This document shows positions 1 to 64,000 of a stretch of DNA of 64,000 bases, piece by piece. The DNA comes from Candidatus Leptovillus affinis (GTDB lineage: Bacteria; Chloroflexota; Anaerolineae; Promineifilales; Promineifilaceae). Position numbers and translations under genes: made by a program. The DNA is taken from positions 190,067-254,066 of the forward strand of contig JADIYP010000005.1 of the NCBI GenBank assembly GCA_016705235.1. The letters are read 5' to 3'. Positions within the stretch are counted from its first letter, which is position 1, and each line of letters opens with the position of its first letter. Below the pieces are notes generated by a model. That model was not told the DNA's origin, ran no database searches, and saw only the letters and a program-made list of their open reading frames with translations.

Positions 1-1683
1 AGCGCCGCCAGGCAGCAGGTCGAAGTTGATATGGGTAATGGTGCTGTTGGTAACTACTGGCACGCGGTCGGACAGATGATGGAAAGGTTGATGATCGTAA
101 TATTGGCGAGCATACCCTAAAGGCAGGTTGTTACTGTCGTCTACGGCCACGCGATAATCGGCGGCCGGCAAAGCGGTGATGGTATAGACGCCGCTGGCAT
201 CCGTCCAGCCGCTTGCGCCAATCCAGCCGGTGTCGTATTCGTTGGCGTTAACGTGCAAATCGGGGATCGGCAGGCCGGTTGCGTTGTCTAAAACCCGGCC
301 GGTGATGACCCCGCCTATGTCAAGGGTGAAGTTGACGTTGGCATAGTCGTCATTGCCGGCCTGGAGGACAAAGGGGGTGGCGGCATTGGTGTCGCTGGTT
401 TCGTTGTAGTATTCAACGGCATAGACAGATGGCTGGTTGAGGCACCAGTTCCAATCGCCGCTGGCGCGGATTTTGTAGCTGCCGTAGGGGAGGCCGTCGA
501 GGATGTAACGGCCGTTTGCATCTGTGCATGTACCCGCTCCGCCTTGCTCGATGTCGACGCCGATGTTGGGCAAAGGTGTCACGCCGTCGGCCGCGTACAC
601 CGTGCCGGTGATGCGCCCGCCGGGTTGAAGGATGACCGTGACGCTGACGGTTCCGGCGCCAACGATGGGCAAGCGTTGGGCATCGTTTTCATTGAATTGC
701 CCGTCGTACCATTGGTCGGCCCAGGGGTAGGGTGCGTTGACCGAAAGCGTGTAGTTGTCGTCGGGAAGGCCGCCCAGGTAGAAACGGCCGTCGCCGAGGA
801 CATAGGTGTCGCCATACTGCTGTTGGTGGGGATATGGCGTACGCGACCCAATGCCATAAACCCAGGCAGGCGTAACGCCATCATCTTCAAAGACGAAGCC
901 CTGAATAATGCCATAGGGCGGCGTGGTAATTTCTCCGGCAGCGGGTTGGTCGCCGATAATTTCCACATAACCCACGAAGGTGGTATCGCCAATGGCGGCG
1001 GAATCCATGTTATAGATCATGCTTTCGCCAGGGGCCAGCAAGAAAGGACCGTCAGAGCCATCATACTGGCCGTTCAGCCAGAAGAAATCGAGAAAATAAC
1101 TCATGGCGGCCGCGCCGGTATTGGTGAAGATGAACGTGGAGGAAAAAGCCTCGGGGTAGCCAGTGGCGCGATGCAGAGGCTGTAGGGTCAGTGTGTACAG
1201 GCCGGTGGTGGCCAGGGGGGCGTGGTTGGTGATTTGTGGTTCGTAACTTGTCGTCCGAACGTCGCGCTCCATCGTCGGCATTGGTTCGGGGTTCACTGTT
1301 GTCGGAGTCCGGTTTGTGGCATAGGGATTACGGTGTACGGTGTATACGTTACGGCCGTCGGTCAGGTCGCGCTGCCGCCACCAATCAATGGGCAGGTAAT
1401 CGGAGGGAGGACGGATAGGCATATTGCGCTCTGGCAAGGTAAACAAATCAGTGGCGTCCTGAGTTTCTGGAGTTATAGATTGTTCGACAGGGCTGGTGGT
1501 TCTATCGAGAGGGACAGGTAGAAAAGTAAGTTGAGAAGGGTTGTCGGGAACGGCCGTTCCTGGCGCCGATTCTCGCGCAGGCGAGACAATGACCAGTGTC
1601 TGACCATGAGCAAATGACAATAGCATCGATAAAGCCAACAAGGAAAAACCAAGGGAAAATAGAAGAATAGTAACACGGCGCAT
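1..1683 (-). CDS. Secreted protein with repeated carboxypeptidase-regulatory-like (Ig-like beta-sandwich) domains; 3' end runs off the window
   Basis: Absent from the ORF track because it has no stop in the window. My translation of the minus strand from ATG 1683..1681 stays open to base 1 (561 codons). It starts with a signal peptide, MRRVTILLFSLGFSLLALSMLLSFAHG. Repeats follow, such as GRITGTVYAADGVTPLPNIGVDIE..DANGRYILDGLPYGSYKIRAS and GVITGRVLDNATGLPIPDLHVNANE..DASGVYTITALPAADYRVAV. The plus-strand ORFs 544..1185 and 1222..1521 are shadows of this gene. Confidence 0.75.
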   Translation of the reverse strand, partial: MRRVTILLFSLGFSLLALSMLLSFAHGQTLVIVSPARESAPGTAVPDNPSQLTFLPVPLDRTTSPVEQSITPETQDATDLFTLPERNMPIRPPSDYLPIDWWRQRDLTDGRNVYTVHRNPYATNRTPTTVNPEPMPTMERDVRTTSYEPQITNHAPLATTGLYTLTLQPLHRATGYPEAFSSTFIFTNTGAAAMSYFLDFFWLNGQYDGSDGPFLLAPGESMIYNMDSAAIGDTTFVGYVEIIGDQPAAGEITTPPYGIIQGFVFEDDGVTPAWVYGIGSRTPYPHQQQYGDTYVLGDGRFYLGGLPDDNYTLSVNAPYPWADQWYDGQFNENDAQRLPIVGAGTVSVTVILQPGGRITGTVYAADGVTPLPNIGVDIEQGGAGTCTDANGRYILDGLPYGSYKIRASGDWNWCLNQPSVYAVEYYNETSDTNAATPFVLQAGNDDYANVNFTLDIGGVITGRVLDNATGLPIPDLHVNANEYDTGWIGASGWTDASGVYTITALPAADYRVAVDDSNNLPLGYARQYYDHQPFHHLSDRVPVVTNSTITHINFDLLPGGA

Positions 1684-2031
1684 GGATAATCCACCTTTAG
1701 GTAAAGAACCGATGTTGCTTTGCCAATATAAAATTTTTAAACACCAATTTTGGGGCTTTTTAGGGGGGGCAAGCAGCCACTCTCGTCTGTGTTAGAGAGG
1801 TCGGGCTCCCAGTGTTGTCACTATAGATCGCGGAAACAATTAACAGCCAGTGATGAATGTCATCTTAAGGCGATGACAAATGTAAGGAAAATGAGGATTT
1901 GGAAGTCAGGTTTCAGAGTCTCGAACGGTGGGGAACTGGAACATTAATCGCCTGAGGTTAGCTGGATGAGTTCCCAAAATCTTTTATTACGAGAGACGTT
2001 ATGATCGCGTTAAAGCAATTGTAAAAAAGCC

Positions 2032-2140
2032 CTAGCAGTCTGTCGGAGAACCTCTTTTTGTAGCCGGGGTATCCTTACCCCGCCTCTGGAAGACGCGGTA
2101 AGAAACCGCGGCTACGGGTACTTTTCCGACAAACTGCTAG
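2032..2140 (+). repeat. 109-bp foldback (MITE-like) element, copy A
   Basis: The termini CTAGCAGTCTGTCGGAGAA ... TTCCGACAAACTGCTAG are inverted repeats, and the two arms are near-complementary along their whole length. Near-identical copies lie at 7254..7362 (inverted) and 27021..27126 (direct). Confidence 0.85.
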
Positions 2141-2251
2141 TATCTCAACTTCTTCATAATACGGTCAGCCGCACTTATGCCGAATACTTCTATCAAAACC
2201 ACGGGTATTGTCAGGATACCACTCGCCGTAGGCGAGCGTCGATATGGCCTG

Positions 2252-5200
2252 TTAGCGCAAAATCATGGGCAAAAACTGTAGCGGTCCTGCTGCTTTGCAG
2301 CCGCCCACAGAGGTACTACCCAGCGTGCGCGGGGCGACATAGAGGAGGGCGCCATTGGAAAAAGTCACCCATCGCGGCGTGCCGGTGGCATTATACGCAG
2401 TGCATGTGCGATTCCCTGTCATAGGGTCAATGAAGACAGCATAGGTCGGAATGTTTGCCGTCACTGTTGTATCTACTTGGCCGACGGCATTCAAGGTGTG
2501 GAGCCAATGATAGGTATGCGCGGTTGTTTCGCCAGCTTCCTGAGCGCCGTCCGCCACGTAGTTTGGCGCATTGGCCCAACGAGCCAGTGCAGAAGCCGGG
2601 TCGGCGAACGATTCATATTGCCACAAAATATCATGCCAGTGCCCTTCAGCGCCCGGGGCGGCGTAAAGTGCGTTGAGATTGCGAATCACATAATCAGGCC
2701 GGTGTCCGAGATACAGCGAACTGCCCGTCAGAGGCAGAAAATTGATGCCGTGAATCTCTTCAGGGTTGGCCGTCCACCATGTGGCGTAGGCGTTGCCGTG
2801 TCCCCAAAGAATGCCGGTCGTCTCAAAGGGATAAGGTGTGGGGAAAACTTCTTCATCCACATCAAACCAATACTGCTCAATGGCTTGCTGTTCGGTGGTA
2901 TAGATAAATATGCCCGCATCGCGCATTGCCTCGTTGCCTATGGCCGATCCCCATTGAATCATGCCCGCGGCGAAATTCATCGCCTCTGAACTAGACTCTT
3001 GATTATTCCCCGCGCCAAATGCTTGATGCCCGGCCGCCCAACTATGCCCTGCATAAGCATCGAAGTGACGTAAATAGGGGAAGCGGGTATCTGTGCGCTC
3101 CCAATTGGCGGCATCCCGTACCAATAATTCGATACTGCCCTCATAGTTAGCCGCCCATGCCGGGTCATACTGCGCGATTGTCGCCGCCGTCATCACGTAG
3201 TAGCCCCAATGAAAATTGTGGTCGTTAATCTGGCTGTCGGCGCCAAAGCCACTGGGATACCCTTGCAGCACATTCCAGTTAGTATCCAAATAGAAGAGAT
3301 GGGGAATTTGTCCATCGAACCAATCTTCCATGGTTCGTTTGAGATAATTCAGGAAGCTGTCCCGTTCGGTTATCATCCCTTGTTGGTGCGCAAGATGAGC
3401 AAGTTGGGCAAGACGATTGAAATTTTTCCCTTCCCAATATGTTTCGCGTGTGTCGGTGGTGTAGTCATAGTTGCCGCTGGGGTCGTACATATCCTGAATA
3501 TATGCTCGTAGTTGGGCATCCGTGTACCCATCGCGGTTCTCAATTGCCAGATCGGGCAAGGCAGGTATTACCCCGCCAAACTGCATCTGCGTGGTAAACG
3601 CATCTGCCTCATAAAGTCGCATCTCTCCCCGCGAGGTGGTGTAACTTAGCCCCGTATTGGTGGGCGCGTTGGCCAGATTTAGCCATTGGTGCCGGTAGAG
3701 CGCGATGAGCGGTAGAGGCGAAAGCGTGCCGCCAGACTCTTTGGCCTCCGTGGTGAGTTGGAAATTAGTAGTGACTTGTTGGGTGGTCCCGTCCACGTTG
3801 TAATCAACGCGCGTGTGGGTGACAAAGTTGTAGGCATGTTGGCGAAACAACTCTAATGTGCTGGCGTTGTTATCTGGCAGAGCGGCTACCGCCAGGTAAT
3901 TGGCTCCGGTGGGCGCATTTAGCGTAATGTTCAGGCCATCTTGCGTCCATGTAGAGCCTGTGGGAGCAAAGAGGGCGTAGCGCGAGCCAAAATTGTTGCT
4001 GGCCGTAAAGGCGAAGACCTCTCCGTCGTTCACGATATCCAGAGGCGTAGCCACCAGCTTAATGACGTAAGCGCCGCCTGTCTTTGTAAAGAAGACATAG
4101 GGTAAGCCGTGGCCGAAAGTGGCGGAAAGGGAGTTGACGCCATCGTCCCAAAAAGCCGTTACGGTCCAATCGGAGTAGTCATCAACGCGGGTATTTGGGG
4201 CGTTCAGGCCGGCCACGGTTACCTTGAGATGCTCTGCCCCAGGGCCGGGCAGCAGATAGTTGGCGTAACCAGTTATCGCTCCGGTAGGCGCGGTGTTCGT
4301 GCCCGCCTGAAGCTCCCGTGTGTAGCTCATGCGTAAACCATCTGGTCGCGCTTGCATGGAGAAGGGGTGGGGGTGCATGATTTGGGAATAGGGTTCACGG
4401 GGCGGAGCCGATGCCGCGCCTTGGTTCCAATCCCAGATGAGCGAACTCCACCAATCGTTGGTTTGCAGGGGGCCGTTGTAGCTGCTTGTGATCTTGGGGG
4501 TTGCTGGACTATAGCCGGGGTTATCTACGGCCGGCCAGTAGGTGACTGAGGTTTCACCGGCGGGGAGGAGGGTTGTATAACAGCCGACACCGGGAAGGGC
4601 AACGGCCGTATCAGGCACACCGAGACAACTCACAGATGCCGGGGTGGGAATGGCTGTGGGAAGTGGCGTTGCCGAAGGAATGGGTGTAATCGTGGGTGTT
4701 TGGTAAACCGTTGGCGAGGGCGTGGGGGTGATTGTGGGGGAAGATGTCGGGGTTGGCGTGTCACAACTGCCGGTGCTTATATTGGTAAAGGGCAGGACTA
4801 ACCTTGATTGCTGCCCTTCGCTGCTCGTAGCTGAGGTGCGGACATCACTCGGCGCTCCGCCGATGGCATTCCAGAGATGAATTTGAATGATGCCATTGGT
4901 CAGGTTGCTGTAACTGCCTACGGCCGTTTGGATGCCCCCAGAGTTGGTATGAGTATAGGTTTCCCAATCCACAATGGGATTGGTGGCAAAGTAGTTATAC
5001 GTTTCAACGCGGTCAGCCGAGCCGTTGCCGTCGAAGTCATAGCGAATTTCGGCATGGATGCCATTGCCAACGGCCGTGCCGGCATCGACAAAGAGCGCAA
5101 ATTGCGTCGGCTGATTGGCGTAAGTACCGCTCACTCCTGTAATTTGATAGACAAGATGAGCGCCATTACTGGCTTGAGGCATTGTGTCTTTGTCGGCCAA

Positions 5201-5422
5201 AGTTCCCCCAACAAACGCCAAATCGGCGTTCACCCCAACAGACGCGCCATCTATCAGATAAAGTGTGTTGCCGGTTATGTCACACGCACCAGATGTGTGG
5301 AGGGGCGTAGATGTAAACGCGGATTGGGTGATAGATAGAATCAGGGGGAGGAGAAAGATAATTAGGGCGAGGGGAAACAGGAGGGATGAAGAATGCGCCG
5401 GCATTTTAAGAGACAATTTCAT
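2252..5422 (-). CDS. Glycoside hydrolase family 81 endo-beta-1,3-glucanase (secreted, with N-terminal accessory domain and Pro/Thr linker)
   Basis: 1056-aa ORF with an N-terminal signal/TM segment (LLFPLALIIFLLPLILS). GH81-type motifs are present: TNDWWSSL, SQINDHNFHWGYYVMTAATIAQYDPAW and RHFDAYAGHSWAAG...NNQESSSEAMNFAAG. Confidence 0.85.
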   Translation of the reverse strand: MKLSLKMPAHSSSLLFPLALIIFLLPLILSITQSAFTSTPLHTSGACDITGNTLYLIDGASVGVNADLAFVGGTLADKDTMPQASNGAHLVYQITGVSGTYANQPTQFALFVDAGTAVGNGIHAEIRYDFDGNGSADRVETYNYFATNPIVDWETYTHTNSGGIQTAVGSYSNLTNGIIQIHLWNAIGGAPSDVRTSATSSEGQQSRLVLPFTNISTGSCDTPTPTSSPTITPTPSPTVYQTPTITPIPSATPLPTAIPTPASVSCLGVPDTAVALPGVGCYTTLLPAGETSVTYWPAVDNPGYSPATPKITSSYNGPLQTNDWWSSLIWDWNQGAASAPPREPYSQIMHPHPFSMQARPDGLRMSYTRELQAGTNTAPTGAITGYANYLLPGPGAEHLKVTVAGLNAPNTRVDDYSDWTVTAFWDDGVNSLSATFGHGLPYVFFTKTGGAYVIKLVATPLDIVNDGEVFAFTASNNFGSRYALFAPTGSTWTQDGLNITLNAPTGANYLAVAALPDNNASTLELFRQHAYNFVTHTRVDYNVDGTTQQVTTNFQLTTEAKESGGTLSPLPLIALYRHQWLNLANAPTNTGLSYTTSRGEMRLYEADAFTTQMQFGGVIPALPDLAIENRDGYTDAQLRAYIQDMYDPSGNYDYTTDTRETYWEGKNFNRLAQLAHLAHQQGMITERDSFLNYLKRTMEDWFDGQIPHLFYLDTNWNVLQGYPSGFGADSQINDHNFHWGYYVMTAATIAQYDPAWAANYEGSIELLVRDAANWERTDTRFPYLRHFDAYAGHSWAAGHQAFGAGNNQESSSEAMNFAAGMIQWGSAIGNEAMRDAGIFIYTTEQQAIEQYWFDVDEEVFPTPYPFETTGILWGHGNAYATWWTANPEEIHGINFLPLTGSSLYLGHRPDYVIRNLNALYAAPGAEGHWHDILWQYESFADPASALARWANAPNYVADGAQEAGETTAHTYHWLHTLNAVGQVDTTVTANIPTYAVFIDPMTGNRTCTAYNATGTPRWVTFSNGALLYVAPRTLGSTSVGGCKAAGPLQFLPMILR

Positions 5423-5437
5423 GGGAATATCTCGCTT

Positions 5438-5453
5438 CTGAAAACGATTTCAG
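5438..5453. promoter_or_regulatory. LacI/CcpA-type operator-like palindrome CTGAAAACGATTTCAG, 16 nt upstream of the GH81 start
   Basis: Near-perfect TGAAA-N-CG-N-TTTCA palindrome read directly in the sequence. A second copy lies at 5589..5602. Confidence 0.45.
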
Positions 5454-5588
5454 AAAAATTGAAGAATAGTGGAGAAAATTTCAGTTAATGATACGGCAAT
5501 CAGGCATTCTGTCAACGAAATCGACAAAATGATACCGAAATGGCGATATTTGTTTCATTTTTTAGATTATTTTAGGGGTTTTTAGTGT

Positions 5589-5602
5589 TGAAATCGATTT
5601 CA
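5589..5602. promoter_or_regulatory. LacI/CcpA-type operator-like perfect palindrome TGAAATCGATTTCA
   Basis: Perfect 14-bp palindrome in the AT-rich GH32-GH81 intergenic region. Confidence 0.45.
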
Positions 5603-5717
5603 GAAGTGAATCAACAAAGTTATTGTTGGCCCATCTCCACTGGGGTAGAGCAGCCCTGACGATAAAAGTAGAGCTAAGACACGCTCGGCAAAATGAGGAG
5701 TCTATCGTTGCAGCAAA

Positions 5718-7232
5718 CTATGTGGGCGGAGTAATGGGGGGCGAATTGAAAACGGCCGTTTTCAATTCAAACACCTCTAACGAGTTCAAATGAACAGCGG
5801 CCCCTTCCGTGAAAATATCAAATTCTATGCGGCTTTCATGCGGAAACAGCCGTTCGCTAAAACAAATCAGCCCATCGCTGGCAAATACTTCAACCATGGA
5901 ACGATCGACAAAAATATGCAGGCGCAAACGGCCGTGATGCAAAGGAAGCTCAGTCTGGTGTACGCCGGGGAAATCCGCATGGAAATAAACCTGCCCCGCC
6001 TGGCGGCGGTCCGTATATAAGATTTGTTTTTGCGGGTCATAACCTATTGTCATGGCATTTTCGTGACCAGACAGTACCCGAACGCCAAAACAATCCGCCT
6101 TTACCACACCCTCAAATTCAGCCATGATCTCTAGCGTGGTTCCTTTGATAATAGGATGAAAAGGGGCATCCGGTTGAATAGTCGCGTTGGTCCAAATCCA
6201 GCGAGTATGACGCAGCCGCTTGAGTTCGGAAACAGGCTGTTGAATCAGGCGAATACCGGCATCCGTTTTCACCAGCTCCAGCTCTCGCGGAATACTCAAG
6301 TCTCCACGCCAGGCAGACGTGGGAATAGCAGCCGCATAACGCCAATTATTCATCCAGGCCAACCAGATACGACGGCCGTCCGGCGCATCATGCCATGATT
6401 GGGCCGCGTAAAAATCTGCGCCAAAATCGGCCCAAAACACACAATCGCCTGGCTGGTCGCAGGTGAATGTATGGCCATCAAACGTCCCGATAAAATATCT
6501 CGTGCCGCTTCTGCCCCCCGGCATTCTGTTGTCGAGGCCAATAGCTAACACCCAACGGCTTTCGGAACAACCCGCCACCGGCAGTTGAAACAAATCGGGC
6601 GTCTCCCACAAACCGGTTGCGGCGCTTTGTGGATGGCTGAAACGGCCGTTTTCCTGCCAATCAATCAGATTATCCGAGGTGTAAAACAATATCTGATCGT
6701 TAGCGGCCAGCGACATGACCCAATGGCCCGCACCCTCCTCCGCTTGATACCAGATCACTTTTGGGTCTCGGAAATCACGCAAATGCGCCGGCGTAGGAAT
6801 GATGGGATTGCCCGCGTACTTTGTCCAGGAACGGCCGTTGTCTGTACTATAAGCCAGACTCTGACTTTGATCCCTCGTGTCAGGGTGATGGTGGGTAAAA
6901 AACAAAATCATCGCCTCCTCACCAAAACCCGCGCGATTGTGCCAATCAATGACCCCACTGCCCGAAAAAATATACCCCAATTCATCAGGAAACAAGGCGA
7001 TGGGTAAATGCTGCCAATTCACCAAATCTCTACTGACCGCATGGCCCCAATGCATCGGCCCCCAGACCGTGTCATCCGGGTAAAACTGGTAAAACAGATG
7101 GTACTCCCCAGCATAAAACACCAGGCCATTCGGGTCATTCAGCCACCCCTTCCGCGGCGTGAAGTGAAATTGTGGGCGGAACGGCTCACTCAGCACAAGC
7201 GCCGGCGATGTAGATATGTCATCTCTGGCCAT
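5718..7232 (-). CDS. Glycoside hydrolase family 32 (beta-fructofuranosidase / sucrose-6-phosphate hydrolase / levanase type)
   Basis: FHFTPRKGWLNDPNGLVFYAGEYHLFYQFYP matches the WMNDPNG catalytic box. Also present are FRDPKV (the RDP motif) and WETPDLF (the EC-type acid/base context). Confidence 0.9.
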   Translation of the reverse strand: MARDDISTSPALVLSEPFRPQFHFTPRKGWLNDPNGLVFYAGEYHLFYQFYPDDTVWGPMHWGHAVSRDLVNWQHLPIALFPDELGYIFSGSGVIDWHNRAGFGEEAMILFFTHHHPDTRDQSQSLAYSTDNGRSWTKYAGNPIIPTPAHLRDFRDPKVIWYQAEEGAGHWVMSLAANDQILFYTSDNLIDWQENGRFSHPQSAATGLWETPDLFQLPVAGCSESRWVLAIGLDNRMPGGRSGTRYFIGTFDGHTFTCDQPGDCVFWADFGADFYAAQSWHDAPDGRRIWLAWMNNWRYAAAIPTSAWRGDLSIPRELELVKTDAGIRLIQQPVSELKRLRHTRWIWTNATIQPDAPFHPIIKGTTLEIMAEFEGVVKADCFGVRVLSGHENAMTIGYDPQKQILYTDRRQAGQVYFHADFPGVHQTELPLHHGRLRLHIFVDRSMVEVFASDGLICFSERLFPHESRIEFDIFTEGAAVHLNSLEVFELKTAVFNSPPITPPT

Positions 7233-7253
7233 GAATCTCCTTCATCGGTGTTT

Positions 7254-7362
7254 CTAGCAGTTTGTCGGAAAAGTACCCATAGCCGCGGTTTCTTACCGCG
7301 TCTTCCAGAGGCGGGGTAAGGATACCCCGGCTACAAAAAGAGGTTCTCCGACAGACTGCTAG
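7254..7362 (-). repeat. 109-bp foldback (MITE-like) element, copy B (inverted relative to copy A)
   Basis: Reverse complement of 2032..2140 with about one mismatch. It begins 22 nt upstream of the GH32 start codon. Confidence 0.85.
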
Positions 7363-7674
7363 GGTCTGTATAGTTCCTTCAATCCGGTTCTTTAGGATTT
7401 CGTGGGGTATCGCCCAATGTAGGGGCGGGTCTTGTACCCGCCCAGACGAGGGCGACCACAAGGATCACCCCTATATCGGGTGTCAACCCCCTGAATTCCC
7501 AAAGAACCGTCAATCCTTAATTTGCAATCCATCGGACAATTCGCTTACCCATAGTACTAATAGGCTATATTCTCCTTCTCGTTACGCCCTGACACAGGCC
7601 TCATTTCTACGTCTCCTTCACGAAGTCAATCTCCTAAGTGGATACAATGAACCTGTGAGTTGCCATAAACGTGG

Positions 7675-10600
7675 ATGCGCGAAATCTTACCCCACAAACC
7701 CGGCCATTCTATGCATTTTGGTGGCCCTGTTGTGAACGCGAGTGCTTTGCTCCTGTCGGCGCTTACAGGAATCATCATGACCCTATCTTCTCCCACCAAA
7801 GCAGTCACACGAATACGCATCTATGGGACGCTGTTTGTCTTGATGGCGGTGGCGCGCTACTTGCTGCCGCCCGATGCCTGGCAGGGCAACCTGACGCGCC
7901 ACATGGCGCTGGAATTTATGGCCGCCATGCTGGCCGGTTTTGTGGGGATGTTGGCGTTGGTGCGCTATTTCACGCGCCGCGACAACGTGTTTTTGTTCAT
8001 TGGCGTTGGCTTTGTAGGAGCTGGGCTGTTGGATGGCTTGCATGTGCTGGCCATCTATCCGCATCTGGCTGATATTTTGCCCTGGCTAGAGTTTGCGCCG
8101 CGCTGGATTTGGAACACGTCACCGACGTTTCTTTCGATTTTGATATTTGGCAGTTGGCTGACGTGGCGGCGGGAAGTGGAAACGGGGTGGTACGGCCGTA
8201 TGACCGGCCGCCGCCTATTTATCCTCATTTTCAGCCTCACGCTGGTCAACCTGCTGCTGTTTGTATTGGTAGCTCAAAGCGAAGCCGCGCCCACGCTGCC
8301 CCTGGCGCGCGTCGAACTGTTTATCTCCACCACGTTTTACCTCTGGGCGCTGGTTAATTATCTGGCCAAAGGCCATTGGCAGCACGACGCCTTTGAGCAT
8401 TGGCTGGTCGTGGCCTTGCTTCTCAGCTTCTCCGGCCAGATGTTTTTCATGTTTTCCTCCGTCGCATTGTTCGACGCCTTCTTCGAAGTCGCTCTGGCCT
8501 TGAAGCTGGTGGGTTATTTTTGCGTGCTGGTCGGGTTGATGGGCAGTATTGTCATTATCTTTCGACAGGCGGCCGGCAGCGCCGCCCAATTACAGCAGGC
8601 CAATGATTTATTGCAACAAGAGATAGCCGAACGTCAACGGGCGGAACGGGCCGAGTATGAGCAGCGCCGTCTGGCCGAAGCGCTGCGCGAAGTGGGCAAC
8701 GCCCTCAGCGCTACCCTGGATTTTGACCAATTGTTGGAGCGGCTGCTGGACCAGATTGCCCACGTCGTGCCCTATGACACGGCCAATGTGATGTTGCTGC
8801 GCGGCGCGGAAGTGGACATTGTGTGTACGCGGGGATACGGCCGTTCCCAAACCCCGCTCATCAACCACTTTGCCCTCGTCGAGATGCCCAGCTTGCAGCA
8901 AATGGCCCAATCCCGCCAACCCCTTGTCATTCCCGACATCTCCGCCGATCCCGACTGGGTGCGCGCCGACGCATCGCCCCACGTGCGCTCCTGGGCGGGC
9001 ATTCCCATCGCCGTGCAGCAAGAAGTGGTTGCCTTTCTGGCGCTAAATTACAGCCAGCCCAATTTTTACCAGCCGGCCCACGCCACGCGCCTGGCCGCGT
9101 TTGCCGGGCAGGCGGCCATCGCCATCCAAAACGCCCGCCTGTACAAAGCCCTCCAGCAGCGCGTCGCCGAATTAACCACCCTGAATCAGATCAGCCACGC
9201 CGTCACCTCATCGCTGGATTTGCAGACCACGCTGACCATTGTCACGGCGCAGGCTACGCGGCTGTTAGACGTGGATGCGACCTCGGTGGTGTTGTTGGAC
9301 CGGGAGCAGGGCGATTTGTGGTTTGCCGCCGCGTTTGGGCAGGCGGCCGAATTTGTGCGCGGCAAGCGGCTGGCGTTGGGCCAGGGTATTGTGGGCTGGG
9401 TAGTCGAGCATGGCCAACCGCTGCTGATCACCGACGCCAAGGCCGACCAGCGCCACTTTCCCAATTTTGACGAGGTGAGCAAATTTACAGCGCGCACACT
9501 TTTATGCGCGCCCCTGCAAGTAAAAGGGCAGACGATTGGCGCGATAGAATCCATCAACAAAGCCACCGGGCCATTTGACGAGGCCGACTTGCGCCTGCTG
9601 ACGCTGTTGGCCGGTCCGGCGGCGGCGGCCATTGAAAATGCGCGGTTGTACGAACAGGCGCGGCGCGAGATTGAGGAACGGCTGCGGGCGGAGGCGGCCT
9701 TGCAGGCAGAGCGCGCCCAACTGGCGCAGCATGTGGCGGAGCGCACCGCCGACCTGAGCGCGGCGAATGCCGAACTGGCGCGTGCCAACCGGTTGAAGGA
9801 TGAATTTTTGGCGTCGATGAGCCATGAACTGCGCACGCCGCTGAATGCGCTGTTGGGCATCGGCGAGGCGCTGCAAGAGGGCGTGTATGGCACGCTAAAC
9901 AACAACCAGAGCCGGTCGCTGCGCAGCATTGAAGAAAGCGGCCGTCATCTGCTGAATTTGATCAACGATATTTTGGACCTGTCCAAGATTGAGGCCGGCA
10001 AGCTGGCTTTAGAGCCGGGACCGGTGTCGGTGCGGGAGGTGTGCCAGGCGAGTTTGCGTTTTATCCGGCAAGAGGCGCACAAGAAGGCATTGCTGGTTGA
10101 TTTGTCTGTGGACCCGGTCGTAACCACGATTTGGGCCGATGAGCGGCGGTTGAAGCAGATTTTGGTGAATTTGTTGAGTAATGCGGTGAAGTTTACGGCC
10201 GTTGGCGGCCACATTGGTCTGGAGGTGCAGGGCGACGCGGCGCAGCGGGCAGTCTGTTTTGTGGTGTGGGACCAAGGCATTGGCATTGCCCCGGAAGACA
10301 TGCAAAAGTTGTTTCGGCCGTTTGTGCAGCTAGACAGCCGCCTGTCGCGGGAATACAACGGCACCGGTCTGGGACTCTCGCTGGTGTATCGCATGGCTGA
10401 ACTGCATGGCGGCAGCGTTGGCCTGACCAGCGAGGTGGGGCGCGGCAGCCGGTTTACGGTGAGGCTGCCGTGGGATCCGGCGGATAAGCTGGGCCGGCCG
10501 GTAAACAAAACGGCGCAGTCGCCGACGGCCGTCCAGGCCACGGAGGGTAAACTCATTTTGTTGGCGGAGGATAACGAGATTTTTATTGAGACGGTGGGCG

Positions 10601-10908
10601 ATTATTTACGTGAGAAGGGTTATCGGTTATTGGTGGCGCGGAACGGCCGTGAAGCCATCGAGCAGGCGGCTATGCTGCCGGATTTGGTTCTGATGGATAT
10701 TCAGATGCCGGAAATGGACGGGTTGCAGGCGATTAAACGGCTGCGAGCAGATGAGACAACGGCCGTTTTACCCATCATCGCCCTGACAGCCCTGGCAATG
10801 CCCGGCGACCGCGAACGCTGCCTGGCCGCCGGAGCCGACGCTTATTTGAGCAAGCCCCTCAGCCTGAAAGCTTTGCTGGCGGTGATTGAGATGTTTCCCA
10901 AAGCGTGA
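7675..10908 (+). CDS. Hybrid sensor histidine kinase (multi-TM N-terminus, two GAF-like regions, HisKA, HATPase_c, C-terminal receiver)
   Basis: H-box SHELRTPLNALLG. ATPase boxes LLSNAVKFT and GTGLGLS. C-terminal REC segment LILLAEDNEI...DLVLMDIQMPEMDG...SKPL. The exact start is uncertain because several in-frame Met codons are available. Confidence 0.9.
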   Translation: MREILPHKPGHSMHFGGPVVNASALLLSALTGIIMTLSSPTKAVTRIRIYGTLFVLMAVARYLLPPDAWQGNLTRHMALEFMAAMLAGFVGMLALVRYFTRRDNVFLFIGVGFVGAGLLDGLHVLAIYPHLADILPWLEFAPRWIWNTSPTFLSILIFGSWLTWRREVETGWYGRMTGRRLFILIFSLTLVNLLLFVLVAQSEAAPTLPLARVELFISTTFYLWALVNYLAKGHWQHDAFEHWLVVALLLSFSGQMFFMFSSVALFDAFFEVALALKLVGYFCVLVGLMGSIVIIFRQAAGSAAQLQQANDLLQQEIAERQRAERAEYEQRRLAEALREVGNALSATLDFDQLLERLLDQIAHVVPYDTANVMLLRGAEVDIVCTRGYGRSQTPLINHFALVEMPSLQQMAQSRQPLVIPDISADPDWVRADASPHVRSWAGIPIAVQQEVVAFLALNYSQPNFYQPAHATRLAAFAGQAAIAIQNARLYKALQQRVAELTTLNQISHAVTSSLDLQTTLTIVTAQATRLLDVDATSVVLLDREQGDLWFAAAFGQAAEFVRGKRLALGQGIVGWVVEHGQPLLITDAKADQRHFPNFDEVSKFTARTLLCAPLQVKGQTIGAIESINKATGPFDEADLRLLTLLAGPAAAAIENARLYEQARREIEERLRAEAALQAERAQLAQHVAERTADLSAANAELARANRLKDEFLASMSHELRTPLNALLGIGEALQEGVYGTLNNNQSRSLRSIEESGRHLLNLINDILDLSKIEAGKLALEPGPVSVREVCQASLRFIRQEAHKKALLVDLSVDPVVTTIWADERRLKQILVNLLSNAVKFTAVGGHIGLEVQGDAAQRAVCFVVWDQGIGIAPEDMQKLFRPFVQLDSRLSREYNGTGLGLSLVYRMAELHGGSVGLTSEVGRGSRFTVRLPWDPADKLGRPVNKTAQSPTAVQATEGKLILLAEDNEIFIETVGDYLREKGYRLLVARNGREAIEQAAMLPDLVLMDIQMPEMDGLQAIKRLRADETTAVLPIIALTALAMPGDRERCLAAGADAYLSKPLSLKALLAVIEMFPKA

Positions 10909-10956
10909 AGCGCATGGCGGACCACAATCGTCTTGCCGACTTTTGGGGTCTGTGTA

Positions 10957-12033
10957 ATGACAATGAACGAGCAACCGGTAATTTTGATTGTAGATGATGA
11001 TTTTACGGCGCGGCAGACGGCGGAAATGCTGCTGCTGCAAGAGGGGTATGCGCTGCATTTTGCGGCCAGCGGGCCAGAGGCGCTGCAACGCCTGCCGGAA
11101 ATAAACCCCGACGTGATTTTGTTGGATGTGATGATGCCAGGCATGGATGGGTTTGTGGTGTGCCGGGCATTGAAAACGGCCGTTGCCACCCAACACATTC
11201 CTGTTGTCCTGGTGACGGCGCTGGACAGCAAAGAAGATGTGGCGCGCGGCCTGGACGCCGGAGCCGACGACTTTATCCACAAGCCCGTGAACGGACTGGA
11301 ACTGCGTGCCCGCGTGCGGTCTATGCTGCGCATTAAGCAGCGCCACGATGAACTGCAAACGATGATGCGCCTGCGTCAGGATTTGTCGGACATGATCATC
11401 CACGATATTCGCAGCCCGCTGACGACCATTACGATGTACTGCGATTTATTGCAGCGTTATACGCCCCAACCCGAGGCGCAAGAGGCGCTGCACACCATCA
11501 CCGGCCAGGTGGTCCGGCTGAATGCGTACCTGACGGACATGCTGATGATGGCCAAGATGGAGCATGGCAAGCTGGTGCTGCTGCAAACGGCCGTTACCCT
11601 GAACGATCTGCTGCAAACGGCCTGCGACGCCTATCAGCCGCTGGCGGCGCAAAGGTCGGTGACGCTGGCTCTGGAAATGCCGTCGGAGCCACTGACCGCC
11701 AGCCTGGACGCAAATTTATGGCAGCGTGTGCTGGATAATTTGTTGTCTAATGCGCTGAAATTTTCGCCGGTAAACGGCCGTGTCACAGTGCAGTTACGGC
11801 CGTTACCCAACGCCCAATTTTGTGTGCAAGTCTGCGACGAAGGACCAGGCATTCTGCCGGAACACCGCGAGACAATTTTCGATAAATTCCAGATTGTGGC
11901 CGCCGGACAGCGCGAAGTGAAGCAGGTTGGGTTAGGGCTGGCTTTTTGTCGTCTGGTGGTAGAGGCGCATAACGGCCGTATCGCCGTCCACGCCAACGAC
12001 CCCCACGGCGCAATCTTCACAGTGGAAGCGTAG
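10957..12033 (+). CDS. Receiver-histidine kinase fusion (REC-HisKA-HATPase_c)
   Basis: REC segment ILIVDDD...DVILLDVMMPGMDG...HKPV, then H-box HDIRSPLTTI and ATPase boxes LLSNALKFSP and GLGLAF. I prefer the ATG at 10957 to the alternative start at 10933 used in the track. Confidence 0.85.
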   Translation: MTMNEQPVILIVDDDFTARQTAEMLLLQEGYALHFAASGPEALQRLPEINPDVILLDVMMPGMDGFVVCRALKTAVATQHIPVVLVTALDSKEDVARGLDAGADDFIHKPVNGLELRARVRSMLRIKQRHDELQTMMRLRQDLSDMIIHDIRSPLTTITMYCDLLQRYTPQPEAQEALHTITGQVVRLNAYLTDMLMMAKMEHGKLVLLQTAVTLNDLLQTACDAYQPLAAQRSVTLALEMPSEPLTASLDANLWQRVLDNLLSNALKFSPVNGRVTVQLRPLPNAQFCVQVCDEGPGILPEHRETIFDKFQIVAAGQREVKQVGLGLAFCRLVVEAHNGRIAVHANDPHGAIFTVEA

Positions 12034-12134
12034 AGCGAGAGGGTAGAGCGAGAGCGAGAGGAAAAAATAAGCATTCTTTTTCTACGCTCCGCACTCCCCA
12101 CTTCGCACTCCCCACTTTTTAGGAGGGCTTATAG

Positions 12135-12854
12135 ATGGCTCCAAACATATTATTGGTTGACGATGACACCGAATTGGTTCGCAGCTTGCGGTTGGTGCTG
12201 ACGCAAGATGGGTATGAAGTTCTGACGGCGCACAATGGGCTGGAAGGGCTGCAAACCGCCCACCAGATGCAGCCTGATCTGATTGTGCTGGATGTGAACA
12301 TGCCGTGGATGGACGGCCTGGAAGTTTGCCGCCGCCTGCGCCTGGACACCGACTCGGCGCTGCGCTTTGTACCCATCCTCTTTCTGACATCGCAAGACAG
12401 CGTGGATGACCATGTAACCGGCCTGGACGCCGGGGCCGATGATTATCTGGACAAGCCCTTTCAATCGAAAGAGTTAAAAGCGCGGGTGCGCGCGCTGCTG
12501 CGGCGGCGTGAAGCTGCCACAGCGCTGCCGGCTGCCGATACGCCAGAATTGACGGTGGGACCGTTGACGCTGCATTTGCAGGCGTGTTGGGTGCGCCGGG
12601 GCAGCGGCGAGGCGGTGCAGCTTACCCCGGCCGAGTTTGAGCTGTTGTACCACCTGATGACGCACCCGAAACGGCCGTTTTCCAGTGAGAACCTGTTGGA
12701 AGAAGTATGGGCCTACGCGCCTGGCACGGCCGATCCCAGTCTGGTGCGCTGGCACATCAAAAATCTACGCCTCAAGATAGAGCCAAACGCCAGCCAGCCG
12801 TCACTCATTCGCACGGTGTCTCGCCGGGGCTATATGTTGGTCCCGGAAGGATAA
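12135..12854 (+). CDS. OmpR/PhoB-family response regulator (REC + winged-helix DNA-binding domain)
   Basis: REC segment ILLVDDD...DLIVLDVNMPWMDG...DKPF. Winged-helix segment LTPAEFELLYHLM...VRWHIKNLRLKIE...IRTVSRRGY. Confidence 0.9.
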   Translation: MAPNILLVDDDTELVRSLRLVLTQDGYEVLTAHNGLEGLQTAHQMQPDLIVLDVNMPWMDGLEVCRRLRLDTDSALRFVPILFLTSQDSVDDHVTGLDAGADDYLDKPFQSKELKARVRALLRRREAATALPAADTPELTVGPLTLHLQACWVRRGSGEAVQLTPAEFELLYHLMTHPKRPFSSENLLEEVWAYAPGTADPSLVRWHIKNLRLKIEPNASQPSLIRTVSRRGYMLVPEG

Positions 12855-12880
12855 AGACCTATCAGATTTCGTAAGTCGGC

Positions 12881-12913
12881 CCTCACGCAAGCCTCACGCA
12901 AGCCTCGCGCCTG
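12881..12913 (+). promoter_or_regulatory. Three tandem 11-bp direct repeats (CCTCACGCAAG CCTCACGCAAG CCTCGCGCCTG) between the OmpR-type regulator and the archaellin gene; candidate response-regulator binding site
   Basis: Read directly in the sequence. The 11-bp period equals one helical turn, as is usual for OmpR/PhoB boxes. A second direct repeat, GCAGCGCA, occurs at 12970 and 12990. Confidence 0.3.
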
Positions 12914-13041
12914 GCCCACGCTCCGCAAGATAAGTCTGTTGTACAGTAAGTACATCGAACAAAAACGGTGCAGCGCAAAAATCGAATAAGCAGCGCACCG
13001 AGAAAAAAATCAACATTCATATCTTGCATAAGGAGCAAAAA

Positions 13042-13629
13042 ATGAACAGCAACAATTTTTGGAAGAAGTTGGGTCGGGATGAAAGCGGTATCACCGCTCT
13101 GGAAACAGCCATCATCTTGATCGCCTTTATCGTGGTAGCTTCGGTTTTTGCCTTTACCATCCTGTCAGCCGGTACATTCTCCACAGAACGTGGTAAAGAA
13201 GCCGTCTACTCCGGTTTAGGCGAGGTGCAGTCCTCAATGGAAGTCAAAGGCTCCCTCATCGCCACGGCCGCCGTTAGCGGCACCACCGCTGCAGAAATGG
13301 ACACGTTGGTCTTTACGGTCGGCAACGTTGTTGGCGGTGAACCGCTGGACCTGAATACAACGACTCCGGTGATGGTGGTCAATTACGTAGACTCGGCGCA
13401 GTTCGAGAATGACTTGCCCTGGAGCACGAACTGGATTGTGTCCCACGACGGTGACGAACTGTTGGATAAAGGCGAACTGGTAGAAATTACTCTGGACCTG
13501 AGCAGCCTGACCACTCCTCTGGGCATCAATACGCAGTTCTCGGTAGAAATGAAACCGCCCAAAGGCGCGGCGCTGAGCATCCAACGCACCACCCCGCCCT
13601 ACTTCGACCAGGTGATGGACCTGAAATAA
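13042..13629 (+). CDS. arlB: Archaellin (archaeal-type flagellin, class III signal peptide)
   Basis: N-terminus MNSNNFWKKLGRDESG/ITALETAIILIAFIVVASVFAFTILSAG. It closely resembles crenarchaeal archaellin N-termini of the form ...KGLAGLDTAIILIAFIITASVLAY. AAGGAG lies 6 nt before the ATG at 13042; the track begins at an upstream TTG at 13024. Confidence 0.8.
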   Translation: MNSNNFWKKLGRDESGITALETAIILIAFIVVASVFAFTILSAGTFSTERGKEAVYSGLGEVQSSMEVKGSLIATAAVSGTTAAEMDTLVFTVGNVVGGEPLDLNTTTPVMVVNYVDSAQFENDLPWSTNWIVSHDGDELLDKGELVEITLDLSSLTTPLGINTQFSVEMKPPKGAALSIQRTTPPYFDQVMDLK

Positions 13630-13713
13630 CAAATCACAAGTTGCCACATGAATGAACAGTTCAGCCGGGCTTATGAGTCCGGCTAAACTGTTGTCAGCAA
13701 TAGGAGCAGTCTG

Positions 13714-14268
13714 ATGGACATCGAACAAAGAGTGAAATCTCTGGAACAAGAAATGAAGATTTTGAAGAATCAGGTTCAAAAAACGTTATTGGACATTCAA
13801 GAACAAATTCTCGTTCATTACCATCCGGCGCTCCGTACAGAAGATGAATCGTACGACGAAATCAGTGCCCCGGCGCGGGGCGCGACCAGACCGGCGTACA
13901 GCAATGGGCAGCCGGCGGCGGATTTCGAGCCGAACCAGCCCACAGGGTTGAAGGTACGTCAGGTTTCTTTGGCCGATTTGCGCGAGACGACACGGCCGTT
14001 ACCCGAAAAACTCCCCGCCGCCGCCACGCCTCCCGCCGCCGCCGACCAGTCTTTTGCCGGTCTGGTAGATTGGGTTGGGGGCAGCGTAGCCAAGATTGGC
14101 GCCGAGCGAACCCGTAAGCTGCTGGACCTGCGCGCATCTTCCGGCGCGGTTCCCCCAGACGTATACGATACGTTGCAGCAGTTGATTGTGTTATGTGACG
14201 AGAATGAAGGGGCAGATGCGGCGGAAACGGCCGTTCTGCTGCAACAACTCGCCCAACTACTGAACTAA
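13714..14268 (+). CDS. Hypothetical coiled-coil protein in the archaellum cluster (possibly ArlC/D/E-like; speculative)
   Basis: N-terminal coiled coil MDIEQRVKSLEQEMKILKNQVQKTLLDIQEQIL, a Pro/Ala-rich linker and a C-terminal globular part. The functional suggestion rests on position only. Confidence 0.4.
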   Translation: MDIEQRVKSLEQEMKILKNQVQKTLLDIQEQILVHYHPALRTEDESYDEISAPARGATRPAYSNGQPAADFEPNQPTGLKVRQVSLADLRETTRPLPEKLPAAATPPAAADQSFAGLVDWVGGSVAKIGAERTRKLLDLRASSGAVPPDVYDTLQQLIVLCDENEGADAAETAVLLQQLAQLLN

Positions 14269-14331
14269 CCACCGACAGATTGGTCCCATTTATTCGCCGG
14301 GTCTAATCGCTACAAGTACCAGAGGCATCAC

Positions 14332-14841
14332 ATGGACAAAGCAATCATGACCACAATGCTCATCGTCATCAGTATGGTGATGGGAGTTCTCCTGTTTAAC
14401 GCCGCCTATCCGGCCATCATCGAAAGCAACGACGCCATGACCAGCATGACCAGCCGCGCCGACGAAAAGCTAAAAAGCCAGATCACCATCGTCCATTCCG
14501 TGGGCGAGCTAGACAGCAGCAGTTGGTGGCAAGACACCAACGGCGACGGCGATTTCGACGTATTTGCCTGGGTTAAGAATGTGGGCGAAACGCGCATTGT
14601 GGCTTTGGAACAAACCGATGTGTTTTTTGGTCCTGAAGGCGCATTTAACCGCATTCCGCATCAAAGCGTCGCCAGCGGTTACCCCTATTGGACCTGGCAG
14701 GTGGAAAACGGCGGCCAATGGACGCCAACGGCCACCTTAAAAATTACCATTCATTATGGCGTGCCTTTGGGAAGCGGCCGTTACTTCCTCAAGGTCATCA
14801 CTCCCAACGGCGTAGACGCCGAATACTTCTTCAGCATGTAA
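14332..14841 (+). CDS. ArlF/ArlG-like archaellum protein (single N-terminal TM helix plus beta-rich domain)
   Basis: N-terminus MDKAIMTTMLIVISMVMGVLLFNAAYP. Its size and its position right after the archaellin fit FlaF/FlaG-type proteins. Confidence 0.5.
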   Translation: MDKAIMTTMLIVISMVMGVLLFNAAYPAIIESNDAMTSMTSRADEKLKSQITIVHSVGELDSSSWWQDTNGDGDFDVFAWVKNVGETRIVALEQTDVFFGPEGAFNRIPHQSVASGYPYWTWQVENGGQWTPTATLKITIHYGVPLGSGRYFLKVITPNGVDAEYFFSM

Positions 14842-14868
14842 ATCTGTTGAAAAAGTGGGATAGCTTTT

Positions 14869-15396
14869 ATGGAAACCATACTGACTGCTTTTATTGTCCT
14901 GGCTCTCATCTTGTTTGCCAGCCTCACCATTTTCACCGGCTACCTGAACGCGCAAGACACGCTGCGCGCCTCCTGGCAAGAGATGCAGACCCGCCTGAGC
15001 GACCAGATGCACACCGACCTCACGCCCATCTTGGCGCAAACCAAAAGTTCTGGCGCGGTCATCGAGCTAACACTGCGCAACGACGGCGACACCCGCCTGG
15101 CCGATTTCGCCGATTGGGATGTCATCGTCGAATACTACACCCCGCCTGGCGACCTTGCGGTGGGCTGGTACAGCTACAACGTCGGCGAACCGGCCGCCGG
15201 TGAGTGGAGCGTGATTGGCATTTATATAGACGCGGCCACGGCCGAGGGCGAAGTGTTTGAACCCGGGATTCTGAATCCGGGCGAGGAAGTTTTGCTGCGT
15301 CTGCGCGCCTTGCCCCCGGTCGGACCAAGCACCACCAATATGTTGACCATTGCCGCCGAGAATGGCGTGAGCGCCAGTATGCAGTTTGTGCGTTGA
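14869..15396 (+). CDS. ArlF/ArlG-like archaellum protein (second paralogue)
   Basis: N-terminus METILTAFIVLALILFASLTIFTGYL, about 175 aa, with the same architecture as 14332..14841. Confidence 0.5.
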   Translation: METILTAFIVLALILFASLTIFTGYLNAQDTLRASWQEMQTRLSDQMHTDLTPILAQTKSSGAVIELTLRNDGDTRLADFADWDVIVEYYTPPGDLAVGWYSYNVGEPAAGEWSVIGIYIDAATAEGEVFEPGILNPGEEVLLRLRALPPVGPSTTNMLTIAAENGVSASMQFVR

Positions 15397-15495
15397 TTGC
15401 CAGGCGCCTGGTTCAGGCGCAAGGCAACCTTTTTTTAGACATCGTAACCGATGCCATTTATTAGCAGTTCTGGCAAGTTTAACCGAGGGAAAAGC

Positions 15496-15903
15496 ATGAT
15501 TCAATTATCACCACCAGCCCGCAAGTCGGACCCGATTGATCTGGCCTATGCCCGCGACATCGTAGATGGCGACCTGGAATTGTTGCAAGAGATCGTGACG
15601 CTCTTTTTGTTCGATTGTTCGTACCAGGTGGCGGCGCTGCAAGAAGCTGTAGCCTCAGGCAGTGGAAACGCTGTAACAGCCAAAGCCCACCGCCTGAAGT
15701 GCAGCCTGGGTAACATCGGCGGTTGGCAGGCGTATCAATTGGTCTGCGAGATGGAACTCATGGGCTTGAGGAATGATCTGAGCGGGGCAGATGAGTGTTT
15801 GTTCCACCTGACAGCCGCGATGGAAGACATTGTGGCTTTCTTTGCGCAGCCGAACTGGGCGGAACAGGCAGAAGATGGGGCGACGTTCGACGAGGCACAA
15901 TGA
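15496..15903 (+). CDS. HPt (histidine phosphotransfer) domain protein
   Basis: AKAHRLKCSLGNIG fits the HPt H-x-x-K-G/S motif within a four-helix-sized protein. The ATG at 15496 follows GAGGGA. The stop overlaps the next start (ATGA at 15900). Confidence 0.65.
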   Translation: MIQLSPPARKSDPIDLAYARDIVDGDLELLQEIVTLFLFDCSYQVAALQEAVASGSGNAVTAKAHRLKCSLGNIGGWQAYQLVCEMELMGLRNDLSGADECLFHLTAAMEDIVAFFAQPNWAEQAEDGATFDEAQ

Positions 15904-16325
15904 ACCATTCGCATCGCATCCTGGCAATAGATGATGATCCGCTGACGCTGCACATTGTAGAGCATGTGCTGCAAAAGCATGGGTATGAGGTATTTACGGC
16001 TGGTAACGGCCACGATGGCCTGGAATTGGCCCGTGTTCTAAAACCCGACCTGGTGATTTTGGACATTATGATGCCGGGGTTGGATGGCTTTCAGGTGTGC
16101 CGCAAGCTGCGCGAAAACCCGGAAACGGCCGTTATCACCGTCCTCATGCTCACAGCCCGTGGCGCCATAGACAAACCGGTCAGCGACCCGGTGGATTTTG
16201 CCCAGCGGGTGCGCGACCAGCTTAACGGCTACCACGTGGGCGCATCCGATTTTCTGACCAAGCCGGTTAAAGCGGCCGTTCTGGTGGAAAGAGTGCGCTC
16301 GTTAATCTGGAGCGGTAGGAATTAA
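15900..16325 (+). CDS. CheY-like single-domain response regulator
   Basis: RILAIDDDPLTL...DLVILDIMMPGLDG...TKPV. Confidence 0.85.
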   Translation: MNHSHRILAIDDDPLTLHIVEHVLQKHGYEVFTAGNGHDGLELARVLKPDLVILDIMMPGLDGFQVCRKLRENPETAVITVLMLTARGAIDKPVSDPVDFAQRVRDQLNGYHVGASDFLTKPVKAAVLVERVRSLIWSGRN

Positions 16326-16326
16326 A

Positions 16327-17385
16327 ATGGCACAGAAGATTTTGGTCATTGAAGATGATGTGCAGATGTTGGCATGGACCCAAGGCCTCCTGGAAGACGA
16401 AGGCTACGATGTGCTGGTGGCTATTGACGATGGGGCAGGATTAAAAACGGCCGTGTCCGAAAAACCCGATCTCATCCTGCTAGACATTTTTTTGCCCGGC
16501 ATGGACGGCGAAGAAGTCGCCCGCTATTTACGCGCCGACCCCGAAACGGCCGAAATCCCCCTCATCATGCTCGCCAACGACAGCCAGCTAGACAGCCTCA
16601 CCATCGGCCACGAATCTCCCGTAGACGATTACCTCATCAAGCCCTTCGATGCCGTTACACTGGTCACTAAAATCCTGCCCTACCTGGGTCGCAAAGGACC
16701 GCAAAAAAGCGTCATTTCCTCCGGCAACGGCGAATTAGACAGCAAAATGGGCGGCGGCATTCCCTTAGGCTCTCTCACCCTTGTCGAAGGCAGTTCTGGG
16801 GCCGGCAAATCCGTCCTTTCGCAGCAAATGATATTTGGCTCCCTAAACGACAGCTTCACCCTATCGCTGTTTACCAGCGAAAACAGCGTCAGAAGCCTGG
16901 TGAAACAAATGCGCAGCCTGGACCTGGATATTCTGGACTATTTGCTCCTGGGCAAAATCCGTGTTTACCCGATGGAACTATCCCGTTTAGGCAACACAGC
17001 CCCCCGACTGCTGCTTCAGGCCATGAGCCAGGAAACCAGCCGCGACATGATCATCGTCGATTCGTTGACGCTGGCTATTGGCCAATCCACCCTCGAAGAA
17101 GTATTGGGGTTTTTTGAGGAATGCAAGCGGCTTTGCGCGCGCGGCAGCAGCATCATCCTCATCTTACATTCCCACGCGCTCAACAGTGAATTGTTGGTGC
17201 GCATCCGCTCATTGTGCGACGCGCATTTGCAGCTTCGCACCGAAGAAGTAGGCAAAAAACTGGTTAAAACGTTGGAAGTAACCAAAGTTCGTGGCGCGGA
17301 CAAAACCACCGGCAATATCGTCAGCTTTGAAGTGGAACCCGGATGGGGTATGCGCGTCATCCCGGTAAGCAAAGTGAAGGGATAG
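16327..17385 (+). CDS. arlH: Receiver domain fused to ArlH/FlaH (KaiC/RecA-like archaellum ATPase)
   Basis: Residues 1 to about 125 form a REC domain: KILVIEDD...DLILLDIFLPGMDG...IKPF. The C-terminal part is ISSGNGELDSKMGGGIPLGSLTLVEGSSGAGKSVLSQQMIFGS...FTSENSVRSLVKQMRSLDLDI, matching the FlaH consensus and including a Walker A motif. Confidence 0.8.
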   Translation: MAQKILVIEDDVQMLAWTQGLLEDEGYDVLVAIDDGAGLKTAVSEKPDLILLDIFLPGMDGEEVARYLRADPETAEIPLIMLANDSQLDSLTIGHESPVDDYLIKPFDAVTLVTKILPYLGRKGPQKSVISSGNGELDSKMGGGIPLGSLTLVEGSSGAGKSVLSQQMIFGSLNDSFTLSLFTSENSVRSLVKQMRSLDLDILDYLLLGKIRVYPMELSRLGNTAPRLLLQAMSQETSRDMIIVDSLTLAIGQSTLEEVLGFFEECKRLCARGSSIILILHSHALNSELLVRIRSLCDAHLQLRTEEVGKKLVKTLEVTKVRGADKTTGNIVSFEVEPGWGMRVIPVSKVKG

Positions 17386-17481
17386 TCACGTAGTCTAGTA
17401 GTCAAGTAGTCTGGTAGCCATGACTACTCGACTAGACAACTACTCGACTAAACGACTACTCGGCTAAGCGGCTAAAAAATT

Positions 17482-19239
17482 ATGTCTCAATCAGTCCTTC
17501 CTTTCCCATTTCAAACAGGTGGCGCGCAGTGCAACCACGGTGTGGGATGCAGCCTGCAAATGGTGCTGCCGCCGCCGCTGCGCGACGCTTGCGAACGGGC
17601 AGATTTCCTGGCGGATTATTTGCACCAGGTTCCGTTGGGCGACATCGGGATTCCCGTGTATTACCCCACGCTTTCACGCAAGCTGCAACTGTTGGAACGA
17701 CGCAACCTCATTTATCCTATTGACGGCGGTTTGTTTGTCCACATTTACCCCGACGCTGTCGCGGCCCGCGACCATTATGTCTCCATAGAACCAACTGTAA
17801 TGGTGAATCTGGATGAGGTGATGCTGAAGATTGACGAGCGTCTGGTGGAATGGGCCGAAGACATTGGGGAGGTAGTAGACGAAGAAGAAAAGAAGCAGAT
17901 GCTGCTAAAGTTACTTGACCAAATTTGCACAACGGAACTGCCACAGGCTAATGGCAGTGGGAACGGGAACGGGAACGGCCGTACCCCATCCGCCAAAGCC
18001 GCCGCCAGAAAAAGCAAAACCGACCCCATTTACGTTACCGCGCAGCAACTGGAAGGCGTGCGTTACCGCGTCCTGCGCGACAAAGTTGGGCTTGGGCCAC
18101 TACAGCCGCTGCTGCTGGACCCCTACATAGAAGACATCAGTTGCAGCGGCGTCGGGGCCATCTTCGTTGAACACAAAATCTTCAAAAGCCTGCAAACCAC
18201 CATCAACTTCGAGACCCTGGACCAACTCGACGATTTCGCCGTCTGGCTGGGCGAATGGATCAAAAGCCCGGTGACTGTGCGCAACCCCATCGTGGATGCC
18301 GTGTTGCCGGATGGGTCACGTATTAACATTGTGTACGGCCGTGAGATCTCCAAACGCGGCAGCAACTTCACCATCCGCAAGTTCGGCGGTTCCACCACCA
18401 GCATCATGGAACTTATCGAATACGGCACGCTGGATTACACCATGGCCGCCTACCTTTCGCTCATCATGGAGGAGGGGATGAACGTCTTTGTTGTCGGGGC
18501 CACAGCCTCCGGCAAAACGACGACGTTGAACGCCATCAACACCTTCATTTTGCCGGAAGCCAAAATCATCACCATCGAAGACACCCCTGAAGTGATGGTT
18601 CCCCACAAAAACTGGATTCGGGAAGTCACCCGCGATATGGGGCGCGAGTCCGCAGGGGGCAGCGTGGGCATGTTCGATCTACTCAGAGCGGCGCTGCGGC
18701 AGCGGCCGGATCGCATCATCATCGGTGAAATTCGTGGCGAAGAAGGACGCATCGCCTTTCAGGCCATGCAAACCGGTCATGGCGTCATGTCTACCTTTCA
18801 CGCCGCCTCAGTGGAAAAACTGATCCAACGTCTCACCGGCGACCCCATCAACGTGCCCAAAACTTATATAGACAACCTCAACGTCGCCGTGGTGCAATCG
18901 GCCGTGCGCCTGGCCGACAAAAAAATGGCCCGCCGCATCCTTAGCATCAATGAAATCATCGGCTATGACCCTTATACAGAAAGTTTCTCCTTTCTGGAAA
19001 CTTTTCGCTGGAATCCGGCCAATGACACATTCGAGTTTCCCGGCTATATGAACAGCTTCTTGCTGGAAGAGCGCATTGCTATGCGGCGCGGCATTCCGCC
19101 CCAAAAGCGCAAAATGATTTATACCGAATTGAAACGCCGGGCAACCGTTTTTCAACGGCTGCATAAAGAAAAAGGAGTGCGTGGTTTTGATGACTTCTTC
19201 CAAATCCTTGCCGAAGCCCATCGCCAAAAGCTCTTATAA
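17482..19239 (+). CDS. arlI: ArlI/FlaI-type secretion-superfamily ATPase (archaellum motor/assembly ATPase)
   Basis: Walker A GATASGKTTTLNAI, Walker B DRIIIGEIRG, a His box TGHGVMSTFHA and an N-terminal FlaI-like region NLIYPIDGGLFVHIY...YVSIEP. Confidence 0.85.
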   Translation: MSQSVLPFPFQTGGAQCNHGVGCSLQMVLPPPLRDACERADFLADYLHQVPLGDIGIPVYYPTLSRKLQLLERRNLIYPIDGGLFVHIYPDAVAARDHYVSIEPTVMVNLDEVMLKIDERLVEWAEDIGEVVDEEEKKQMLLKLLDQICTTELPQANGSGNGNGNGRTPSAKAAARKSKTDPIYVTAQQLEGVRYRVLRDKVGLGPLQPLLLDPYIEDISCSGVGAIFVEHKIFKSLQTTINFETLDQLDDFAVWLGEWIKSPVTVRNPIVDAVLPDGSRINIVYGREISKRGSNFTIRKFGGSTTSIMELIEYGTLDYTMAAYLSLIMEEGMNVFVVGATASGKTTTLNAINTFILPEAKIITIEDTPEVMVPHKNWIREVTRDMGRESAGGSVGMFDLLRAALRQRPDRIIIGEIRGEEGRIAFQAMQTGHGVMSTFHAASVEKLIQRLTGDPINVPKTYIDNLNVAVVQSAVRLADKKMARRILSINEIIGYDPYTESFSFLETFRWNPANDTFEFPGYMNSFLLEERIAMRRGIPPQKRKMIYTELKRRATVFQRLHKEKGVRGFDDFFQILAEAHRQKLL

Positions 19240-20680
19240 ATTTAAGAACATCACGGCTTTTGACCAGTTTTACCAGTTGACCTACATGTCGGCTACGGCC
19301 GCTGCCGGCATCTCGCGCAGCAAAACGTTTGAAATGGCGGCGGAATCCGGTTCGCCGGCGGCCAATTATTTTATCGCCATCAATTTGCTGGTGAATGAAC
19401 TCCGTTTCGACTACCCGGAAGCGTGCCGCACGGTGGCCGATAAAGCGCCCTCGGACGAGATCAAAAGTTTCCTGCTGCGCCTGTCCGACGCGATGCGGTC
19501 TGGCGAGCCGTTGCCCGCTTTTCTGGCCCGCGAAGCGGCGGTGCAGGCGAATGTGTACGATAACGCCTACGAACGCGATCTGGAATCGCTGAAAAAATGG
19601 TCGGATGCGTTTTCTTCGATTGTGGTTTCGGTGGCCCTGATTGTGATCATTAATTTGGTATCGACGATGATTTATTCGATGGGCACGGGCATGATTACCG
19701 GGTTGGTGATAACGGCCGTGATCATGGGTTTCTTTGGCGCCTGGATTCTCTCCCGCGCTGCTCCACAAGAAGAGATGACCATTCCCTCGGCCATAGGGTC
19801 AGACGGCCAGCGGCGTACCCTGCAATTAAGCCGTATTATCATCCCCACGGCCGTTCTCCTCGGCGGTGTTTTGGCATTTCTCGGGTTTAGCCAGGTATGG
19901 GTACTGGTAGCCGTATCGGCCGTGCTGCTGCCTCTGGGCATCGTCAGCTCGCGGGCCGACGCGGAAATCACCAAAAAAGACGCCGAAATCAGTTCGTTTT
20001 TACGCTCGGTAGGCGGCATGGCTACTTCCACCGGCACCACCCTCAAAGAAGCCATCACCAAAATAGACATCAGCTCCTTTCCCCGGCTTCAACCCGATGT
20101 AAAGCGGTTGGATACGCGCCTGCGTGCCCTGGTCAGCCCAACGGTTTGCTGGCAGCGCTTTGGCAACGAGACCGGCAGCCGCCTGATTCGGCAGGCTGTC
20201 GGCATTTTTTACGAAGCGGTACGCCTGGGCGGCGATCCGGAACAAGTGGGATTTCTTTGCTCAATGTTTGCGTCGCGCACCGCGATGCTGCGCGCAAAAA
20301 GGCGCACGGTAGTCAGCACGTTTACCTGGCTAACGCTGGTTATGCATATCGTCGTCGCCGCGCTGATGGTATTTGTACTGCACATCATTCACAACTTCTT
20401 GCTCCTGATGCAATCGGCCATGACGGCGGATCAGGCGGCGTTGGCCTCGGAAAATCTGGCGATGCCGCTGGCTAATTTTAGCCCGCAGCAGATGCAGTTT
20501 CTGGACGCCATTACCATCATGATGGTGGTCTTGCTGGCGGTTATCAGCGCGATGGCCATCGTCGCCAGTGATGGCGGGTATAAATTTAAGCTCACGCTTT
20601 ACCTGGCGGTGCTGCTTTTTATGTCGGGCATTAGCTTCTGGATTGTGCCGCCTATGGTAGCGCAGTTGTTGACAATTTGA
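19181..20680 (+). CDS. arlJ: ArlJ/FlaJ-type polytopic membrane platform protein (T2SSF/TadC-like)
   Basis: About 500 aa with two T2SSF-like repeats and multiple TM helices, immediately after arlI. The start is ambiguous (GTG 19181 or ATG 19190). Confidence 0.75.
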   Translation: MVLMTSSKSLPKPIAKSSYKFKNITAFDQFYQLTYMSATAAAGISRSKTFEMAAESGSPAANYFIAINLLVNELRFDYPEACRTVADKAPSDEIKSFLLRLSDAMRSGEPLPAFLAREAAVQANVYDNAYERDLESLKKWSDAFSSIVVSVALIVIINLVSTMIYSMGTGMITGLVITAVIMGFFGAWILSRAAPQEEMTIPSAIGSDGQRRTLQLSRIIIPTAVLLGGVLAFLGFSQVWVLVAVSAVLLPLGIVSSRADAEITKKDAEISSFLRSVGGMATSTGTTLKEAITKIDISSFPRLQPDVKRLDTRLRALVSPTVCWQRFGNETGSRLIRQAVGIFYEAVRLGGDPEQVGFLCSMFASRTAMLRAKRRTVVSTFTWLTLVMHIVVAALMVFVLHIIHNFLLLMQSAMTADQAALASENLAMPLANFSPQQMQFLDAITIMMVVLLAVISAMAIVASDGGYKFKLTLYLAVLLFMSGISFWIVPPMVAQLLTI

Positions 20681-20760
20681 TCCTATTTAACAGATTTACA
20701 CCGATTTTCTGATGATTGAGGGTAACGATAAAGACCCCAAGGGTTTGCTTCCTTGAAAAT

Positions 20761-20793
20761 AGATTTGTCAAATCTTTAAGATTTGACAAATCT
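20761..20793. repeat. Double palindrome AGATTTGTCAAATCT-TTA-AGATTTGACAAATCT
   Basis: Read directly in the sequence. It belongs to a family with members at 26200, 37734 and 56461. Confidence 0.7.
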
Positions 20794-20836
20794 CAACCTT
20801 TTCATTCGTGGTGGTGGGTTAGACCACTCATGATGT

Positions 20837-21040
20837 CTCCTGGGAATATAAACCCTTGGGGTTTTGCCGGAGAAACCTGAACAGACCCCAAGGGTTTGCT
20901 CCTGGGAATTTGGAATATTTGGACACCAAACCCCTGGGGTTTTGCCGGAGAAACCTGAACAGACCCCAAGGGTTTGCTCCTGGGAATTTGGAATATTTGG
21001 ACACCAAACCCTTGGGGTCTTGCCGGAGAAACCTGAACAG
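20837..21040 (+). repeat. About 2.5 copies of a 78-bp tandem repeat, each unit carrying the inverted pair AAACCCTTGGGGT / ACCCCAAGGGTTT
   Basis: Units start at 20850, 20928 and 21006. A further ACCCCAAGGGTTTGCT lies at about 20736. The ORFs predicted here (20802..21176, 20856..21050, 20864..21223) are repeat artefacts. Confidence 0.85.
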
Positions 21041-21063
21041 TTACGATTAAGGAATGACGTATT

Positions 21064-22098
21064 ATGTCTAAATCCACACGGCCGTTTCGCCTTCTTCTTC
21101 CCCTGGTTTTTATCGGTGGGCTGCTGTTCGGCTGGCTGGTCATCGGCTGGTGGTTGTGGCCTATCCAGTGGGCCAACGTGGCCCCGGCGCAGCTATCGTC
21201 AGACCATCAGCGGATTTACGTAGCCATGGCCGCCGAAGCCTATGCCCTGACGGGTGACGTAGCCCAGGCGCAGTCGCGGTTGGCAACCTGGGACAACGCG
21301 ACACTGGCTGCCACCCTGACTTTGCTGATTCAGGAAACGACCGATCCTGTGGTCCGTGAGCGTTACATTGCATTGGGAGAAGCGCTGGCCATGCCGCAGG
21401 TAGACTTGAGTCTGATGGACGTGATTTTAGGGCAGAAAGCGATTCTGGTAACGGCCGTCGCCGCCGTTGGCCTCTTCTTGGCCGCTTTGGGGATGGCCTT
21501 GTTTCCTGTTTTGCAGCAGACCAGAGCGCGCCAACAGGAAGAGCTGCTTCTGTTGAACGGCGCCGAAGCGGGAACAGACATGGATGGAGATGAGCAAACG
21601 GCCGTTTCTTCCAGCAGCGCTGCCCGGCAAAACAACGGCGGAACCGAGACGGCCGCAAACGCTGGCCAGGGCAGCGCCCCTGACTCGGCGGCCAACACTA
21701 CCTCGCAAACAAACGCTGGCGACCAGGCAACCGCCGGTGGCGGCGGGACCGGACAGCCCGGCGCGGCCCAGGCCGCAGGCGGGAAACAGGCGCAGCAAAA
21801 CCCGGCCAACGCCGCCGCGCAGCCACCCGAACAGCAGGCAACGGCCGTGCAGAATCCGGCCAACGCCCCCGCGCCAGCCGCCAATCAGCCGCCGCCCGAA
21901 GAAACGGCCGAAAAACTACTCGCCGAAGCAACCGGCGATATTCAAGCCCTGCTCAACAGCATCTTCGACGAAGACGACAAGCTTGCCCATTACGATACAC
22001 TGCTGCACAACATGGGCGACGTTGATATGGTTCGATTGGCAGACCGCAGCGCCCAAATGCTGCGTCAACTGCGGCAAAAGAACCGGGAGACAGCCTGA
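21064..22098 (+). CDS. Hypothetical membrane protein with a long Ala/Gln/Pro/Asn-rich disordered region
   Basis: Two predicted TM helices (LLLPLVFIGGLLFGWLVIGWWLW and ILVTAVAAVGLFLAALGMALF), a low-complexity middle and a short conserved-looking C-terminus. No family recognised. Confidence 0.5.
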   Translation: MSKSTRPFRLLLPLVFIGGLLFGWLVIGWWLWPIQWANVAPAQLSSDHQRIYVAMAAEAYALTGDVAQAQSRLATWDNATLAATLTLLIQETTDPVVRERYIALGEALAMPQVDLSLMDVILGQKAILVTAVAAVGLFLAALGMALFPVLQQTRARQQEELLLLNGAEAGTDMDGDEQTAVSSSSAARQNNGGTETAANAGQGSAPDSAANTTSQTNAGDQATAGGGGTGQPGAAQAAGGKQAQQNPANAAAQPPEQQATAVQNPANAPAPAANQPPPEETAEKLLAEATGDIQALLNSIFDEDDKLAHYDTLLHNMGDVDMVRLADRSAQMLRQLRQKNRETA

Positions 22099-22099
22099 C

Positions 22100-22711
22100 A
22101 TGGACCTGCTATGGTTGATTTTGGGGTTTTTGTTGGGCTGGTTGTTGAACTGGCTGAGCGACTTTTTACCGTGCCGCCTGGCTAAAACGCCGCGCCCGGC
22201 CAATCTACGGGGACGCGCTGCTGGCTTGCCCTGGATGATAGGGGCGATGACGGCCGTGGCCTGTTATTACTTTGGCTTGCGCGGGCAATGGGTCTCTCTA
22301 GTCTTGTACGCATTTTTCTTGTTGATTGCCCTGATCGACGGCAAACACAGGTTGGTCCTGAACGTGCTGGTGTACCCGGCTATCGCCCTGACGCTGGTTT
22401 ATCATCTGGTCGCCGGGGGGCAGTCCTGGACGGCCGTATGGTTGGGCGGAGGCTTGGCCCTGGCTGCTTTTGTCCTGGCTGCCTGGCTGCGCCCCGGCGA
22501 TTTGGGCGGCGGCGACGTGAAACTGGCGGCGCTGATTGGCCTGATCTTCGGTTTCCCTGGTGTGTTGTGGCCGCTGCTGCTGGGTGTAGGGCTGGGTGGA
22601 TTGGCCGCCGCCTATTTGCTGCTGCGTGGATACGGCCGTCGCTATCACATCCCCTATGCTCCCTTTTTGTCCCTTGGCGTCTTTATCGCTCTTCTTTACA
22701 CCCCTCTCTAA
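22100..22711 (+). CDS. Peptidase A24 family prepilin/preflagellin peptidase
   Basis: MDLLWLILGFLLGWLLNWLSD..., a first Asp box LIALIDGKHRLV and a second Asp box GGGDVKLAALIGLIFG. The ATG at 22100 follows the upstream stop directly. The 5' part of track ORF 21584..22711 is an out-of-frame overlap with the upstream gene. Confidence 0.85.
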   Translation: MDLLWLILGFLLGWLLNWLSDFLPCRLAKTPRPANLRGRAAGLPWMIGAMTAVACYYFGLRGQWVSLVLYAFFLLIALIDGKHRLVLNVLVYPAIALTLVYHLVAGGQSWTAVWLGGGLALAAFVLAAWLRPGDLGGGDVKLAALIGLIFGFPGVLWPLLLGVGLGGLAAAYLLLRGYGRRYHIPYAPFLSLGVFIALLYTPL

Positions 22712-22816
22712 CGTGCAACAAACTCGCGTATCTTATCGCTTCCTACCCATAATATTCACGTTTATTTTCCGCTTTACGCGCTGATCTATTCATATAATGG
22801 TTAAACTTCCGCTAAT

Positions 22817-23021
22817 GAAGACAAACGTCTGGTTAGTCTTTAAGAAAACAATCAGGTAATGAACAGGTCATTCTGAGCGCAGTCTTCGGAGCAAAGAATC
22901 TCACTAACTCGGTCATTCCAAACAAATGGGATGCTTCGGCAGCCTCAGCACAGGCTCTCAGCATGACATATCTCTCGATTACCAGATTGATTTTTTAATC
23001 CACAAGCAGACGTTTGTCTTC
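22817..23021. repeat. About 205-bp foldback element bounded by a perfect 15-bp inverted repeat (GAAGACAAACGTCTG ... CAGACGTTTGTCTTC)
   Basis: Read directly in the sequence. The interior carries inverted GTCATTCTGAG / CTCAGCATGAC motifs. It lies in a noncoding gap of about 450 bp. Confidence 0.6.
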
Positions 23022-23160
23022 CGGGTCATTATGATTTGCGGTTGAATCCCTGGGAGCAGTAGGTGTTGCCAATCGTTGCAAAACGGCCTCCAGGCGAGCG
23101 TAGTTTGTGCGTGTTGTTTGCCAAAAGGCAAGACATAACAACTCAAGTGAAGTAACCATT

Positions 23161-23979
23161 ATGCGCGAATCTTCTTATGATTTAGACACCGTTCTGAGGG
23201 AACAAACGGCCACAAATTCCCGGCGTCCCATCATTTTGTGGTTAGTCGCCTTGGGATTACTGCTGCTGTTTGTGCCCTTGTACCTGGTAGCCACGGCCGT
23301 GCGCGCCGACACCCAACGTCTGGAGAGCGAATTAAGCCAGTTGCAAATGGCGGAGATGGGCGATCCGGGGGGCGATCCTACGATAAACGCCTTGCAAACC
23401 AGAGTAGCCGAAGCACAAACTGAGGCGGATAGTCTGGCCGCCATCCAGTCGAGCACAGGCGCGCAGCATGTGAATTGGCCGGCCGTAGTGGATGCCATCA
23501 AGACCGACGCCAATCAGATCACGTTGTTGGGCGTAGAACAGGCGGATAATCGCCTGACTATTTCAGGTGAAGCGGCTGATGATACGGCCGTTATCGCCTA
23601 TGCCCAGGAACTGGAAGCGTCCGGGCAGTTTGCGCGGATTGTGGTGCAGTCAATTACGCTGCTGCCTACACCGCAACCGGTCATTACGCCGACGTTGTCG
23701 CCCTCGCCTATTGCAACAACTGCGCCCTCACCAACCACGGTCGCAGCCACAGCAACAAGCGCCGGCCCGGTGACAAACCCAACGGCCGTGCCCACCATCA
23801 CCCCCACGCCCAATTTGCGCGACGCTTACGAGGTTGACGACAGCCAGGCTAAACCCATATTTGTCGGCGAAGTGCAGACCCGCAACTTCTACCCCCAGGG
23901 CGATGTGGACAACGCCTGGTTTTTGGCTAAGAACGGCCGTTTCTACACCATTGCCACCACCAACCTTTCCCCGGCGTAG
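23161..23979 (+). CDS. PilN-like membrane protein, 5' portion of a gene apparently interrupted by a -1 frameshift
   Basis: TM helix ILWLVALGLLLLFVPLYLVA, a coiled coil, and a PilN-like core ITLLGVEQADNRLTISGEAADDTAVIAYAQELEASGQFARIVVQSI. A Pro/Thr linker follows, then the start of a beta-domain whose paralogue (24240..24420) continues in the frame of the next ORF. Confidence 0.6.
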   Translation: MRESSYDLDTVLREQTATNSRRPIILWLVALGLLLLFVPLYLVATAVRADTQRLESELSQLQMAEMGDPGGDPTINALQTRVAEAQTEADSLAAIQSSTGAQHVNWPAVVDAIKTDANQITLLGVEQADNRLTISGEAADDTAVIAYAQELEASGQFARIVVQSITLLPTPQPVITPTLSPSPIATTAPSPTTVAATATSAGPVTNPTAVPTITPTPNLRDAYEVDDSQAKPIFVGEVQTRNFYPQGDVDNAWFLAKNGRFYTIATTNLSPA

Positions 23980-23984
23980 ACACC

Positions 23985-25073
23985 GTGCTCACTGTTATCA
24001 TCAATGGCCAGGAATACGTCAACGATGACCGGCAAGATGGAACCCTGGCCTCAGAAATTGGCGTCCAAAGCCTTGCCGGAGACGTGCAAGTCTTTATCCA
24101 GGTGACCAATCGCGGGCAGTTTGGGCCACAGATGGGCTATCAGCTTTTTGTGCAGGAAATGGTTCCTACGCCTGGTCCTACAGCTACCCAAACGCTGCCG
24201 CCGCCCACCGCCCAGCCAGACCCCACCAGCACCCCAGACTTGCGCGATGCGTTTGAACCCGATGAAACCACTCCGACCGTTATCCTGGTAGGCGAGACGC
24301 AAACGCGCAATTTCTTCCCTCAGGGAGACCAGGACAACGCCAGTTTTATCACCAAGGGCGGGCGTTTTTACCAGGTTGCCACGTCGAACCTGGCGCTGGG
24401 CGTAGATACGTTTCTACGCGTGACGCTAGATGGCGCTCAATGGGAAAACGACGATTATGCCCCGGCGGGCACAGGCAACTTTGCCTCGTCGGTTTGTTTT
24501 CCGGCGGCGTCGGTAGACGGCACGGCCGTTGCCAACATCACCAACAAAATGCAGCAGTTCAGCCCCAGCGCTGCCTACAACATCGCCGTTTTGGAAGTGC
24601 CGGCCCTAAGCCTGAATCTGGACCAACTGGCTTTTGGTCCGGCCGCCGCCGGCGGGGCCAACCCGCCCAACCAATCTGTGCAAATCTTTGGCGACAGTAC
24701 GTTGAGCTGGTCGGCCGTTACCAGCGCGCCCTGGCTGCAAATCAGCCCCAATCAGGGCGGCGCGCCCAGCCTGATGGATGTAACGGCGAACATTACCGGG
24801 CTACCGCAAGGCACATATGAAGGAACCATCACCTTTTCCTGGGCTTCCTTATGCCGCCGCGAAGTGAAAGTGACGTTGCAGGTTGATCCTCCGGCGGTTA
24901 GTAACAATCAGACCGGACAGGAAAATGGGCTGGTTTTGGCGATGGGGCGAGTGGGAGAAACGGCCGTTTCCCGTCGCCTCATCCTGGCGAAGCAAATCGC
25001 CCAACCCCTAACCAGCGCTGTCCCGCTGAACACCGTCGCTTTTGTCATCATTGTCGAATTGCAGGGGCAGTAA
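23985..25073 (+). CDS. 3' portion of the same PilN-like gene: two pre-peptidase-C-terminal-like domains and a BACON-like domain
   Basis: Frame B reads ...PGVDTVLTVIINGQEYVNDD directly across the frame-A stop, paralleling ALGVDTFLRVTLDGAQWENDD further on. The C-terminal LSWSAVTSAPWLQISPNQGGAPSLMDVTANITGLPQGTYEGTITF is BACON-like. Confidence 0.55.
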   Translation: MLTVIINGQEYVNDDRQDGTLASEIGVQSLAGDVQVFIQVTNRGQFGPQMGYQLFVQEMVPTPGPTATQTLPPPTAQPDPTSTPDLRDAFEPDETTPTVILVGETQTRNFFPQGDQDNASFITKGGRFYQVATSNLALGVDTFLRVTLDGAQWENDDYAPAGTGNFASSVCFPAASVDGTAVANITNKMQQFSPSAAYNIAVLEVPALSLNLDQLAFGPAAAGGANPPNQSVQIFGDSTLSWSAVTSAPWLQISPNQGGAPSLMDVTANITGLPQGTYEGTITFSWASLCRREVKVTLQVDPPAVSNNQTGQENGLVLAMGRVGETAVSRRLILAKQIAQPLTSAVPLNTVAFVIIVELQGQ

Positions 25074-25095
25074 CCAGGCAGCGAGTACAAAACCT

Positions 25096-26103
25096 ATGGA
25101 CGTTTTATACGATATACGCGACACGATCCGCCGCAACATGTTATCTGTTTTGGCAATTGCTTTTATCGCCATTACCGTGGTGTGGTTTGGCTATTTCCTC
25201 TCCACCAATGTCTTGCCCCGTTGGGCGGCCCGGCAGGAATTGGCCGCGCAAGTATTAGCCATGCAGCAAACCACCCACCAGGGCGAACAGGCGCAACAAG
25301 ATTCGACCGCCGCGCTGCAAGCACAACTGGCCGATTCCCAGACAAAACTCAACGCAACAACCGGCGCCTTCCTTAGCGAAGCTCAGGCGGCTGCCATTTT
25401 GGACAGCCTTTACCGTTACGCGGCCAGCAGCAGCGTCACCATTACCGGTTTGCAGGCCCAATCTGCGGCCGAGCCGGTTGCCCCCGATGCTTTGTACAGC
25501 GTTCAGTCGTTCGCTGTGCAAATGACCGGGCCTGTGCTGCAATTGTTGGATTTTCTCGGCCGTTTTCAGGAGACCACCTGGCCTGGCGTATCCTTGAAAG
25601 ATGTTAAGCTTGCTCAGGGGGAAGGACAATCCACGCTGGACATGAGTCTGGCTCTTTATACGTCGCCTCTTGCCACCGGCGCAGCCCTTGAAGCAGCGCC
25701 GTTTATGGAAATATCACCCAGCGGCGCAAATGCAACGGCCGTTACTGGCGCATCGGCGGCCATCAGTACCGTGCCAGCCGCTGACCTGACAGCGCTGGTT
25801 AACAGCCTCTACGAACCCTGGATGGCTGAAAACTGGCCTGAAGCGATCCGCATTTTAGAGCAGATTTTGCTCCAAACGCCTGACGATTTTGATATGCAAA
25901 CACGGCTGTATGCGGCTTATCTTTACCAGGCTTACCAGCTTTACGCCGCCCAGCAGCCAGAAGAAGCCATAGCCGCCCTCAAGCGCGCCCTTGAGCTTCG
26001 CCCGGACGGCCAGGAAGCCATCACCGCTTTGCAACGGTTGAATAATGGGCTGCCACTAGACGAATCTGGTTCTTTAGGAACTCAGGGGGTTGACAGCCCC
26101 TGA
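25096..26103 (+). CDS. PilO-like membrane protein with C-terminal TPR repeats
   Basis: TM helix LSVLAIAFIAITVVWFGYFL, a coiled coil, a PilO-like core FAVQMTGPVLQLLDFLGRFQETTWPGVSLKDVKL and a TPR-like tail WPEAIRILEQIL...EEAIAALKRALELRPD. Confidence 0.5.
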   Translation: MDVLYDIRDTIRRNMLSVLAIAFIAITVVWFGYFLSTNVLPRWAARQELAAQVLAMQQTTHQGEQAQQDSTAALQAQLADSQTKLNATTGAFLSEAQAAAILDSLYRYAASSSVTITGLQAQSAAEPVAPDALYSVQSFAVQMTGPVLQLLDFLGRFQETTWPGVSLKDVKLAQGEGQSTLDMSLALYTSPLATGAALEAAPFMEISPSGANATAVTGASAAISTVPAADLTALVNSLYEPWMAENWPEAIRILEQILLQTPDDFDMQTRLYAAYLYQAYQLYAAQQPEEAIAALKRALELRPDGQEAITALQRLNNGLPLDESGSLGTQGVDSP

Positions 26104-26159
26104 TGCGTGATACGTGATGCGTGACCAGAGAGGTTTCACGCATCACGTATCACGCATCA
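26101..26159 (+). terminator. Perfect 24-bp-stem hairpin overlapping the stop codon (TGATGCGTGATACGTGATGCGTGA / TCACGCATCACGTATCACGCATCA)
   Basis: Read directly in the sequence. The loop is CCAGAGAGGTT and there is no U-tract. Confidence 0.55.
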
Positions 26160-26405
26160 GACCAAACCCCATGAAATCCCAAAGACCCACGAATCTTAAA
26201 GATTGGACCAATCTGCGCCACGTCATTTTTATTTTTAGGTGGTAAGGGAGCATCTTCTCACTATTTCAGGGTGTCGTAGTCTGGGAAGCGGGCCGCCTCC
26301 ATGGCCGCCGCCCAACTATCAATTGTTCATGCGGGCGCAGATTGGCGGCAAATGGGCGTTACGGCCGTTTGATTAAAGCCTGTCGTCGGGTTAGCCAGCC
26401 AGAAT

Positions 26406-26993
26406 TCAAAGCACATCGTTACAAAAGCGGTGAAACTCGCAATCCACGCAGCGAGCGGGTGTGTCGGGCGGGGCGGGTAGCTGCTGCGCCTGGGCGATGG
26501 CGGCCATTTGTGTCAACGCTTTGTCTAGTTGGCGCTGGAGATGGGCGGTGAACGGAACCGGCACAGCTTCGCGGTTGGGGATGAGGTAGAGGAAGCCGCG
26601 TTGGACGGGTTTGTCGGGGTGGAGTGTTTGCAAGAGACGGCCGTAAGCCAGCACCTGCATCTTAAAATGCGCCCCCACCTTCTTGGAATCCTTGTAATCT
26701 ACGGGGATTCGCTCCGCCTCCGTCTCGATGAGCATATCCAGCACCCCCGACAACTTCAGATCTGCCGACAGCAGCGGCACGTTAAACGAGCGTTCGCCAC
26801 TTGCCAGCCCATAAGTCCGCAACTGCCGCCGCTTCTCCCGCTCCTCCGCCTGGATGTGGGATTGGATGCCCGCCTCCATTTTATAGGTGATGGGGCGCAC
26901 ATCCGGCAGCACTGTCTGGTAATACAAAATGCGCGGGCAGTACACGTATTGCTTCAGGTCAATCACGCGGAAGGTGAAGGGGTCTTGGTCCAT
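26406..26993 (-). CDS. cas4: CRISPR-associated exonuclease Cas4
   Basis: N-terminal Cys (YVYCPRILYY), RecB-type motifs (DML...VDYKDSKK) and a C-terminal Cys cluster CVDCEFHRFC. Confidence 0.9.
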   Translation of the reverse strand: MDQDPFTFRVIDLKQYVYCPRILYYQTVLPDVRPITYKMEAGIQSHIQAEEREKRRQLRTYGLASGERSFNVPLLSADLKLSGVLDMLIETEAERIPVDYKDSKKVGAHFKMQVLAYGRLLQTLHPDKPVQRGFLYLIPNREAVPVPFTAHLQRQLDKALTQMAAIAQAQQLPAPPDTPARCVDCEFHRFCNDVL

Positions 26994-27020
26994 AGTTTGG
27001 TAGTCCTGTAGTTTGATGGT

Positions 27021-27126
27021 CTAGCAGTCTGTCGGAGAACCTCTTTTTGTAGCCGGGGTATCCTTACCCCGCCTCTGGAAGACGGTAAGAAACCGCGGCT
27101 ACGGGTACTTTCCGACAAACTGCTAG
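27021..27126 (+). repeat. Foldback (MITE-like) element, copy C (106 bp), inserted between cas2 and cas4
   Basis: Same sequence as 2032..2140 with 3 nt deleted. It is flanked on both sides by GTAGTC-word low-complexity sequence. Confidence 0.85.
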
Positions 27127-27215
27127 TAGTCTTGTAGTCTTGTAGTCGGGTAGTCGAATTGTCTGGTCGTGTGGCAAAAGCTATCCACCTCTTCCTATCA
27201 ACTCCCAACTCCCTA

Positions 27216-27458
27216 CTACCCACTATTCTCCATCCGATTCGCCCAATCCTTGCCGCAAATAGGGATGAGTTGGATGTTGCCTTCCTGCTTGCCCAGCAGG
27301 TCGGTGACTTTGCGGAAGAGTTCTTCCTGATAGTTGCGCGAGATGTCGCCACAAAAGGCGCTGTACTGGATGCGATCCAAACCGTAATCCAGGCAAGCAT
27401 CGGCGATTTTGGCGCGGATACGGTCGTCCACAATGTCGTAGATGAGCAGGCAGCGCAT
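27216..27458 (-). CDS. cas2: CRISPR-associated endoribonuclease Cas2
   Basis: MRCLLIYDIVDDRIRAKIADACLDYGLDRIQYSAFCGDIS... is a classic Cas2 N-terminus. The start is placed at the internal ATG at 27458; the track ORF extends into a repeat hairpin. Confidence 0.85.
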   Translation of the reverse strand: MRCLLIYDIVDDRIRAKIADACLDYGLDRIQYSAFCGDISRNYQEELFRKVTDLLGKQEGNIQLIPICGKDWANRMENSG

Positions 27459-27542
27459 GGGAATTTCGGATTTTTGATTTCGGATTTCGGATGGGGGGAT
27501 ATGCCGAAATCCCAAATCCCAAATCCGAAATCCTGAATCGTT

Positions 27543-28586
27543 TCACCAACTGGCGAGAAAGGGCGTGTAGGCGTCACGCTCGTTGCGGACGTAGGTGGCG
27601 ATGGTGCGGGCCTGCATCTGGATAATTGTGCGCAAGGGATAGCGCTTGTCGGCATATTTTTCCGGCGTTTCGAGCCGCGTCAGGATTTTTTCGGCCAGAA
27701 AGCGGCGAGTTTTCTCGGTGAGAAAGCCCTGTTCGTCCTGCTCGATTTTGACGCCTTTGTTGACCAGTCCCAGCACGGTGCGATCTACGGCCGGAGCGCG
27801 AAACTCCTCGATGAAATCCAGCGCCAGGCTGGGCTTGCCGGGCCGGTCGGTGTGGACGTAGCCGCCGTAGGGGTCCAATCCGGCCAGAACAACAGCGCGT
27901 TCGATCTGGCTGTAGAGGATGCCATAGCCGTAGTTGAGGGCGCTGTTAAAGGGGTCGCGGGCGCCGCGTCCTTCACGGCCGTTCCATTCCCATCCTTCCG
28001 GCAGCAGCAGCTTGATACCCCGCCAATACTTCTGCGCGGCGCGTCCTTCGATGGAGAGCAGCGGGCCGCGCACGTCGTCTATGTGGTAATGCTCGCGGGG
28101 GGCCAGAAAGTCCAGGGCGCAGAGTTCTTCCATGTGGTCGAGGATTTCCCCGGCCAGCCAGTGAAGGTCGCGGTGCAGGTCGGGATCGGTCTCCTTGCGA
28201 TATTTGGCGGCGTATTTGAGCAGGGTGGCCTGGTTCTGGATTTTGCCACCGGCGAAGGCGAGGGCCAGGTGGATGGCGCGCAGGTCGTTGTAGGCCGTTA
28301 GTTGGGCGCGGCGGGTGAGGACGGTGCCGGTGAGACCGGCGCTGTAGAGGCTGGCATAGGGGTTGCCGGTGCCACTGAGGAAGTGGATGGGGATGCCCTG
28401 GTCGGTGCAGGCGCGGATGGCGTCGGCGGAGATGGAGACGCCGTTGTTGGCAATGGTGACGGTTTCGAGGTGGAGCAGAGGGGCCTGGGCCAGGGTTTCT
28501 TTACCCTGGGTGATTTTGAGGCGGCCCTGGTATTTACCGACGTGGCTGCCGAACTGGTCGGCGATGAGGTGTTGGATAATGGGCAT
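27543..28586 (-). CDS. cas1: CRISPR-associated endonuclease Cas1
   Basis: DPFNSALNYGYGILYSQIERAVVLAGLDPYGGYVHTDRPGKPSLALDFIEEFR is the Cas1 catalytic core. Confidence 0.95.
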   Translation of the reverse strand: MPIIQHLIADQFGSHVGKYQGRLKITQGKETLAQAPLLHLETVTIANNGVSISADAIRACTDQGIPIHFLSGTGNPYASLYSAGLTGTVLTRRAQLTAYNDLRAIHLALAFAGGKIQNQATLLKYAAKYRKETDPDLHRDLHWLAGEILDHMEELCALDFLAPREHYHIDDVRGPLLSIEGRAAQKYWRGIKLLLPEGWEWNGREGRGARDPFNSALNYGYGILYSQIERAVVLAGLDPYGGYVHTDRPGKPSLALDFIEEFRAPAVDRTVLGLVNKGVKIEQDEQGFLTEKTRRFLAEKILTRLETPEKYADKRYPLRTIIQMQARTIATYVRNERDAYTPFLASW

Positions 28587-28610
28587 AGGGAACTCCGAAT
28601 GGTGAATTAC

Positions 28611-28650
28611 TAATCGTCAATCGTTAATTGTCAATCGTCAATTGCTAATG
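28611..28650. promoter_or_regulatory. Tandem TCAATCGT / TCAATTG words in the divergent cas1 / HTH-gene promoter region; candidate operator
   Basis: TAATCGTCAATCGTTAATTGTCAATCGTCAATTGCTAATG, read directly in the sequence. No binding protein has been demonstrated. Confidence 0.25.
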
Positions 28651-28677
28651 GGGGTAGGGTAGCAGACGGCCGTTTGA

Positions 28678-28989
<312 letters not shown>

Positions 28990-28997
28990 TGGTGAAC

Positions 28998-29300
28998 ATG
29001 AACGTGCAAACGATACAAATCTCACCCCACGCTCGTCTACGGATGGCACAACGGAATGTGTCGGACGCCCAGATTTTGTTTATACTTACACATGGTCACG
29101 CGGTACACTGTGCCGGAGCCATTCTCGTCACCTTACGTCAAAAAGACATTCCTAAATCAGAGCGGGCAAAGGATACTTTTGCCCGTTTAGAAGGGGTAAC
29201 GGTTGTGATGAATCGATCAGCGCCAGTTGTGCAAACGGTATGGCGGAATCGCCGTCATGGGCTGCGCCACATTCGCCAGAAACCCCGTTATTCCTGTTAA
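28998..29300 (+). CDS. DUF4258-like protein (putative toxin)
   Basis: ISPHARLRMAQRNVSDAQILFILTHG resembles the DUF4258 H-x-x-x-R-M-x-x-R-x-I motif. The ATG at 28998 overlaps the upstream gene end. Confidence 0.5.
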   Translation: MNVQTIQISPHARLRMAQRNVSDAQILFILTHGHAVHCAGAILVTLRQKDIPKSERAKDTFARLEGVTVVMNRSAPVVQTVWRNRRHGLRHIRQKPRYSC

Positions 29301-29404
29301 CCATTTGGGCATTTTGGGAGAAGCAACAAACTTTCTCCGAAAATGCCCTTTTGTGTTTCCATTTCTGACAATCTGGTCAGGTACACTGTTGTTGGAGGTT
29401 TGCT

Positions 29405-29638
29405 ATGAGTAAAGGTTTAGCCAGAGCCGAACGATTGCGCCAATTAGAGAAGAAGTATTTGTATGGTGCGTTCAACGACGAAGAAATGGCAGCGGCGATG
29501 GGCGTCGAAAGCCGAATTACCATCTACAAAGACCGTCAGTTGTTGCTGAAGAACGGTGTGCCTTTTGTGGAGACAGAACGAGGCCGCTGGAAGATTGATC
29601 GCCAAAAATACGTCTCGGAACTGCGGGTGAATGCATGA
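29405..29638 (+). CDS. HTH N-terminal fragment of a WYL-type regulator (split or frameshifted)
   Basis: EEMAAAMGVESRITIYKDRQLLLKNGVPF is HTH-like. The ORF ends at 29638 and overlaps the WYL ORF by 8 nt in another frame. Confidence 0.55.
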   Translation: MSKGLARAERLRQLEKKYLYGAFNDEEMAAAMGVESRITIYKDRQLLLKNGVPFVETERGRWKIDRQKYVSELRVNA

Positions 29639-30428
29639 AGCGGCGATGTTGTATCTGATGGCGCGTAAAGCGGCCCGGCAGACGCATGCACCCAATCCTC
29701 ATCTAGTCAATGTCTTGCGGACAATTGCCTTGAAGTTGCACCAACCCTTGATGGATCGGCTGATTACGGCGACAGATTTTATTCCCCAGGCAGAGGGGGC
29801 ATTGGAAGAAACGGCCGTTCTGGAAAAAATCGTCACCTGTTGGGTAGAGCAGCGCAAAGTCAGCATTCGTTACCGGGGGCTACAGTCGCAAAAGTCAACG
29901 GTTCACCTGGTCAGCCCTTATTTGCTGGAACCGTCGTTGTGGGGCGAAGGGATTTACCTGGTGGGCTATAGTGAAAAGCTGAACCGGATTGTGCCTTTCA
30001 AGTTAAATCGTATCGAAAAAGCGGCCGACACCACACAACCCATCATTGCATCGGACTCATTCAACGAACAGGAGTTTGTGCGCAACGTGTGGAGCATTTG
30101 GGATGGCGACGGAGAGTTGGTGACGGTGAAGCTGCGATTTCGGGGGGAAACGGCCGTGCGTCGGGTGCTAGAGAGTGTGTGGCATCCGAACCAGGCGGAA
30201 CCGGAGCGGCTGCCGAACGGGGATTTGATCTGGTCTACGCAGGTGGCGGAGTGGCGGGAGATGCTGCCGTGGATATGCGGGTGGGGGGCGGATTGCGAGG
30301 TGTTGGAACCGGTGACTTTGCGTGAAACGCTCATGGGGGAGGCAAAGGCTATGGCTGAACAATACGGCTGGTTTGTCAACAAGCAAGCCAATTCATCCAT
30401 AAGCGCGGCGTCTGATTTTTTTGGATGA
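29631..30428 (+). CDS. WYL-domain protein (C-terminal part of a CRISPR-associated HTH-WYL regulator)
   Basis: VSIRYRGLQSQKSTVHLVSPYLLEPSLWGEGIYLVGYSEKLNRIVPFKLNRIEKA is a WYL domain. It is followed by a WCX-like C-terminal region. Confidence 0.75.
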   Translation: MHEAAMLYLMARKAARQTHAPNPHLVNVLRTIALKLHQPLMDRLITATDFIPQAEGALEETAVLEKIVTCWVEQRKVSIRYRGLQSQKSTVHLVSPYLLEPSLWGEGIYLVGYSEKLNRIVPFKLNRIEKAADTTQPIIASDSFNEQEFVRNVWSIWDGDGELVTVKLRFRGETAVRRVLESVWHPNQAEPERLPNGDLIWSTQVAEWREMLPWICGWGADCEVLEPVTLRETLMGEAKAMAEQYGWFVNKQANSSISAASDFFG

Positions 30429-30434
30429 TGGCGA

Positions 30435-30794
30435 TCATTTTGCCGATTTCACGCGAATTTTGCGATCTGTGACCACGACAAGACAACCAGACCACTGCGC
30501 TACCGCTTCGCTGGTGAAGATCACTTCAACTTTCTGGATCAACTGTCGGCGAGTGGGGTTGTTGAGACGGAGCAACAAAACACCATGATGTGTACCGGGC
30601 TTGAAGTGCTGAACATTCGAGAAATCAAGGTCTTGGGTGATCAAAAAGCGATTCTCTGCTTGAGCCGCCTGCCAAACCTGATCATCATCCGCCCCGTCAA
30701 GATTTTCTTCCGGGACCGTTTCGGCATCATGCCCAAGCTGGCGCAGCATAACCGCCAATTCAACCGGCAGATTTTCATCCAGCTTGATCTGCAT
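30435..30794 (-). CDS. DUF5615 / Mut7-C-like PIN-fold putative toxin
   Basis: MQIKLDENLPVELAVMLRQLGHDAETV...DDDQVWQAAQAENRFLITQDLDF. Confidence 0.7.
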   Translation of the reverse strand: MQIKLDENLPVELAVMLRQLGHDAETVPEENLDGADDDQVWQAAQAENRFLITQDLDFSNVQHFKPGTHHGVLLLRLNNPTRRQLIQKVEVIFTSEAVAQWSGCLVVVTDRKIRVKSAK

Positions 30795-30796
30795 GG

Positions 30797-31030
30797 TTAT
30801 ACCGCCAGAACCATCGCTGGTATATCTTCGGCCGCAGAGTCAGCCGCAAAGGCAATCAAGGCCCAGATCGCTTCTTCAGTCAGTGTGGGAAAGCTGTGCA
30901 GAATGTCTTCCACACGGTCGCCTTCGGCCAGACTGCCTAAGATGGTGCGGATGGGGATACGGGTGCCTTTGACAACGGCCGTTCCGCCACAGATTTTAGG
31001 GTCGCGCACAATATAGTTTGTATAGTCCAT
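30797..31030 (-). CDS. DUF433 putative antitoxin
   Basis: IVRDPKICGGTAVVKGTRIPIRTILGSLAEGDRVEDILHSFPTLTEEAIWALIAFA. It lies 2 nt upstream of the DUF5615 gene. Confidence 0.75.
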   Translation of the reverse strand: MDYTNYIVRDPKICGGTAVVKGTRIPIRTILGSLAEGDRVEDILHSFPTLTEEAIWALIAFAADSAAEDIPAMVLAV

Positions 31031-31066
31031 ACGCTTAGTATAGCGGAAACAGGATACAGGTGGAAG

Positions 31067-33544
31067 ATGTCAAAACCGTATGTCTATCAACAGCAAGTTC
31101 AAGAAGCTCTGTTGCAAGGTCAAAATATCATCCTGCAAGCACCCACCGGGGCCGGCAAAACCCGCGCCGCGCTAACCCCATTTCTGGATACATTTTGGGA
31201 TGCGTCAGCCAGTGTCTTTCCTAAAAAGTGCGTTTACATTGTGCCCATGCGTGTCCTGGCAAATCAATTCACCGAAGAGGTACGCAAAAAAGCAGCGCGA
31301 TACGAACGTATCTATAAACGCCAACTTAACGTGGGACGACAAACTGGCGAATATAGGGAAGACCCCGAATTTCGCGCCGCCATTACCTTTGCCACCATTG
31401 ATCAGGTGTTGAGCAGTTGGCTGATGCACCCGTACAGCCTGTCGGCGCGGAAGGGAAACCTGAATACTGGCGCGTTTGTCGGTAGTTACCTAATTTTTGA
31501 TGAGTTCCACCTTTTCGATCCCGATTCTATGCTGCCAACAACGCTACATATGCTGAAAACCCTAAAAGGCGTAAGCCCTTTTGTGTTGATGACGGCGACC
31601 TTTTCTCAGGAAATGTTGCAAGAACTGGCGCAGGAATTGGGGGCAACGGCCGTTCTCCTTTCGCCCGACGATCTACAAAAGATCCCTTCGCAGCACAAAA
31701 CGCGCACCTTCCATACGGTAGACCGGCCTTTGGTAGGTGACGATGACGTATTCATTGACCAGATTGTGGCTGCGCACCTGGCACAAGAATCAGATGACCA
31801 GCGGTCTCTGGTGGTGTGTAACCAGGTAGAACGAGCGCAACGTGTGTATCAGGCATTGACGCGACATCCTGACCTGACCGATGTTACCGTGCGCCTGCTG
31901 CACAGCCGCTTTTTGCGTGCAGACCGGCAAAAGATTGAGGCAGAAATCCGGCGCGAGTTCAATAAAGAGCGGGCACAGCATACGCAGCGCAGCATGATTT
32001 TGGTAGGTACACAGGTAGTGGAAGTAGGATTGGATATGAGCAGCCGCGCTTTACATACGGAACTGGCTCCGGCAGCGGCCGTTTTGCAGCGGGCGGGGCG
32101 ATGTGCGCGGTATGAAGGGGAAGAAGGCCATGTGTATGTCTACCGCCTAGAACCGGAAAGTTATGCGCCGTACCACAACCGTTATGCCGCTGAACAATGC
32201 GACCTGACCTGGGAATGGCTGCAAACCCATCAAGACCACCACCTTTCTTTCCAGGATGAACAAGCCCTCATCAACCATGCCCACACGCCATCAGACCGTA
32301 ATATCCTCAAAGGACTAAAAGCAGGTGAACTGGACCATGAACGTGAAATCTACGTAATCTGGCGCGGTGATGGCAATCGTGGCGAGGCGCAAAAGCTGAT
32401 ACGCAACATTCAGGCAGTGTCCATTGTTGTTCACCCTGAACCAGACAAACTGGTTTCTGCGCCTTTCAAAGTTGAGAGCTTCTCCCTTTTTCCCGGCACG
32501 TTACATGGCAAATTCAAGGAGTGGCAAAAACACAATAATGCTACCGATGAATTTTTCGATGAAGGCCATTTAGAATGGTTGATCCGAAGGCTTGAGGAGC
32601 TGCCGGACAGTGAAGAAGACGCGCAAGGAAATCAGGTGGTGCGTTATGGTTTCAAAGATGTAACATCGTCGGCTGCTTTGCATGGGCCGCTGTTTGCTGT
32701 TAATCCAGCGTTGGTCGGTTATACGCCGGAGATGGGATTAACTTTATATCCGGGAGCGCCGTATACATGTTCAACGCCAGAGCAAGACAAAGGCGCAGCA
32801 GCGCAAAGTCCGGCACATAGTTCCAGGTTAGAAAGCTACTGTCGGCATATCGAACTGGTACATGAAGCCTTTCGGGATGATTTTTTACGGCCGTTAGCCC
32901 AAAGCGCCGTTCGCCTGGAAAAGGCATTTAGCTGGTCGCCAGGCATTATCGCCGAAACAGCCCATCTGGTTATTTGCCTGCATGACGTGGGCAAACTCAA
33001 CAACCAGTGGCAGCAGTGGGTGCGGAACTGGCAAAAACAAACGGGGCAGGTATATGAAAAAGATGGCGTTTACGCCCATTGGGACGGAGATGGTTCGGAA
33101 ACCCACCGGACGCTGGAACGAAAGCTAAAAAGGCAGCGCCCCCACCACGCGATTGAAGGGGCCATCGCCAGTATTCCTTTGCTGGAGGCTGTTATTCCCG
33201 AAAGCTGCGAACCACTTCTTCGAGCGGCGTTCACGGCCGTTGCCCGCCATCATACCACCTTTGCCAGCGAGGCAAGCAATTATCGCTTGATCCCTACGTA
33301 TCGGGCAGAGATAGACAAGACGCTGCAATTGCCACAAGTGCCGGTTACTTTATTCACAAAATGCCAGGGCGTGCCAATTGAAGATCGCATTGAGGCGAAT
33401 TTGCCTTTACAAAGAGAATTACAGGAGAACTATTTTATTCGTGAGACGAATCAGGAAGATATGTGCAGCTATATGCTTTTGGTGCGGGCTTTGCGTCTGG
33501 CCGACCAAAAAGGGACGGAACGCGGTTCACGGGACGCGAGTTAA
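31067..33544 (+). CDS. cas3: Cas3 helicase with a C-terminal HD nuclease domain
   Basis: Motif I ILQAPTGAGKTRAAL and motif II LIFDEFHLFD, with helicase C motifs. The HD-type residues lie only near the C-terminus (LVICLHDVGKLNNQW, ...RHHTTF). Confidence 0.85.
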   Translation: MSKPYVYQQQVQEALLQGQNIILQAPTGAGKTRAALTPFLDTFWDASASVFPKKCVYIVPMRVLANQFTEEVRKKAARYERIYKRQLNVGRQTGEYREDPEFRAAITFATIDQVLSSWLMHPYSLSARKGNLNTGAFVGSYLIFDEFHLFDPDSMLPTTLHMLKTLKGVSPFVLMTATFSQEMLQELAQELGATAVLLSPDDLQKIPSQHKTRTFHTVDRPLVGDDDVFIDQIVAAHLAQESDDQRSLVVCNQVERAQRVYQALTRHPDLTDVTVRLLHSRFLRADRQKIEAEIRREFNKERAQHTQRSMILVGTQVVEVGLDMSSRALHTELAPAAAVLQRAGRCARYEGEEGHVYVYRLEPESYAPYHNRYAAEQCDLTWEWLQTHQDHHLSFQDEQALINHAHTPSDRNILKGLKAGELDHEREIYVIWRGDGNRGEAQKLIRNIQAVSIVVHPEPDKLVSAPFKVESFSLFPGTLHGKFKEWQKHNNATDEFFDEGHLEWLIRRLEELPDSEEDAQGNQVVRYGFKDVTSSAALHGPLFAVNPALVGYTPEMGLTLYPGAPYTCSTPEQDKGAAAQSPAHSSRLESYCRHIELVHEAFRDDFLRPLAQSAVRLEKAFSWSPGIIAETAHLVICLHDVGKLNNQWQQWVRNWQKQTGQVYEKDGVYAHWDGDGSETHRTLERKLKRQRPHHAIEGAIASIPLLEAVIPESCEPLLRAAFTAVARHHTTFASEASNYRLIPTYRAEIDKTLQLPQVPVTLFTKCQGVPIEDRIEANLPLQRELQENYFIRETNQEDMCSYMLLVRALRLADQKGTERGSRDAS

Positions 33545-33931
33545 GCCAGCCATTTGCTCAATATGATGATCGAAAGAGAAAACGGCCGTTACCCCCATTT
33601 GCTGCGCCAGCGCCAACAAAGAGCAATCGGGGTAGCTCCAATCCTTATCGGCGTAACGGCTAAAAAGCGACCAGATGACTTGACGCATGTCATCGGTCAA
33701 AGGAACAAGCTGAAATTGGGCGCTTGCCTGAATGCTTTCACCCAATTGAATCGCTTGCCTGCTGCCCAAACGCGCCTTAATCAGCGTCATAGTTTCGGCA
33801 AAGATGAATTCTGGGATGAAGAAAACAGCCTCTCTGTTAGCCAGGGCAAACTGTTTGGCGACCGGATGAAACCTATCTTTGGCGTTCAACAGCGCCAGAA
33901 ACGCGCCAGAATCAATAATGAATTGGGGCAT
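33527..33931 (-). CDS. vapC: PIN-domain toxin VapC
   Basis: MPQFIIDSGAFLALLNAKDRFH...FSFDHHIEQM is PIN-type. It overlaps the cas3 3' end by 18 nt on the opposite strand. Confidence 0.8.
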   Translation of the reverse strand: MPQFIIDSGAFLALLNAKDRFHPVAKQFALANREAVFFIPEFIFAETMTLIKARLGSRQAIQLGESIQASAQFQLVPLTDDMRQVIWSLFSRYADKDWSYPDCSLLALAQQMGVTAVFSFDHHIEQMAGLTRVP

Positions 33932-33933
33932 AA

Positions 33934-34260
33934 TTATGACGACTTGTTGTTGATCCGCACGGCCTGCCCGTCACTACCCCGACGATACCTTTGGGGCGCA
34001 ATTTCCCAGGCGTGCAACTCCTGCGCTTCCGCGCTCATCATGTCCGCCAACAAATATAAATCTGGGTCCTGGCTGACAGGAATGCCATCAATCAACGGTT
34101 TTTCGCTGCTGAATGCACCAATGAGATCAAAAACGGGATCGGTTATCTCTACCTCACTGCGCTCAATGTGCAGCCGAACCCGCGTCCGGTTGGGCAGTTT
34201 AAGCGGGGTTAACGGCCGTAATACCCCATTTTCATATACGGCCGTAATTATTTCGCTCAT
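33934..34260 (-). CDS. Antitoxin (AF2212/DUF104-like N-terminus) paired with VapC
   Basis: MSEIITAVYENGVLRPLTPLKLPNRTRVRLHIE. It lies 2 nt upstream of vapC. I prefer the ATG at 34260 to the one at 34284. Confidence 0.7.
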   Translation of the reverse strand: MSEIITAVYENGVLRPLTPLKLPNRTRVRLHIERSEVEITDPVFDLIGAFSSEKPLIDGIPVSQDPDLYLLADMMSAEAQELHAWEIAPQRYRRGSDGQAVRINNKSS

Positions 34261-34344
34261 GATCTGTCTCCCGTTCCATAACATCCAGTACTCTCTAATG
34301 AGTCTGATTCCATATTCTGGAATTAACGTTATGAAAACAATAAT

Positions 34345-34368
34345 GTTTCAGTAATCTCTGGCGATTCT
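34345..34368 (-). repeat. Orphan CRISPR half-repeat (24 nt identical to the 3' two-thirds of the repeat, minus-strand orientation)
   Basis: The plus strand reads GTTTCAGTAATCTCTGGCGATTCT, the reverse complement of AGAATCGCCAGAGATTACTGAAAC. It lies 5' of the vapB-like gene on the minus strand and about 45 nt upstream of the putative Cascade promoter on the plus strand. Confidence 0.9.
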
Positions 34369-34410
34369 GCTTCTACAACACAGACTTAACGTACAAGAGC
34401 ATTGTATCGC

Positions 34411-34439
34411 TTGACAGGAAAAAGGCAATCGTTTATTCT
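34411..34439 (+). promoter_or_regulatory. Sigma70-like promoter candidate for the cas8-cas7-cas5 operon (TTGACA - 17 nt - TATTCT)
   Basis: Read directly in the AT-rich gap upstream of cas8. Not validated. Confidence 0.3.
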
Positions 34440-34468
34440 TTCATCATCACTTTAATATAAAAACTATA

Positions 34469-34711
34469 ATGGGAAAAAAATTAAACGATATGAGCGAAAT
34501 TTTACAAGAACACGATGTCTGTCAATCATATGAAACGCTTGTTGAATCCATTTATCAATCACGAATAACGCTTAACGAATTGGTGAGCGCCGATTTAACA
34601 TTGCACCCACCGATTATTATATACATTATGCGGGATGTTCGTGGCTGTGTAAAGTCGCTTATGCCTTATCTGGAGCAACTTTCAGCGCACATGGAGGATG
34701 CGTATGAGTAA
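34469..34711 (+). CDS. Hypothetical small protein upstream of and overlapping the cas8-like gene
   Basis: 80-aa ORF that looks more AT-rich by eye than its neighbours, has no clear Shine-Dalgarno and matches no family I recognise. It may not be expressed. Confidence 0.25.
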   Translation: MGKKLNDMSEILQEHDVCQSYETLVESIYQSRITLNELVSADLTLHPPIIIYIMRDVRGCVKSLMPYLEQLSAHMEDAYE

Positions 34712-36530
34712 CAACCATTTTATCATAGACAAAATCACGGGTACGTTCGCAGATGATTTGCTCGCTGCCGGTTTCATGGCTGTGTTAGATAACCTGTATC
34801 GTCGGCAGGTCGGCATAGCCAATATGACACAAGTGGATTGTGGTCATTATTATCAGATAATGGCCGATGCGCCGTTAGACTTGGAAAAGGTGCAGCGCGA
34901 GGCTGAATTTTTTATCGGCGCAAGATTCCTGCGTACCGAGGGCAATAAAGACAAATTGCCAACCGGCTTACCCGAAGCATACTTTGTGGATTACAAAGAA
35001 AAACGGGATGAGCGCAACGCTTTTTTCGATGCCCTGAACACTTTAGAAAAAACGGTGAGTAAGGCGTATTGGCGCGGCGACGAAGAGGTGCTGGCTTATT
35101 TGCCCACACCCCCTGATCGCCACTACGACATTTACCGGATGATGAACAGCCCAACAACGCTCATTGGCTACACGCGGCTGGTGAATCAGTGGGTGCAGGT
35201 GGGGGAAAGCGGCCGTACCGGTGACGTGTGTTACCTGTTGTGCCAGATGTTCAGCAGCGATGCAGACGGCCGTTATCAGCCCAACGATGTGGCAGCGGCC
35301 GTCGCCGCCTGGAAAGACATTGCCAAAACCGAGCAATGGCCGCTAAATGACACAATCACAACCGCCAGCCAGGTTCTCAATCCGGCGCAAGGCAAAGGCG
35401 TCAACCGTCCTAAGCCGGATGGGGTATCTCCCACAAATCTATCTGGCTTTTGGTTGTTAGAGTGGCTTAAACTGGTCGGCTTTTACCAGATCGGGTTAAC
35501 GGCCGTGCTGCGCGACAGTAGCGACCGCAAAACCTATGTCCCCGCCGCCGGACGCATGACCATCCGCACCCGCGAGCAGATCGACATCCGCTTTCGTAAC
35601 CTTACCCGCGCCAACGAAAGCGCCACCCGCGCCGACATCCTCACCGTGCTGCAATACCTTAGAGCATTCATCCGCGTTACCAGGGAAGCCCAAGAGCAGC
35701 CCGACATGCCCCAACTGCGCTTTAGCCGCCACCGTTCGGTCCGCCCCGCCGACTTCATTCATGGCTTCCACGTCGCCTTTTATAAGAATTTGGGTAACGC
35801 GGCGGCCGTCATGAACATGGCCTTTCTTAATTTGCCCGGTTGGGTACAAATCCATAATGCGGACGAAGCCCAACAATTTCTGGACATTTTGGACGAACAC
35901 GCCGGCATCGTCCGGCAGTTTGCCGAAAACAAAGGCGACGAACTTGATCTCCTCGGCCAATACCGTGACTTCGTTGTCGCCGACAATCTGGACCCATTTT
36001 TTGAATTCAATACTGCCTACAGCAGTTGGCTAATCAGCGCCGGGGAGAAGCCAGGCTTCCCACCGCGTAAATTTTCCACCCACAATTTAAGGAGGTTACT
36101 TGTGAGCGTACAACATGATTTAAGTGACATTGTAGAATCGCCCGGTTTCATTAATATTGCTCGCGCTATTCGTGAAAGCACAGTTCGGGCACAGTACCGT
36201 AAGAACCAAAAGAATGATAAACGGTACACCGTTCGCTACGGTTTGGGGCGTGATTTGGTGCGCAAAGCGTATCACCGCGAAGAATTTGTCGCCGCTCTTA
36301 GCGAATTCTTGCTGACTTATAACGCTGAAAATGCTCAGGTTTTAGAGCGTTATCCAAAAGACAAATACCCCCAATATAAATATCGGTGGGATGTTCAGAC
36401 GGGCGACATTAAAGATATTTTGTCTCTAATAGACAAGTATTCCAATCCCCCCGATCTTATCGCCAAACTACTGGTGGCTTATGGGTATGCAAGTGATTAT
36501 CAAGCCAAAAGCGAGGAGGAAGCCGAATGA
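34704..36530 (+). CDS. Cas8-like large Cascade subunit (positional call; possibly Cmx8/DevT/Cst1-like)
   Basis: About 608 aa, the first gene of the effector operon, immediately before the cas7 and cas5 genes. GGAGG lies 6 nt before the ATG at 34704. I can name no diagnostic motif. Confidence 0.55.
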   Translation: MSNNHFIIDKITGTFADDLLAAGFMAVLDNLYRRQVGIANMTQVDCGHYYQIMADAPLDLEKVQREAEFFIGARFLRTEGNKDKLPTGLPEAYFVDYKEKRDERNAFFDALNTLEKTVSKAYWRGDEEVLAYLPTPPDRHYDIYRMMNSPTTLIGYTRLVNQWVQVGESGRTGDVCYLLCQMFSSDADGRYQPNDVAAAVAAWKDIAKTEQWPLNDTITTASQVLNPAQGKGVNRPKPDGVSPTNLSGFWLLEWLKLVGFYQIGLTAVLRDSSDRKTYVPAAGRMTIRTREQIDIRFRNLTRANESATRADILTVLQYLRAFIRVTREAQEQPDMPQLRFSRHRSVRPADFIHGFHVAFYKNLGNAAAVMNMAFLNLPGWVQIHNADEAQQFLDILDEHAGIVRQFAENKGDELDLLGQYRDFVVADNLDPFFEFNTAYSSWLISAGEKPGFPPRKFSTHNLRRLLVSVQHDLSDIVESPGFINIARAIRESTVRAQYRKNQKNDKRYTVRYGLGRDLVRKAYHREEFVAALSEFLLTYNAENAQVLERYPKDKYPQYKYRWDVQTGDIKDILSLIDKYSNPPDLIAKLLVAYGYASDYQAKSEEEAE

Positions 36531-36739
36531 AACGCACGGCCGTTTCCTCCAGCAATCTCGCTTCAGTTGGTTACGATCCCGCCAGCCAATCTCTGGAAAT
36601 CGAGTTTACAACGGGTCGGGTTTATGAATACTTTGATGTTCCCCAACAAACCTATGACAAGTTGATGGCGGCTGAGTCACACGGCCGTTACTTCAATGCC
36701 TATATTCGTGACAATTACCATTACACAAGAATTCGATAA
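36527..36739 (+). CDS. KTSC-domain protein embedded in the Cascade operon
   Basis: SSNLASVGYDPASQSLEIEFTTGRVYEYFDVPQQTYDKLMAAESHGRYFNAYIRDNYHYTRI matches the KTSC (lysyl-tRNA synthetase C-terminal-like) domain pattern. Its start overlaps the cas8 stop (ATGA). Confidence 0.75.
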   Translation: MKRTAVSSSNLASVGYDPASQSLEIEFTTGRVYEYFDVPQQTYDKLMAAESHGRYFNAYIRDNYHYTRIR

Positions 36740-36751
36740 GGAGAACTAACC

Positions 36752-37729
36752 GTGTCCATTTATTCCATTTCCCTCTCTGCCCAACTCACCCTGGATATGC
36801 ACAGCCTCAACAACGAAGGCGGCGAAGGCAACCAGATTCAAACCCGCATGGTCAACATCGTGGATGGCAACGGCCGTTTGCAAAACGTCAATGCCATCTC
36901 CGGCGACATGATTAAGCACATCCTGGCCGAGCATCTGCACCGCATTGCTACCGCCAACGGCCTGCCCCTATGCGCCGGTTGTAAAACCTTTAATGCCAAC
37001 CGCATCAGCGCCGATGAAAGCTACATGGCCGCCATCGCCAACATGAACGACGCCGACTCGTTAACATTGATGCTGGAAACATGCGCTATGGATGATATGC
37101 TGGGCAACCTGATCACGGCCGGTTCCAAATCTTTGCCGCGCAAATCGGTGGTTGAGTTTGGATGGGTGGTCGGTTTGCCCGAACTGACCCGTTCCGATAG
37201 CTATTTTCACGTCAAGTATTCCAACGAACGGGGAAAAGCTGAACGAGATGCCCAAAAAGGCGAAGAATCACGCGGGGCAAATTTGGGGCAAGCCATCTTC
37301 CATCGGCCGGCCAACAGCGGCGTGTACGCCCTGGTTGCTACCATCGAAGCGGCGCGTATTGGCTTCAACGACATTACGCAGAAATATGTGTTAGATGAAG
37401 CCCAACGACAGGCGCGATTGAAAGCCTTGCTCGAAGCCCTTCTCTACACCCTCATGGAACCGGCCGGAGCCATGCGCGGCACTCAAGCCCCCCACATCGT
37501 AGACGTGGCCGGGGTGATCACCGTCAGCCAAAACGTCATTCCCGCGCCCACCCTCAGCCCGCTCAAAGGAGGGTACGATCAGGAATTAACCGACCTGTGC
37601 GCGACGCTGAACAGCATTCGGCCCAACGCTCTGGCAGCCCACTCCTTCAGTTCAATGAACGGCTACGCCCAAACCGTGCGCGACCTCATCCAAAGTGCCA
37701 CGCCGTACACGTTGCAATATGCAGGTTGA
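36752..37729 (+). CDS. cas7: Cas7 backbone subunit, DevR/Cst2/Csa2 type
   Basis: SISLSAQLTLDMHSLNNEGGEGNQIQTRMVNIVDGNGRLQNVNAISGDMIKHILAEHL is the DevR-family signature. A GTG start follows AAGGAG. Confidence 0.85.
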   Translation: MSIYSISLSAQLTLDMHSLNNEGGEGNQIQTRMVNIVDGNGRLQNVNAISGDMIKHILAEHLHRIATANGLPLCAGCKTFNANRISADESYMAAIANMNDADSLTLMLETCAMDDMLGNLITAGSKSLPRKSVVEFGWVVGLPELTRSDSYFHVKYSNERGKAERDAQKGEESRGANLGQAIFHRPANSGVYALVATIEAARIGFNDITQKYVLDEAQRQARLKALLEALLYTLMEPAGAMRGTQAPHIVDVAGVITVSQNVIPAPTLSPLKGGYDQELTDLCATLNSIRPNALAAHSFSSMNGYAQTVRDLIQSATPYTLQYAG

Positions 37730-37733
37730 AGCA

Positions 37734-37766
37734 AGATTGGTTCAATCTTTAAGATTGAACCAATCT
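37734..37766. repeat. Double palindrome AGATTGGTTCAATCT-TTA-AGATTGAACCAATCT between cas7 and cas5
   Basis: Read directly in the sequence. Same family as 20761, 26200 and 56461. Confidence 0.7.
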
Positions 37767-37794
37767 CCCGACCTGCCCATGCGAGTGAATAACC

Positions 37795-38484
37795 ATGATA
37801 TGGATACAAGCAATTTACCAGCCGACCACCCTGTTTAGCTTACGGCCGTCCTGGACAACCTCATCCGGGGGTAAAAGTCTGCTGCTGCCGTCGCCTTACG
37901 CGCTGAAAACGGCCGTTCTCGACGCCGCCATTCGCACCAGTGGTTTGGGGCAAGCCGAGCAAGCCTGGCCCTGGATACGCGACATGGGCATCGGCGTGCA
38001 ACTACCGCCACAAATCGTCGTCACCAACCTGTTCGCCAAAATTCTGCGCCTGCGCCGCAATCCGGCTACACCCGGTTCTGCTGATGTTGGCCCTTTCCAG
38101 AAAACCATCGCCTATCGCGAATATGTCTACCATCCACAACCGATCACCCTGGCTTTTGCTGTCCCCGATGGTCAGGCGGCGCAGCTTGGCGATTGGCTGG
38201 CGCAAATTAGCTATCTGGGCAAGCGCGGCGGCTTTGTGCAACTGTTGGCCCCTCCTATACCCCTGGCCGATAGCGCTGGCTTTGTGTTATTGACAGCCGA
38301 CGTTACCAGCTTCCCCCTCAATGGCCTGGTACAACAGCTAGACGATTGTGATCCGAAGATGAAATTTGTGGAGGCGAACATTTACGACAGCAAAAAGCCA
38401 AAGCGGGTGGTGCGGCATGTGGTCTTACCCTACCGGCTGGCAAAATCCAGCCGCGCCTATTCCCTCTACCAACACACCGGCTAA
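37795..38484 (+). CDS. cas5: Cas5-like Cascade subunit
   Basis: 229 aa, directly after cas7. The N-terminus FSLRPSWTTSSGGKSLLLPSPYALKTAVLDAAIR fits the Cas5 RAMP N-terminal pattern. The call is mainly positional. Confidence 0.55.
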   Translation: MIWIQAIYQPTTLFSLRPSWTTSSGGKSLLLPSPYALKTAVLDAAIRTSGLGQAEQAWPWIRDMGIGVQLPPQIVVTNLFAKILRLRRNPATPGSADVGPFQKTIAYREYVYHPQPITLAFAVPDGQAAQLGDWLAQISYLGKRGGFVQLLAPPIPLADSAGFVLLTADVTSFPLNGLVQQLDDCDPKMKFVEANIYDSKKPKRVVRHVVLPYRLAKSSRAYSLYQHTG

Positions 38485-38544
38485 ACAAAACGGCCGTTGG
38501 TTGCCCTCACCAACGGCCGTTACCATACAACCTGCCAATGAAAA

Positions 38545-38847
38545 CTAAACCGTCTCATGCACAAGCACATCCCGCTCAATTTGCGCGCCCACCTCATCTT
38601 GCGCCACGTCCAGATCGTAGTCAAGTTGCAGGCCAAGCCAGAATTGCGCCGATGTGCCAAAAAATCGCGCTAAACGCAAAGCCGTATCGGCCGTAATCCG
38701 TCGCCGACCATGAATGATCTCATTAATCCGTCGCGTCGGCACACGCATCGCCAGAGCGAGTTTGTTCTGGCTAATATCCATTGGCAGCAAAAATTCTTCC
38801 AACAAGACTTCACCCGGATGTAATGGAGGTATTTTATTATTCGCCAT
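38545..38847 (-). CDS. higA: HigA antitoxin (XRE-family HTH)
   Basis: HPGEVLLEEFLLPMDISQNKLALAMRVPTRRINEIIHGRRRITADTALRLARFFGTSAQFWLGLQLDYDL. Confidence 0.85.
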   Translation of the reverse strand: MANNKIPPLHPGEVLLEEFLLPMDISQNKLALAMRVPTRRINEIIHGRRRITADTALRLARFFGTSAQFWLGLQLDYDLDVAQDEVGAQIERDVLVHETV

Positions 38848-38899
38848 TTCAGCACCTTCTTAAGCTAATTGTGCTGAAACACAGGTTAATACTATCAGT

Positions 38900-38922
38900 G
38901 TTTCAGTAATCTCTGGCGATTC
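38900..38922 (-). repeat. Orphan CRISPR half-repeat (23 nt identical to the 3' part of the repeat, minus-strand orientation) between higB and higA
   Basis: The plus strand reads GTTTCAGTAATCTCTGGCGATTC. Adjacent CTGAAACAC (38873..38881) can pair with GTGTTTCAG (38898..38906). Confidence 0.9.
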
Positions 38923-38956
38923 AAGCTGACTCGAAATGAATCAACTAGACACTGAT

Positions 38957-39238
38957 TTAATGATAATCAACAATTTCTACAGCATGGGCATCACCATCGC
39001 GCCATTCAAAACAGATTCGCCATTGTTGATTGACCCGAATGCTATATTGGCCCGCTCGATCACCATGCAATTGCTCCAATCGGTTACTCGGCGGTATGCG
39101 CAAATCGTCCAAAGAGACCGCCCGATTGAGCATACGAAGTTTCCGAAATGCGCGTTGTTGAATATCTTGAGGCAGCTTACGAGAAAATTCTCGATGAAAA
39201 ATCCTTTCTGCTTCCCGATCCCGAAAGTTGCGAATCAT
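38957..39238 (-). CDS. higB: HigB toxin (RelE/ParE superfamily, plasmid maintenance killer type)
   Basis: MIRNFRDREAERIF...LDDLRIPPSNRLEQLHGDRAGQYSIRVNQQWRICFEWRDGDAHAVEIVDYH. Confidence 0.85.
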   Translation of the reverse strand: MIRNFRDREAERIFHREFSRKLPQDIQQRAFRKLRMLNRAVSLDDLRIPPSNRLEQLHGDRAGQYSIRVNQQWRICFEWRDGDAHAVEIVDYH

Positions 39239-39330
39239 GATTGTACCTCATTCACCCAATTGTATAACCTTGCGCGTTAAACGCAAAGTGTTATATTAGG
39301 GACGAGATTATTTCCAGCAAATCAACCAAC

Positions 39331-40359
39331 ATGACCAACCTACAACTCACCCACCTTCGCTTCGACTGCACCGCCACCACACCCATCAAAATGGGCAGCC
39401 ATTACGCCGGTAACAACCTGCGCAACGCCCTCGCCAACGTCATGCGCCGCGCCACCTGCCCCGAATACCGCACCAATCGCCCGCCCGAACCCGCCCACGC
39501 AGCCACCTGCCCCGCCTGCTGGCTGCTCTCGGCCAACCTCGACCCTGGCACCGTCATCCGCGCCTACGCCGTCGCGCCACCCCTCCCGCCCCGCAGCTAC
39601 CTCCAAGCCGGTGAGCGCTTCAGCTTCGCCCTCACCCTCTTCGGCGACGGCTTCCACTACCTGCCCTACGTCGTCCTGGCCGCCAACGAGGCCGGACAAA
39701 GCGAAGGCATTGGCCCAGGCCGGCGCGAAGGGCTGGGCCGATTTGCCGTGGACAGGATAACGGCCGTAGACCCCCTGCGCGGCGACATGCAATCTTGCCT
39801 GGCCCCCGGCGACGCCTTCGTGACTGTACCCAATCTGTTTGTAGACGAAACGGCCGTGCGCCACATCAGCCAGATGCACCACCAAGCCCTCAACGGCCGT
39901 CATCTCACCCTTCACTTCCTCACCCCCACGCGGCTGGAAGAGAAAGGGCAGCTCTACAAACTGCCTGATTTCTCCGTCCTCTTCCGGCGCTTGCTCTACC
40001 GCATAGACGAATTGGGCCGCCAGTTTGCCGGGCAAGAGCGGCGCGATCCAGCCGAGGTGGCCCATCTTCACGCCCTGGCCGACAGCGTGCGCCTGGTAGA
40101 TGCGCAAACCGACTGGCAAGAAATGTGGGTCTACTCCGGGCGCAAGGGCGAGAAAACGCCCTTGAGCGGCTTTACCGGCACGGCCGTCTACCGCAGCGAC
40201 GATTGGACCGAGCTGCTGCCCTGGCTGGTATGGGGTCAGGCGACCCACGTCGGAAAATCAGTTGTCAAGGGCAACGGCGTCTACGAATTAGGGGGTGGAA
40301 ACTGGCCTCCCTACTGGGATTGGCTGCGCGCCGACCACCTGTGGGAAGCTGCGACCTGA
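39331..40359 (+). CDS. cas6: Cas6-like crRNA endoribonuclease (large, MYXAN/Cmx6-like)
   Basis: It lies immediately upstream of the array leader. The C-terminal glycine-rich loop HVGKSVVKGNGVY fits the Cas6 G-h-G-x5-G-h-G pattern. It has a Cys-rich insert, CPEY...CPACW. Confidence 0.6.
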   Translation: MTNLQLTHLRFDCTATTPIKMGSHYAGNNLRNALANVMRRATCPEYRTNRPPEPAHAATCPACWLLSANLDPGTVIRAYAVAPPLPPRSYLQAGERFSFALTLFGDGFHYLPYVVLAANEAGQSEGIGPGRREGLGRFAVDRITAVDPLRGDMQSCLAPGDAFVTVPNLFVDETAVRHISQMHHQALNGRHLTLHFLTPTRLEEKGQLYKLPDFSVLFRRLLYRIDELGRQFAGQERRDPAEVAHLHALADSVRLVDAQTDWQEMWVYSGRKGEKTPLSGFTGTAVYRSDDWTELLPWLVWGQATHVGKSVVKGNGVYELGGGNWPPYWDWLRADHLWEAAT

Positions 40360-40531
40360 CCGTCGCAAATCCCCCCTGTTTTGGCGCAAAAACCGATTTG
40401 CGAAAAACGCTCGTTAACAACCACATATTCGGCGAAATTAAGATAAAATAGACCTGCTATAATGGCCTGTAACGGTTAAAACGGCCGTTACAGGCCAAAT
40501 ATGAACCATTAACAATAAAAAACGCGGGCGG
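40360..40531 (+). promoter_or_regulatory. CRISPR leader
   Basis: A 172-nt AT-rich segment between cas6 and the first repeat. TATAAT lies at 40458..40463, followed by the 12-bp inverted repeat GGCCTGTAACGG / CCGTTACAGGCC. Confidence 0.55.
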
Positions 40532-42947
40532 GTCGCCCCACCAGAGAATCGCCAGAGATTACTGAAACACTCGGCCCCAGAGATGCCAGAGATGCACGGT
40601 CGCCCCACCAGAGAATCGCCAGAGATTACTGAAACACTTCTGCCCGGCAGCCATTGCCATGTGCTGTAGCGGACGGTCGCCCCACCAGAGAATCGCCAGA
40701 GATTACTGAAACACAACATGAGGCTTACGGCCGTCAGCTTTCGCTGACATTGGTCGCCCCACCAGAGAATCGCCAGAGATTACTGAAACGCCGTCCGGGT
40801 GGCCCCCCAGAGAATCGCCAGAGATTACTGGAATTGCGGACTCCTGTGAGTTCCCTGCGGTCGCCCCACCAGAGAATCGCCAGAGATTACTGAAACATCT
40901 CCCCAGACGCTCGAATAGTTTCCCTGACCAGGGTCGCCCCACCAGAGAATCGCCAGAGATTACTGAAAACCCCGGGGGGTGAGCGGGGGGAGGGCGCGGG
41001 GGGTCGCCCCACCAGAGAATCGCCAGAGATTACTGAAACACGCGAATCGGCGACCAGCCGCCGACCATCGGGTCGCCCCACCAGAGAATCGCCAGAGATT
41101 ACTCACACGCGCGGGGCGAGGGTCGCCCCACCAGAGAATCGCCAGAGATTACTGAAACTACTTTGGTTTTTCTTCTTGCTTTGGTTGCAGGTCGCCCCAC
41201 CAGAGAATCGCCAGAGATTACTGAAGGGGACCAGAGAATCGCCAGAGATTACTGAAACTGGTGGGTGATGATTGTTGTGTTCATCTCCATGGGCTGGTCG
41301 CCCCACCAGAGAATCGCCAGAGATTACTGAAACACCTGGCAGCCATCGCTTATCGTGTCTGGTTTGGGTCGCCCCACCAGAGAATCGCCAGAGATTACTG
41401 AAACAGACAAAACCCAGGGCCTGTCGCCCCACCAGAGAATGCCAGAGATACGAAAACAAGGTCGCCGCCCCACCAGAGAATCGCCAGAGATTACTGAAAC
41501 ACCGCCTGGCAGCCATCGTGCGCGGCGGGTCGCCCCACCAGAGAATCGCCAGAGATTACTGAAACGACGTCATACGCTGGAACGACAAAGGCAAATTGTA
41601 GGTCGCCCCACCAGAGAATCGCCAGAGATTACTGAAACAGTGTAGTCTAGTGTCGGCCAGCTTTTGCGCGTCGGTCGCCCCACCAGAGAATCGCCAGAGA
41701 TTACTGAAAACGGATTGCAGCATGCGGCACGCACCGTTCCCGCTGGGTCGCCCCACCAGAGAATCGCCAGAGATTACTGAAACGCTGACCACGCACTTTG
41801 CGCCGATATCGTCGAGGTCGCCCCACCAGAGAATCGCCAGAGATTACTGAAACGCCGGCGGGGTGGGTTGGCTGGGCTGCGCTTAGAAGGTCGCCCCACC
41901 AGAGAATCGCCAGAGATTACTGAAACTGGAGCTTAATTTTATATCGGCCGGCCAGCCGTTGGGTCGCCCCACCAGAGAATCGCCAGAGATTACTGAAACT
42001 CTGGAGGTCGCCTCCCGGCCACAGAGCAAAGGAGGAGGTCGCCCCACCAGAGAATCGCCAGAGATTACTGAAACACAATAAGAGGGGCGACTGGCAATTT
42101 TACGTGCCGCGTCGCCCCACCAGAGAATCGCCAGAGATTACTGAAACCGACTTTGACGGCATCCATTTTGACGGCTCGCCAAGGTCGCCCCACCAGAGAA
42201 TCGCCAGAGATTACTGAAACGTAACCGAAGCCATAGAAACCAACACACCCAGAAGTCGCCCCACCAGAGAATCGCCAGAGATTACTGAAACAGATAACGT
42301 CAGGCATGTGGCAGGCCGGGCACCAGGTCGCCCCACCAGAGAATCGCCAGAGATTACTGAAACAGAATCATAGCGCCGCAGCCGCCCAGCAGCATGGCCG
42401 TCGCCCCACCAGAGAATCGCCAGAGATTACTGAAACATTTGGTCTTAATCGTTTTGGCGAACTGGCCAAAGTCGCCCCACCAGAGAATCGCCAGAGATTA
42501 CTGAAACACCAGTGGCAAGGGTACGATCTTTGGCTGGTCGATACGTCGCCCCACCAGAGAATCGCCAGAGATTACTGAAACGGCACGCCCGGCCCCATTG
42601 GTGGAGCTGGTAGCACAGTCGCCCCACCAGAGAATCGCCAGAGATTACTGAAACACGAAAATCTACTGCTCTAAATCGTGCCGAGTTGCTATAGTCGCCC
42701 CACCAGAGAATCGCCAGAGATTACTGAAACATGTGTGGCTTAAATACAGCCTAGGGTCTGTCCATTGTCGCCCCACCAGAGAATCGCCAGAGATTACTGA
42801 AACGTTACACTCCCCATCGCCCACCATCGTTAACGAAAGTCGCCCCACCAGAGAATCGCCAGAGATTACTGAAACCGCAGCTTGCAACCGACCTTGACGA
42901 ACTGGCAACAGTCGCCCCACCAGAGAATCGCCAGAGATTACAGTGTT
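40532..42947 (+). CRISPR. CRISPR array with about 36 repeat units of 37 nt (GTCGCCCCACCAGAGAATCGCCAGAGATTACTGAAAC); spacers mostly 32-40 nt
   Basis: I delimited every unit by hand. 27 units are canonical and about 9 are variant, partial or degenerate. Most variants fall between 40801 and 41500; the terminal unit at 42911 has a degenerate 3' end. Orientation is inferred from the 3' ...GAAAC and from the leader position. All track ORFs within 40438..43124 are artefacts. Confidence 0.95.
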
Positions 42948-43378
42948 TGATATCGAACGAAACAGTTTGCCCAAATTCTTCTGGCAACCATGCCCGCAGG
43001 CGCTGCACTTGACCATCGAGAAGATTCTGCAACGCTTCATTCGGCAAATCGGCCAGAACACGGCTGAAATGTCGGGAAGTCGGCAAGCTGGATTGGACGT
43101 CAGAGCCAAAGGGATGGCGCCCATCCGGGATGAGCGGAAAGCCAGCCGCCCAAACCAGGGTTGGATAGGCAGCCAGGAAGCGGCGTAACTGCGTCTTGGC
43201 GTTAATTATTGCTCTTTATCAGTCCAACCTGCTACAATGATCCCTGTCCTGGGGGGTCAACGGTGGCAGATATTCGGTATCCCCAGACACAAATTTCAAA
43301 CGGAACCGCTCCATAAATTCTTACTTCGTCAGGTTTTGCCACTTTTTTAATTCTGGAAATGTGTTGTTTACTTGACCT

Positions 43379-46117
43379 ATGCCCACTCCAATTTTAGCCA
43401 CCAAACTCTATATCCCCCCACCTCGTCCCAGCATTGTCCCGCGCCCCCGCCTGATCAATCGGCTGAACACCGGGCTGGCAATGGGTGGCAAACTGACGCT
43501 CATCTCCGCTTCTGCCGGCTTTGGCAAGACCACCCTGGTCGGCGAATGGATTGCCCATTGTGATAAGAAAGTGGCCTGGCTGTCGCTAGATGAAGGGGAC
43601 AGCGATCCGATGCGCTTCATCACTTACCTGGTAACAGCCTTACAGACTGTCAAGGCGGGATTTGGCGAAGGGCTGTTGACGGTACTCCAATCCCCTCAGC
43701 CGCCGCAAGCCGAAACCATTTTGACCACCTTGCTCAACGAAATTTCCGTCATCCCCGATCATTTTCTCCTCATCCTCGATGATTACCACGAGATCGATTC
43801 TCAACCAGTAAACCAATCCCTGACCTTCCTCGTCGAACACCAGCCGCCACAGATGCACCTGGTCATCCTCACCCGTGAAGATCCACCGCTACACCTATCC
43901 CGGTTACGCGCTCGTGGCCAACTGACTGAGTTACGCGCCGCCGATTTGCGTTTCACCCCCGCCGAGGCCGCTGAATTTCTCAACCTGATGATGGGACTAA
44001 ATCTCTCCGTAGAAGACATCGCTGCATTGGAAACTCGTACCGAAGGTTGGATCGCCGGCCTACAATTGGCTGCGCTTTCCATGCAGGGTAACAAGGATGT
44101 CTCCGGGTTCATTCGAGAATTCGCCGGAAACCACCGGTACATTGTGGACTATCTGGTCGAAGAGGTTTTGCAAAATCAGCCCGAACCTATCCGCAGATTC
44201 CTACTCCAAACTGCCATTCTCGACCGGTTGAATGGGTCGCTGTGTGATGCCGTCACCGGCAAAGAGGAAGGTGGCGCACGCTTGGAAGCCTTGCAACGAG
44301 GCAACTTCTTTATCATTCCGCTGGATGACAAGCGCAACTGGTATCGCTATCACCATTTTTTTGCCGATGTTCTTCGGATGCACTTAATGGTGGAGCAACC
44401 GGCTGAGGTCGCTGCCCTACACCAACGAGCGAGCGAGTGGTACGAGCACAATGGTTCACCGGACAATGCGATCCGCCATGCGCTGGCCGCCGAGGATTTC
44501 GTGCGATCTGCGAACCTGATCGAGTTGACCATACCCGCCATGAACATTAGCCGGCAGTTTGCCACGATGCTAGGCTGGCTAAAGGCACTACCCGACGAAC
44601 TTGTCCACGTCAGTCCTGTACTCAGTACTGAGTATGCCTTGGCGGCAATGTCTTGTGGCGAGAACGAGGACGTAGAATCCCGACTGCGGGATGCAGAACG
44701 GTGGTTACATAAGACAGCCGACACACGCGAACAACTGGAATCTCAGGGTGCGGGGATGGTCGTGGTGAACAAAGAGGAATTTCGCCGCGTGCCGGGATTG
44801 ATCGCCCTTATCCGTGCCGGCCAAGCCCTGGCTCGGGGTGATATGCCTGAGACCGTAAAAAACGCTCGGCGGGTACTCGATCTCGCGCCTGAGAATGACT
44901 ATTTGATGCTGGGTGGGGCAGCCTCGCAATTGGGACTCGCCGCGTGGACGAGCGGGGATCTCGACGACGCCCGCCGGATGAGTGCCGATGGCATGGCGAA
45001 TATTCGGCTAGCCGGGTACATCTCTCCCGCCATCGGCGGCGCCATTGTCCTGGCGGATATACAGATTGCGCAAGGCTGTCTTCAGGAGGCAATGACCACC
45101 TATGAGCGGGGATTGCAGTGGGCGACGAAGCCGGGTGCGCCAGTGCTGCAAGGCGCGGCGGATATGCACGTGGGCATGAGTACCCTTCACCGTGAGTTTA
45201 ACGATCTGAAAACTGCCACGCAGCACCTGCATACAAGCCAGACTTTGGGAGAGCTTGCCGGTTTACCGCAAAACCCATATCGTTGGTGTGCGGCGATGGC
45301 CCGCATATGGGAGGCTCAAGGCGATCTGGATGGCGCGCTCGACCTGCTCGACCAGGCCGAGCGTTTATACAATAGTAACTTTTCCCCGAATGTGCGTCCG
45401 ATCGCGACACGGAAGACACGGGTGTGGACAGCCCAGGGCCGGTTGGGCGAAGCTCTGGGTTGGGCACGGCAGCAAGGACTGTCTGTTGAAAACGAACTTC
45501 ACTACCTGCGCGAGTTCGATCACATCACCCTGGTCAGGGTACTGCTGGCCTGTTATCAGCAAGACATCGAAGATATTTCCATTGTTGAAGTAGTGGGCCT
45601 ATTGGAGCGTCTGCTAAAACATGCGGAAGAGGGCAGGAGGAAGGGCAGTGCGATTGAAATTCTGACATTGCAAGCACTTGCTTATCATGCTCAAGGCGAT
45701 CTCGCTGCTGCTCTCTTCTCATTACAGCGTGCGCTTATGCTGGCCGAGCCAGAAGGCTACGTCCGCATGTTCCTTGACGAAGGCTCAAGCATGAGGCAAC
45801 TGCTTCACGAAGCTTCCGTGCGTGAAATCATGCCAGATTACACGGACAAGCTATTGGCAGCATTTGAAGCTGAGAAACAGAAAGGCGGCGACAAACCTTC
45901 TCTACCCCATGCCCAGCCCCTTATTGACCCATTGAGCCAACGCGAGTTAGAAATCCTGAAGTTGATTGCCCAGGGACTCTCCAATCGTGCGATTGGCAAG
46001 CGGCTGTTCCTCGCTCTGGACACAATCAAAGGGCATAACCGCAAAATTTTTGACAAACTGCAAGTCCAAAGCCGTACCGAAGCCATCGCCCGTGCCCGCG
46101 AGCTTGGTTTGTTGTAA
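43379..46117 (+). CDS. MalT/LuxR-family large ATP-dependent transcriptional regulator (copy 1)
   Basis: N-terminal P-loop ISASAGFGKTTLV, a long TPR-like middle, and a C-terminal LuxR HTH LSQRELEILKLIAQGLSNRAIGKRLFLALDTIKGHNRKIFDKLQV. Confidence 0.9.
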   Translation: MPTPILATKLYIPPPRPSIVPRPRLINRLNTGLAMGGKLTLISASAGFGKTTLVGEWIAHCDKKVAWLSLDEGDSDPMRFITYLVTALQTVKAGFGEGLLTVLQSPQPPQAETILTTLLNEISVIPDHFLLILDDYHEIDSQPVNQSLTFLVEHQPPQMHLVILTREDPPLHLSRLRARGQLTELRAADLRFTPAEAAEFLNLMMGLNLSVEDIAALETRTEGWIAGLQLAALSMQGNKDVSGFIREFAGNHRYIVDYLVEEVLQNQPEPIRRFLLQTAILDRLNGSLCDAVTGKEEGGARLEALQRGNFFIIPLDDKRNWYRYHHFFADVLRMHLMVEQPAEVAALHQRASEWYEHNGSPDNAIRHALAAEDFVRSANLIELTIPAMNISRQFATMLGWLKALPDELVHVSPVLSTEYALAAMSCGENEDVESRLRDAERWLHKTADTREQLESQGAGMVVVNKEEFRRVPGLIALIRAGQALARGDMPETVKNARRVLDLAPENDYLMLGGAASQLGLAAWTSGDLDDARRMSADGMANIRLAGYISPAIGGAIVLADIQIAQGCLQEAMTTYERGLQWATKPGAPVLQGAADMHVGMSTLHREFNDLKTATQHLHTSQTLGELAGLPQNPYRWCAAMARIWEAQGDLDGALDLLDQAERLYNSNFSPNVRPIATRKTRVWTAQGRLGEALGWARQQGLSVENELHYLREFDHITLVRVLLACYQQDIEDISIVEVVGLLERLLKHAEEGRRKGSAIEILTLQALAYHAQGDLAAALFSLQRALMLAEPEGYVRMFLDEGSSMRQLLHEASVREIMPDYTDKLLAAFEAEKQKGGDKPSLPHAQPLIDPLSQRELEILKLIAQGLSNRAIGKRLFLALDTIKGHNRKIFDKLQVQSRTEAIARARELGLL

Positions 46118-46294
46118 GACTCAATTTTCCCCAATACTTTCCCTCAATAACCAAAAACAACACCTCTAACCAACACTAAAGTGTCTGTTCGTTAACACTA
46201 TGTGGGGGCTATTATCTTTGTACATTCCCGTACAAAGATCGGGACCATGAGCAAGTGGCATGTGGTGTAACGGCCGTTCCAATACAGGTACAAG

Positions 46295-46558
46295 GTGATG
46301 TCAAACGAACTCAAACCCAAACCAACTCCCAATCAAACCATGATCTATCAGATCAAGATTAAGGGCCATCTAGCTCGTGAATGGACAGACTGGTTTGAGG
46401 GCCTGACCATCACGCTGGAAGAGGACGGCAATACGCTTTTAACCGGTCCTGTACTTGACCAGGCCGCGTTGCATGGTTTGCTCAAAAAAGTACGTGATTT
46501 GGGAATGCCATTGGTCTCTGTCAGCCCAGTCCAATTCGATGAAACTCATCCATATTAA
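46295..46558 (+). CDS. Small conserved hypothetical protein (paralogue of 51563..51802)
   Basis: YQIKIKGHLAREWTDWFEGLTITLEEDGNTLLTGPVLDQAALHGLLKKVRDLGMPLVSV compares with YQIRVEGHLLPQWMDWFDGLTITLEENGDTILTGLVVDQANLHGLLKKVRDLGMPLVSV in the paralogue. Confidence 0.7.
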   Translation: MMSNELKPKPTPNQTMIYQIKIKGHLAREWTDWFEGLTITLEEDGNTLLTGPVLDQAALHGLLKKVRDLGMPLVSVSPVQFDETHPY

Positions 46559-46572
46559 ACGAGGAGATAAAA

Positions 46573-47289
46573 ATGAATTCAATCAATAAGACCGCAAGGA
46601 GAGCAGGGTTTCTATATTTCATTTACATGCTAACTCATATCATAAGTGATGTGTGGCGCGATAGCTTTATTGTGCCTGGGGATACTGCTGCAACAGCCAA
46701 TAACATCATGGCTCATGAAGGGTTGTTCACTATCACTGCTGTAGGTGATCCACTCTCTGCTGCACTTTTCTTTTTAGCCGCCTGGGCTCTCTTTGTTTTA
46801 CTCAAACCGGTTAATAAAAACCTTGCCCTCCTATTTTTGTTATTAAACCTGGCTGGCGCCGTAATCCAGTGTGTGAGTGCAATTAATCTATTTGCTGCTC
46901 TGTTGCTTATGAATGGTCCTGATTACTTGAACGTGTTCCAGGTGGCTCAATTGCAATCTCTGGCAATGTTCTTCCTTGATTTACGCGAAAAAGGGTTTAT
47001 GGTTGCCCAACTATTTTATGGCGCCTGGCTCTTTCCGCTGGGCTACTTAATCTTCAAGTCGGGCTTCCTTCCCAAAATTTTGGGTATCATACTGATGGTT
47101 CATTGTTTTACCTGGTTGTTGACCTTCTTTCAGTCTTTCCTCTTCCCAGGCTTCATGGCCATCACCTATGTAAGCTATCCACTTGGCTTCATTGCGGAAT
47201 TTGGGCTTACTTTGTGGCTCTTGGTCATGGGTGCAAAAGAGCAGAAAACAGCATCAGTTGAATTTAACCACCCATCACAAGGAGAATAA
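46573..47289 (+). CDS. Polytopic membrane protein, DUF4386-like
   Basis: ARRAGFLYFIYMLTHIISD...GDTAATANNIMAHEGLF plus about 6 TM helices. Confidence 0.55.
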   Translation: MNSINKTARRAGFLYFIYMLTHIISDVWRDSFIVPGDTAATANNIMAHEGLFTITAVGDPLSAALFFLAAWALFVLLKPVNKNLALLFLLLNLAGAVIQCVSAINLFAALLLMNGPDYLNVFQVAQLQSLAMFFLDLREKGFMVAQLFYGAWLFPLGYLIFKSGFLPKILGIILMVHCFTWLLTFFQSFLFPGFMAITYVSYPLGFIAEFGLTLWLLVMGAKEQKTASVEFNHPSQGE

Positions 47290-47748
47290 ATGTTAAAAAA
47301 AGGTTCAACACTCCTTTCAATATGGTGCGGCATCAACTTTATCCTTGCCTTTATCATATTATGCTACGTAATCGTTCTCAAACAGAACTCCCCGATTCTG
47401 CAAGTAGCGTCATTTTCAGAGGCTGAAATTGCGGGGCTTAGCGCCAAAGTCATCGCCGCGCTCAATTGTTTTACGATCCTGTACAATTCCTGCGCGCTGA
47501 TGGTTTCCGTGCTAACGTGGCCGCTCATCCGCAAAAACCTGGTCGCCGGCGAAAGATCGGCTTTCTGGATGCTGGCTTTCGTGATTGGTTTTATCGAAGT
47601 GATGGCATTTCTCGCTTCTTCCTACATCGGGCATGGACGCTGGCAGGTGAACGTCCTTCAGAGCATCCTTTACATTGTAGGTATTGGCTTGTGTGCATAT
47701 CCCATGCTCAAGATAAACCACAGACTGCAAGGTCAAACAATAAGATAG
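47290..47748 (+). CDS. Hypothetical membrane protein
   Basis: 152 aa with about 4 TM helices. Its start abuts the upstream stop. Confidence 0.55.
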   Translation: MLKKGSTLLSIWCGINFILAFIILCYVIVLKQNSPILQVASFSEAEIAGLSAKVIAALNCFTILYNSCALMVSVLTWPLIRKNLVAGERSAFWMLAFVIGFIEVMAFLASSYIGHGRWQVNVLQSILYIVGIGLCAYPMLKINHRLQGQTIR

Positions 47749-47763
47749 GAAAAGAGTACAAAC

Positions 47764-48738
47764 ATGAAAGCGATTGTCTGCACGAAATATGGTTCGCCAG
47801 ATGTTCTTCAACTCCAGGAGGTGGAAAACCCTTCTCCGAAAGATGATGAAGTGTTGATCAAAATTCATGCGGCATCCATCAATTCGCGTGACTGGCGCAT
47901 GATGCGAGCAAATCCGTTTTTTATCCGCCTGATGCCGGGAGGCTTTCTTCAACCCAAAAACAAGATACTCGGTGGCGATGTTGCCGGGCGGATCGAGGCG
48001 GTTGGCAGGTACGTCAAGCAATTCAAGCCAGGCGATGAGGTTTTTGGGTACCTGCCCAGTGCAACCGGCCGTGGCACTTTTGCCGAATATGTCTGCGCCA
48101 ATGAAAATGCAATCACACTGAAGCCCGCCAACCTGACATTTGAGCAGGCTGCGGCTGTACCACTAGCGGCGCTGACTGCCTTACAGGGATTACGCGACAA
48201 TGGGCACATCCAATCAGGGCAAAAAGTTTTGATCAATGGCGCCTCTGGTGGTGTGGGAACGTTTGCCGTGCAGATTGCCAAAGCGTTCGGGGCGGAAGTC
48301 ACAGCGGTATGCAGCACAAGGAATCTGGACATGGCGCACTCGATTGGGGCAGACCATACCATCGACTACACCAAAGAAGATTTTACCCGAAATGGTCAAC
48401 AGTATGATCTGATTCTAGCTGTGAATGGGTATCATCCGATTTCAGAGTATCTGCATGCATTAAGCCCTGAGGGAATCTATGTCGTCGCTGGCGGTTCCAT
48501 GTTCCAACTCTTCCAGGCTGCGCTTCAAGGACGGAAAACTTCAAAGACAACCAGGCAGAAAACGTATGTCGTGTCGCTGGTACAAAATCAAAAAGATCTG
48601 GTCTTTATGCAAAACTTACTTGAATCCGGCAAGGTCGTGCCAGTGATCGATGGCTGTTATCCGTTGAGCAAGGCGGCTGAAGCTCTCTGGTATTTTGAGA
48701 AAGAACATGCCCAAGGGAAAGTGATCATCACGGTATGA
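47764..48738 (+). CDS. NAD(P)H-dependent quinone oxidoreductase / zinc-type alcohol dehydrogenase-like (MDR superfamily), copy 1
   Basis: MKAIVCTKYGSPDVLQL...GDEVFGY...VLINGASGGVGTFAVQIAKAFGAEVTAVCS. Confidence 0.85.
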   Translation: MKAIVCTKYGSPDVLQLQEVENPSPKDDEVLIKIHAASINSRDWRMMRANPFFIRLMPGGFLQPKNKILGGDVAGRIEAVGRYVKQFKPGDEVFGYLPSATGRGTFAEYVCANENAITLKPANLTFEQAAAVPLAALTALQGLRDNGHIQSGQKVLINGASGGVGTFAVQIAKAFGAEVTAVCSTRNLDMAHSIGADHTIDYTKEDFTRNGQQYDLILAVNGYHPISEYLHALSPEGIYVVAGGSMFQLFQAALQGRKTSKTTRQKTYVVSLVQNQKDLVFMQNLLESGKVVPVIDGCYPLSKAAEALWYFEKEHAQGKVIITV

Positions 48739-48803
48739 TGCGAAGGGTTTCGATCTTCGTTGGGAGGCTTTTTGAATCGTGAGGCGTGTTTTATAATGGT
48801 CCT

Positions 48804-51488
48804 ATGTCCACTCCGATTTTAGCCACCAAACTGTATATTCCCCCACCCCGTCCCAGCATTGTCCCGCGCCCCCGCCTGATCAATCGGCTGAACACCGGGC
48901 TGGCAATGGGTGGCAAACTGACGCTCATCTCCGCTTCGGCCGGCTTTGGCAAGACCACAATGGTTAGCGAATGGCTTGCCCATTGTGGGAGACCGGTTGC
49001 CTGGCTGTCGCTGGATGAAGGGGACAGCGATCCCACGCGCTTTCTGGTTTACCTCGTTGCAGCATTGCAGACAATTGCGCCAAAGATTGGCGTCAGCGTG
49101 TTGGCGGCACTCCAATCGCCGCAACCACCGCCAACCGAAACGATTCTGATAACCTTGCTCAATGAAATTACCACCATCTCGGACAATTTCATCCTCGTTC
49201 TTGACGACTACCACGTCATTGATTCTAAACCGGTTGACAACGCCCTGACCTTTCTCATTGACCACCAGCCGCAGCAGATGCACCTGGTTATCGCCACCCG
49301 CGAAGACCCATCTCTGTCCCTGCCCCGGTTACGCGCCCGCGGCCAACTGACCGAGATGCGCGCTGCCGACTTACGTTTCACCCCTGCCGAGGCCGCTGAA
49401 TTTCTCAACCAGATGATGGGCCTGAACCTTTCAACGGAAGACATCACCGCACTGGCAACCCGTACCGAAGGTTGGATCGCTGGCCTGCAATTAGCCGCCC
49501 TCTCCATGCAGGGGCGCTCAGATACCGCCAGGTTCATCAAATCTTTCACTGGCAGCCACCATTTCGTACTCGACTATCTGGTCGAAGAAGTTTTGCAACA
49601 GCAGTCCGACCGAATTCAGAATTTTTTGTTGCGCACCTCCATCCTCGACCGCATGTGCGGTCTCCTTTGTGATGCTGTTCTGCTCGACTCTCCTGCAGCC
49701 GGACAAGAGACCCTGGAATATCTCGAACGTGCGAACCTGTTCATTGTCCCTTTGGATAACGAACGGCGTTGGTATCGTTATCACCACTTATTCGGCGATT
49801 TATTGCGCCAGCGTCTCGGCGCTCCCCCGGCGCTCGCCGAGTATCACTGCCGCGCCAGTCAATGGCACGAAGCCAACGGTGACCTATCCGAAGCATTTCA
49901 TCACGCCTTGTCCGCCGCAGATTTCGAGCGGGCAGCACGCCTGGCCGAAGCCGCCTGGCCGGTCGCGGAAGAGTCTTTCCAATCTGCTGCCTGGCTTGTC
50001 TGGGTGAACCAATTGCCCGAAGGAGTCGTCCGCTCGAGGCCAGAGTTGTGTTTCCAGGCCGGCCGGGCGTATTCAGACACCGGGGATCCCAAAACGAGCG
50101 AGATTCACCTGCAAAATGCCGAGCGCGCTCTGGCCGTAGCGCCCGACCAGTCCAGGTTTGCTATCCTGCCGGGTAACATTGCCTTGACCCGCGCTTATAA
50201 CGCCCAGGTACAGGGAAATTTGATGGACGCCGTCAAATTCGCTGAACTGGCACTGCAACTTATTCCCGAGGACGACATCTATCACCGCGCCCAAGCCGTG
50301 ATCACATTGGAATTCACCCACTGGGCAAGCGGCGACTTGGATTCTTCCCTCCATGCCATCCGCGCCTGGATGGCGGATATGCACAAAGTGGGCAACCCGA
50401 TCTTTGTGATTGCCAGCGCCTTTGCCGAAGCTGACTTGCTGGTTGCGTTGGGACGTCTGCACGAAGCCATTCGCGCCTACCAGCAGGCTTTACAGCTTGC
50501 CGCCGAACATGGCGCGGAAGCGCAGCAGATTACCGCTCATCATCACCTGGGACTGGCGCTGATTTATCACGAGTTGGGCGACTCTGAGTCCACGGCCGTG
50601 CATTTGCAAACCGCTGCCGACCTCGGCAAGCACACCACCCTGGTGGACTGGCTCCATCGCTGGAAACTGGCCCAGGCCCGGTTCAAAGAATCGGCCGGGG
50701 AATGGGACGCCGCGCTTGAACTGCTCGACGAAGCCAAACGGAACCACGTCAAAAACCCGGTTCCCATCACCCGCCCGGTCGAAGCGCTCAAAACGCGAAT
50801 CTATCTCAAACAGGAGCGGCTGGACAAAGCGCAAGAGTGGGCACAGGAGTGGGCCCAAGAGTGGGGGAATTCGACCACCAACGAGGTCAGTTACCTCACA
50901 GAGTTTGACCTGCTAACCCTGGCGCGGGTGCGACTGGCGGAGGGTTCTTTTGCCGGGGTGGACGAGTTGCTGGAACGCCTGCGAATCCTGGCGGAAGCGC
51001 AAAAGCGGCAGGGCAGTGTGTTAGAAATCCTGCTCACCGAGGTACTTGCCCATCAGGCGCAAGGTCACGCCCCACAGGCTCTCGCGGCGCTGGAACGCGC
51101 CTTGACCCTGGCGAAACCAGAAGGCTATCGGCGAACGTTTGTGGATGAAGGCGAAGCAATGCGGCTGCTGATTGCAGATTTTCGCTTGACGATTAGCCGA
51201 CAGCCCCATCCACTGCTCACCTACGCCGACAAACTCCTGGCCGCATTTGGCTCGCCGGCCGATTCCTCCACCGCCACTCCCCCATCTCCGCTGCTTGATG
51301 CCCTGACCCCCCGTGAACTCGAAATCTTACGCCTCGTCGCCCAGGGACTTTCCAATACCGAAATCAGCCAGCGGTTATACCTGGCGCTCAGCACGGTCAA
51401 GGGACACAACCTGCGGATTTTTAACAAATTCCAGGCACAGAACCGCACCGAGGCCGTTGCTCGCGCCCGTGAGTTAGGTCTGCTGTAA
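48804..51488 (+). CDS. MalT/LuxR-family large ATP-dependent transcriptional regulator (copy 2)
   Basis: Same architecture as copy 1. The first 50 or so residues are almost identical to copy 1 (MSTPILATKLYIPPPRPSIVPRPRLINRLNTGLAMGGKLTLISASAGFGKTT). The C-terminal LuxR HTH is LTPRELEILRLVAQGLSNTEISQRLYLALSTVKGHNLRIFNKF. Confidence 0.9.
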   Translation: MSTPILATKLYIPPPRPSIVPRPRLINRLNTGLAMGGKLTLISASAGFGKTTMVSEWLAHCGRPVAWLSLDEGDSDPTRFLVYLVAALQTIAPKIGVSVLAALQSPQPPPTETILITLLNEITTISDNFILVLDDYHVIDSKPVDNALTFLIDHQPQQMHLVIATREDPSLSLPRLRARGQLTEMRAADLRFTPAEAAEFLNQMMGLNLSTEDITALATRTEGWIAGLQLAALSMQGRSDTARFIKSFTGSHHFVLDYLVEEVLQQQSDRIQNFLLRTSILDRMCGLLCDAVLLDSPAAGQETLEYLERANLFIVPLDNERRWYRYHHLFGDLLRQRLGAPPALAEYHCRASQWHEANGDLSEAFHHALSAADFERAARLAEAAWPVAEESFQSAAWLVWVNQLPEGVVRSRPELCFQAGRAYSDTGDPKTSEIHLQNAERALAVAPDQSRFAILPGNIALTRAYNAQVQGNLMDAVKFAELALQLIPEDDIYHRAQAVITLEFTHWASGDLDSSLHAIRAWMADMHKVGNPIFVIASAFAEADLLVALGRLHEAIRAYQQALQLAAEHGAEAQQITAHHHLGLALIYHELGDSESTAVHLQTAADLGKHTTLVDWLHRWKLAQARFKESAGEWDAALELLDEAKRNHVKNPVPITRPVEALKTRIYLKQERLDKAQEWAQEWAQEWGNSTTNEVSYLTEFDLLTLARVRLAEGSFAGVDELLERLRILAEAQKRQGSVLEILLTEVLAHQAQGHAPQALAALERALTLAKPEGYRRTFVDEGEAMRLLIADFRLTISRQPHPLLTYADKLLAAFGSPADSSTATPPSPLLDALTPRELEILRLVAQGLSNTEISQRLYLALSTVKGHNLRIFNKFQAQNRTEAVARARELGLL

Positions 51489-51562
51489 TTTTCCAAACAA
51501 TACTGCAAAACAATACTTTAGTTGCTACCGGGCAATACCATCCTGCCGGTATATTTGCGTTC

Positions 51563-51802
51563 ATGAAACCAACGGAAACACATCCCACTGGCTACCAAAT
51601 CCGGGTCGAAGGCCACCTTCTCCCGCAATGGATGGACTGGTTCGACGGCCTGACCATCACGCTAGAAGAGAATGGCGACACGATTCTAACCGGTCTGGTG
51701 GTTGATCAGGCGAATTTGCATGGTTTGCTAAAAAAGGTGCGTGATCTGGGTATGCCTTTGGTTTCGGTTGTTCAAGTCAAATACGCTGAAACGCATCACT
51801 AA
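51563..51802 (+). CDS. Small conserved hypothetical protein (paralogue of 46295..46558)
   Basis: See 46295..46558. Confidence 0.7.
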   Translation: MKPTETHPTGYQIRVEGHLLPQWMDWFDGLTITLEENGDTILTGLVVDQANLHGLLKKVRDLGMPLVSVVQVKYAETHH

Positions 51803-51821
51803 CATTCAAAAATGGAGAAAA

Positions 51822-52232
51822 ATGAATACAAACGTAAATCCTACTAAAAAGATCGACACGAAAGTTCTGCTCTCGACTCTGTGGATCGTTATCATGATCA
51901 ACATGTTGAAAGCGGACATCCTTTCACTGAACATTCCCGGCGCAGCGGAAGAAGTGGCGAAAACCTCAGTTAGCTCAGGCGCATCCATTCCCCAATTGAT
52001 GTTGATCGGCGCGATCATGGGGCAACTCGGTATTGCTATGATCATCCTATCCCGCGTGTTGAAGTACGGAATCAATCGTTGGGCCAATATCGTTGTGAGC
52101 CTCGTCACCATTGCCTATATTTGGGGCGGCGCAGCGTCATATCCCCACTACATTTTCATTGCCACGGTCGAGACCTTTTGCCTGCTGCTCATTATTTGGA
52201 TTGCCTGGAAATGGCGCACTCTCGAAGCCTGA
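51822..52232 (+). CDS. Hypothetical membrane protein
   Basis: MNTNVNPTKKIDTKVLLSTLWIVIMINMLKADIL... with about 4 TM helices. I prefer the ATG at 51822 to the overlapping upstream start in the track. Confidence 0.55.
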   Translation: MNTNVNPTKKIDTKVLLSTLWIVIMINMLKADILSLNIPGAAEEVAKTSVSSGASIPQLMLIGAIMGQLGIAMIILSRVLKYGINRWANIVVSLVTIAYIWGGAASYPHYIFIATVETFCLLLIIWIAWKWRTLEA

Positions 52233-52261
52233 AAAAAACGAATACGAATAGGAGAAAACTC

Positions 52262-53221
52262 ATGAAAGCGATTGTTCAAAACGACTACGGTTCATCCGAT
52301 GTTCTCAAACTGGCTGAGGTTGCCCGGCCGGCGATGAAAGATAACCAGGTATTGGTTCGCGTCAGGGCTGTTTCCATCAATGCCGGAGATGTGTTCGCTG
52401 TGCGGGGCGAGCCTTGGCCGATCCGCTTGGCAGCCGGGTTTCCCAAACCGAAAAATTATGTCCCGGGCCAGGATGTGGCCGGGGTGGTGGAGGCGGTTGG
52501 TTCCAATGTGACGGAGTTCCACCCTGGCGACGAGGTGTATGCCGCTTGCAGTGGCGCGCTTGCCGAATATGCGAGCGTGGCTGAAGATAAATTGGCGCTC
52601 AAACCCGCCAACCTCACGTTCGAGCAAGCCGCAGCCATCCCGACCGGTGCGATTACCGCCCTGAAAGGCTTGCGTGATGTCGGGAAGTTACAACCGGGGC
52701 AGAAGGTGTTGATCAATGGGGCGTCGGGAGGGGTGGGCACGTTTGCCGTGCAAATTGCCAAAGCGCTCGGCGCCGAAGTGACCGGCGTATGCAGCACACG
52801 AAATGTGGACATGGTGCGCTCCCTCGGCGCGGACGACGTTGTGGATTACACCCAGAAGGACTTCACGCAAAACGGCCGTCGCTACGACCTGATCCTGGAC
52901 AATGTCGCCAGCCATTCGTTTTCAGATATGATGCGCGTCCTCACCCCACAGGGCTTGCTCGTTCCCAACAGCGGTCACGGCGGCATGGGCTACGTGTTCA
53001 AGGCGTTTGTGCTCTCGCCATTCCGGCGTCAATTGGGGAGCATGTACCTGGCTGTGCCGAAAGGCGACGACCTGACACAGTTAAAGGAATGGATCGAAAC
53101 CGGGCAGGTCAAGCCGGTCATTGAACGAACCTACCCGCTGTCTGAAGCGCCTGAGGCATTCCGCTATCTGGAAAAAGAACACGCCCGGAGCAAAGTGGTC
53201 ATCACGGTGACAGAATTTTGA
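52262..53221 (+). CDS. NAD(P)H-dependent quinone oxidoreductase-like (MDR superfamily), copy 2
   Basis: MKAIVQNDYGSSDVLKL...GDEVYAA...VLINGASGGVGTFAVQIAKALGAEVTGVCS. The ATG lies at 52262. Confidence 0.85.
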   Translation: MKAIVQNDYGSSDVLKLAEVARPAMKDNQVLVRVRAVSINAGDVFAVRGEPWPIRLAAGFPKPKNYVPGQDVAGVVEAVGSNVTEFHPGDEVYAACSGALAEYASVAEDKLALKPANLTFEQAAAIPTGAITALKGLRDVGKLQPGQKVLINGASGGVGTFAVQIAKALGAEVTGVCSTRNVDMVRSLGADDVVDYTQKDFTQNGRRYDLILDNVASHSFSDMMRVLTPQGLLVPNSGHGGMGYVFKAFVLSPFRRQLGSMYLAVPKGDDLTQLKEWIETGQVKPVIERTYPLSEAPEAFRYLEKEHARSKVVITVTEF

Positions 53222-53680
53222 TGTTGACGCCGATTTTCTGCAGAAATACAGACCGCCCGCCAATTAGCACAATCTTTTTGCGAACTTGTGCGCGAGCGAG
53301 CAGCGGATAAGTTGGATCACTGGTTTGTCCCCAAATAAGTTATATAGGAAATCCATACGCCGCTTCCAGCAGATATTCCAGAGTTAGGATTTGCGAATGA
53401 CGATTACCGATCACCGGCATGAAGCGGTTGGTTGACCGGGATTTTAGCGCTGTGACTGTGGTTCCTTTGATAACAAACACCCTATCGGCTTTTCTATGCC
53501 GTGATAAATATTCCGCGCCTTTCACAGGCTGGTCATGCCAGGCCCATGACCCCCGAATATGACTTTCGGCACATCCAATCGGGCGATTTCCCAGCTATCC
53601 TTCAAGCATATTGATAGCTCTTGCACAGCGGCAAACAATCACTTCGTTGTGCAATATTTAAAGGTTTGGAGGGTTATAAC

Positions 53681-54199
53681 ATGAACGAAAAGAAAACGAA
53701 TGGCGTGATCGGCGGCATCATCCTGATTGGGATCGGGCTGGTGGCTTTGTTAGGGCAATTTGTGGATATTCAGGTAGGCGAAATGATCGGCCTCTTGATT
53801 TTGCCGGTTTTGGGTTTGATTTTTCTGGTGTGGGGAATCGCGGCGCGTAATGCCGGCCCCATGATTCCCGGCGGTATCCTGAGCGGTTTGGGACTGGGCA
53901 TCATTTTGGTGGAAAAGATTTCCTGGCCGAAGGGCATGGATGAGGGCGGCGCGTTTATGCTGGCTTTTGCGTTGGGGTGGGCGTTGATTACGGTGTTAAC
54001 GGCCGTTTTCACCCCCAAAGTTCACTGGTGGCCACTCATCCCCGGCGGCATCATCGCCTTTATTGGTTTGGCGGTACTCTTTGGCGGCGTCTTCTTAAAG
54101 ACATTGAGCCTGATGAACCTGGTCTGGCCGGTGCTGCTCATCATCTTGGGTTTGTCCGTTATTTACAATGCCCGCAAGGCAAAAGAAAAATCTGCCTGA
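53681..54199 (+). CDS. Hypothetical membrane protein (about 5 TM helices)
   Basis: MNEKKTNGVIGGIILIGIGLVALLGQ.... The ATG at 53681 follows GGAGGG. Confidence 0.55.
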   Translation: MNEKKTNGVIGGIILIGIGLVALLGQFVDIQVGEMIGLLILPVLGLIFLVWGIAARNAGPMIPGGILSGLGLGIILVEKISWPKGMDEGGAFMLAFALGWALITVLTAVFTPKVHWWPLIPGGIIAFIGLAVLFGGVFLKTLSLMNLVWPVLLIILGLSVIYNARKAKEKSA

Positions 54200-54560
54200 T
54201 AACCTTGCCCGCCATTTCTCAATAGCGAGACTTTTTGCACGGCCTCTTGTACCCCAACAAGAGGCCGTTTTTTTTGTCCCGAAATACATTAACAAAATAT
54301 AAGCAATGTGTTGACAAAACATAGACAAGCCGTTACTATGTGTTCATGTACGCACAAAACGCACAGGAAAAATCCAGATAAAGGAGAGAATTAGTTTACT
54401 TCAGACAACTAAACCTGTAAAAAACCTTTGCGCTTTTCATCGCTCTACCTACCATCACCTTGTTAATCGTTTTTACGGTCACTAACTCTAAAATATCCCA
54501 ACGACCCGGCCGTACTTTGTCCATATCATGTTTTTAATAAAAATTAGGAGATACAAAAAA

Positions 54561-55517
54561 ATGAGTCGTTTCGCAAAAAGTTTACTGTTGGTGTTGTTAG
54601 CCGTTTTTGTGGCCTTGCCCGTGGTAAAGGCTGAAGAACAAAAAACCATTGTCGAGATTGCCGTTGGGGACGGCCGTTTCGATACCCTCGTCGCTGCTGT
54701 GGTGGCCGCTGATCTGGCCGACGCGCTTTCCGCTGGCGAATGGACTGTTTTTGCCCCAACCGACGCCGCTTTCGCCAAATTAGGTCTGGACGCTGACAAT
54801 ATCGCCGACGCTTTCTCTAAATCTGAATTGACCGACATTTTGCTTTACCATGTTCTGACCAGCGAAGTAACCTCCGCCAAAGCCAAGACCATGCTGGGCG
54901 ACATCACCATGGCCAATGGTCAGCTTGCCGGCCTGAAGTACTTTGATGGTTCCCTGTGGGTTAATGACGATTCCAAAGTAATCATTGCCGATGTCGATGC
55001 CTCGAATGGTGTTATCCATGCCGTCGACACCGTGATTTTGCCCCCCTGGCCGCGCTCGGCCGATGGTTCTGGCGACGCCGCTCCGGCCGCGCCTGCCGGT
55101 GGCAGCATTGTCGACATCGCTGTGAATGACGGCCGTTTCACCACATTGGTTGCCGCTGTCGTGGCCGCCGACCTGGGTGATGCACTCTCTGGTGGGGAAT
55201 GGACGGTCTTCGCTCCGACCGATGCCGCTTTCGCCAAACTCGGCCTGAACGCCGACAATATCGCCGACGCCTTCACCAAGGCCGAACTGACCGACATCCT
55301 GCTTTACCACGCTCTGGGCAGTGAAGTGACCTCCGCTAAAGCCAAAACTTTGCTCGGCGATGTCACCATGGCCAACGGCCAAAAAGCTGGCCTGAAATAC
55401 TTCGACGGCTCTCTGTGGGTCAACGATGATTCCCGCGTCATCATCCCCGACATCATCGCCAGCAACGGCGTTGTCCATGTCGTCGACACCGTCATCCTCG
55501 GCCCCTGGCCGCGCTAG
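54561..55517 (+). CDS. Secreted protein with two fasciclin (FAS1) domains
   Basis: Signal peptide MSRFAKSLLLVLLAVFVALPVVKA. Two repeats have the form IV(E/D)IAV(G/N)DGRF(D/T)TLVAAVVAADL...WTVFAPTDAAFAKLG...ILLYH...VHAVDTVILPPWPR. Confidence 0.9.
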   Translation: MSRFAKSLLLVLLAVFVALPVVKAEEQKTIVEIAVGDGRFDTLVAAVVAADLADALSAGEWTVFAPTDAAFAKLGLDADNIADAFSKSELTDILLYHVLTSEVTSAKAKTMLGDITMANGQLAGLKYFDGSLWVNDDSKVIIADVDASNGVIHAVDTVILPPWPRSADGSGDAAPAAPAGGSIVDIAVNDGRFTTLVAAVVAADLGDALSGGEWTVFAPTDAAFAKLGLNADNIADAFTKAELTDILLYHALGSEVTSAKAKTLLGDVTMANGQKAGLKYFDGSLWVNDDSRVIIPDIIASNGVVHVVDTVILGPWPR

Positions 55518-55639
55518 TTCAGACGAATTTAGCAACAAATTAAGCTTCTCTCCTTTTGACAAAGGCCCGGCTCAACAGAGCCGGGCCTTTTTTCATGTAT
55601 ACTTGCCCCGAATCTTTTTGTCACAGAGGAAATTGCAAT

Positions 55640-56443
55640 ATGCCACCACGCATTCAATTGATTGCGCTAGATTTGGACGGGACTTTGCTCTGCGAGGATG
55701 GTTCCGTTTCGGCGCGTAATGTACAGGCCATCCAAACGGCCGTCGCCCAAAACATCCAGGTCATCCTGGCCACCGGCAAAACCCGCGCATCGGCCATCGC
55801 CGTGCTGGGCCAATTGGGCCTGCAAACGCCCGGCGTGTTTACCCAGGGATTGGTCATCCACAATGCCGATGGCTCTGTGCGCCACGAAACGGTTCTGGAC
55901 CGGGAAACGGCCGTGCGCGCCATCACCTTCGCCCTCCAACACCAACTGCCGCACCTCGCCTACTGCACAGCCCGCATTGTCGCTCCCTACGACCATGCCT
56001 ACGGCCGTTTGCTGCAAAAAAAATACCACGAGCCGCTGCCCGAAGTCATCGGCCCCTTTCTGGACCAGATCGACGATCTGCACATCAACAAGTTCCTGAT
56101 CAGCGACGAAGCCCACAACGACGCCACCCGCGCCCGCCTGACCGACTTGATGGGCGATAGGGCGACTGTCACCCAGGCCGTGCCGGGTTACATCGAGATT
56201 CTGCCGCCCGGCGCATCCAAAGGGCGCGGCGTGCGGCGGCTTTTGGCCGACATGGGCGTTTCCCCGGCGGCCATGCTGGCCATTGGCGACGGCGAAAACG
56301 ACCTGGAGATGCTGCAAATGGCCGGCGTTGGCGTGGCGATGGGCAATGCGAGAACGGCCGTTAAAGCCATCGCCGATTATGTGACCGCCGACAACAACCA
56401 CAGCGGCGTGGCTGAAGCTATCGAGCGTTTTGCCCTGTCATGA
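55640..56443 (+). CDS. Cof-type HAD-IIB family hydrolase
   Basis: IALDLDGTLL (motif I), ATGK, ASKG and IGDGENDLEML (motif IV). The ATG at 55640 follows AGAGGA. Confidence 0.85.
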   Translation: MPPRIQLIALDLDGTLLCEDGSVSARNVQAIQTAVAQNIQVILATGKTRASAIAVLGQLGLQTPGVFTQGLVIHNADGSVRHETVLDRETAVRAITFALQHQLPHLAYCTARIVAPYDHAYGRLLQKKYHEPLPEVIGPFLDQIDDLHINKFLISDEAHNDATRARLTDLMGDRATVTQAVPGYIEILPPGASKGRGVRRLLADMGVSPAAMLAIGDGENDLEMLQMAGVGVAMGNARTAVKAIADYVTADNNHSGVAEAIERFALS

Positions 56444-56460
56444 CAAAGCATAGTCCAGCC

Positions 56461-56493
56461 AGATTGGACCAATCTCCCAGACTGGTCCAATCT
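56461..56493. repeat. Double palindrome AGATTGGACCAATCT-CCC-AGACTGGTCCAATCT between convergent genes
   Basis: Read directly in the sequence. Same family as 20761, 26200 and 37734. Confidence 0.7.
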
Positions 56494-56505
56494 AAAAGAG
56501 AAACT

Positions 56506-57501
56506 TTAGGCCCGACCCAAAACGGCCGCCAGTAAAGCCATGCGAATATACATGCCGTTCTGCACCTGACGGAAGTAAGCGGCGCGGGGGTCTTTATCCA
56601 CGTTGTAGTGGATTTCGCCCACACGCGGCAGGGGATGCATGACCACCATTTTGTCTTTGGCTTTTTCCAGCAGTTCGGTGGTAATTTCGTAGTAGTTTTT
56701 CACCTCTTCATACTGCGCCAGATCGGAGAAGCGTTCTTTTTGCACGCGGGTCACATACAGGACATCGGCGTTTTTAATGACGTCGGCAACGTCGTGGGTT
56801 TCGCGCACATCGACGCCCGCGTCGATGACATGGTTCATGGTGTTCAGCGGCAGGCGCAAAATCTCCGGCGAGACAAAACGCAGGCTGACATCGAAGTGCA
56901 GCAGCAGTTTGGTGAGAGATTGAACGGTACGGCCGTAGCGCAAATCGCCCACCATGGCCACCTTCAACCCATCTACCCGCCCCAATTCTTCGCGGATGGT
57001 GAACAGGTCGAGCAGCGCCTGGGTGGGATGTTCGCCGGGACCGTCGCCGGCGTTCAGCACGGGGACGCTGGCATAATCGGCGGCCAATTTGGCCGAACCG
57101 ATTTCCGGGTGGCGCAAGACGATGGCGTCGGCGTACTGTTCCAGCGTGCGCACGGTGTCGGCCAGGGTTTCGCCTTTGCTGACAGAGCTAAACTGCACGC
57201 CCTGGGTAATCGGGATTACGCTGCCGCCCAGCCGTTCCATGGCGGCGATGAAGGAGGAGCTGGTGCGGGTAGACGGTTCGTAGAACAGACAGGCCAGGAC
57301 GTAGCCTTTCAGCAAGTCTGCGCTGCCGACGCGCTGCACCATCTCGCGCATTTCGCGGGCGCGGCTGAAAATAAAGGACAATGTATCGCGGTCGAATTGA
57401 TCGACGGATAAGATGTCCTGGCCGGTCAGGCCGTTGCTGTTGGCCACTTTTTGGGTCATCGCGTCCAGGTTGAATAGGGGGGTTAATTCTTGATCTGACA
57501 T
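56506..57501 (-). CDS. pyrB: Aspartate carbamoyltransferase catalytic subunit
   Basis: [12 protein letters not shown] (carbamoyl-phosphate binding STRTR-type motif), HPTQALLD-like [10 protein letters not shown], and HPLPRVGEI. Confidence 0.9.
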
Positions 57502-57561
57502 GTTTTTCTCCTAAAAATGTTGTGAAAAGTAATTTTAACTGTTTGATTTGTGTGCCAGGGT

Positions 57562-58623
<1,062 letters not shown>

Positions 58624-59133
58624 AAAATATGTCCTGCCGATGATGATGGTCTGTTGCACACTGAGGCTGCCTTTTTGGGGTTGGGCGATGGCTGAGTTGC
58701 CAGTCTCAGGCAAAAAAAAGCCCGACCCCTAAAAGGATCAGGCTATTTATCGTTTGCGTTTGGCAATGGCAAAATAAAAATTTTATCTTGGTAGTTCCAG
58801 GTGAATTCGAGCATCTGATTGAGTCTCCTACTGCTTAGATTACACACCGGGAAGTTATCCTAACATAGTTGCCAGAAATTGCAAAATGGGAACCATGGGG
58901 GATTGAGGTTCAGATAGGTCGCTTGCCGGTCGAACAGCCAAAGTGACAATTGAATGAAGCTCCATAGTTGTGAGGGCGTTACCTGGTGGACCTTGTAGAC
59001 CGCCGACTTCCCCAAAAATTGTCAAGATGAAATGTGTCATATAATATATGTAACAAATGTCACTAATATACTGCATCGCTTGCCAGATGTTCTAATGTAA
59101 CTATAATTTGGACTAATTAGGTCCACAATAATT

Positions 59134-59637
59134 ATGTTTCAAATTAGTCGACGTGTAGATTATGCCATGCGAGTCATGGTTGAATTGGGACAACGGGAAG
59201 CGGGGGCTATCGTGTCGACGCGAGAGATTTCCCGGCGTACGGCCGTTCCCAAAGCCTTCTTGCACAAAATAACAACCGATCTGGTAAAATCTTCACTGGT
59301 AAGCACTTCTTCTGGTCCAATGGGTGGGTTAGCCCTGGCCCAGCCCTCATCTGAGATAACCGTTTTACAGATAATAGAAGCCATTGAAGGCCCAATCTGC
59401 ATCAACGTCTGCCTGGTTCGCCCACACGAATGTCCTCGAGACATGGTCTGCCCGGTGCATGGCTTGTGGGGGCGTTTGCAAACCGCTCTAGTGGCAGAAT
59501 TACAAAGCGTGACGCTAGAACATTTGGCTGCGGAAGCAAAAAATCTCAAACAGCATCCGCAGCGCCCAAGTTATGTTTCCTATCTTTTCGCGGAAACAAA
59601 TGAGCAAGCAGTAACCATGGGTGGAATTCGTCAATGA
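59134..59637 (+). CDS. Rrf2-family transcriptional regulator (Cys-containing, probably Fe-S or redox sensing)
   Basis: MFQISRRVDYAMRVMVELG...EISRRTAVPKAFLHKITTDLVKSSLV, with a Cys cluster CINVC...C...C. Confidence 0.85.
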   Translation: MFQISRRVDYAMRVMVELGQREAGAIVSTREISRRTAVPKAFLHKITTDLVKSSLVSTSSGPMGGLALAQPSSEITVLQIIEAIEGPICINVCLVRPHECPRDMVCPVHGLWGRLQTALVAELQSVTLEHLAAEAKNLKQHPQRPSYVSYLFAETNEQAVTMGGIRQ

Positions 59638-60356
59638 GCGCCTCAGGCGATTTAATCATAAAACCGCAACAGCCCGGCAAAAAGAAGGGCATTGGTCTAA
59701 ATTTCCCGACCATCATGTTCTCTGTGTTGGGGTTGTTGACGTTGGGTCTCTTTGCTTTTGTCACCATCCGGCCCATTCAGGTGCTGCCACGAATCACATT
59801 GGCTCCAGGCTATTCCCTCATCGACGCCAATGGCGATGCAGTCACGAATGAAGATTTCCGTGGCAGTTTAGTTCTTTATAATTTTACCTATCTGAATTGT
59901 GAAACCCCCTGCCTGGAAACAACCGGGGTTATGCAAGAACTACAGGCGCGCCTCGACGAGATAGATACCGGTGGGATTCCAGTTCAATTGGTCACCATAT
60001 CCTTTGACCCGGAACGTGACACGCCATCGGCAATGAAAGCCGCGGCAACCCAATTGGGCGTCGATTCGGAAGCCTGGACATTTATGACGGGAACGCCAGA
60101 ACGGTTGAAATGGGTCATTGGCGGTGGGTTTGGCGTCTATTATGAGGAACGAAATCCCGGTGAATTTGTTTTTAGTCCGGCGTTTATGCTTGTTGATGGC
60201 GCTGGCGTGCTACGAGGGGAATACTGGACAGAAGCCCCGGAGACAGACCGCATTTTAAGAGATTTTCGCCTGGTGGCCGAGGAAGTAAAAAATCGTCAGG
60301 GCGTGGCAAATTACGCCTATGACGCAGCCCATTTATTTTTGTGTTATCCTCGTTAG
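59634..60356 (+). CDS. SCO1/SenC-family thioredoxin-fold copper chaperone (variant CxxxC = CETPC)
   Basis: FRGSLVLYNFTYLNCETPC...LVTISFDPERDTP, with an N-terminal TM helix. Confidence 0.75.
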   Translation: MSASGDLIIKPQQPGKKKGIGLNFPTIMFSVLGLLTLGLFAFVTIRPIQVLPRITLAPGYSLIDANGDAVTNEDFRGSLVLYNFTYLNCETPCLETTGVMQELQARLDEIDTGGIPVQLVTISFDPERDTPSAMKAAATQLGVDSEAWTFMTGTPERLKWVIGGGFGVYYEERNPGEFVFSPAFMLVDGAGVLRGEYWTEAPETDRILRDFRLVAEEVKNRQGVANYAYDAAHLFLCYPR

Positions 60357-60372
60357 CCATCAAGACTCGCAC

Positions 60373-61128
60373 ATGATGGCAAGGAAGACCGCATGGGTGG
60401 TTTTTCTGGCCTCATTAGTTTGCAGGAATGGAATAAACATGTCAGCAACAACTGATACACCAGAATCGGAAAATGGAACACTTTCCATCCCGACCAGCGC
60501 CAAGAAATTAACGTCCGGCAAATTGACCTTGCTGGCTGTTGTGGGTTTGTTGTTCGGGCTGACGGCCGGTTGGATTTTGATTCGCCTTAATCAGGGACTT
60601 CCTATCATTGGGCCGCGGCAATTTCATGGACTGCTCATAGAGTCGCCGCCGCCTTTGTCGGATTTTACGTTGGGAGCAACAACCGGCGAGTCAATGAGTT
60701 TGCGTGATTTTCGGGGGAAAGTGGTTTTGCTCTATTTCGGCTACACATTTTGTCCTGATGTTTGCCCGGCGACGATGGTCGAAATGAAGCGGATGATGAG
60801 TGAATTAGGGCGTGACGCAGAAGACGTGCAGGTAATTATGATTTCTGTCGATCCACAGCGCGACACGTTGGATAAGTTGGGGGAGTATGTCACACGGTTC
60901 CATCCGTCGTTTATTGGGATGACTGGTGATGAGAGTGAATTATTGGGTATCACGACGCAGTTAGGGATCTATTATGCTAAGCACGAAGGTACGCCGGCGA
61001 CTGGCTACCTGATGGATCATACAGCGAGTGTGAGTGTGATGGATCAAGACGGCCGTTTACGCCTCGTATTTCCCTTTGGTACAACCGGAGAAGATATGGC
61101 CACCGACGTGCGATATCTGCTCCATTAA
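60373..61128 (+). CDS. SCO1/SenC-family copper chaperone (canonical CPDVCP)
   Basis: FRGKVVLLYFGYTFCPDVCPATM...ISVDPQRDT...HTASVSVMD. The start may instead be the ATG at 60439. Confidence 0.85.
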   Translation: MMARKTAWVVFLASLVCRNGINMSATTDTPESENGTLSIPTSAKKLTSGKLTLLAVVGLLFGLTAGWILIRLNQGLPIIGPRQFHGLLIESPPPLSDFTLGATTGESMSLRDFRGKVVLLYFGYTFCPDVCPATMVEMKRMMSELGRDAEDVQVIMISVDPQRDTLDKLGEYVTRFHPSFIGMTGDESELLGITTQLGIYYAKHEGTPATGYLMDHTASVSVMDQDGRLRLVFPFGTTGEDMATDVRYLLH

Positions 61129-61166
61129 TCAATTTTGCAGCATAGTAAAATTTAAGGAGGTTTTGG

Positions 61167-61298
61167 ATGGAAAAGAAGAAGTACAAAGTCCCCCAGGGCA
61201 CCGTAGCGATCATGATCATCTTTATTTTGCTCATCATCGCGTTGTGGGGTAGCGCGTATCTCACGATGCTCTCTCGAGGAGTGACCATTACGCCATGA
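61167..61298 (+). CDS. cbaD: ba3-type cytochrome c oxidase subunit IIa (43 aa; absent from the ORF track)
   Basis: MEKKKYKVPQGTVAIMIIFILLIIALWGSAYLTMLSRGVTITP. It has a single TM helix and resembles the Thermus subunit IIa (MEEKPKGALAVILVLTLTILVFWLGVYAVFFARG). AAGGAGG lies upstream, and the stop overlaps the next start (ATGA). Confidence 0.7.
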   Translation: MEKKKYKVPQGTVAIMIIFILLIIALWGSAYLTMLSRGVTITP

Positions 61299-61780
61299 TC
61301 CACGTAGACCGCAGCGAGAAAATTTACATCATCATCAGTGTGGCTTTGATTGCCGTGTTCTTTGTTGCCGTTGCCGTCAGCAGCTTTGTTTATGGCATCC
61401 AAGTGCCGCTCCCCGAAAGCAGAGTTGATCCACGCACCATTGCCACTCCTGCACCGGGCAACTTCTTTGGTGAACCAGGCCTCTATGAAGTCGGCCCAGG
61501 CAAGTACAATGCCTACATCATGTCCCAGATCTGGTCTTTTACTCCGCGTGAAATAACAGTTCCGGTTGGCTCTACTGTCACCTTCTATGTCACCAGCAAG
61601 GATGTGCAGCACGGTTTTCGCATCAACGAGACCAATGTTAACATGCAAATTGTTCCGGGTGAAGTTTCCAAACTGACTGTCACTTTCGACGAAGCAAGAG
61701 AATATGATTATATCTGCCATGAGTATTGTGGCGTCGGACACCAAACAATGGCCGGTAAAATCATTGTAACCGAGCAATAA
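61295..61780 (+). CDS. cbaB: ba3-type cytochrome c oxidase subunit II (CuA)
   Basis: One TM helix, a cupredoxin domain and the CuA motif CHEYCGVGHQTM. Confidence 0.9.
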   Translation: MIHVDRSEKIYIIISVALIAVFFVAVAVSSFVYGIQVPLPESRVDPRTIATPAPGNFFGEPGLYEVGPGKYNAYIMSQIWSFTPREITVPVGSTVTFYVTSKDVQHGFRINETNVNMQIVPGEVSKLTVTFDEAREYDYICHEYCGVGHQTMAGKIIVTEQ

Positions 61781-61805
61781 CGCAGGAGAGGAGAAAAAGA
61801 CAGAC

Positions 61806-63440
61806 ATGTTTGCACGAGAAAATAAATTAACCGCCTGGCACCTGGGTGTGGCCATGATTGCCCTTTTTATCGGCGGCTTTTTTGGCCCGCTGCAAAAGTT
61901 GGAATATGTTGGCGTCAACCTCTATTCCACTTTAAATAAAATCGGCATCGCTAGCTATTATCAGGGTCTTACCCTCCATGCCGTCCTCAACGCGTTGGTG
62001 TGGACAACCTTTTTTATTGTCGGCTTCTTCACTTTTACCATCACCCGAAGCCTGAATAAAGAACTAACCATGCCCAAACTGAATGCGGTCGGGTTGATCA
62101 CCATGATTATCGGGTTAATCATGGCGGCCATTCCGATTCTCATGAATTTGGCCACGGTTTTGTTCACTTTCTACCCACCCATGAAGGCCAACCCGTTCTT
62201 TTACATCGGCCTGGTTTTAGTAGTTGTAGGCTCGTGGATTTGTGGTTGGGGATTTTATCTTACTTACTTTGCCTGGCGGAAAGAAAACCCCGGTGTGCAA
62301 ACCCCTATTATTGCCCTGGGTTCGCTTATTACCATGGTACTTTGGCAGATCGCTACATTGGGCGTGGCGACTGAACTCCTCGTCATGGTTATTCCCTGGT
62401 CTTTTGGCCTGGTAGAAGGTATCGATCCCCAATTGGCCCGCACATTCTTCTGGTTCACTGGTCACCCGCTGGTCTACTTTTGGCTGCTGCCGGCTTACGT
62501 TTCCTGGTACGGCATGATGCCCAAACAAGCGGGCGGGAAGTTGTTTAGCGAACCGTTGGCTCGTTTGGTTTTCTGGCTGTTCCTGGCGCTGTCGGTTCCG
62601 GTTGGTTTGCATCATCAATACCTTGACCCTGGCGTGCCCGCAGGTTGGAAATTCCTGCACGGATTACTCACCTATTCCCTGTTCCTTCCCAGCATGTTGA
62701 CGGCCTTTAACGTAGTTGCCTCGCTGGAAATTGGGGGACGGAACAATGGTGGTACCGGATTGTTGGGTTGGGTGCGCGCGCTGCCCTGGGGCGACCCTTC
62801 ATACGCAGCGCAAAATTTGGCCATGATTTTGTTTGTGTTTGGTGGCATTGGCGGCCTGACAAATTCCTCTTACAACCTGAATCTGGTTATTCACAACACC
62901 AGTTGGGTACCTGGCCATTTCCATCTGACGGTTGGTTCGGCCGTGACCCTGACATTCTTTGGTATTTTGTACTGGCTCGTGCCCAAATTGAGCGGAAAAC
63001 CTTTGTGGAACCGTAAAGTCGCTTTGGTTCAGGCCTGGACATGGTTTGCCGGCATGTTGTTGATGGGTAATGGCTTGCACATTTTGGGTCTTAATTTTGG
63101 CGTGCCTCGCCGTACAATGGTTGGTGTAGCGGCCTATGCATCTGATGCCTGGAACCCAATGCTTATTGAAGCGGCGATTGGCGGTATTATCTTGGGCATT
63201 AGCGGTTTGCTGTTTTATTCGAATATGATTGGTACTGTTTTATCGAAGAAACGGCTAGAAGCGCCAATTGAAATGCCAGTGGCAGAAGCGTATGATGAGC
63301 ACCCGGCTCCAGCCTGGCTGGACAATTGGAAGCCCTGGCTGGCCATCACCGTGGTCTTGATCGTCGTAGCTTACGGCCCGATTTTGTTTGATATGATTGC
63401 CAACGCCAACATGACCTCGCCTGGTTTTAAGGTGTGGTAG
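61806..63440 (+). CDS. cbaA: ba3-type (B-family) cytochrome c oxidase subunit I
   Basis: Long collinear similarity to Thermus CbaA: YYQGLTLHAVLNA, TVLFTFYPP, IPWSFGLVEGIDPQLARTFFWFTGHPLVYFWLLPAY, MPKQAGGKLFSEP, VGLHHQ and HNTSWVPGHFHLTVGS. Confidence 0.95.
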   Translation: MFARENKLTAWHLGVAMIALFIGGFFGPLQKLEYVGVNLYSTLNKIGIASYYQGLTLHAVLNALVWTTFFIVGFFTFTITRSLNKELTMPKLNAVGLITMIIGLIMAAIPILMNLATVLFTFYPPMKANPFFYIGLVLVVVGSWICGWGFYLTYFAWRKENPGVQTPIIALGSLITMVLWQIATLGVATELLVMVIPWSFGLVEGIDPQLARTFFWFTGHPLVYFWLLPAYVSWYGMMPKQAGGKLFSEPLARLVFWLFLALSVPVGLHHQYLDPGVPAGWKFLHGLLTYSLFLPSMLTAFNVVASLEIGGRNNGGTGLLGWVRALPWGDPSYAAQNLAMILFVFGGIGGLTNSSYNLNLVIHNTSWVPGHFHLTVGSAVTLTFFGILYWLVPKLSGKPLWNRKVALVQAWTWFAGMLLMGNGLHILGLNFGVPRRTMVGVAAYASDAWNPMLIEAAIGGIILGISGLLFYSNMIGTVLSKKRLEAPIEMPVAEAYDEHPAPAWLDNWKPWLAITVVLIVVAYGPILFDMIANANMTSPGFKVW

Positions 63441-63719
63441 GGTTAGATTTATAAGTTAGAGACAGAGGTTTTCGCCTGGTAAGCAAGGTGCAGACCCGCG
63501 AGGGGATGGCTACCACCGACCTTTGTGTTGCGGTATAATCTCTGTCTTCTTAATAATTCGAATAGGCATCGAACAAATTAATCAGCCATGGGTGTCATGG
63601 ACTGGAGGGGGGAAGCCTGTTTAACAAGCCTCTTCTCCTGGCTAAGCCTTGGTTGGCGTTAAGCAATTTGGTTTGTTTGTATTGCCATTCAAAGTTTATG
63701 TTAAATGGAGGTAGAATCA

Positions 63720-64000
63720 ATGCGTAAGTTTTTGATGATTTTGGTTTTGGTTTTGGCTTTGTCACTGGTATTGGCTGCTTGTGGCGGCGGTGGTGAAGCG
63801 AGTAGTGAAACAGCTTCGGTTGGCGTTGTTGGCAATCCGGCCCGTGGACAAAAACTGTATGAGCAAACCACGATTGGTACGGCGAGTGCGCCAGGTTGTG
63901 TGACCTGCCATTCTATGGAACCAGATGTTGTGTTGGTTGGCCCATCACATGCGGGTGTTGGCACCCGCGCTGCGACGTATGTTGCAGGCATGTCGGCCGA
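63720..64000 (+). CDS. Lipoprotein cytochrome c (partial, runs off the window)
   Basis: Absent from the track because it has no stop. GGAGG lies 8 nt before the ATG at 63720. MRKFLMILVLVLALSLVLAAC is a lipobox, and the haem motif CVTCH is present. Confidence 0.75.
   Translation, partial: MRKFLMILVLVLALSLVLAACGGGGEASSETASVGVVGNPARGQKLYEQTTIGTASAPGCVTCHSMEPDVVLVGPSHAGVGTRAATYVAGMSA

Follow-up and report, generated by a model that had tools for sequence, protein, structure and literature searches.

A degenerate two-repeat mini-CRISPR between cas3 and cas8 of a Chloroflexi type I-A-like system, predicted to guide Cascade to the start of its own effector operon

We analysed a 64-kb stretch of DNA (hereafter, the window) carrying a type I CRISPR-Cas locus, in which a partial copy of the CRISPR repeat lies outside the array and beside a vapBC toxin-antitoxin operon. 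This partial repeat is very probably the first repeat (psiR1) of a mini-CRISPR of the CreR/CreA type, which would steer the cell's own Cascade to the start of the effector operon and repress it there. The following features, established by comparing sequences, support this reading: the architecture of the element, the conservation of its position and orientation, guide and target pairs that are specific to each locus and carry a PAM-like motif, and the proximity of the target to a predicted promoter. A preliminary description of this DNA had placed the emphasis on a link between the partial repeat and the antitoxin mRNA, and had offered autoregulation of the cas genes (the CreR concept) as a fallback. 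It is the fallback that is backed, both by a match of the spacer-like segment in the leader of the cas8 operon and by 19 other loci.

The repeat is defined by the CRISPR array of the window (40532–42947, plus strand), which has 35 copies with the consensus GTCGCCCCACCAGAGAATCGCCAGAGATTACTGAAAC. The terminal copy is degenerate at its 3' end, and the polarity of the array was therefore assigned as plus. The 37-nt repeat contains an internal duplication (CCAGAGA occurs twice), partial repeat units are present inside the array at 40811, 41085, 41204 and 41423, and the spacers are 28–40 nt long; 29 real spacers were used as controls. The last 24 nt of the repeat, AGAATCGCCAGAGATTACTGAAAC, recur without a mismatch at 34345–34368 on the minus strand, exactly where the preliminary description had located them. 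Outside the array this repeat tail is found in the window only twice, here and at 38900–38923 (one mismatch), both on the minus strand; the latter is the half-repeat that had also been reported near higA. All the remaining matches to the 24-mer fall within the array on the plus strand, and the number of matches expected from shuffles of the window was 0.00. The half-repeat consists of a 4-bp Cas6-type hairpin (AATC-GCCAGA-GATT) followed by the 8-nt ACTGAAAC, which we take, from general knowledge of Cas6 systems, to be the crRNA 5' handle in repeats of this class. It precedes the likely ATG of vapB (34260) by 85 nt and the first in-frame ATG (34284) by 61 nt, in agreement with the earlier figure of about 60–85 nt to the antitoxin start. 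Its distance to the candidate promoter TTGACA-17-TATTCT (34411–34439) is 43 nt, close to the 45 nt first estimated. The gene identities assigned earlier, namely an AF2212-like antitoxin with a PIN toxin, HigA/HigB and Cas6, also proved correct.

The half-repeat had been regarded as an orphan, and this view has to be revised. A degenerate second repeat, psiR2 (AGACTCATTAGAGAGTACTGGATG; 34282–34305), is present on the same strand 39 nt downstream of psiR1, and the two delimit a mini-array in the order psiR1-psiS-psiR2. Whereas psiR1 is identical to the repeat tail at all 24 positions, psiR2 is identical at 16 of 24. The stem of psiR2 (ACTC/GAGT in place of AATC/GATT) is kept by a compensatory change from A-T to C-G, and its handle has decayed to ACTGGATG. 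Two repeats at the distance of a spacer, an intact handle ACTGAAAC in psiR1 and a hairpin in both repeats are features of regulatory mini-CRISPRs, and all of them are found here. A psiR2 of the type GACTC..TAGAGAGTAC is common to the window and three relatives (L004, L005 and L082). The intervening psiS (ATTATTGTTTTCATAACGTTAATTCCAGAATATGGAATC; 34306–34344, minus strand) is 39 nt long, within the range of the spacers of the array; its positions 1–15 (34330–34344) form the predicted guide part, and its 5' part is related to psiS of L005 and L008 (TTTAATGTTTTTGTA). The PAM-distal part contains a palindrome, ATTCCAGAATATGGAAT (34307–34323). We considered it as an operator for VapB and rejected this, as hairpins in the PAM-distal part of psiS are not confined to loci with vapBC; they were also seen in L005, L008, L015 and L047. 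The minimum-free-energy fold of the precursor contains both the repeat hairpins (z = −2.44). In the window, Rfam at gathering thresholds gave no match. A promoter for the mini-array (TTGCCT-16-TACAAT, 34401–34428, minus strand) was predicted by consensus scan about 30 nt upstream of psiR1; it is weak (9/12) and was not consistently recovered in relatives. It stands back to back with the predicted promoter of the cas8 operon.

The genes around the mini-array are arranged as cas4 and cas1 (minus strand), an HTH/DUF4258 pair, a WYL regulator, a DUF433/DUF5615 pair (minus), cas3, vapC-vapB (minus), the mini-array region, a small ORF, cas8, an ORF with a KTSC domain, cas7, cas5, higA-higB (minus), cas6 and the array. 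The effector genes, cas8 (Cas8a-like, annotated start 34704), the KTSC-domain ORF, cas7 (DevR/Csa2) and cas5 (Cas5a-like), occupy 34698–38484 on the plus strand, and the predicted promoter TTGACA-17-TATTCT (plus strand, 10/12) would drive the small ORF, cas8, cas7 and cas5. The presumed cutter of psiR1 and psiR2 is encoded by cas6 (39331–40359, plus strand; PF10040, Cas6 by PADLOC). Cas8 of the window has an identical counterpart in NCBI, recorded as from "Chloroflexi bacterium". To assign the subtype we compared the markers of I-A (Cas8a, Cas5a, Cas7/Csa2, Cas11/Csa5 and split Cas3'/Cas3''). PADLOC recognised Cas8a (3.8e-51), Cas5a (3.9e-58) and Cas7/Csa2-DevR; Cas3 is unsplit, a helicase whose HD domain is C-terminal, with Cas3g as its best model, and no Csa5 was recognised. 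From these matches the system is best called I-A-like.

The small ORF is the first gene after the predicted target (34490–34711, plus strand; 73 aa from the ATG at 34490) and had been listed as 80 aa from the ATG at 34469. In the near-identical loci L086 and L087, the equivalent of the ATG at 34469 runs into a stop after three codons. Therefore, the ORF probably starts at 34490, which would place the target in its 5' leader. Its stop codon overlaps the start of cas8 (ATGAGTAA). No match to the ORF was obtained in Pfam (KilAC included), NCBIfam or PADLOC. Among 5.8 billion proteins its homologues form two clusters only, and phmmer against 1.84 billion representatives yielded no further convincing relative, the matches being two marginal, partial ones (E values 4.7e-06 and 8e-04). 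A single-sequence AlphaFold model is all-helical and unreliable (pLDDT 57.6).

Next, psiS was scored on both strands of the whole 64-kb window, ignoring positions 6 and 12. The single best non-self match is at 34456–34470, where positions 1–5, 7–11 and 13–15 pair, the mismatches fall exactly at 6 and 12, and no pairing extends beyond position 15. This partial, PAM-proximal complementarity in cis gives the predicted Cascade binding site at 34456–34473 on the minus strand, with the protospacer ATTATAGTTTTTATA (34470 down to 34456) and a 5' CCC, the complement of GGG at 34471–34473. CCC or CCG is found at only 6 of 700 positions in the target region. Within the 352-bp stretch from psiR1 to cas8, psiS scored 13/13, whereas the best of the 29 real spacers reached 10, and only 2 of 5000 composition-matched shuffles reached 13. 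In L086 and L087 the target differs at position 6 (A to T), a position that is expected to be unpaired. The site is 86 nt from psiR1 and 17–34 nt after the −10 box, that is, at about +10 to +27 relative to where transcription is predicted to start, and so lies beside the predicted promoter of the effector operon. A gapped plus-strand match of psiS at 34433–34456, over the −10 box, scores slightly above the chosen target in local alignment; it was rejected, having neither the CCC nor the anchoring common to the other loci. A search for pairing of the sequence following the half-repeat with either the vapBC or the cas8 promoter had been suggested earlier. The leader of the cas8 operon provides the only significant match in the 64-kb window, while no match to the vapBC promoter was found there.

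We then examined 80 of the 268 loci detected with Cas8 homologues (33–60% identity by the best tblastn segment). In 20 distinct loci, counting the window, the same plan was observed: cas3, a minus-strand psiR2-psiS-psiR1, a promoter, usually a small ORF, and cas8. This count adds four loci with slightly degenerate handles (L026, L057, L072 and L074) as well as L082, the closest full-length relative (58% Cas8 identity); the closest relative by Cas8 alone (P0003, 76% identity) is on a 2.9-kb contig that ends short of the upstream region. The half-repeat is thus conserved, a point raised by the preliminary description, as an equivalent element of the same orientation in 19 other loci whose Cas8 proteins span 33–58% identity to that of the window. 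Upstream of cas8, the motif TACTGAAA, preceded by its hairpin, was seen in the minus orientation only, never in the plus. The stems of psiR1 and psiR2 vary among the loci and yet stay paired (ACCC/GGGT, ATCC/GGAT, ATTC/GAAT, ACGC/GCGT). A terminator hairpin follows psiR2 in L005, L008 and L015 (by eye) and in L082 (by scan), as would be expected if the element is a small RNA gene of its own. In another 44 loci, cas3 and cas8 are 121 nt or less apart, with neither mini-array nor small ORF in between. As these related loci do without it, the mini-array is an accessory to the system.

Every psiS finds a match within its own locus, 77–150 nt from psiR1, with pairing over the first two or three 5-nt segments; in several relatives the target lacks the sixth nucleotide and does not simply carry a mismatch there. 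In L004, L026, L055, L057 and L078, a nucleotide opposite guide position 6, 12 or 18 is deleted from the target. When guides and targets were permuted among the loci, a score of 11 or more was reached by 16 of 20 own-locus pairs as against 3 of 380 cross-locus pairs, indicating that guide and target co-vary. The three nucleotides 5' of the target are CCC in 16 of the 20 loci, CCG in two, and TCC and CCT in one each; the four-nucleotide form TCCC is present in 13. We also looked for the interference PAM in IMG/VR. Two spacers had no exact match there, so the CCC assignment comes solely from the 20 regulatory targets; a 17-mer common to related spacers gave 10 matches, none of them full-length (18–25 of 34 positions), which we attribute to chance. 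Targets fall on either strand, plus in 11 loci and minus in nine, which favours PAM-dependent recognition of double-stranded DNA over antisense pairing with an mRNA. In 15 of the 20 loci a strong sigma-70-like promoter (TTGACA-like/17/TAxxxT) was predicted in the interval from psiR1 to the target, with the −10 box ending 3–25 nt before the target. In 19 loci the mini-array comes with a small ORF; the exception is L064, in which the target is directly before cas8. These ORFs belong to at least three unrelated families with no recognisable domain in any: family A (window, L004, L005, L008 and L082, homologous to one another), family B (eleven loci) and family C (L015, L023 and L026).

Taken together, the arrangement suggests a circuit in which the steps from transcription to repression are inferred. 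Transcription of the mini-array would run along the minus strand, away from the effector operon, and Cas6 would cut both hairpin-bearing pseudo-repeats, giving a crRNA-like RNA with the normal 8-nt 5' handle ACUGAAAC. Once loaded with this RNA, Cascade would recognise the CCC-flanked site 10–27 nt after the predicted start of transcription. Pairing limited to the first 15 guide positions (minus 6 and 12) should be enough for binding and too short to license cleavage by Cas3. The bound complex would then act as a roadblock, so that the effector represses its own operon along with the small ORF ahead of cas8. By analogy with CreR and CreA, competition by ordinary crRNAs or inhibition of Cascade by an anti-CRISPR would be expected to relieve the repression.

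Judged by its sequence features, the mini-array is a member of the CreR/CreA class in a new host lineage and effector family, and the kind of circuit is already known. Degenerate mini-CRISPRs that autoregulate cas genes have been studied experimentally in types I-B, I-E and V-A, and noted for I-C, I-D, I-F and I-U (Liu et al., bioRxiv 10.1101/2023.03.10.532045). In common with CreR as described there, the element has a degenerate psiR1-psiS-psiR2 in a cas intergenic region, a psiR1 that keeps the 5'-handle part, about 15 nt of PAM-proximal pairing to a site, flanked by a putative PAM, about 100–140 bp upstream of the first Cascade gene and by its promoter, and predicted autorepression. It differs in having a Cas8a/Cas5a/Csa2-like effector and a Cas3 with a C-terminal HD domain, in a Chloroflexi host, a combination not listed in that paper; in the small ORF that is nearly always present between target and cas8; in the vapBC operon downstream of psiR2 in the lineage of the window; and in being known from sequence alone. 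The survey of Shmakov et al. (bioRxiv 10.1101/2023.03.03.530964) describes mini-arrays targeting cas8 promoters or cargo genes, with guide mismatches at positions 6 and 12, and reports none in bacterial subtype I-A. Its I-D arrangement, cas3 - mini-array - cargo - cas10d, and its validated I-F1 case share with our loci a mini-array read against the direction of cas3, a seed adjoining whichever repeat is better conserved, the mismatches at 6 and 12, and a junction hot spot that may be empty, hold a mini-array only, or hold a mini-array plus cargo, toxin-antitoxin genes included. In contrast to the mini-arrays so described, our system is I-A-like by PADLOC, vapBC is behind the mini-array and not between it and its target, and several relatives delete the sixth target nucleotide. 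The present loci would extend Cascade self-regulation by degenerate mini-CRISPRs to a widespread, uncharacterised Cas8a-like type I system of Chloroflexi. In addition, the 20 independent guide/target pairs predict the PAM of the system (5'-CCC, usually TCCC) and a 5+1 periodicity of pairing. The targets that delete the sixth nucleotide and the small ORFs that travel with the mini-array are further features of note.

The reading favoured earlier was an addiction safeguard: with its antitoxin leader cut by Cas6 or bound by Cascade, VapBC would depend for its activity on an intact effector. The operon (vapC 33527–33931, vapB 33934–34260, minus strand) is directly downstream of psiR2, with vapB beginning 21 nt after it on the same strand. 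In this interval neither a terminator nor a separate promoter was predicted, and hence vapBC is probably read through from the mini-array promoter, its mRNA being a 3' extension of the mini-array precursor. This order is also kept in the near-identical contigs L086–L094, although these form essentially one population with the window and are not independent of it. The comparative evidence is against a role of the repeat in vapBC control. The operon is absent beside the mini-array in all 19 other loci, in some of which terminators follow psiR2, while the closest independent vapBC (in L002, 73% and 69% identical), sited elsewhere, has no repeat-like sequence upstream; from these observations we concluded that the repeat is not there because of vapBC. 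Moreover, psiS targets the leader of the cas operon and no vapBC promoter, loss of Cascade would leave the mini-array promoter unchanged, and the genes do not have the layout of a regulated toxin-antitoxin cargo of the I-D type, as they are on the far side of the mini-array with no psiS match nearby. Of the earlier proposal, a lineage-specific possibility is left, that Cas6 sets the 5' end of the read-through vapBC mRNA by cutting in psiR2; the addiction safeguard finds no favour in the comparison, and we regard a vapBC-serving function as improbable. The Cas6 cut, as a secondary coupling, is likewise rather improbable. In its distribution vapBC is a lineage-specific neighbour, and it is probably a read-through passenger; a half-repeat beside a toxin-antitoxin gene need not imply coupling to it. 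A recombination scar or decayed mini-array left by a repeat-mediated rearrangement, which the preliminary description had also named, is hardly credible. Fragments do arise in this genome, as seen from the duplicated CCAGAGA and the partial units within the array, but position, orientation and the two-repeat plan are conserved across the divergent Cas8 proteins, each psiS is different and yet fits its own CCC-flanked site, and compensatory changes maintain the stems. A guide that varies together with its target is not what debris would show.

A different purpose for the circuit is tentatively possible, namely a safeguard like CrePA or CreTA, in which the mini-array would supply an RNA antitoxin (CreA) and the small ORF a protein toxin that is freed when Cascade is lost or inhibited. 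As far as the RNA is concerned, this reading agrees with Cascade autoregulation; what differs is only the purpose of the circuit, with repression of the cas genes as a side effect. In Acinetobacter baylyi the CreA target and cas8f are separated by a toxin ORF of 103 aa, and the layout in our loci equals that of this I-F creA-creP module in the cas3-cas8f spacer region. The work on CreTA and CrePA (Li et al. 2021, as cited; bioRxiv 10.1101/2024.01.05.574328) likewise describes a creA-like mini-array and a short ORF in the cas3-cas8 spacer region, with the target at the ORF promoter. The nearly constant company of mini-array and ORF, both being missing from the 44 tight cas3-cas8 junctions, also fits, as do the unrelated ORF families sharing one slot, which is expected of swappable cargo, and the cas3-mini-array-cargo-cas10d hot spots described for I-D in the survey of Shmakov et al. 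On the other hand, L064 has a mini-array and target with no ORF at all, and the ORF of the window is apparently coupled translationally to cas8, such an overlap of stop and start being the usual mark of operon partners, which a toxin would not be expected to show. Unlike the known toxins of these modules (CreT, an RNA, or CreP, a protein), our ORFs lack KilAC or any recognisable toxin domain; the ORF of the window has no informative homologues, and its helical model is of too low a confidence to help.

The second half-repeat places a Cas6-type hairpin and handle between the toxin and the antitoxin of higBA. We rejected it as a cis-acting guide like the first, since the sequence following it in the higA leader had no target above noise in the window, L001 or L009, with or without a filter for CCC/CCG. 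The repeat tail itself is conserved in L001, L009 and L086, and with the vapBC arrangement it would fit the view that Cas6 sites in toxin-antitoxin transcripts are a theme of the locus. In the broadest version, which we consider unlikely on the sequence evidence, the junction cassette would be a CrePA-like safeguard with new toxin families, with vapBC (through psiR2) and higBA both wired into Cas6 processing; three toxin systems would then be upset together if Cas6 or Cascade were lost.

In many of the related loci encoding Cas8 homologues, the target of the mini-array retains successive 5-nt segments of the guide but has, across from guide position 6, 12 or 18, no nucleotide at all in place of a mismatched one. 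We observed targets of this type in L004 (4452-4474; nucleotides missing opposite positions 12 and 18), L026 (about 2745-2766; positions 12, 18 and 24), L055 (9692-9713), L057 (9639-9656) and L078 (5774-5792; positions 6 and 18), as well as in L005, L015 and L023. In the mini-array papers that we searched, we came across no description of targets with deletions of this sixth-position kind.

The pseudo-spacer (psiS) of the window contains a perfect palindrome, ATTCCAGAATATGGAAT, in its PAM-distal half (34307-34323), and hairpins comparable to it are present in the distal psiS of L005, L008, L015 and L047. Limiting the extension of the R-loop may be what such a PAM-distal hairpin is designed for. 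The palindrome of the window could also, less probably, serve as a VapB operator. In the mini-array of L067, the 13-nt segment of hairpin arm plus handle in the first pseudo-repeat (1975-2011) is duplicated in tandem (GAGGATACTGAAA twice).

The mini-array is accompanied by a small ORF of 73-111 aa in 19 of the 20 loci (34490-34711 in the window and the equivalent slot in L004-L082), and these ORFs are missing from all 44 loci having a tight cas3-cas8 junction. They belong to at least three unrelated families; none of those beside the mini-array has a Pfam match, and the one in the window is a near-orphan in public protein collections. Another ORF of 70 aa, with a KTSC domain (PF13619, E = 1.6e-27), is located between cas8 and cas7 (36527-36739), where it overlaps the cas8 stop codon. 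It is also found in L005, L006, L009, L010, L081 and L086, and most relatives are devoid of it.

The cas locus of the window is interrupted at gene junctions by four toxin-antitoxin-like pairs, three of which, DUF433/DUF5615 (PIN-like; 30435-31030), vapBC (33527-34260) and higBA (38545-39238), are encoded on the opposite strand from the cas effector genes, the HTH_11/DUF4258 pair (28681-29300) being the exception. The same junctions in relatives hold other toxin-antitoxin pairs. In L082, for example, a PIN pair separates WYL from cas3, and in L010 vapBC occupies the junction of cas5 with cas6.

A second copy of the 24-nt repeat tail (38900-38923, minus strand) is embedded in the higBA operon, in the interval that separates the stop of higB from the start of higA. 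The tail is kept at the same place in three further loci (region 38848-38956 in the window, 8275-8393 in L001, 5174-5299 in L009 and 10475-10580 in L086), with the stem being ATTC/GAAT instead of AATC/GATT in L009. The tail is enclosed by a conserved outer stem, CAGTGT...ACACTG, and is followed by a conserved hairpin, GTTTCAGC...GCTGAAAT, that buries the ribosome-binding site and the start codon of higA. As we found neither a second repeat nor a PAM-flanked target for this tail, it looks, from its sequence, like a Cas6 processing site or a structure in the toxin-antitoxin mRNA, and not like a guide.

A 78-bp tandem repeat (20850-21040; 2.4 copies, 97% identical) with internal palindromes (AAACCCTTGGGGTTT) has no relation to the CRISPR locus. 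Within the CRISPR array, several repeat units are truncated or fused (40790-40834, 41072-41108, 41191-41258 and 41423-41442), and these are probably recombination products at the internal duplication of the repeat, CCAGAGA. Several array spacers have blocks in common, for example TGGCAGCCATCG or GACGAACTGGC, as if they had been taken up repeatedly from variants of one target.

Follow-up and report, generated by a model that had tools for sequence, protein, structure and literature searches.

The window, by which we mean the whole 64-kb stretch of DNA analyzed here, carries a type I CRISPR-Cas system, the features of which are collected in table 1. All the signature proteins of type I-A, namely Cas8a, Cas5a and Cas7a (Csa2), are matched by PADLOC in its operon, the Cas7a match having an E value of 2.3e-33, and the AF2 model of Cas8 (pLDDT 87.6) retrieves Cas8b (8h67_L, 8ip0_J) and Cas8a (7tr6_C) as its top matches in Foldseek. 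Two further traits of type I-A, a separate csa5 (cas11a) gene and a cas3 split into cas3' and cas3'', are not shared: searches of the window operon with Pfam, NCBIfam and PADLOC reveal no separate csa5/cas11 gene, and Cas3 is a single protein of 825 aa with its best NCBIfam and PADLOC matches to Cas3g. The cas locus also encodes a WYL regulator, and three toxin-antitoxin pairs in the window form separate units on the opposite strand. An 80-aa ORF located 5' of cas8 (34469..34711), a conceivable alternative for the small subunit, was rejected as a conserved component; it matches no family in Pfam, NCBIfam or PADLOC, tblastn finds no counterpart in the related loci, and it is dissimilar to the 77-aa ORF found at the same place in locus L130.

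Table 1. Coordinates of the CRISPR-Cas features in the window, with the evidence for each
Feature	Position	Strand	Evidence
Adaptation module: cas4 (26406-26993), cas2 (27216-27515), cas1 (27543-28586)	26406..28586	-	Pfam Cas_Cas4, CRISPR_Cas2, Cas_Cas1
cas3, helicase N-terminal, HD C-terminal	31067..33544	+	Pfam DEAD, Cas3-like_C_2, Cas3_HD
cas8, large subunit, 610 aa, Cas8a-like	34698..36530	+	PADLOC Cas8a E=3.8e-51
Predicted nested cas11, in-frame GTG, 142 aa, all-helical C-terminal product	36102..36530	+	SD AAGGAGG 36089-36095
Shine-Dalgarno (SD) of the KTSC gene, GAGGAGG	36513..36519	+	Within cas8 3' end, 7 nt 5' of ATG
KTSC-domain gene, 70 aa	36527..36739	+	Pfam PF13619, PDB homologues, same-slot orthologues
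cas7 (DevR/Csa2 family), GTG start	36752..37729	+	SD AAGGAG 36738-36743; Pfam DevR E=3.3e-70, PADLOC Cas7 E=2.5e-61
cas5 (Cas5a-like)	37795..38484	+	PADLOC Cas5a E=3.9e-58
cas6	39331..40359	+	Pfam CRISPR_Cas6 E=6e-16, PADLOC Cas6 E=2.3e-60
CRISPR array, 32 copies of 37-nt repeat GTCGCCCCACCAGAGAATCGCCAGAGATTACTGAAAC	40532..42875	+	32 matches vs 0 expected by chance

The gene lying between cas8 and cas7 encodes a small protein that matches the complete Pfam model of the KTSC domain (PF13619; E=1.6e-27, 95.4 bits for a cutoff of 25, model positions 1-58 of 58), as well as the solved KTSC proteins 7x8c (E=2.2e-18) and 4rgi (E=1.3e-12) and residues 629-696, the C-terminus of HerA, in 8wiv (E=1.4e-19). 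The family-invariant core is complete (S8, S9, N10, L11, G15, Y16, L23, E24, F27, G53 and F56), and the central aromatic YxY motif is present as Y33-E-Y35. At the 5' junction, the ATG of the KTSC gene (36527-36529) overlaps the TGA of cas8 (36528-36530) in an ATGA, while at the 3' junction its TAA (36737-36739) overlaps the SD of cas7, the GTG of which follows after a gap of 12 nt. Such translational coupling on both sides implies that KTSC is produced jointly with the Cascade subunits. The preliminary description of this DNA was therefore right in recognizing a 70-aa KTSC ORF, in coupling it to cas8 by ATGA and, as the PADLOC, Foldseek and Pfam matches of its neighbors confirm, in placing it between cas8 and a DevR-type cas7; only the spacing of 13 nt given for cas7 needs correction.

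A census based on GTDB representative genomes and exact-protein look-ups, in which the comparison sequences all derive from MAGs or metagenome contigs, reveals at least seven distinct KTSC genes in the identical slot between cas8 and cas7 of related Chloroflexota operons, namely those of the window, L004 (also L005/L006), L007, L044 (also L045), L046 (also L047/L048), L049 and L119. The overlap with the cas8 stop, the internal SD and the overlap of the KTSC stop with the cas7 SD recur in L004, L007, L044 and L046, all of which have a purine-rich, SD-like stretch 5' of the KTSC start (GAGGAGG, or AAGGAGA in L004); L119 shows a longer overlap between cas8 and KTSC and has its own cas7 SD. Pairwise dN/dS values among the cas-linked KTSC genes range from 0.05 to 0.18 with dS above 1, indicating purifying selection. 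In a neighbor-joining (NJ) tree of 167 sequences, a single clade of 11 tips holds all the cas-linked KTSC proteins. Only two residues, K2 and E42, set these proteins apart from the others, so that there is no clear sign of neofunctionalization.

The operons bearing KTSC belong to one clade of both the Cas7 and Cas8 trees, where they are intermixed with operons that lack it. In most orthologous operons cas7 follows directly on cas8, and KTSC is absent from approximately 29, comprising all of the ~22 more distant operons sampled and about seven within the same clade. Even close sister pairs differ in this respect, since KTSC is absent from L001 and present in L007, and has been deleted from L134 while remaining in L046. 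The deletion in L134 has left a scar, a gap of 79 nt which reads VKRTP joined to GSYFYHNSRDSYRYKKI and corresponds to KTSC with residues ~6-52 removed, and the copy in L093 is a pseudogene with an in-frame TAA and a frameshift. Among the related loci compared, KTSC was never seen elsewhere within the cas locus. Judged from the sequences, this pattern of presence and absence fits one gain of KTSC followed by repeated loss. The preliminary description had proposed that a role for KTSC would be contradicted by its absence from orthologous cas operons; this is what most orthologues show, one sub-clade excepted.

Outside cas operons, the KTSC family is found mainly in the company of defense genes. 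HerA lies immediately 5' of KTSC in 30 of 77 non-cas loci (PADLOC HerA E=5e-168), in others the neighbor is an OLD/GajA-like nuclease or a HEPN protein, and a fusion of HerA with KTSC is seen in the Paenibacillus SIR2-HerA structure (PDB 8wiv). The Aravind group describes KTSC as a DNA-binding protein that is coupled to HerA and an endoDNase (PMC9503650), and an archaeal protein of the family, probably that of PDB 7x8c, is reported to bind ssDNA (Tian et al. 2022, Int J Biol Macromol 216:618). The view of the preliminary description that KTSC is a domain of unknown function is thus outdated. The literature searched contains no paper connecting KTSC with CRISPR. There is also a housekeeping context, ruvC-ruvA-KTSC-thyX, in another genome, which encodes a paralogue 74% identical in sequence. 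A recent phage origin of the cas-linked KTSC was considered as well, but appears unlikely because all 55 matching phage records show less than 60% identity.

The explanation that we consider best, even if it could as readily prove wrong as right, is that KTSC is a co-translated, optional accessory of the interference module that binds ssDNA. A genuine and expressed KTSC gene would have been inserted once, exactly between the stop of cas8 and the ribosome-binding site of cas7, within a single sub-clade of this I-A-like type I operon of Chloroflexota. Coupled translationally on both sides, it would be produced alongside the Cascade subunits, with purifying selection presumably retaining it in some lineages and deletion having removed it from others. 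A single capture, with retention in some lineages and loss in others, points to an optional accessory rather than a core or small subunit. As to mechanism, KTSC may keep the ssDNA-binding activity reported for its family and act on the ssDNA that is exposed by R-loop formation of Cascade or by the unwinding of Cas3, possibly stabilizing or handing over the displaced strand; by analogy, this role would parallel its position beside HerA translocases in other defense systems. Several observations weigh against this proposal. Since KTSC has been lost repeatedly, the operon must function, or at any rate survive, without it. The pI of the cas-linked KTSC proteins, 4.8-6.8, lies in the neutral to acidic range, which is atypical of DNA binders. 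The housekeeping paralogue and the near lack of clade-specific residues, taken up below, count against it too. A more specific version, clearly less probable, would make KTSC a physically associated, sub-stoichiometric or optional subunit of Cascade that binds the displaced non-target strand or the C-terminus of Cas8/Cas11, thereby modulating the loading of Cas3.

Among the alternatives, the one that survives best, although we regard it as rather unlikely, is that KTSC has a general cellular role, for instance in DNA repair or recombination, and resides in the cas operon for its expression only, contributing nothing to CRISPR immunity. The 74%-identical paralogue 3' of ruvA, together with the near lack of clade-specific residues, implies that the conservation of KTSC could indeed be unrelated to CRISPR. 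No core residue has diverged in the cas-linked copies, the gene has been lost repeatedly, and the cas locus readily takes foreign small cassettes, as illustrated by the three toxin-antitoxin pairs. The latter, however, form separate units on the opposite strand and thus differ from KTSC, which occupies the same slot with both couplings intact in at least seven lineages while synonymous sites are saturated. No relocation of the gene within the locus was ever seen, and the dominant context of the KTSC family is defense (HerA, OLD, HEPN), not housekeeping.

It is less probable still that KTSC serves as a brake, lowering interference by sequestering ssDNA or a surface of Cascade so as to limit Cas3 loading and self-targeting, or that it regulates the translation of cas7 post-transcriptionally. 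Regulators are typically dispensable and patchily distributed, as KTSC is, the locus already has one of the WYL type, and the overlap of the KTSC stop with the cas7 SD physically ties KTSC translation to the initiation of cas7. Nevertheless, the SD context of cas7 is essentially identical in L001, an operon lacking KTSC, and KTSC has no known regulatory activity. The possibility that KTSC is an adaptor, linking Cascade with a HerA-type ATPase or nuclease whose gene lies at another place in the genome, draws on its most frequent partnership, in which it follows HerA as a separate downstream gene or is fused to it. This is very improbable, given that two HerA queries gave no tblastn match in the 64-kb window, that no HerA homologue lies within the 3-8 kb retrieved on each side of the gene in the gene-annotated loci bearing KTSC, and that the HerA-linked KTSC groups of the NJ tree do not enclose the cas-linked clade.

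Equally remote is the reading by which KTSC replaces Cas11, filling the belly of Cascade as its small subunit in place of a helical Cas11. In its favor, a gene that is translationally coupled between cas8 and cas7 can be expected to be co-expressed in stoichiometric amounts, a family reported to bind ssDNA could in principle hold the non-target strand, and the operon has no separate csa5/cas11 gene. Against it, KTSC is missing in ~29 orthologous operons including close sisters, has been lost by deletion, matches no Cas11 model of PADLOC or NCBIfam and is not a core component throughout orthologous operons, as a Cas11 is expected to be, while a conserved start within cas8 would give a helical product of suitable size.

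This internal site, at residue ~469 of Cas8, has a start codon in 35 and an SD in 34 of 36 orthologues, with and without KTSC, and is the only column of cas8 that combines the two. The GGAGG nucleotides preceding the start are conserved even if the encoded residues differ (RR, EV, ER), and AGG is seldom used for Arg here (93 of 1489). The predicted nested products measure 133-170 aa across orthologues, that of the window having a mass of 16.6 kDa. The AF2 model of the latter (Cas8 residues 469-610; pLDDT 85.5) consists of helices only, and its best TM-scores, 0.40-0.42 with the 131-133-aa chains 9crp_H and 9crq_L of type I-A Cascade, are not significant (E about 1, probability 0.33-0.41). PDB profile searches with the alignments of Cas8 and nested Cas11 return chance-level matches only (small terminase, E about 0.01). 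The small subunit of the window system is most likely supplied by this predicted cas11 nested in cas8; the internal start, rather than KTSC, would explain why a small subunit seems to be missing.

The adjacency of cas8 and cas7 in most orthologous operons further implies that the family has no "small-subunit slot", contrary to the preliminary description, which had placed KTSC in such a slot. Of the readings proposed therein, substitution for Cas11 appears largely refuted by the comparative data, given the lack of a slot and the nested cas11, whereas that of an accessory gains support from the common slot, the coupling and the purifying selection seen in at least seven lineages. Two other ideas concerning this region were rejected. 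The long-loop variant of nested Cas11 (ERYPKDKYPQYKYRW) was predicted to occur only in operons with KTSC, a pattern that would have hinted at co-evolution, but the long loop is also present in the operons of P0095 (L130) and P0100 (L134), neither of which has an intact KTSC. A frameshift fusion of Cas8/Cas11 with KTSC was likewise dismissed, since the junction lacks a slippery sequence and L119 and L093 have a different overlap, of about 20 nt.

The composition of type I Cascade is considered well catalogued. If KTSC is an accessory of Cascade, it would add to this catalogue a new component that is conserved, co-translated and wedged between cas8 and cas7. It would also provide an evolutionary bridge from CRISPR effectors to the HerA-type defense systems, in which KTSC is a frequent partner. 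Were KTSC a subunit of Cascade, an ssDNA-binding module would be common to HerA defense and a CRISPR effector, and KTSC would represent a previously undescribed type of Cascade accessory. Because operons with an intact gene, a pseudogene, a deletion scar or no KTSC at all occur naturally, ready controls are available for the effect of KTSC on interference. The nested cas11, in turn, is predicted for a family of Cas8a-like proteins that current annotation uniformly lists as hypothetical, and this prediction matters for reconstituting or typing such Chloroflexota systems.

Compared with type I-A Cascade (Cas8a/Csa5/Cas7a/Cas5a; PDB 7tr6 and 9crp), the window system has I-A models as the best profile matches of its Cas8, Cas5 and Cas7, and its Cas8 model matches the Cas8a of 7tr6_C. 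It differs from type I-A by lacking a separate csa5 gene, by a single fused Cas3 with the order of helicase then HD as in type I-G, and by the KTSC gene in one sub-clade of its family. Nested cas11 genes are documented within cas8 or cas10d of types I-B, I-C and I-D (McBride et al. 2020, bioRxiv 10.1101/2020.04.18.045682; Haloferax I-B, PMC11899642), and the cas8 of the window resembles them in having a conserved internal in-frame SD and start ~140 codons before the stop, which would give a small helical product; the Chloroflexota I-A-like case is deduced from sequence only, its structural match to known Cas11 not being significant.

As to KTSC itself, the archaeal protein reported to bind ssDNA (Tian et al. 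2022) is likewise a single domain of ~70 aa that aligns with the window KTSC over its full length (E=2e-18), but is basic, with a pI of ~8.9 for the aligned sequence, versus the values of 4.8-6.8 in the cas-linked proteins. The HerA-based anti-phage systems with a stand-alone or fused KTSC, such as the HerA-KTSC-nuclease loci and the SIR2-HerA of 8wiv, differ in that the upstream partner of the window KTSC is Cas8 or the nested Cas11, with HerA not nearby. Yet they share with the window the same domain (50-60% identity, with E=1e-19 for the HerA C-terminus), the arrangement of a small gene directly 3' of a large defense protein and tightly coupled to it, and a setting of DNA-targeting immunity.

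The KTSC gene lies within a complete type I CRISPR-Cas system, in which profile searches place Cas8, Cas5 and Cas7 closest to I-A models, in contrast to Cas3, which is closest to I-G models. The AlphaFold model of Cas8 (pLDDT 87.6, pTM 0.88) has significant PDB matches only to the I-A Cas8a (Cascade 7tr6) and to the Cas8b subunits of two I-B Cascades; because of these matches and the PADLOC assignments listed below, we classify the system as an I-A-like variant. Its subtype architecture is hybrid, since an I-G-like Cas3 of helicase-then-HD order accompanies I-A-like Cas8, Cas5 and Cas7. Every database homologue of the window Cas8 is annotated as hypothetical and stems from a Chloroflexota-type MAG or metagenome.

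Features of the CRISPR-Cas locus, with coordinates in the window
Feature	Coordinates	Strand	Remarks
cas4, cas2, cas1	26406-28586	-	adaptation genes
HTH gene, DUF4258 gene, WYL regulator			next in locus order
toxin-antitoxin-like pair	30435-31030	-	DUF5615/PIN_10 with DUF433; before cas3
cas3	31067-33544		helicase N-terminal, HD domain C-terminal
toxin-antitoxin-like pair	33527-34284	-	PIN with AF2212-like protein
cas8	34698-36530		610-aa ORF; PADLOC Cas8a 3.8e-51
predicted nested cas11 region	36089-36530		within cas8; conserved internal SD (AAGGAGG) and start (GTG at 36102)
KTSC gene	36527..36739	+	70-aa ORF; Pfam KTSC E=1.6e-27
cas7	36752-37729		DevR/Csa2 family; GTG start
cas5	37795-38484		PADLOC Cas5a 3.9e-58
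toxin-antitoxin-like pair	38545-39238	-	HigB with HTH antitoxin; between cas5 and cas6
cas6	39331-40359		last cas gene before array
CRISPR array	40532-42875		32 repeats

Several other features of the locus deserve mention. Three toxin-antitoxin-like pairs lie between the cas genes, and the HigBA and pre-cas3 DUF433 pairs recur in related operons (loci L007, L044, L046 and L134). The WYL/WCX regulator (29405-30428) consists of two overlapping ORFs of 77 and 265 aa in different frames; its counterpart in locus L004 is a single protein of 342 aa, residues 1-77 and 79-341 of which fall in different window frames by tblastn. The split near 29631-29638 is due to a frameshift mutation or else to a mistake in the assembly. 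The array is irregular: two repeats (41072-41108 and 41122-41158) are just 13 nt apart, several have degenerate 3' ends, and the spacers are of variable length, about 30-106 nt separating detected repeats. An 80-aa ORF (34469-34711) overlapping the cas8 start by 14 nt has no family match and no homologue in related loci; at its position L130 has an unrelated 77-aa ORF and L002 a 171-aa ORF.

The 70-aa ORF noted in the preliminary description indeed matches the Pfam KTSC model over its full length. Among solved proteins it matches the 70-aa KTSC protein 7x8c (E=2e-18), 4rgi and, in the Paenibacillus SIR2-HerA structure 8wiv, the last 68 residues of HerA (E=1e-19). The proposed coupling to cas8 holds as well: the KTSC ATG shares ATGA with the cas8 TGA, and a GAGGAGG Shine-Dalgarno (SD) sequence lies 7 nt upstream, within cas8. 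Downstream, cas7 is the next gene as described, at a distance of 12 nt rather than 13 nt, with the KTSC TAA (36737-36739) overlapping the AAGGAG SD of cas7.

Among representative GTDB species, scanned with a pattern from the Cas8 alignment, only one operon carries KTSC (35 loci, about 30 distinct operons); in the others cas7 follows cas8 after 2-81 nt. Nearly all these loci come from Chloroflexota, one (L021) being labelled 'bacterium' only; L018 (QMSU01000149.1), with a complete orthologous cas8-cas7-cas5 stretch, belongs to a contig assigned to the MAG of a Thermoplasmata archaeon, which points to a binning error or to transfer between domains. The window arrangement is not unique: look-ups of the closest KTSC proteins retrieved the same cas8-KTSC-cas7 slot, with the KTSC start overlapping the cas8 stop, for P0002 (81% identical to window KTSC; L004/L005/L006), P0007 (75%; L044/L045), P0003 (74%; L007), P0011 (67%; L046-L048) and P0009 (66%; L049), while a scan with the KTSC alignment added L119 and L093. 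Across seven distinct cas-linked genes synonymous sites are nearly saturated (dS from 1.2 to above 3) at dN of only 0.1-0.3, and the resulting dN/dS of 0.05-0.18 indicates that KTSC is translated and under purifying selection. Together with their shared slot, this supports the accessory role that had been among the roles proposed.

In a neighbor-joining (NJ) tree of 167 KTSC sequences all cas-linked proteins fall in a single clade of 11 tips, which includes P0004 (74%), the next-closest homologue, encoded outside cas loci in a ruvC-ruvA-KTSC-thyX context. NJ trees of Cas7 and Cas8 restrict KTSC-bearing operons to one clade, interleaved with KTSC-less ones (L001, L002, L009, L013, L014, L015, L032); the roughly 22 more distant operons all lack the gene. 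Two relatives show the loss directly: in L093 the KTSC gene is interrupted by an in-frame TAA at the invariant Y33 and by a frameshift, and the 79-nt cas8-cas7 spacer of L134 encodes VKRTP-GSYFYHNSRDSYRYKKI, namely KTSC with codons ~6-52 deleted, most similar to that of its KTSC-bearing sister L046. In clean KTSC-less sisters such as L001 the cas8 stop takes exactly the place that the KTSC stop has in operons with KTSC, right on the SD of cas7 (TAAAAGGAGA...GTG vs TAAGGAGA...GTG). The simplest history, as read from NJ trees of short or recombining proteins, is that the gene was inserted once, at the root of the clade, and then lost repeatedly. Recombination may contribute to this distribution, since Cas8 of KTSC-bearing L007 looks mosaic (alignment A1): it is nearly identical in pattern to that of KTSC-less L001 over most of its length, and its last ~70 residues are of the window type, suggesting an exchange of the cas8 3' end, KTSC included.

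Elsewhere KTSC has other partners. Of the best 80 GTDB-representative KTSC loci by similarity to the query, 77 have no link to cas genes, and in 30 of these a defence-type HerA ATPase (Pfam DUF87/HerA_C; PADLOC HerA E=5e-168) lies directly upstream on the same strand, in agreement with the KTSC fusion to HerA in 8wiv, where the C-terminal arm domain (aa 576-696, KTSC included) wraps the neighbouring subunit (PMC11472057). Other neighbours among the 77 are an OLD/GajA-like ATPase-TOPRIM nuclease (nine loci; downstream in eight, upstream in one), a 343-aa protein of no assigned family (eight), an N6-methyltransferase-like protein (three, called by eye from sequence) and a HEPN_Swt1 protein (two). 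In Bacteroidota loci L053, L056, L076 and L095 a second small ORF of ~71 aa (MERYANRTGNSPITHYQ...YSYSY...), without Pfam match, adjoins KTSC and is perhaps a divergent, KTSC-like partner. Phages carry KTSC genes too, in 55 of 50,697 records, and none of these resembles the window gene closely; the literature searched contained no link of KTSC to CRISPR or Cascade.

KTSC is a real gene that is translated together with Cascade genes, has been inherited in a single sub-clade of the operon and has repeatedly been lost. Because the cas-linked copies have kept all residues invariant in the family and show almost no clade-specific substitutions, they probably retain the generic activity of the family, given as ssDNA binding in a report cited as reference 26 of PMC11237433. 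By analogy with the pairing of KTSC with HerA translocases, the most economical role would be that KTSC, made within the interference operon, binds the ssDNA that the R-loop or Cas3 exposes. The acidic-to-neutral pI of KTSC, its close housekeeping paralogue P0004 and the repeated losses count against this role and leave some room for the reading, in our view rather unlikely, that KTSC hitch-hikes with a function independent of CRISPR. These data do not separate a positive role from that of a negative modulator.

The suggestion that KTSC substitutes for Cas11 in the small-subunit slot is rejected, since a nested cas11 signal occurs both in operons with KTSC and in those without; between cas8 and cas7 this Cas8 family leaves no empty slot that KTSC would have to fill. 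Cas11 supplied by cas8 has been shown for I-B, I-C and I-D systems (bioRxiv 10.1101/2020.04.18.045682; PMC11899642). In an alignment of 36 cas8 orthologues exactly one column has a start codon preceded by an SD in over a third of the sequences, that of window residue V469 (start in 35/36, SD in 34/36). The tAAGGAGG or tGGAGGtg nucleotides are kept despite differences in the residues that they encode (LRRL, LEVL, ERL), and the two Arg codons of the SD are AGG, otherwise rare (93/1489 Arg codons). These features predict a nested Cas11 of 133-170 aa across orthologues (142 aa and 16.6 kDa in the window). Its confident model (pLDDT 85.5) is a domain made of helices only, for which Foldseek found no significant match, the top TM-scores (0.40-0.42, not significant) being to ~130-aa chains of the type I-A Cascades 9crp and 9crq.

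The window thus holds a Cascade operon whose accessory gene is confined to one lineage and had not been described before; the gene would gain in interest should KTSC prove to associate physically with Cascade, as a partner that Cascade and HerA defence systems share.

Follow-up and report, generated by a model that had tools for sequence, protein, structure and literature searches.

A solitary CRISPR half repeat, lodged between the toxin and antitoxin genes of a higBA operon at 38900..38922, appears to have been recruited as a switch for higA that responds to Cas6, to translational coupling, or to both, a reading to which we assign a probability of about 0.5. The unit lies in the type I cas locus of a 64,000-nucleotide stretch from Candidatus Leptovillus affinis, a wastewater member of the Chloroflexota; this stretch is referred to here as the window. 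Judged from comparative sequence analysis and RNA folding, production of the HigA antitoxin is probably wired to Cas6 activity. The spacer of about 110 nt that holds the half repeat would then be a riboregulator that sets the amount of HigA, with presumed cleavage by Cas6. Repeat-dependent RNA processing between higB and higA, as the sequence-only reading of this DNA had suggested, is a reasonable proposal.

The cas locus runs along the plus strand, with Cas1 and a WYL regulator upstream of it. Three minus-strand toxin-antitoxin (TA) pairs are interleaved among the cas genes: DUF433/DUF5615 before cas3, AF2212-like/PIN between cas3 and cas8, and HigBA between cas5 and cas6. The main features are as follows.

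31067..33544, plus strand: cas3
34469..34711, plus strand: small ORF heading the cas8 operon
34698..36530, plus strand: cas8-like gene
36752..37729, plus strand: cas7 (DevR/Csa2 family)
37795..38484, plus strand: cas5-like gene
38545..38847, minus strand: higA, antitoxin and HTH repressor, second cistron (TIGR02607, E = 2.8e-32)
38848..38956, minus strand: intercistronic spacer of 109 nt, a conserved structured RNA element with ten variants
38957..39238, minus strand: higB, toxin, first cistron (PF05015 HigB-like toxin, E = 2.4e-21)
39262..39295, strandless: palindrome of 34 bp, TATAAC-N-TTGCGCGTTAAACGCAA-N-GTTATA, between higB and cas6
39331..40359, plus strand: cas6 (PF27225 and PF10040)
40532..42950, plus strand: CRISPR array of about 34 units with the 37-nt repeat GTCGCCCCACCAGAGAATCGCCAGAGATTACTGAAAC

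The operon encodes a HigB-family toxin followed by a HigA-family HTH antitoxin, the composition of a type II HigBA module. The higB stop codon, TAA, occupies 38957..38959, and a terminator is located after higA. Solved structures are available for relatives of HigA such as P. aeruginosa HigA and P. putida GraA, and a PDB sequence search with Cas6 returned no solved relative. The spacer had been described as unusually long, at 109 nt, with the repeat ending 52 nt before the higA ATG, and comparison bears this out. Among HigB-HigA homologues gathered from genomes and metagenomes, about 75 of about 80 (60-75% identity) have gaps of 3-28 nt and no repeat, while two other HigBA spacers (L063 and L077) hold long unrelated insertions. 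A search of 33500..41500 against Rfam at permissive thresholds gave no family match.

The 23-mer GAATCGCCAGAGATTACTGAAAC is found exactly on the minus strand at 38900..38922 and 34345..34367, and about 34 times on the plus strand within the array at 40532..42950. The unit at 38900..38922 on the minus strand was reported to match the last 23 nt of the repeat exactly, and it does, with 23/23 identity. The copy itself is not a chance match: the expected number of copies of this 23-mer is 0.00 (100 shuffles), and the half repeat is kept in ten spacer variants. Outside the array, the window contains no copy of the repeat's 5' half (GTCGCCCCACCAGA...). Within the array, truncated repeats occur at 40812, 41236, and 41423. 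The half repeat is made up of the following parts.

38900..38922, minus strand: solitary half repeat, consisting of a G, the H1 hairpin, and the 8-nt handle; exact match to the array
38908..38921, minus strand: H1 hairpin, AAUC-GCCAGA-GAUU, within the half repeat
38900..38907, minus strand: 8-nt handle ACUGAAAC, the end of the half repeat

All 12 related Chloroflexota arrays downstream of cas6 have 37-nt repeats. The 5' 14 nt of these repeats are free to vary, and the 3' 23 nt follow one plan, with a G, a 4-bp stem, a 6-nt loop that usually ends in AGA, and the handle (A/G)CUGAAA(C/G). The stem covaries across the 12 arrays (AAUC/GAUU, AUUC/GAAU, AUCC/GGAU), and the same small hairpin is predicted in the fold of the window repeat. 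Since the 3' 23 nt form the conserved module of the arrays, the half repeat is precisely the hairpin plus the 8-nt 5' handle, the portion that Cas6 and Cas5 would be expected to read. It carries every sequence invariant of a Cas6 substrate of this repeat family (the G, the stem, the AGA-ending loop, the following base, and CUGAAAC).

The orientation of the unit follows from that of the array. Four features indicate plus-strand reading of the array: cas6 points the same way as the arrays, the repeat terminates in GAAAC, the 3' end of the last array repeat is degenerate, and 40440..40531 holds an AT-rich leader containing a TATAAT box. The sibling element at 34345, described below, has a guide-target logic that agrees with this direction. 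The half repeat is therefore sense-oriented in the higBA mRNA.

The repeat-bearing spacer is confined to the closest lineage, with HigB at least about 77% and HigA at least about 82% identical to the window proteins. We recovered ten distinct sequences of this type, 112-128 nt long when counted through the ATG; L001-L010, with identical HigA and essentially identical spacers (one SNP), are uninformative. Every variant with a readable flank has the divergent position beside cas6, and among the loci collected this spacer type was never found away from that gene. In L147, higBA lies between cas6 and cas5 with a spacer of just 21 nt, indicating that the cassette settled there first and gained the repeat-bearing element later. 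L136 and L137 retain the spacer, higA, and the palindrome, with higB reduced to a 19-codon pseudogene, and L150 and L151 have higA alone beside cas6. These four loci suggest that neutralising HigB is not the only task of HigA in the locus. Judged by its sequence conservation, the half repeat is not a chance match, a decaying scar, or a relic.

The relation of the half repeat to the neighbouring array is mixed. Its hairpin is identical to that of the local array in the window, with the same stem in L135, while in L014, L136, and L138 the half-repeat stem is AAUC/GAUU and the local array has AUUC/GAAU. On these alignments, the half repeat travels with the higBA cassette and does not strictly track the local array. 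The mixed agreement is no proof of Cas6 recognition, and recognition by the resident Cas6 is assumed here. A concern raised at the outset, that higBA cassettes might carry the sequence independently of any CRISPR locus, is thus answered in two parts: the stem can differ from that of the local array (L014, L136, L138), but this type of cassette was never found away from cas6.

The spacer is predicted to fold into several helices, some of which compete. The sequence-only reading had noted a 9-bp stem overlapping the repeat end; the stem is real and its second arm, GTGTTTCAG, lies at 38898..38906 as claimed, but the first arm was placed one base off, with CTGAAACAC located at 38874..38882 rather than 38873..38881. 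The elements of the fold are listed below.

38949..38956, minus strand: 5' strand of P1, AUCAGUGU, starting 1 nt after the higB stop and pairing with 38894..38901
38924..38946, minus strand: H0 hairpin, just upstream of the half repeat, found in the MFE fold and by RNAalifold
38898..38906, minus strand: element A, the handle arm of H2, CUGAAACAC, pairing with element B
38894..38901, minus strand: 3' strand of P1, ACACUGAU, overlapping the last bases of the handle
38871..38882, minus strand: element B, the anti-handle, GUGUUUCAGCAC, able to pair with element A or element C
38845..38855, minus strand: element C, GUGCUGAAAUG, handle-like and ending in the higA start codon

We applied RNAalifold and pair counts to nine spacer variants. 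RNAalifold predicts H0, H1, and H2, the last formed by the handle CUGAAACAC and the downstream anti-handle GUGUUUCAG. In H1, 100% of cells are paired, with two covarying pairs (AAUC/GAUU, AUUC/GAAU, ACCC/GGGU). H2 is 98.8% paired and shows two G-U pairs and one compensatory change, from U-A to G-C in L014, where the handle CGGAAAC faces the anti-handle GUUUCCG. P1 is 92% paired with two covarying pairs (AU/GC and CG/UA) across nine sequences, and H0 is 88% paired with two pairs changed on both sides. The observed pairing and covariation were reached by 0/500 shuffles, and slid registers were 24-51% paired; the covariation counts come from 9-10 related sequences, whose kinship inflates the shuffle statistics, and the helix statistics from nine related sequences are supportive rather than conclusive.

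Further features of the alignment indicate how these helices may be used. P1 and H2 share four alignment columns (columns 56-59 of alignment A7) and are therefore mutually exclusive; P1 is absent in L014 and doubtful in L054 and L145. The G-U pairs would be C-A mismatches on the opposite strand, which identifies the sense RNA of higBA as the molecule that folds. The loop between the arms of H2 measures 15-24 nt and varies in sequence across the variants, which speaks against both a protein operator and a guide. Mutations of the handle in L014 (CGGAAAC) and L136 (CUGAGAC) suggest that pairing with B outweighs the identity of the handle. Element C, located just downstream of the Shine-Dalgarno sequence AAGAAGG, is nearly invariant across the variants. 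Its sequence looks like the 3' end of related repeats (..AGAGAAUGCUGAAAC), and the stretch immediately before it looks like a repeat loop. Together, these two resemblances indicate that the whole spacer may derive from an inserted repeat-spacer-repeat unit.

The two alternative pairings of element B are predicted to be similar in strength. In all nine variants the A:B duplex has a predicted energy of -11.5 to -17.1 kcal/mol and the B:C duplex one of -10.4 to -15.6 kcal/mol. In the window, the minimum free energy fold of the spacer contains P1 and B:C when the spacer is intact and A:B when it is cut at the handle. In a weak test of accessibility, cutting raises the unpaired probability of the region from the Shine-Dalgarno sequence to the AUG in the window (from 0.37-0.40 to 0.50) and in L145 (from 0.21 to 0.54), with no rise in L054 or L134; the cut RNAs of L134 and L135 still favour B:C. 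The shift between intact and cut folds has the predicted direction in most variants and is small.

These pairings suggest the following mechanism. In the intact mRNA, P1 would connect the first bases of the spacer with the last ones of the handle, leaving B free to pair with C and thereby to occlude the higA start region. A cut by Cas6 at the 3' base of H1 would remove the 5' strand of P1; the freed handle could then capture B to form H2, opening the ribosome-binding site and start codon of higA. Such a cut would leave a higA mRNA whose 5'-OH end is capped by a hairpin.

The output of the switch may reach cas6 itself. The 34-bp palindrome at 39262..39295 overlaps the hexamers of both divergent promoters, those of higB and cas6, and is conserved in seven lineages. 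It is presumed to be the HigA operator. HigA belongs to a family of palindrome-binding repressors, and joint repression of higBA and cas6 is a reasonable inference. The amount of HigA, and with it the degree to which higBA and cas6 are repressed via their common palindrome, would track Cas6 activity: if Cas6 were lost or inhibited, HigA would fall, which would free HigB and lift the repression of cas6. We consider it possible, as a tentative extension, that the module is a protein-based counterpart of CreTA, a Cas6-gated switch in which HigA needs the Cas6 cut and represses higBA and cas6. If true, such a counterpart would set HigB free and derepress cas6 whenever deletion, anti-CRISPR proteins, or decoy RNAs removed or inhibited Cas6, and would in this way both guard the cas6 gene and detect attacks on crRNA processing.

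The same RNA architecture might operate through translational coupling only, with no role for Cas6. A ribosome terminating at the higB stop would melt P1, the handle would pair with the anti-handle, and the higA start would open; an old mini-CRISPR fragment would have broken the usual stop/start coupling, its repeat-like hairpin being kept as a structural spacer, and P1, H2, and B:C would have evolved afterwards to restore coupling across the long spacer. The higB stop is followed 1 nt later by the 5' strand of P1, within the footprint of a terminating ribosome, so the ribosome alone could work the switch without Cas6. Coupling also accommodates the difference between the hairpin and the local array in three loci, the tolerance of handle mutations where pairing with B is preserved, and the unrelated insertions that make up the other long spacers of the family (L063, L077). 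It leaves unexplained the repeat invariants (the NNNAGA loop, the G, and CUGAAAC) in ten variants, the restriction of this spacer type to the neighbourhood of cas6, and the retention of the spacer in L136 and L137, where higB is translated for 19 codons at most. We regard coupling on its own as rather unlikely, though a serious rival; the Cas6 trigger and the terminating-ribosome trigger are not mutually exclusive. A decoy or load sensor, in which the unit binds Cas6 (and perhaps Cas5) and buffers free Cas6 while HigA is unaffected, would be in keeping with the handle being held in a conserved stem and with solitary repeat units that bind Cas6 and Cas7 elsewhere (Racr RNAs, PMC10651486); in one variant of this idea, the anti-handle exists solely to block assembly of Cascade on the mRNA. 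One copy set against about 34 array repeats would give little buffering capacity, and neither the handle-like sequence over the higA start nor the conserved B:C pairing is accounted for, which makes a decoy improbable.

The remaining explanations fare worse against the alignment. In a guide of the CreA/CreR type, the half repeat would supply the handle and the downstream sequence would direct Cascade to repress a promoter. This framework is established (PMC8501985; 10.1101/2023.03.10.532045; 10.1101/2023.03.03.530964), and the sibling at 34282..34367 works in this way by the logic of its sequence. At 38900, however, no second Cas6 hairpin with handle follows the unit, only the handle-like GCUGAAAU over the higA start, the length (15-24 nt loop) and sequence of the spacer-like part differ between variants, and the handle is paired to the anti-handle. 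A target search with the 38900 guide in the window and eight related loci gave best seed matches of 8-9/10, equal to those of shuffled guides, with no consistent PAM, and we rejected the guide model for this unit, which we consider very improbable, on the grounds of these shuffled-level matches. A functionless recombination scar left by rearrangement of the cas locus would fit the recombinogenic nature of repeats (10.1101/2023.03.03.530964) and the truncated repeats inside the array, which show that partial repeats arise readily. It is hard to credit in view of ten diverged variants that keep the piece with compensatory changes while the flanking loops diverge freely, and of the identical truncation point in all of them. 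The last possibility places the function in the DNA, with the 9-bp inverted repeat, which is perfect, serving as an operator for HigA or as part of an internal higA promoter. Internal higA promoters are known in some higBA systems. Here, the spacing of the arms ranges from 15 to 24 bp among variants, which is unsuited to a dimeric HTH site, G-U pairs preserve the stem at the RNA level alone, and a better operator candidate lies upstream of higB. A scan of 38400..39400 found one sigma-70-like site upstream of higA, a weak 9/12 match over the start codon. We rejected the internal promoter or operator model, a most unlikely one, because of this single weak site and the variable arm spacing.

Ectopic CRISPR repeats make guide RNAs through which Cascade represses cas genes or RNA toxins. 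A survey by Shmakov et al. 2023 (10.1101/2023.03.03.530964) found an enrichment of repeat-like sequences near cas6 in I-B loci. The 38900 element fits the known class of standalone repeat units in cas loci. Like the units described in 10.1101/2023.03.03.530964, it is an intergenic, conserved, repeat-like sequence in a type I cas locus, beside TA genes; it matches its own repeat over at least 16 nt, lies outside the array, and in ten variants is always found between higB and higA beside cas6. Those standalone units are guides with spacers matching the promoters of cas genes or cargo, whereas no target was detected for the 38900 unit, which sits between the cistrons of a protein TA pair and belongs to an mRNA structure with several helices.

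In CreTA, CreT is an RNA toxin and CreA a guide with which Cascade represses the CreT promoter. The likeness lies in a repeat-derived element within a type I cas operon that ties a toxin system to Cas proteins (PMC8501985, PMC9458426), in the addiction to cas genes that would be expected, and in the preserved handle part, as in psiR1 of creA. In contrast to CreTA, HigB and HigA are both proteins, no guide target site was found, and the proposed link is Cas6 acting on mRNA rather than Cascade acting on DNA. CreR elements are degenerate mini-CRISPRs that autorepress cas genes (10.1101/2023.03.10.532045), a description that the sibling at 34282..34367 fits by its sequence. The higBA element would exert a comparable feedback on cas6 if HigA represses that gene, but the 38900 unit is without a second hairpin or target, and any feedback would pass through a protein repressor. 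As in Racr RNAs (PMC10651486), a single unit imitates the repeat of the host and would be expected to bind Cas6; Racrs are borne by viruses and plasmids and inhibit immunity, whereas the 38900 unit is chromosomal and inside the cas locus. The degenerate hairpin-handle motif GAWTCNNNAGAGAWTNCTGAAAC had 0 matches in 2.9 million viral contigs, indicating that there is no phage-borne counterpart among them.

With canonical HigBA systems, the operon shares the toxin-first order, the PF05015 and TIGR02607 families, and a palindromic operator candidate upstream of higB. It differs from them in its long, repeat-derived, structured spacer, which measures 109-128 nt in this lineage, and in a putative operator held in common with the cas6 promoter. 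Cleavage of an intercistronic hairpin by Cas6 separates the mRNAs and resets the 5' UTR of the downstream one. Qi et al. 2012 are said to have decoupled genes with engineered Csy4 (Cas6f) hairpins placed between cistrons. Those hairpins are synthetic; the higBA spacer, if our reading is true, would be a natural counterpart with an alternative-pairing switch added. The literature that we searched, including a 2025 review of TA-CRISPR coupling, describes neither a repeat unit that separates the two genes of a type II TA operon nor Cas6 processing of such an mRNA. If the Cas6-responsive switch is confirmed, a CRISPR repeat would serve as a Cas6 processing or binding site within a protein-coding mRNA rather than as a guide, an example of natural Cas6-controlled translation. 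The regulated module would be an ordinary type II TA system whose repressor also occupies the cas6 promoter, and through it the cas locus would punish loss or inhibition of crRNA processing. At about 110 nt, the spacer would also be a small and portable RNA part with which to place genes under the control of Cas6.

The second exact copy of the 23-mer belongs to an element of another kind, composed as follows.

34282..34367, minus strand: sibling mini-CRISPR, consisting of psiR1, a spacer-like part, and psiR2
34345..34367, minus strand: psiR1, the exact 23-mer copy
34282..34304, minus strand: psiR2, GACTCATTAGAGAGTACTGGATG, a degenerate hairpin-handle unit 40 nt after psiR1
34456..34470: target of the sibling guide, ATTATAGTTTTTATA, in the 5' UTR of orf80-cas8

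The sibling guide, ATTATTGTTTTCATA, is identical to this target at all ten seed positions and differs from it solely at positions 6 and 12. A CCC precedes the match, whose score was never reached by shuffled guides. The target spans the beginning of the small ORF and lies a short way downstream of a TTGACA-17-TATTCT promoter. By its sequence, the 34345 element is a putative CreR-like mini-CRISPR: it has the seed match and the CCC that mark CreA and CreR guides, features that the 38900 unit lacks.

The sequence-only reading had argued from the same arrangement in two TA families, with the same repeat fragment in front of both antitoxin genes. This argument does not survive, because the 34345 copy is psiR1 of a mini-CRISPR and the same design occurs in L015 free of any TA pair. 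It is undercut further by the vapBC-type cassettes of L012, L019, and L026, in which no half repeat was found on inspection. The companion observation, that no repeat-like copy lies near the third module at 30435..31030, proved correct. Most likely, the position of a half repeat before two TA antitoxins is a coincidence rather than a common mechanism, and the two orphan units at 34345 and 38900 do different jobs. Two identical repeat fragments in one locus can thus serve different mechanisms. In L015, the gap between cas3 and cas8 holds a divergent mini-array followed by a terminator, with no TA gene detected there, and its spacer-like part matches the leader of its own operon next to CCC. A repeat-like unit is also present in the cas3-cas8 gap of L027.

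Within the window, three features concern possible control of the cas genes or a further toxin-antitoxin-like module:

34282..34367, minus strand: two-repeat mini-CRISPR whose first repeat-like unit (psiR1) is the first orphan half repeat; target at 34456..34470
39262..39295: conserved 34-bp palindrome overlapping the divergent higB and cas6 promoters
30435..31030, minus strand: third toxin-antitoxin-like pair, DUF433 and DUF5615 (PIN-like)

The spacer-like part of the mini-CRISPR matches the 5' UTR of the orf80/cas8 operon with a perfect seed and mismatches at positions 6 and 12 only, and this match is flanked by CCC. The related locus L015 follows the same guide-target logic with different sequences. 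Judged from sequence, the element is likely a CreR-type Cas autorepressor, carried in the window on one transcript with the AF2212-like/PIN pair.

The palindrome between higB and cas6 overlaps the promoter hexamers on both strands, TTGCGT-16-TACAAT on the minus strand and TTGCGC-16-TATATT on the plus strand. This arrangement suggests that HigA represses cas6 in addition to higBA.

The higBA cassette beside cas6 varies among related loci. In L136 (3781..4000) and L137, higB is reduced to a 19-codon pseudogene, while higA and the repeat-bearing spacer are retained; in L150 (2313..2773) and L151, higB and the spacer are both missing, and a lone higA adjoins cas6. The cas6-higBA pair and its repeat spacer stay together in L142 to L144 despite neighbouring effector genes that are unrelated to the cas5 and cas7 of the window, and HigA is far better conserved there (88% identity) than Cas6 (52%).

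A further feature was found in the 5' UTR of cas6 in a related locus:

L138, about 3519..3606: repeat-like hairpin ACTC-AAGAGA-GAGT, followed by ACCTGAAT

Here, ACCTGAAT overlaps the cas6 ATG, and the region is identical in sequence in L054. The hairpin is a possible site of Cas6 autoregulation in these two loci; it is absent from the window.

The leader-side third of the array (40532..41500) is irregular: repeats near 40812, 41236, and 41423 are truncated, some repeat ends are variants (GGAAT, CACAC, and GAAGG), and some spacers are short or repeat-like; the remaining array is regular. Terminator-like hairpins formed by the palindrome ACGGCCGT lie after higA/cas5 (38489..38521) and in the array leader (40468..40496), and the motif recurs elsewhere within the window.

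A WYL/WCX regulator and Cas1 (29631..30428, plus strand, and 27543..28586, minus strand) lie directly upstream of cas3. Two other features were recorded:

20850..21040: 78-nt tandem repeat, 2.4 copies at 97% identity, with internal inverted repeats
43379..46117 and 48786..51488: pair of large regulators of the MalT/LuxR type, with AAA_16/NACHT, TPR_MalT, and GerE domains

The tandem repeat is unrelated to the CRISPR repeat, and the two regulators are located directly downstream of the array.
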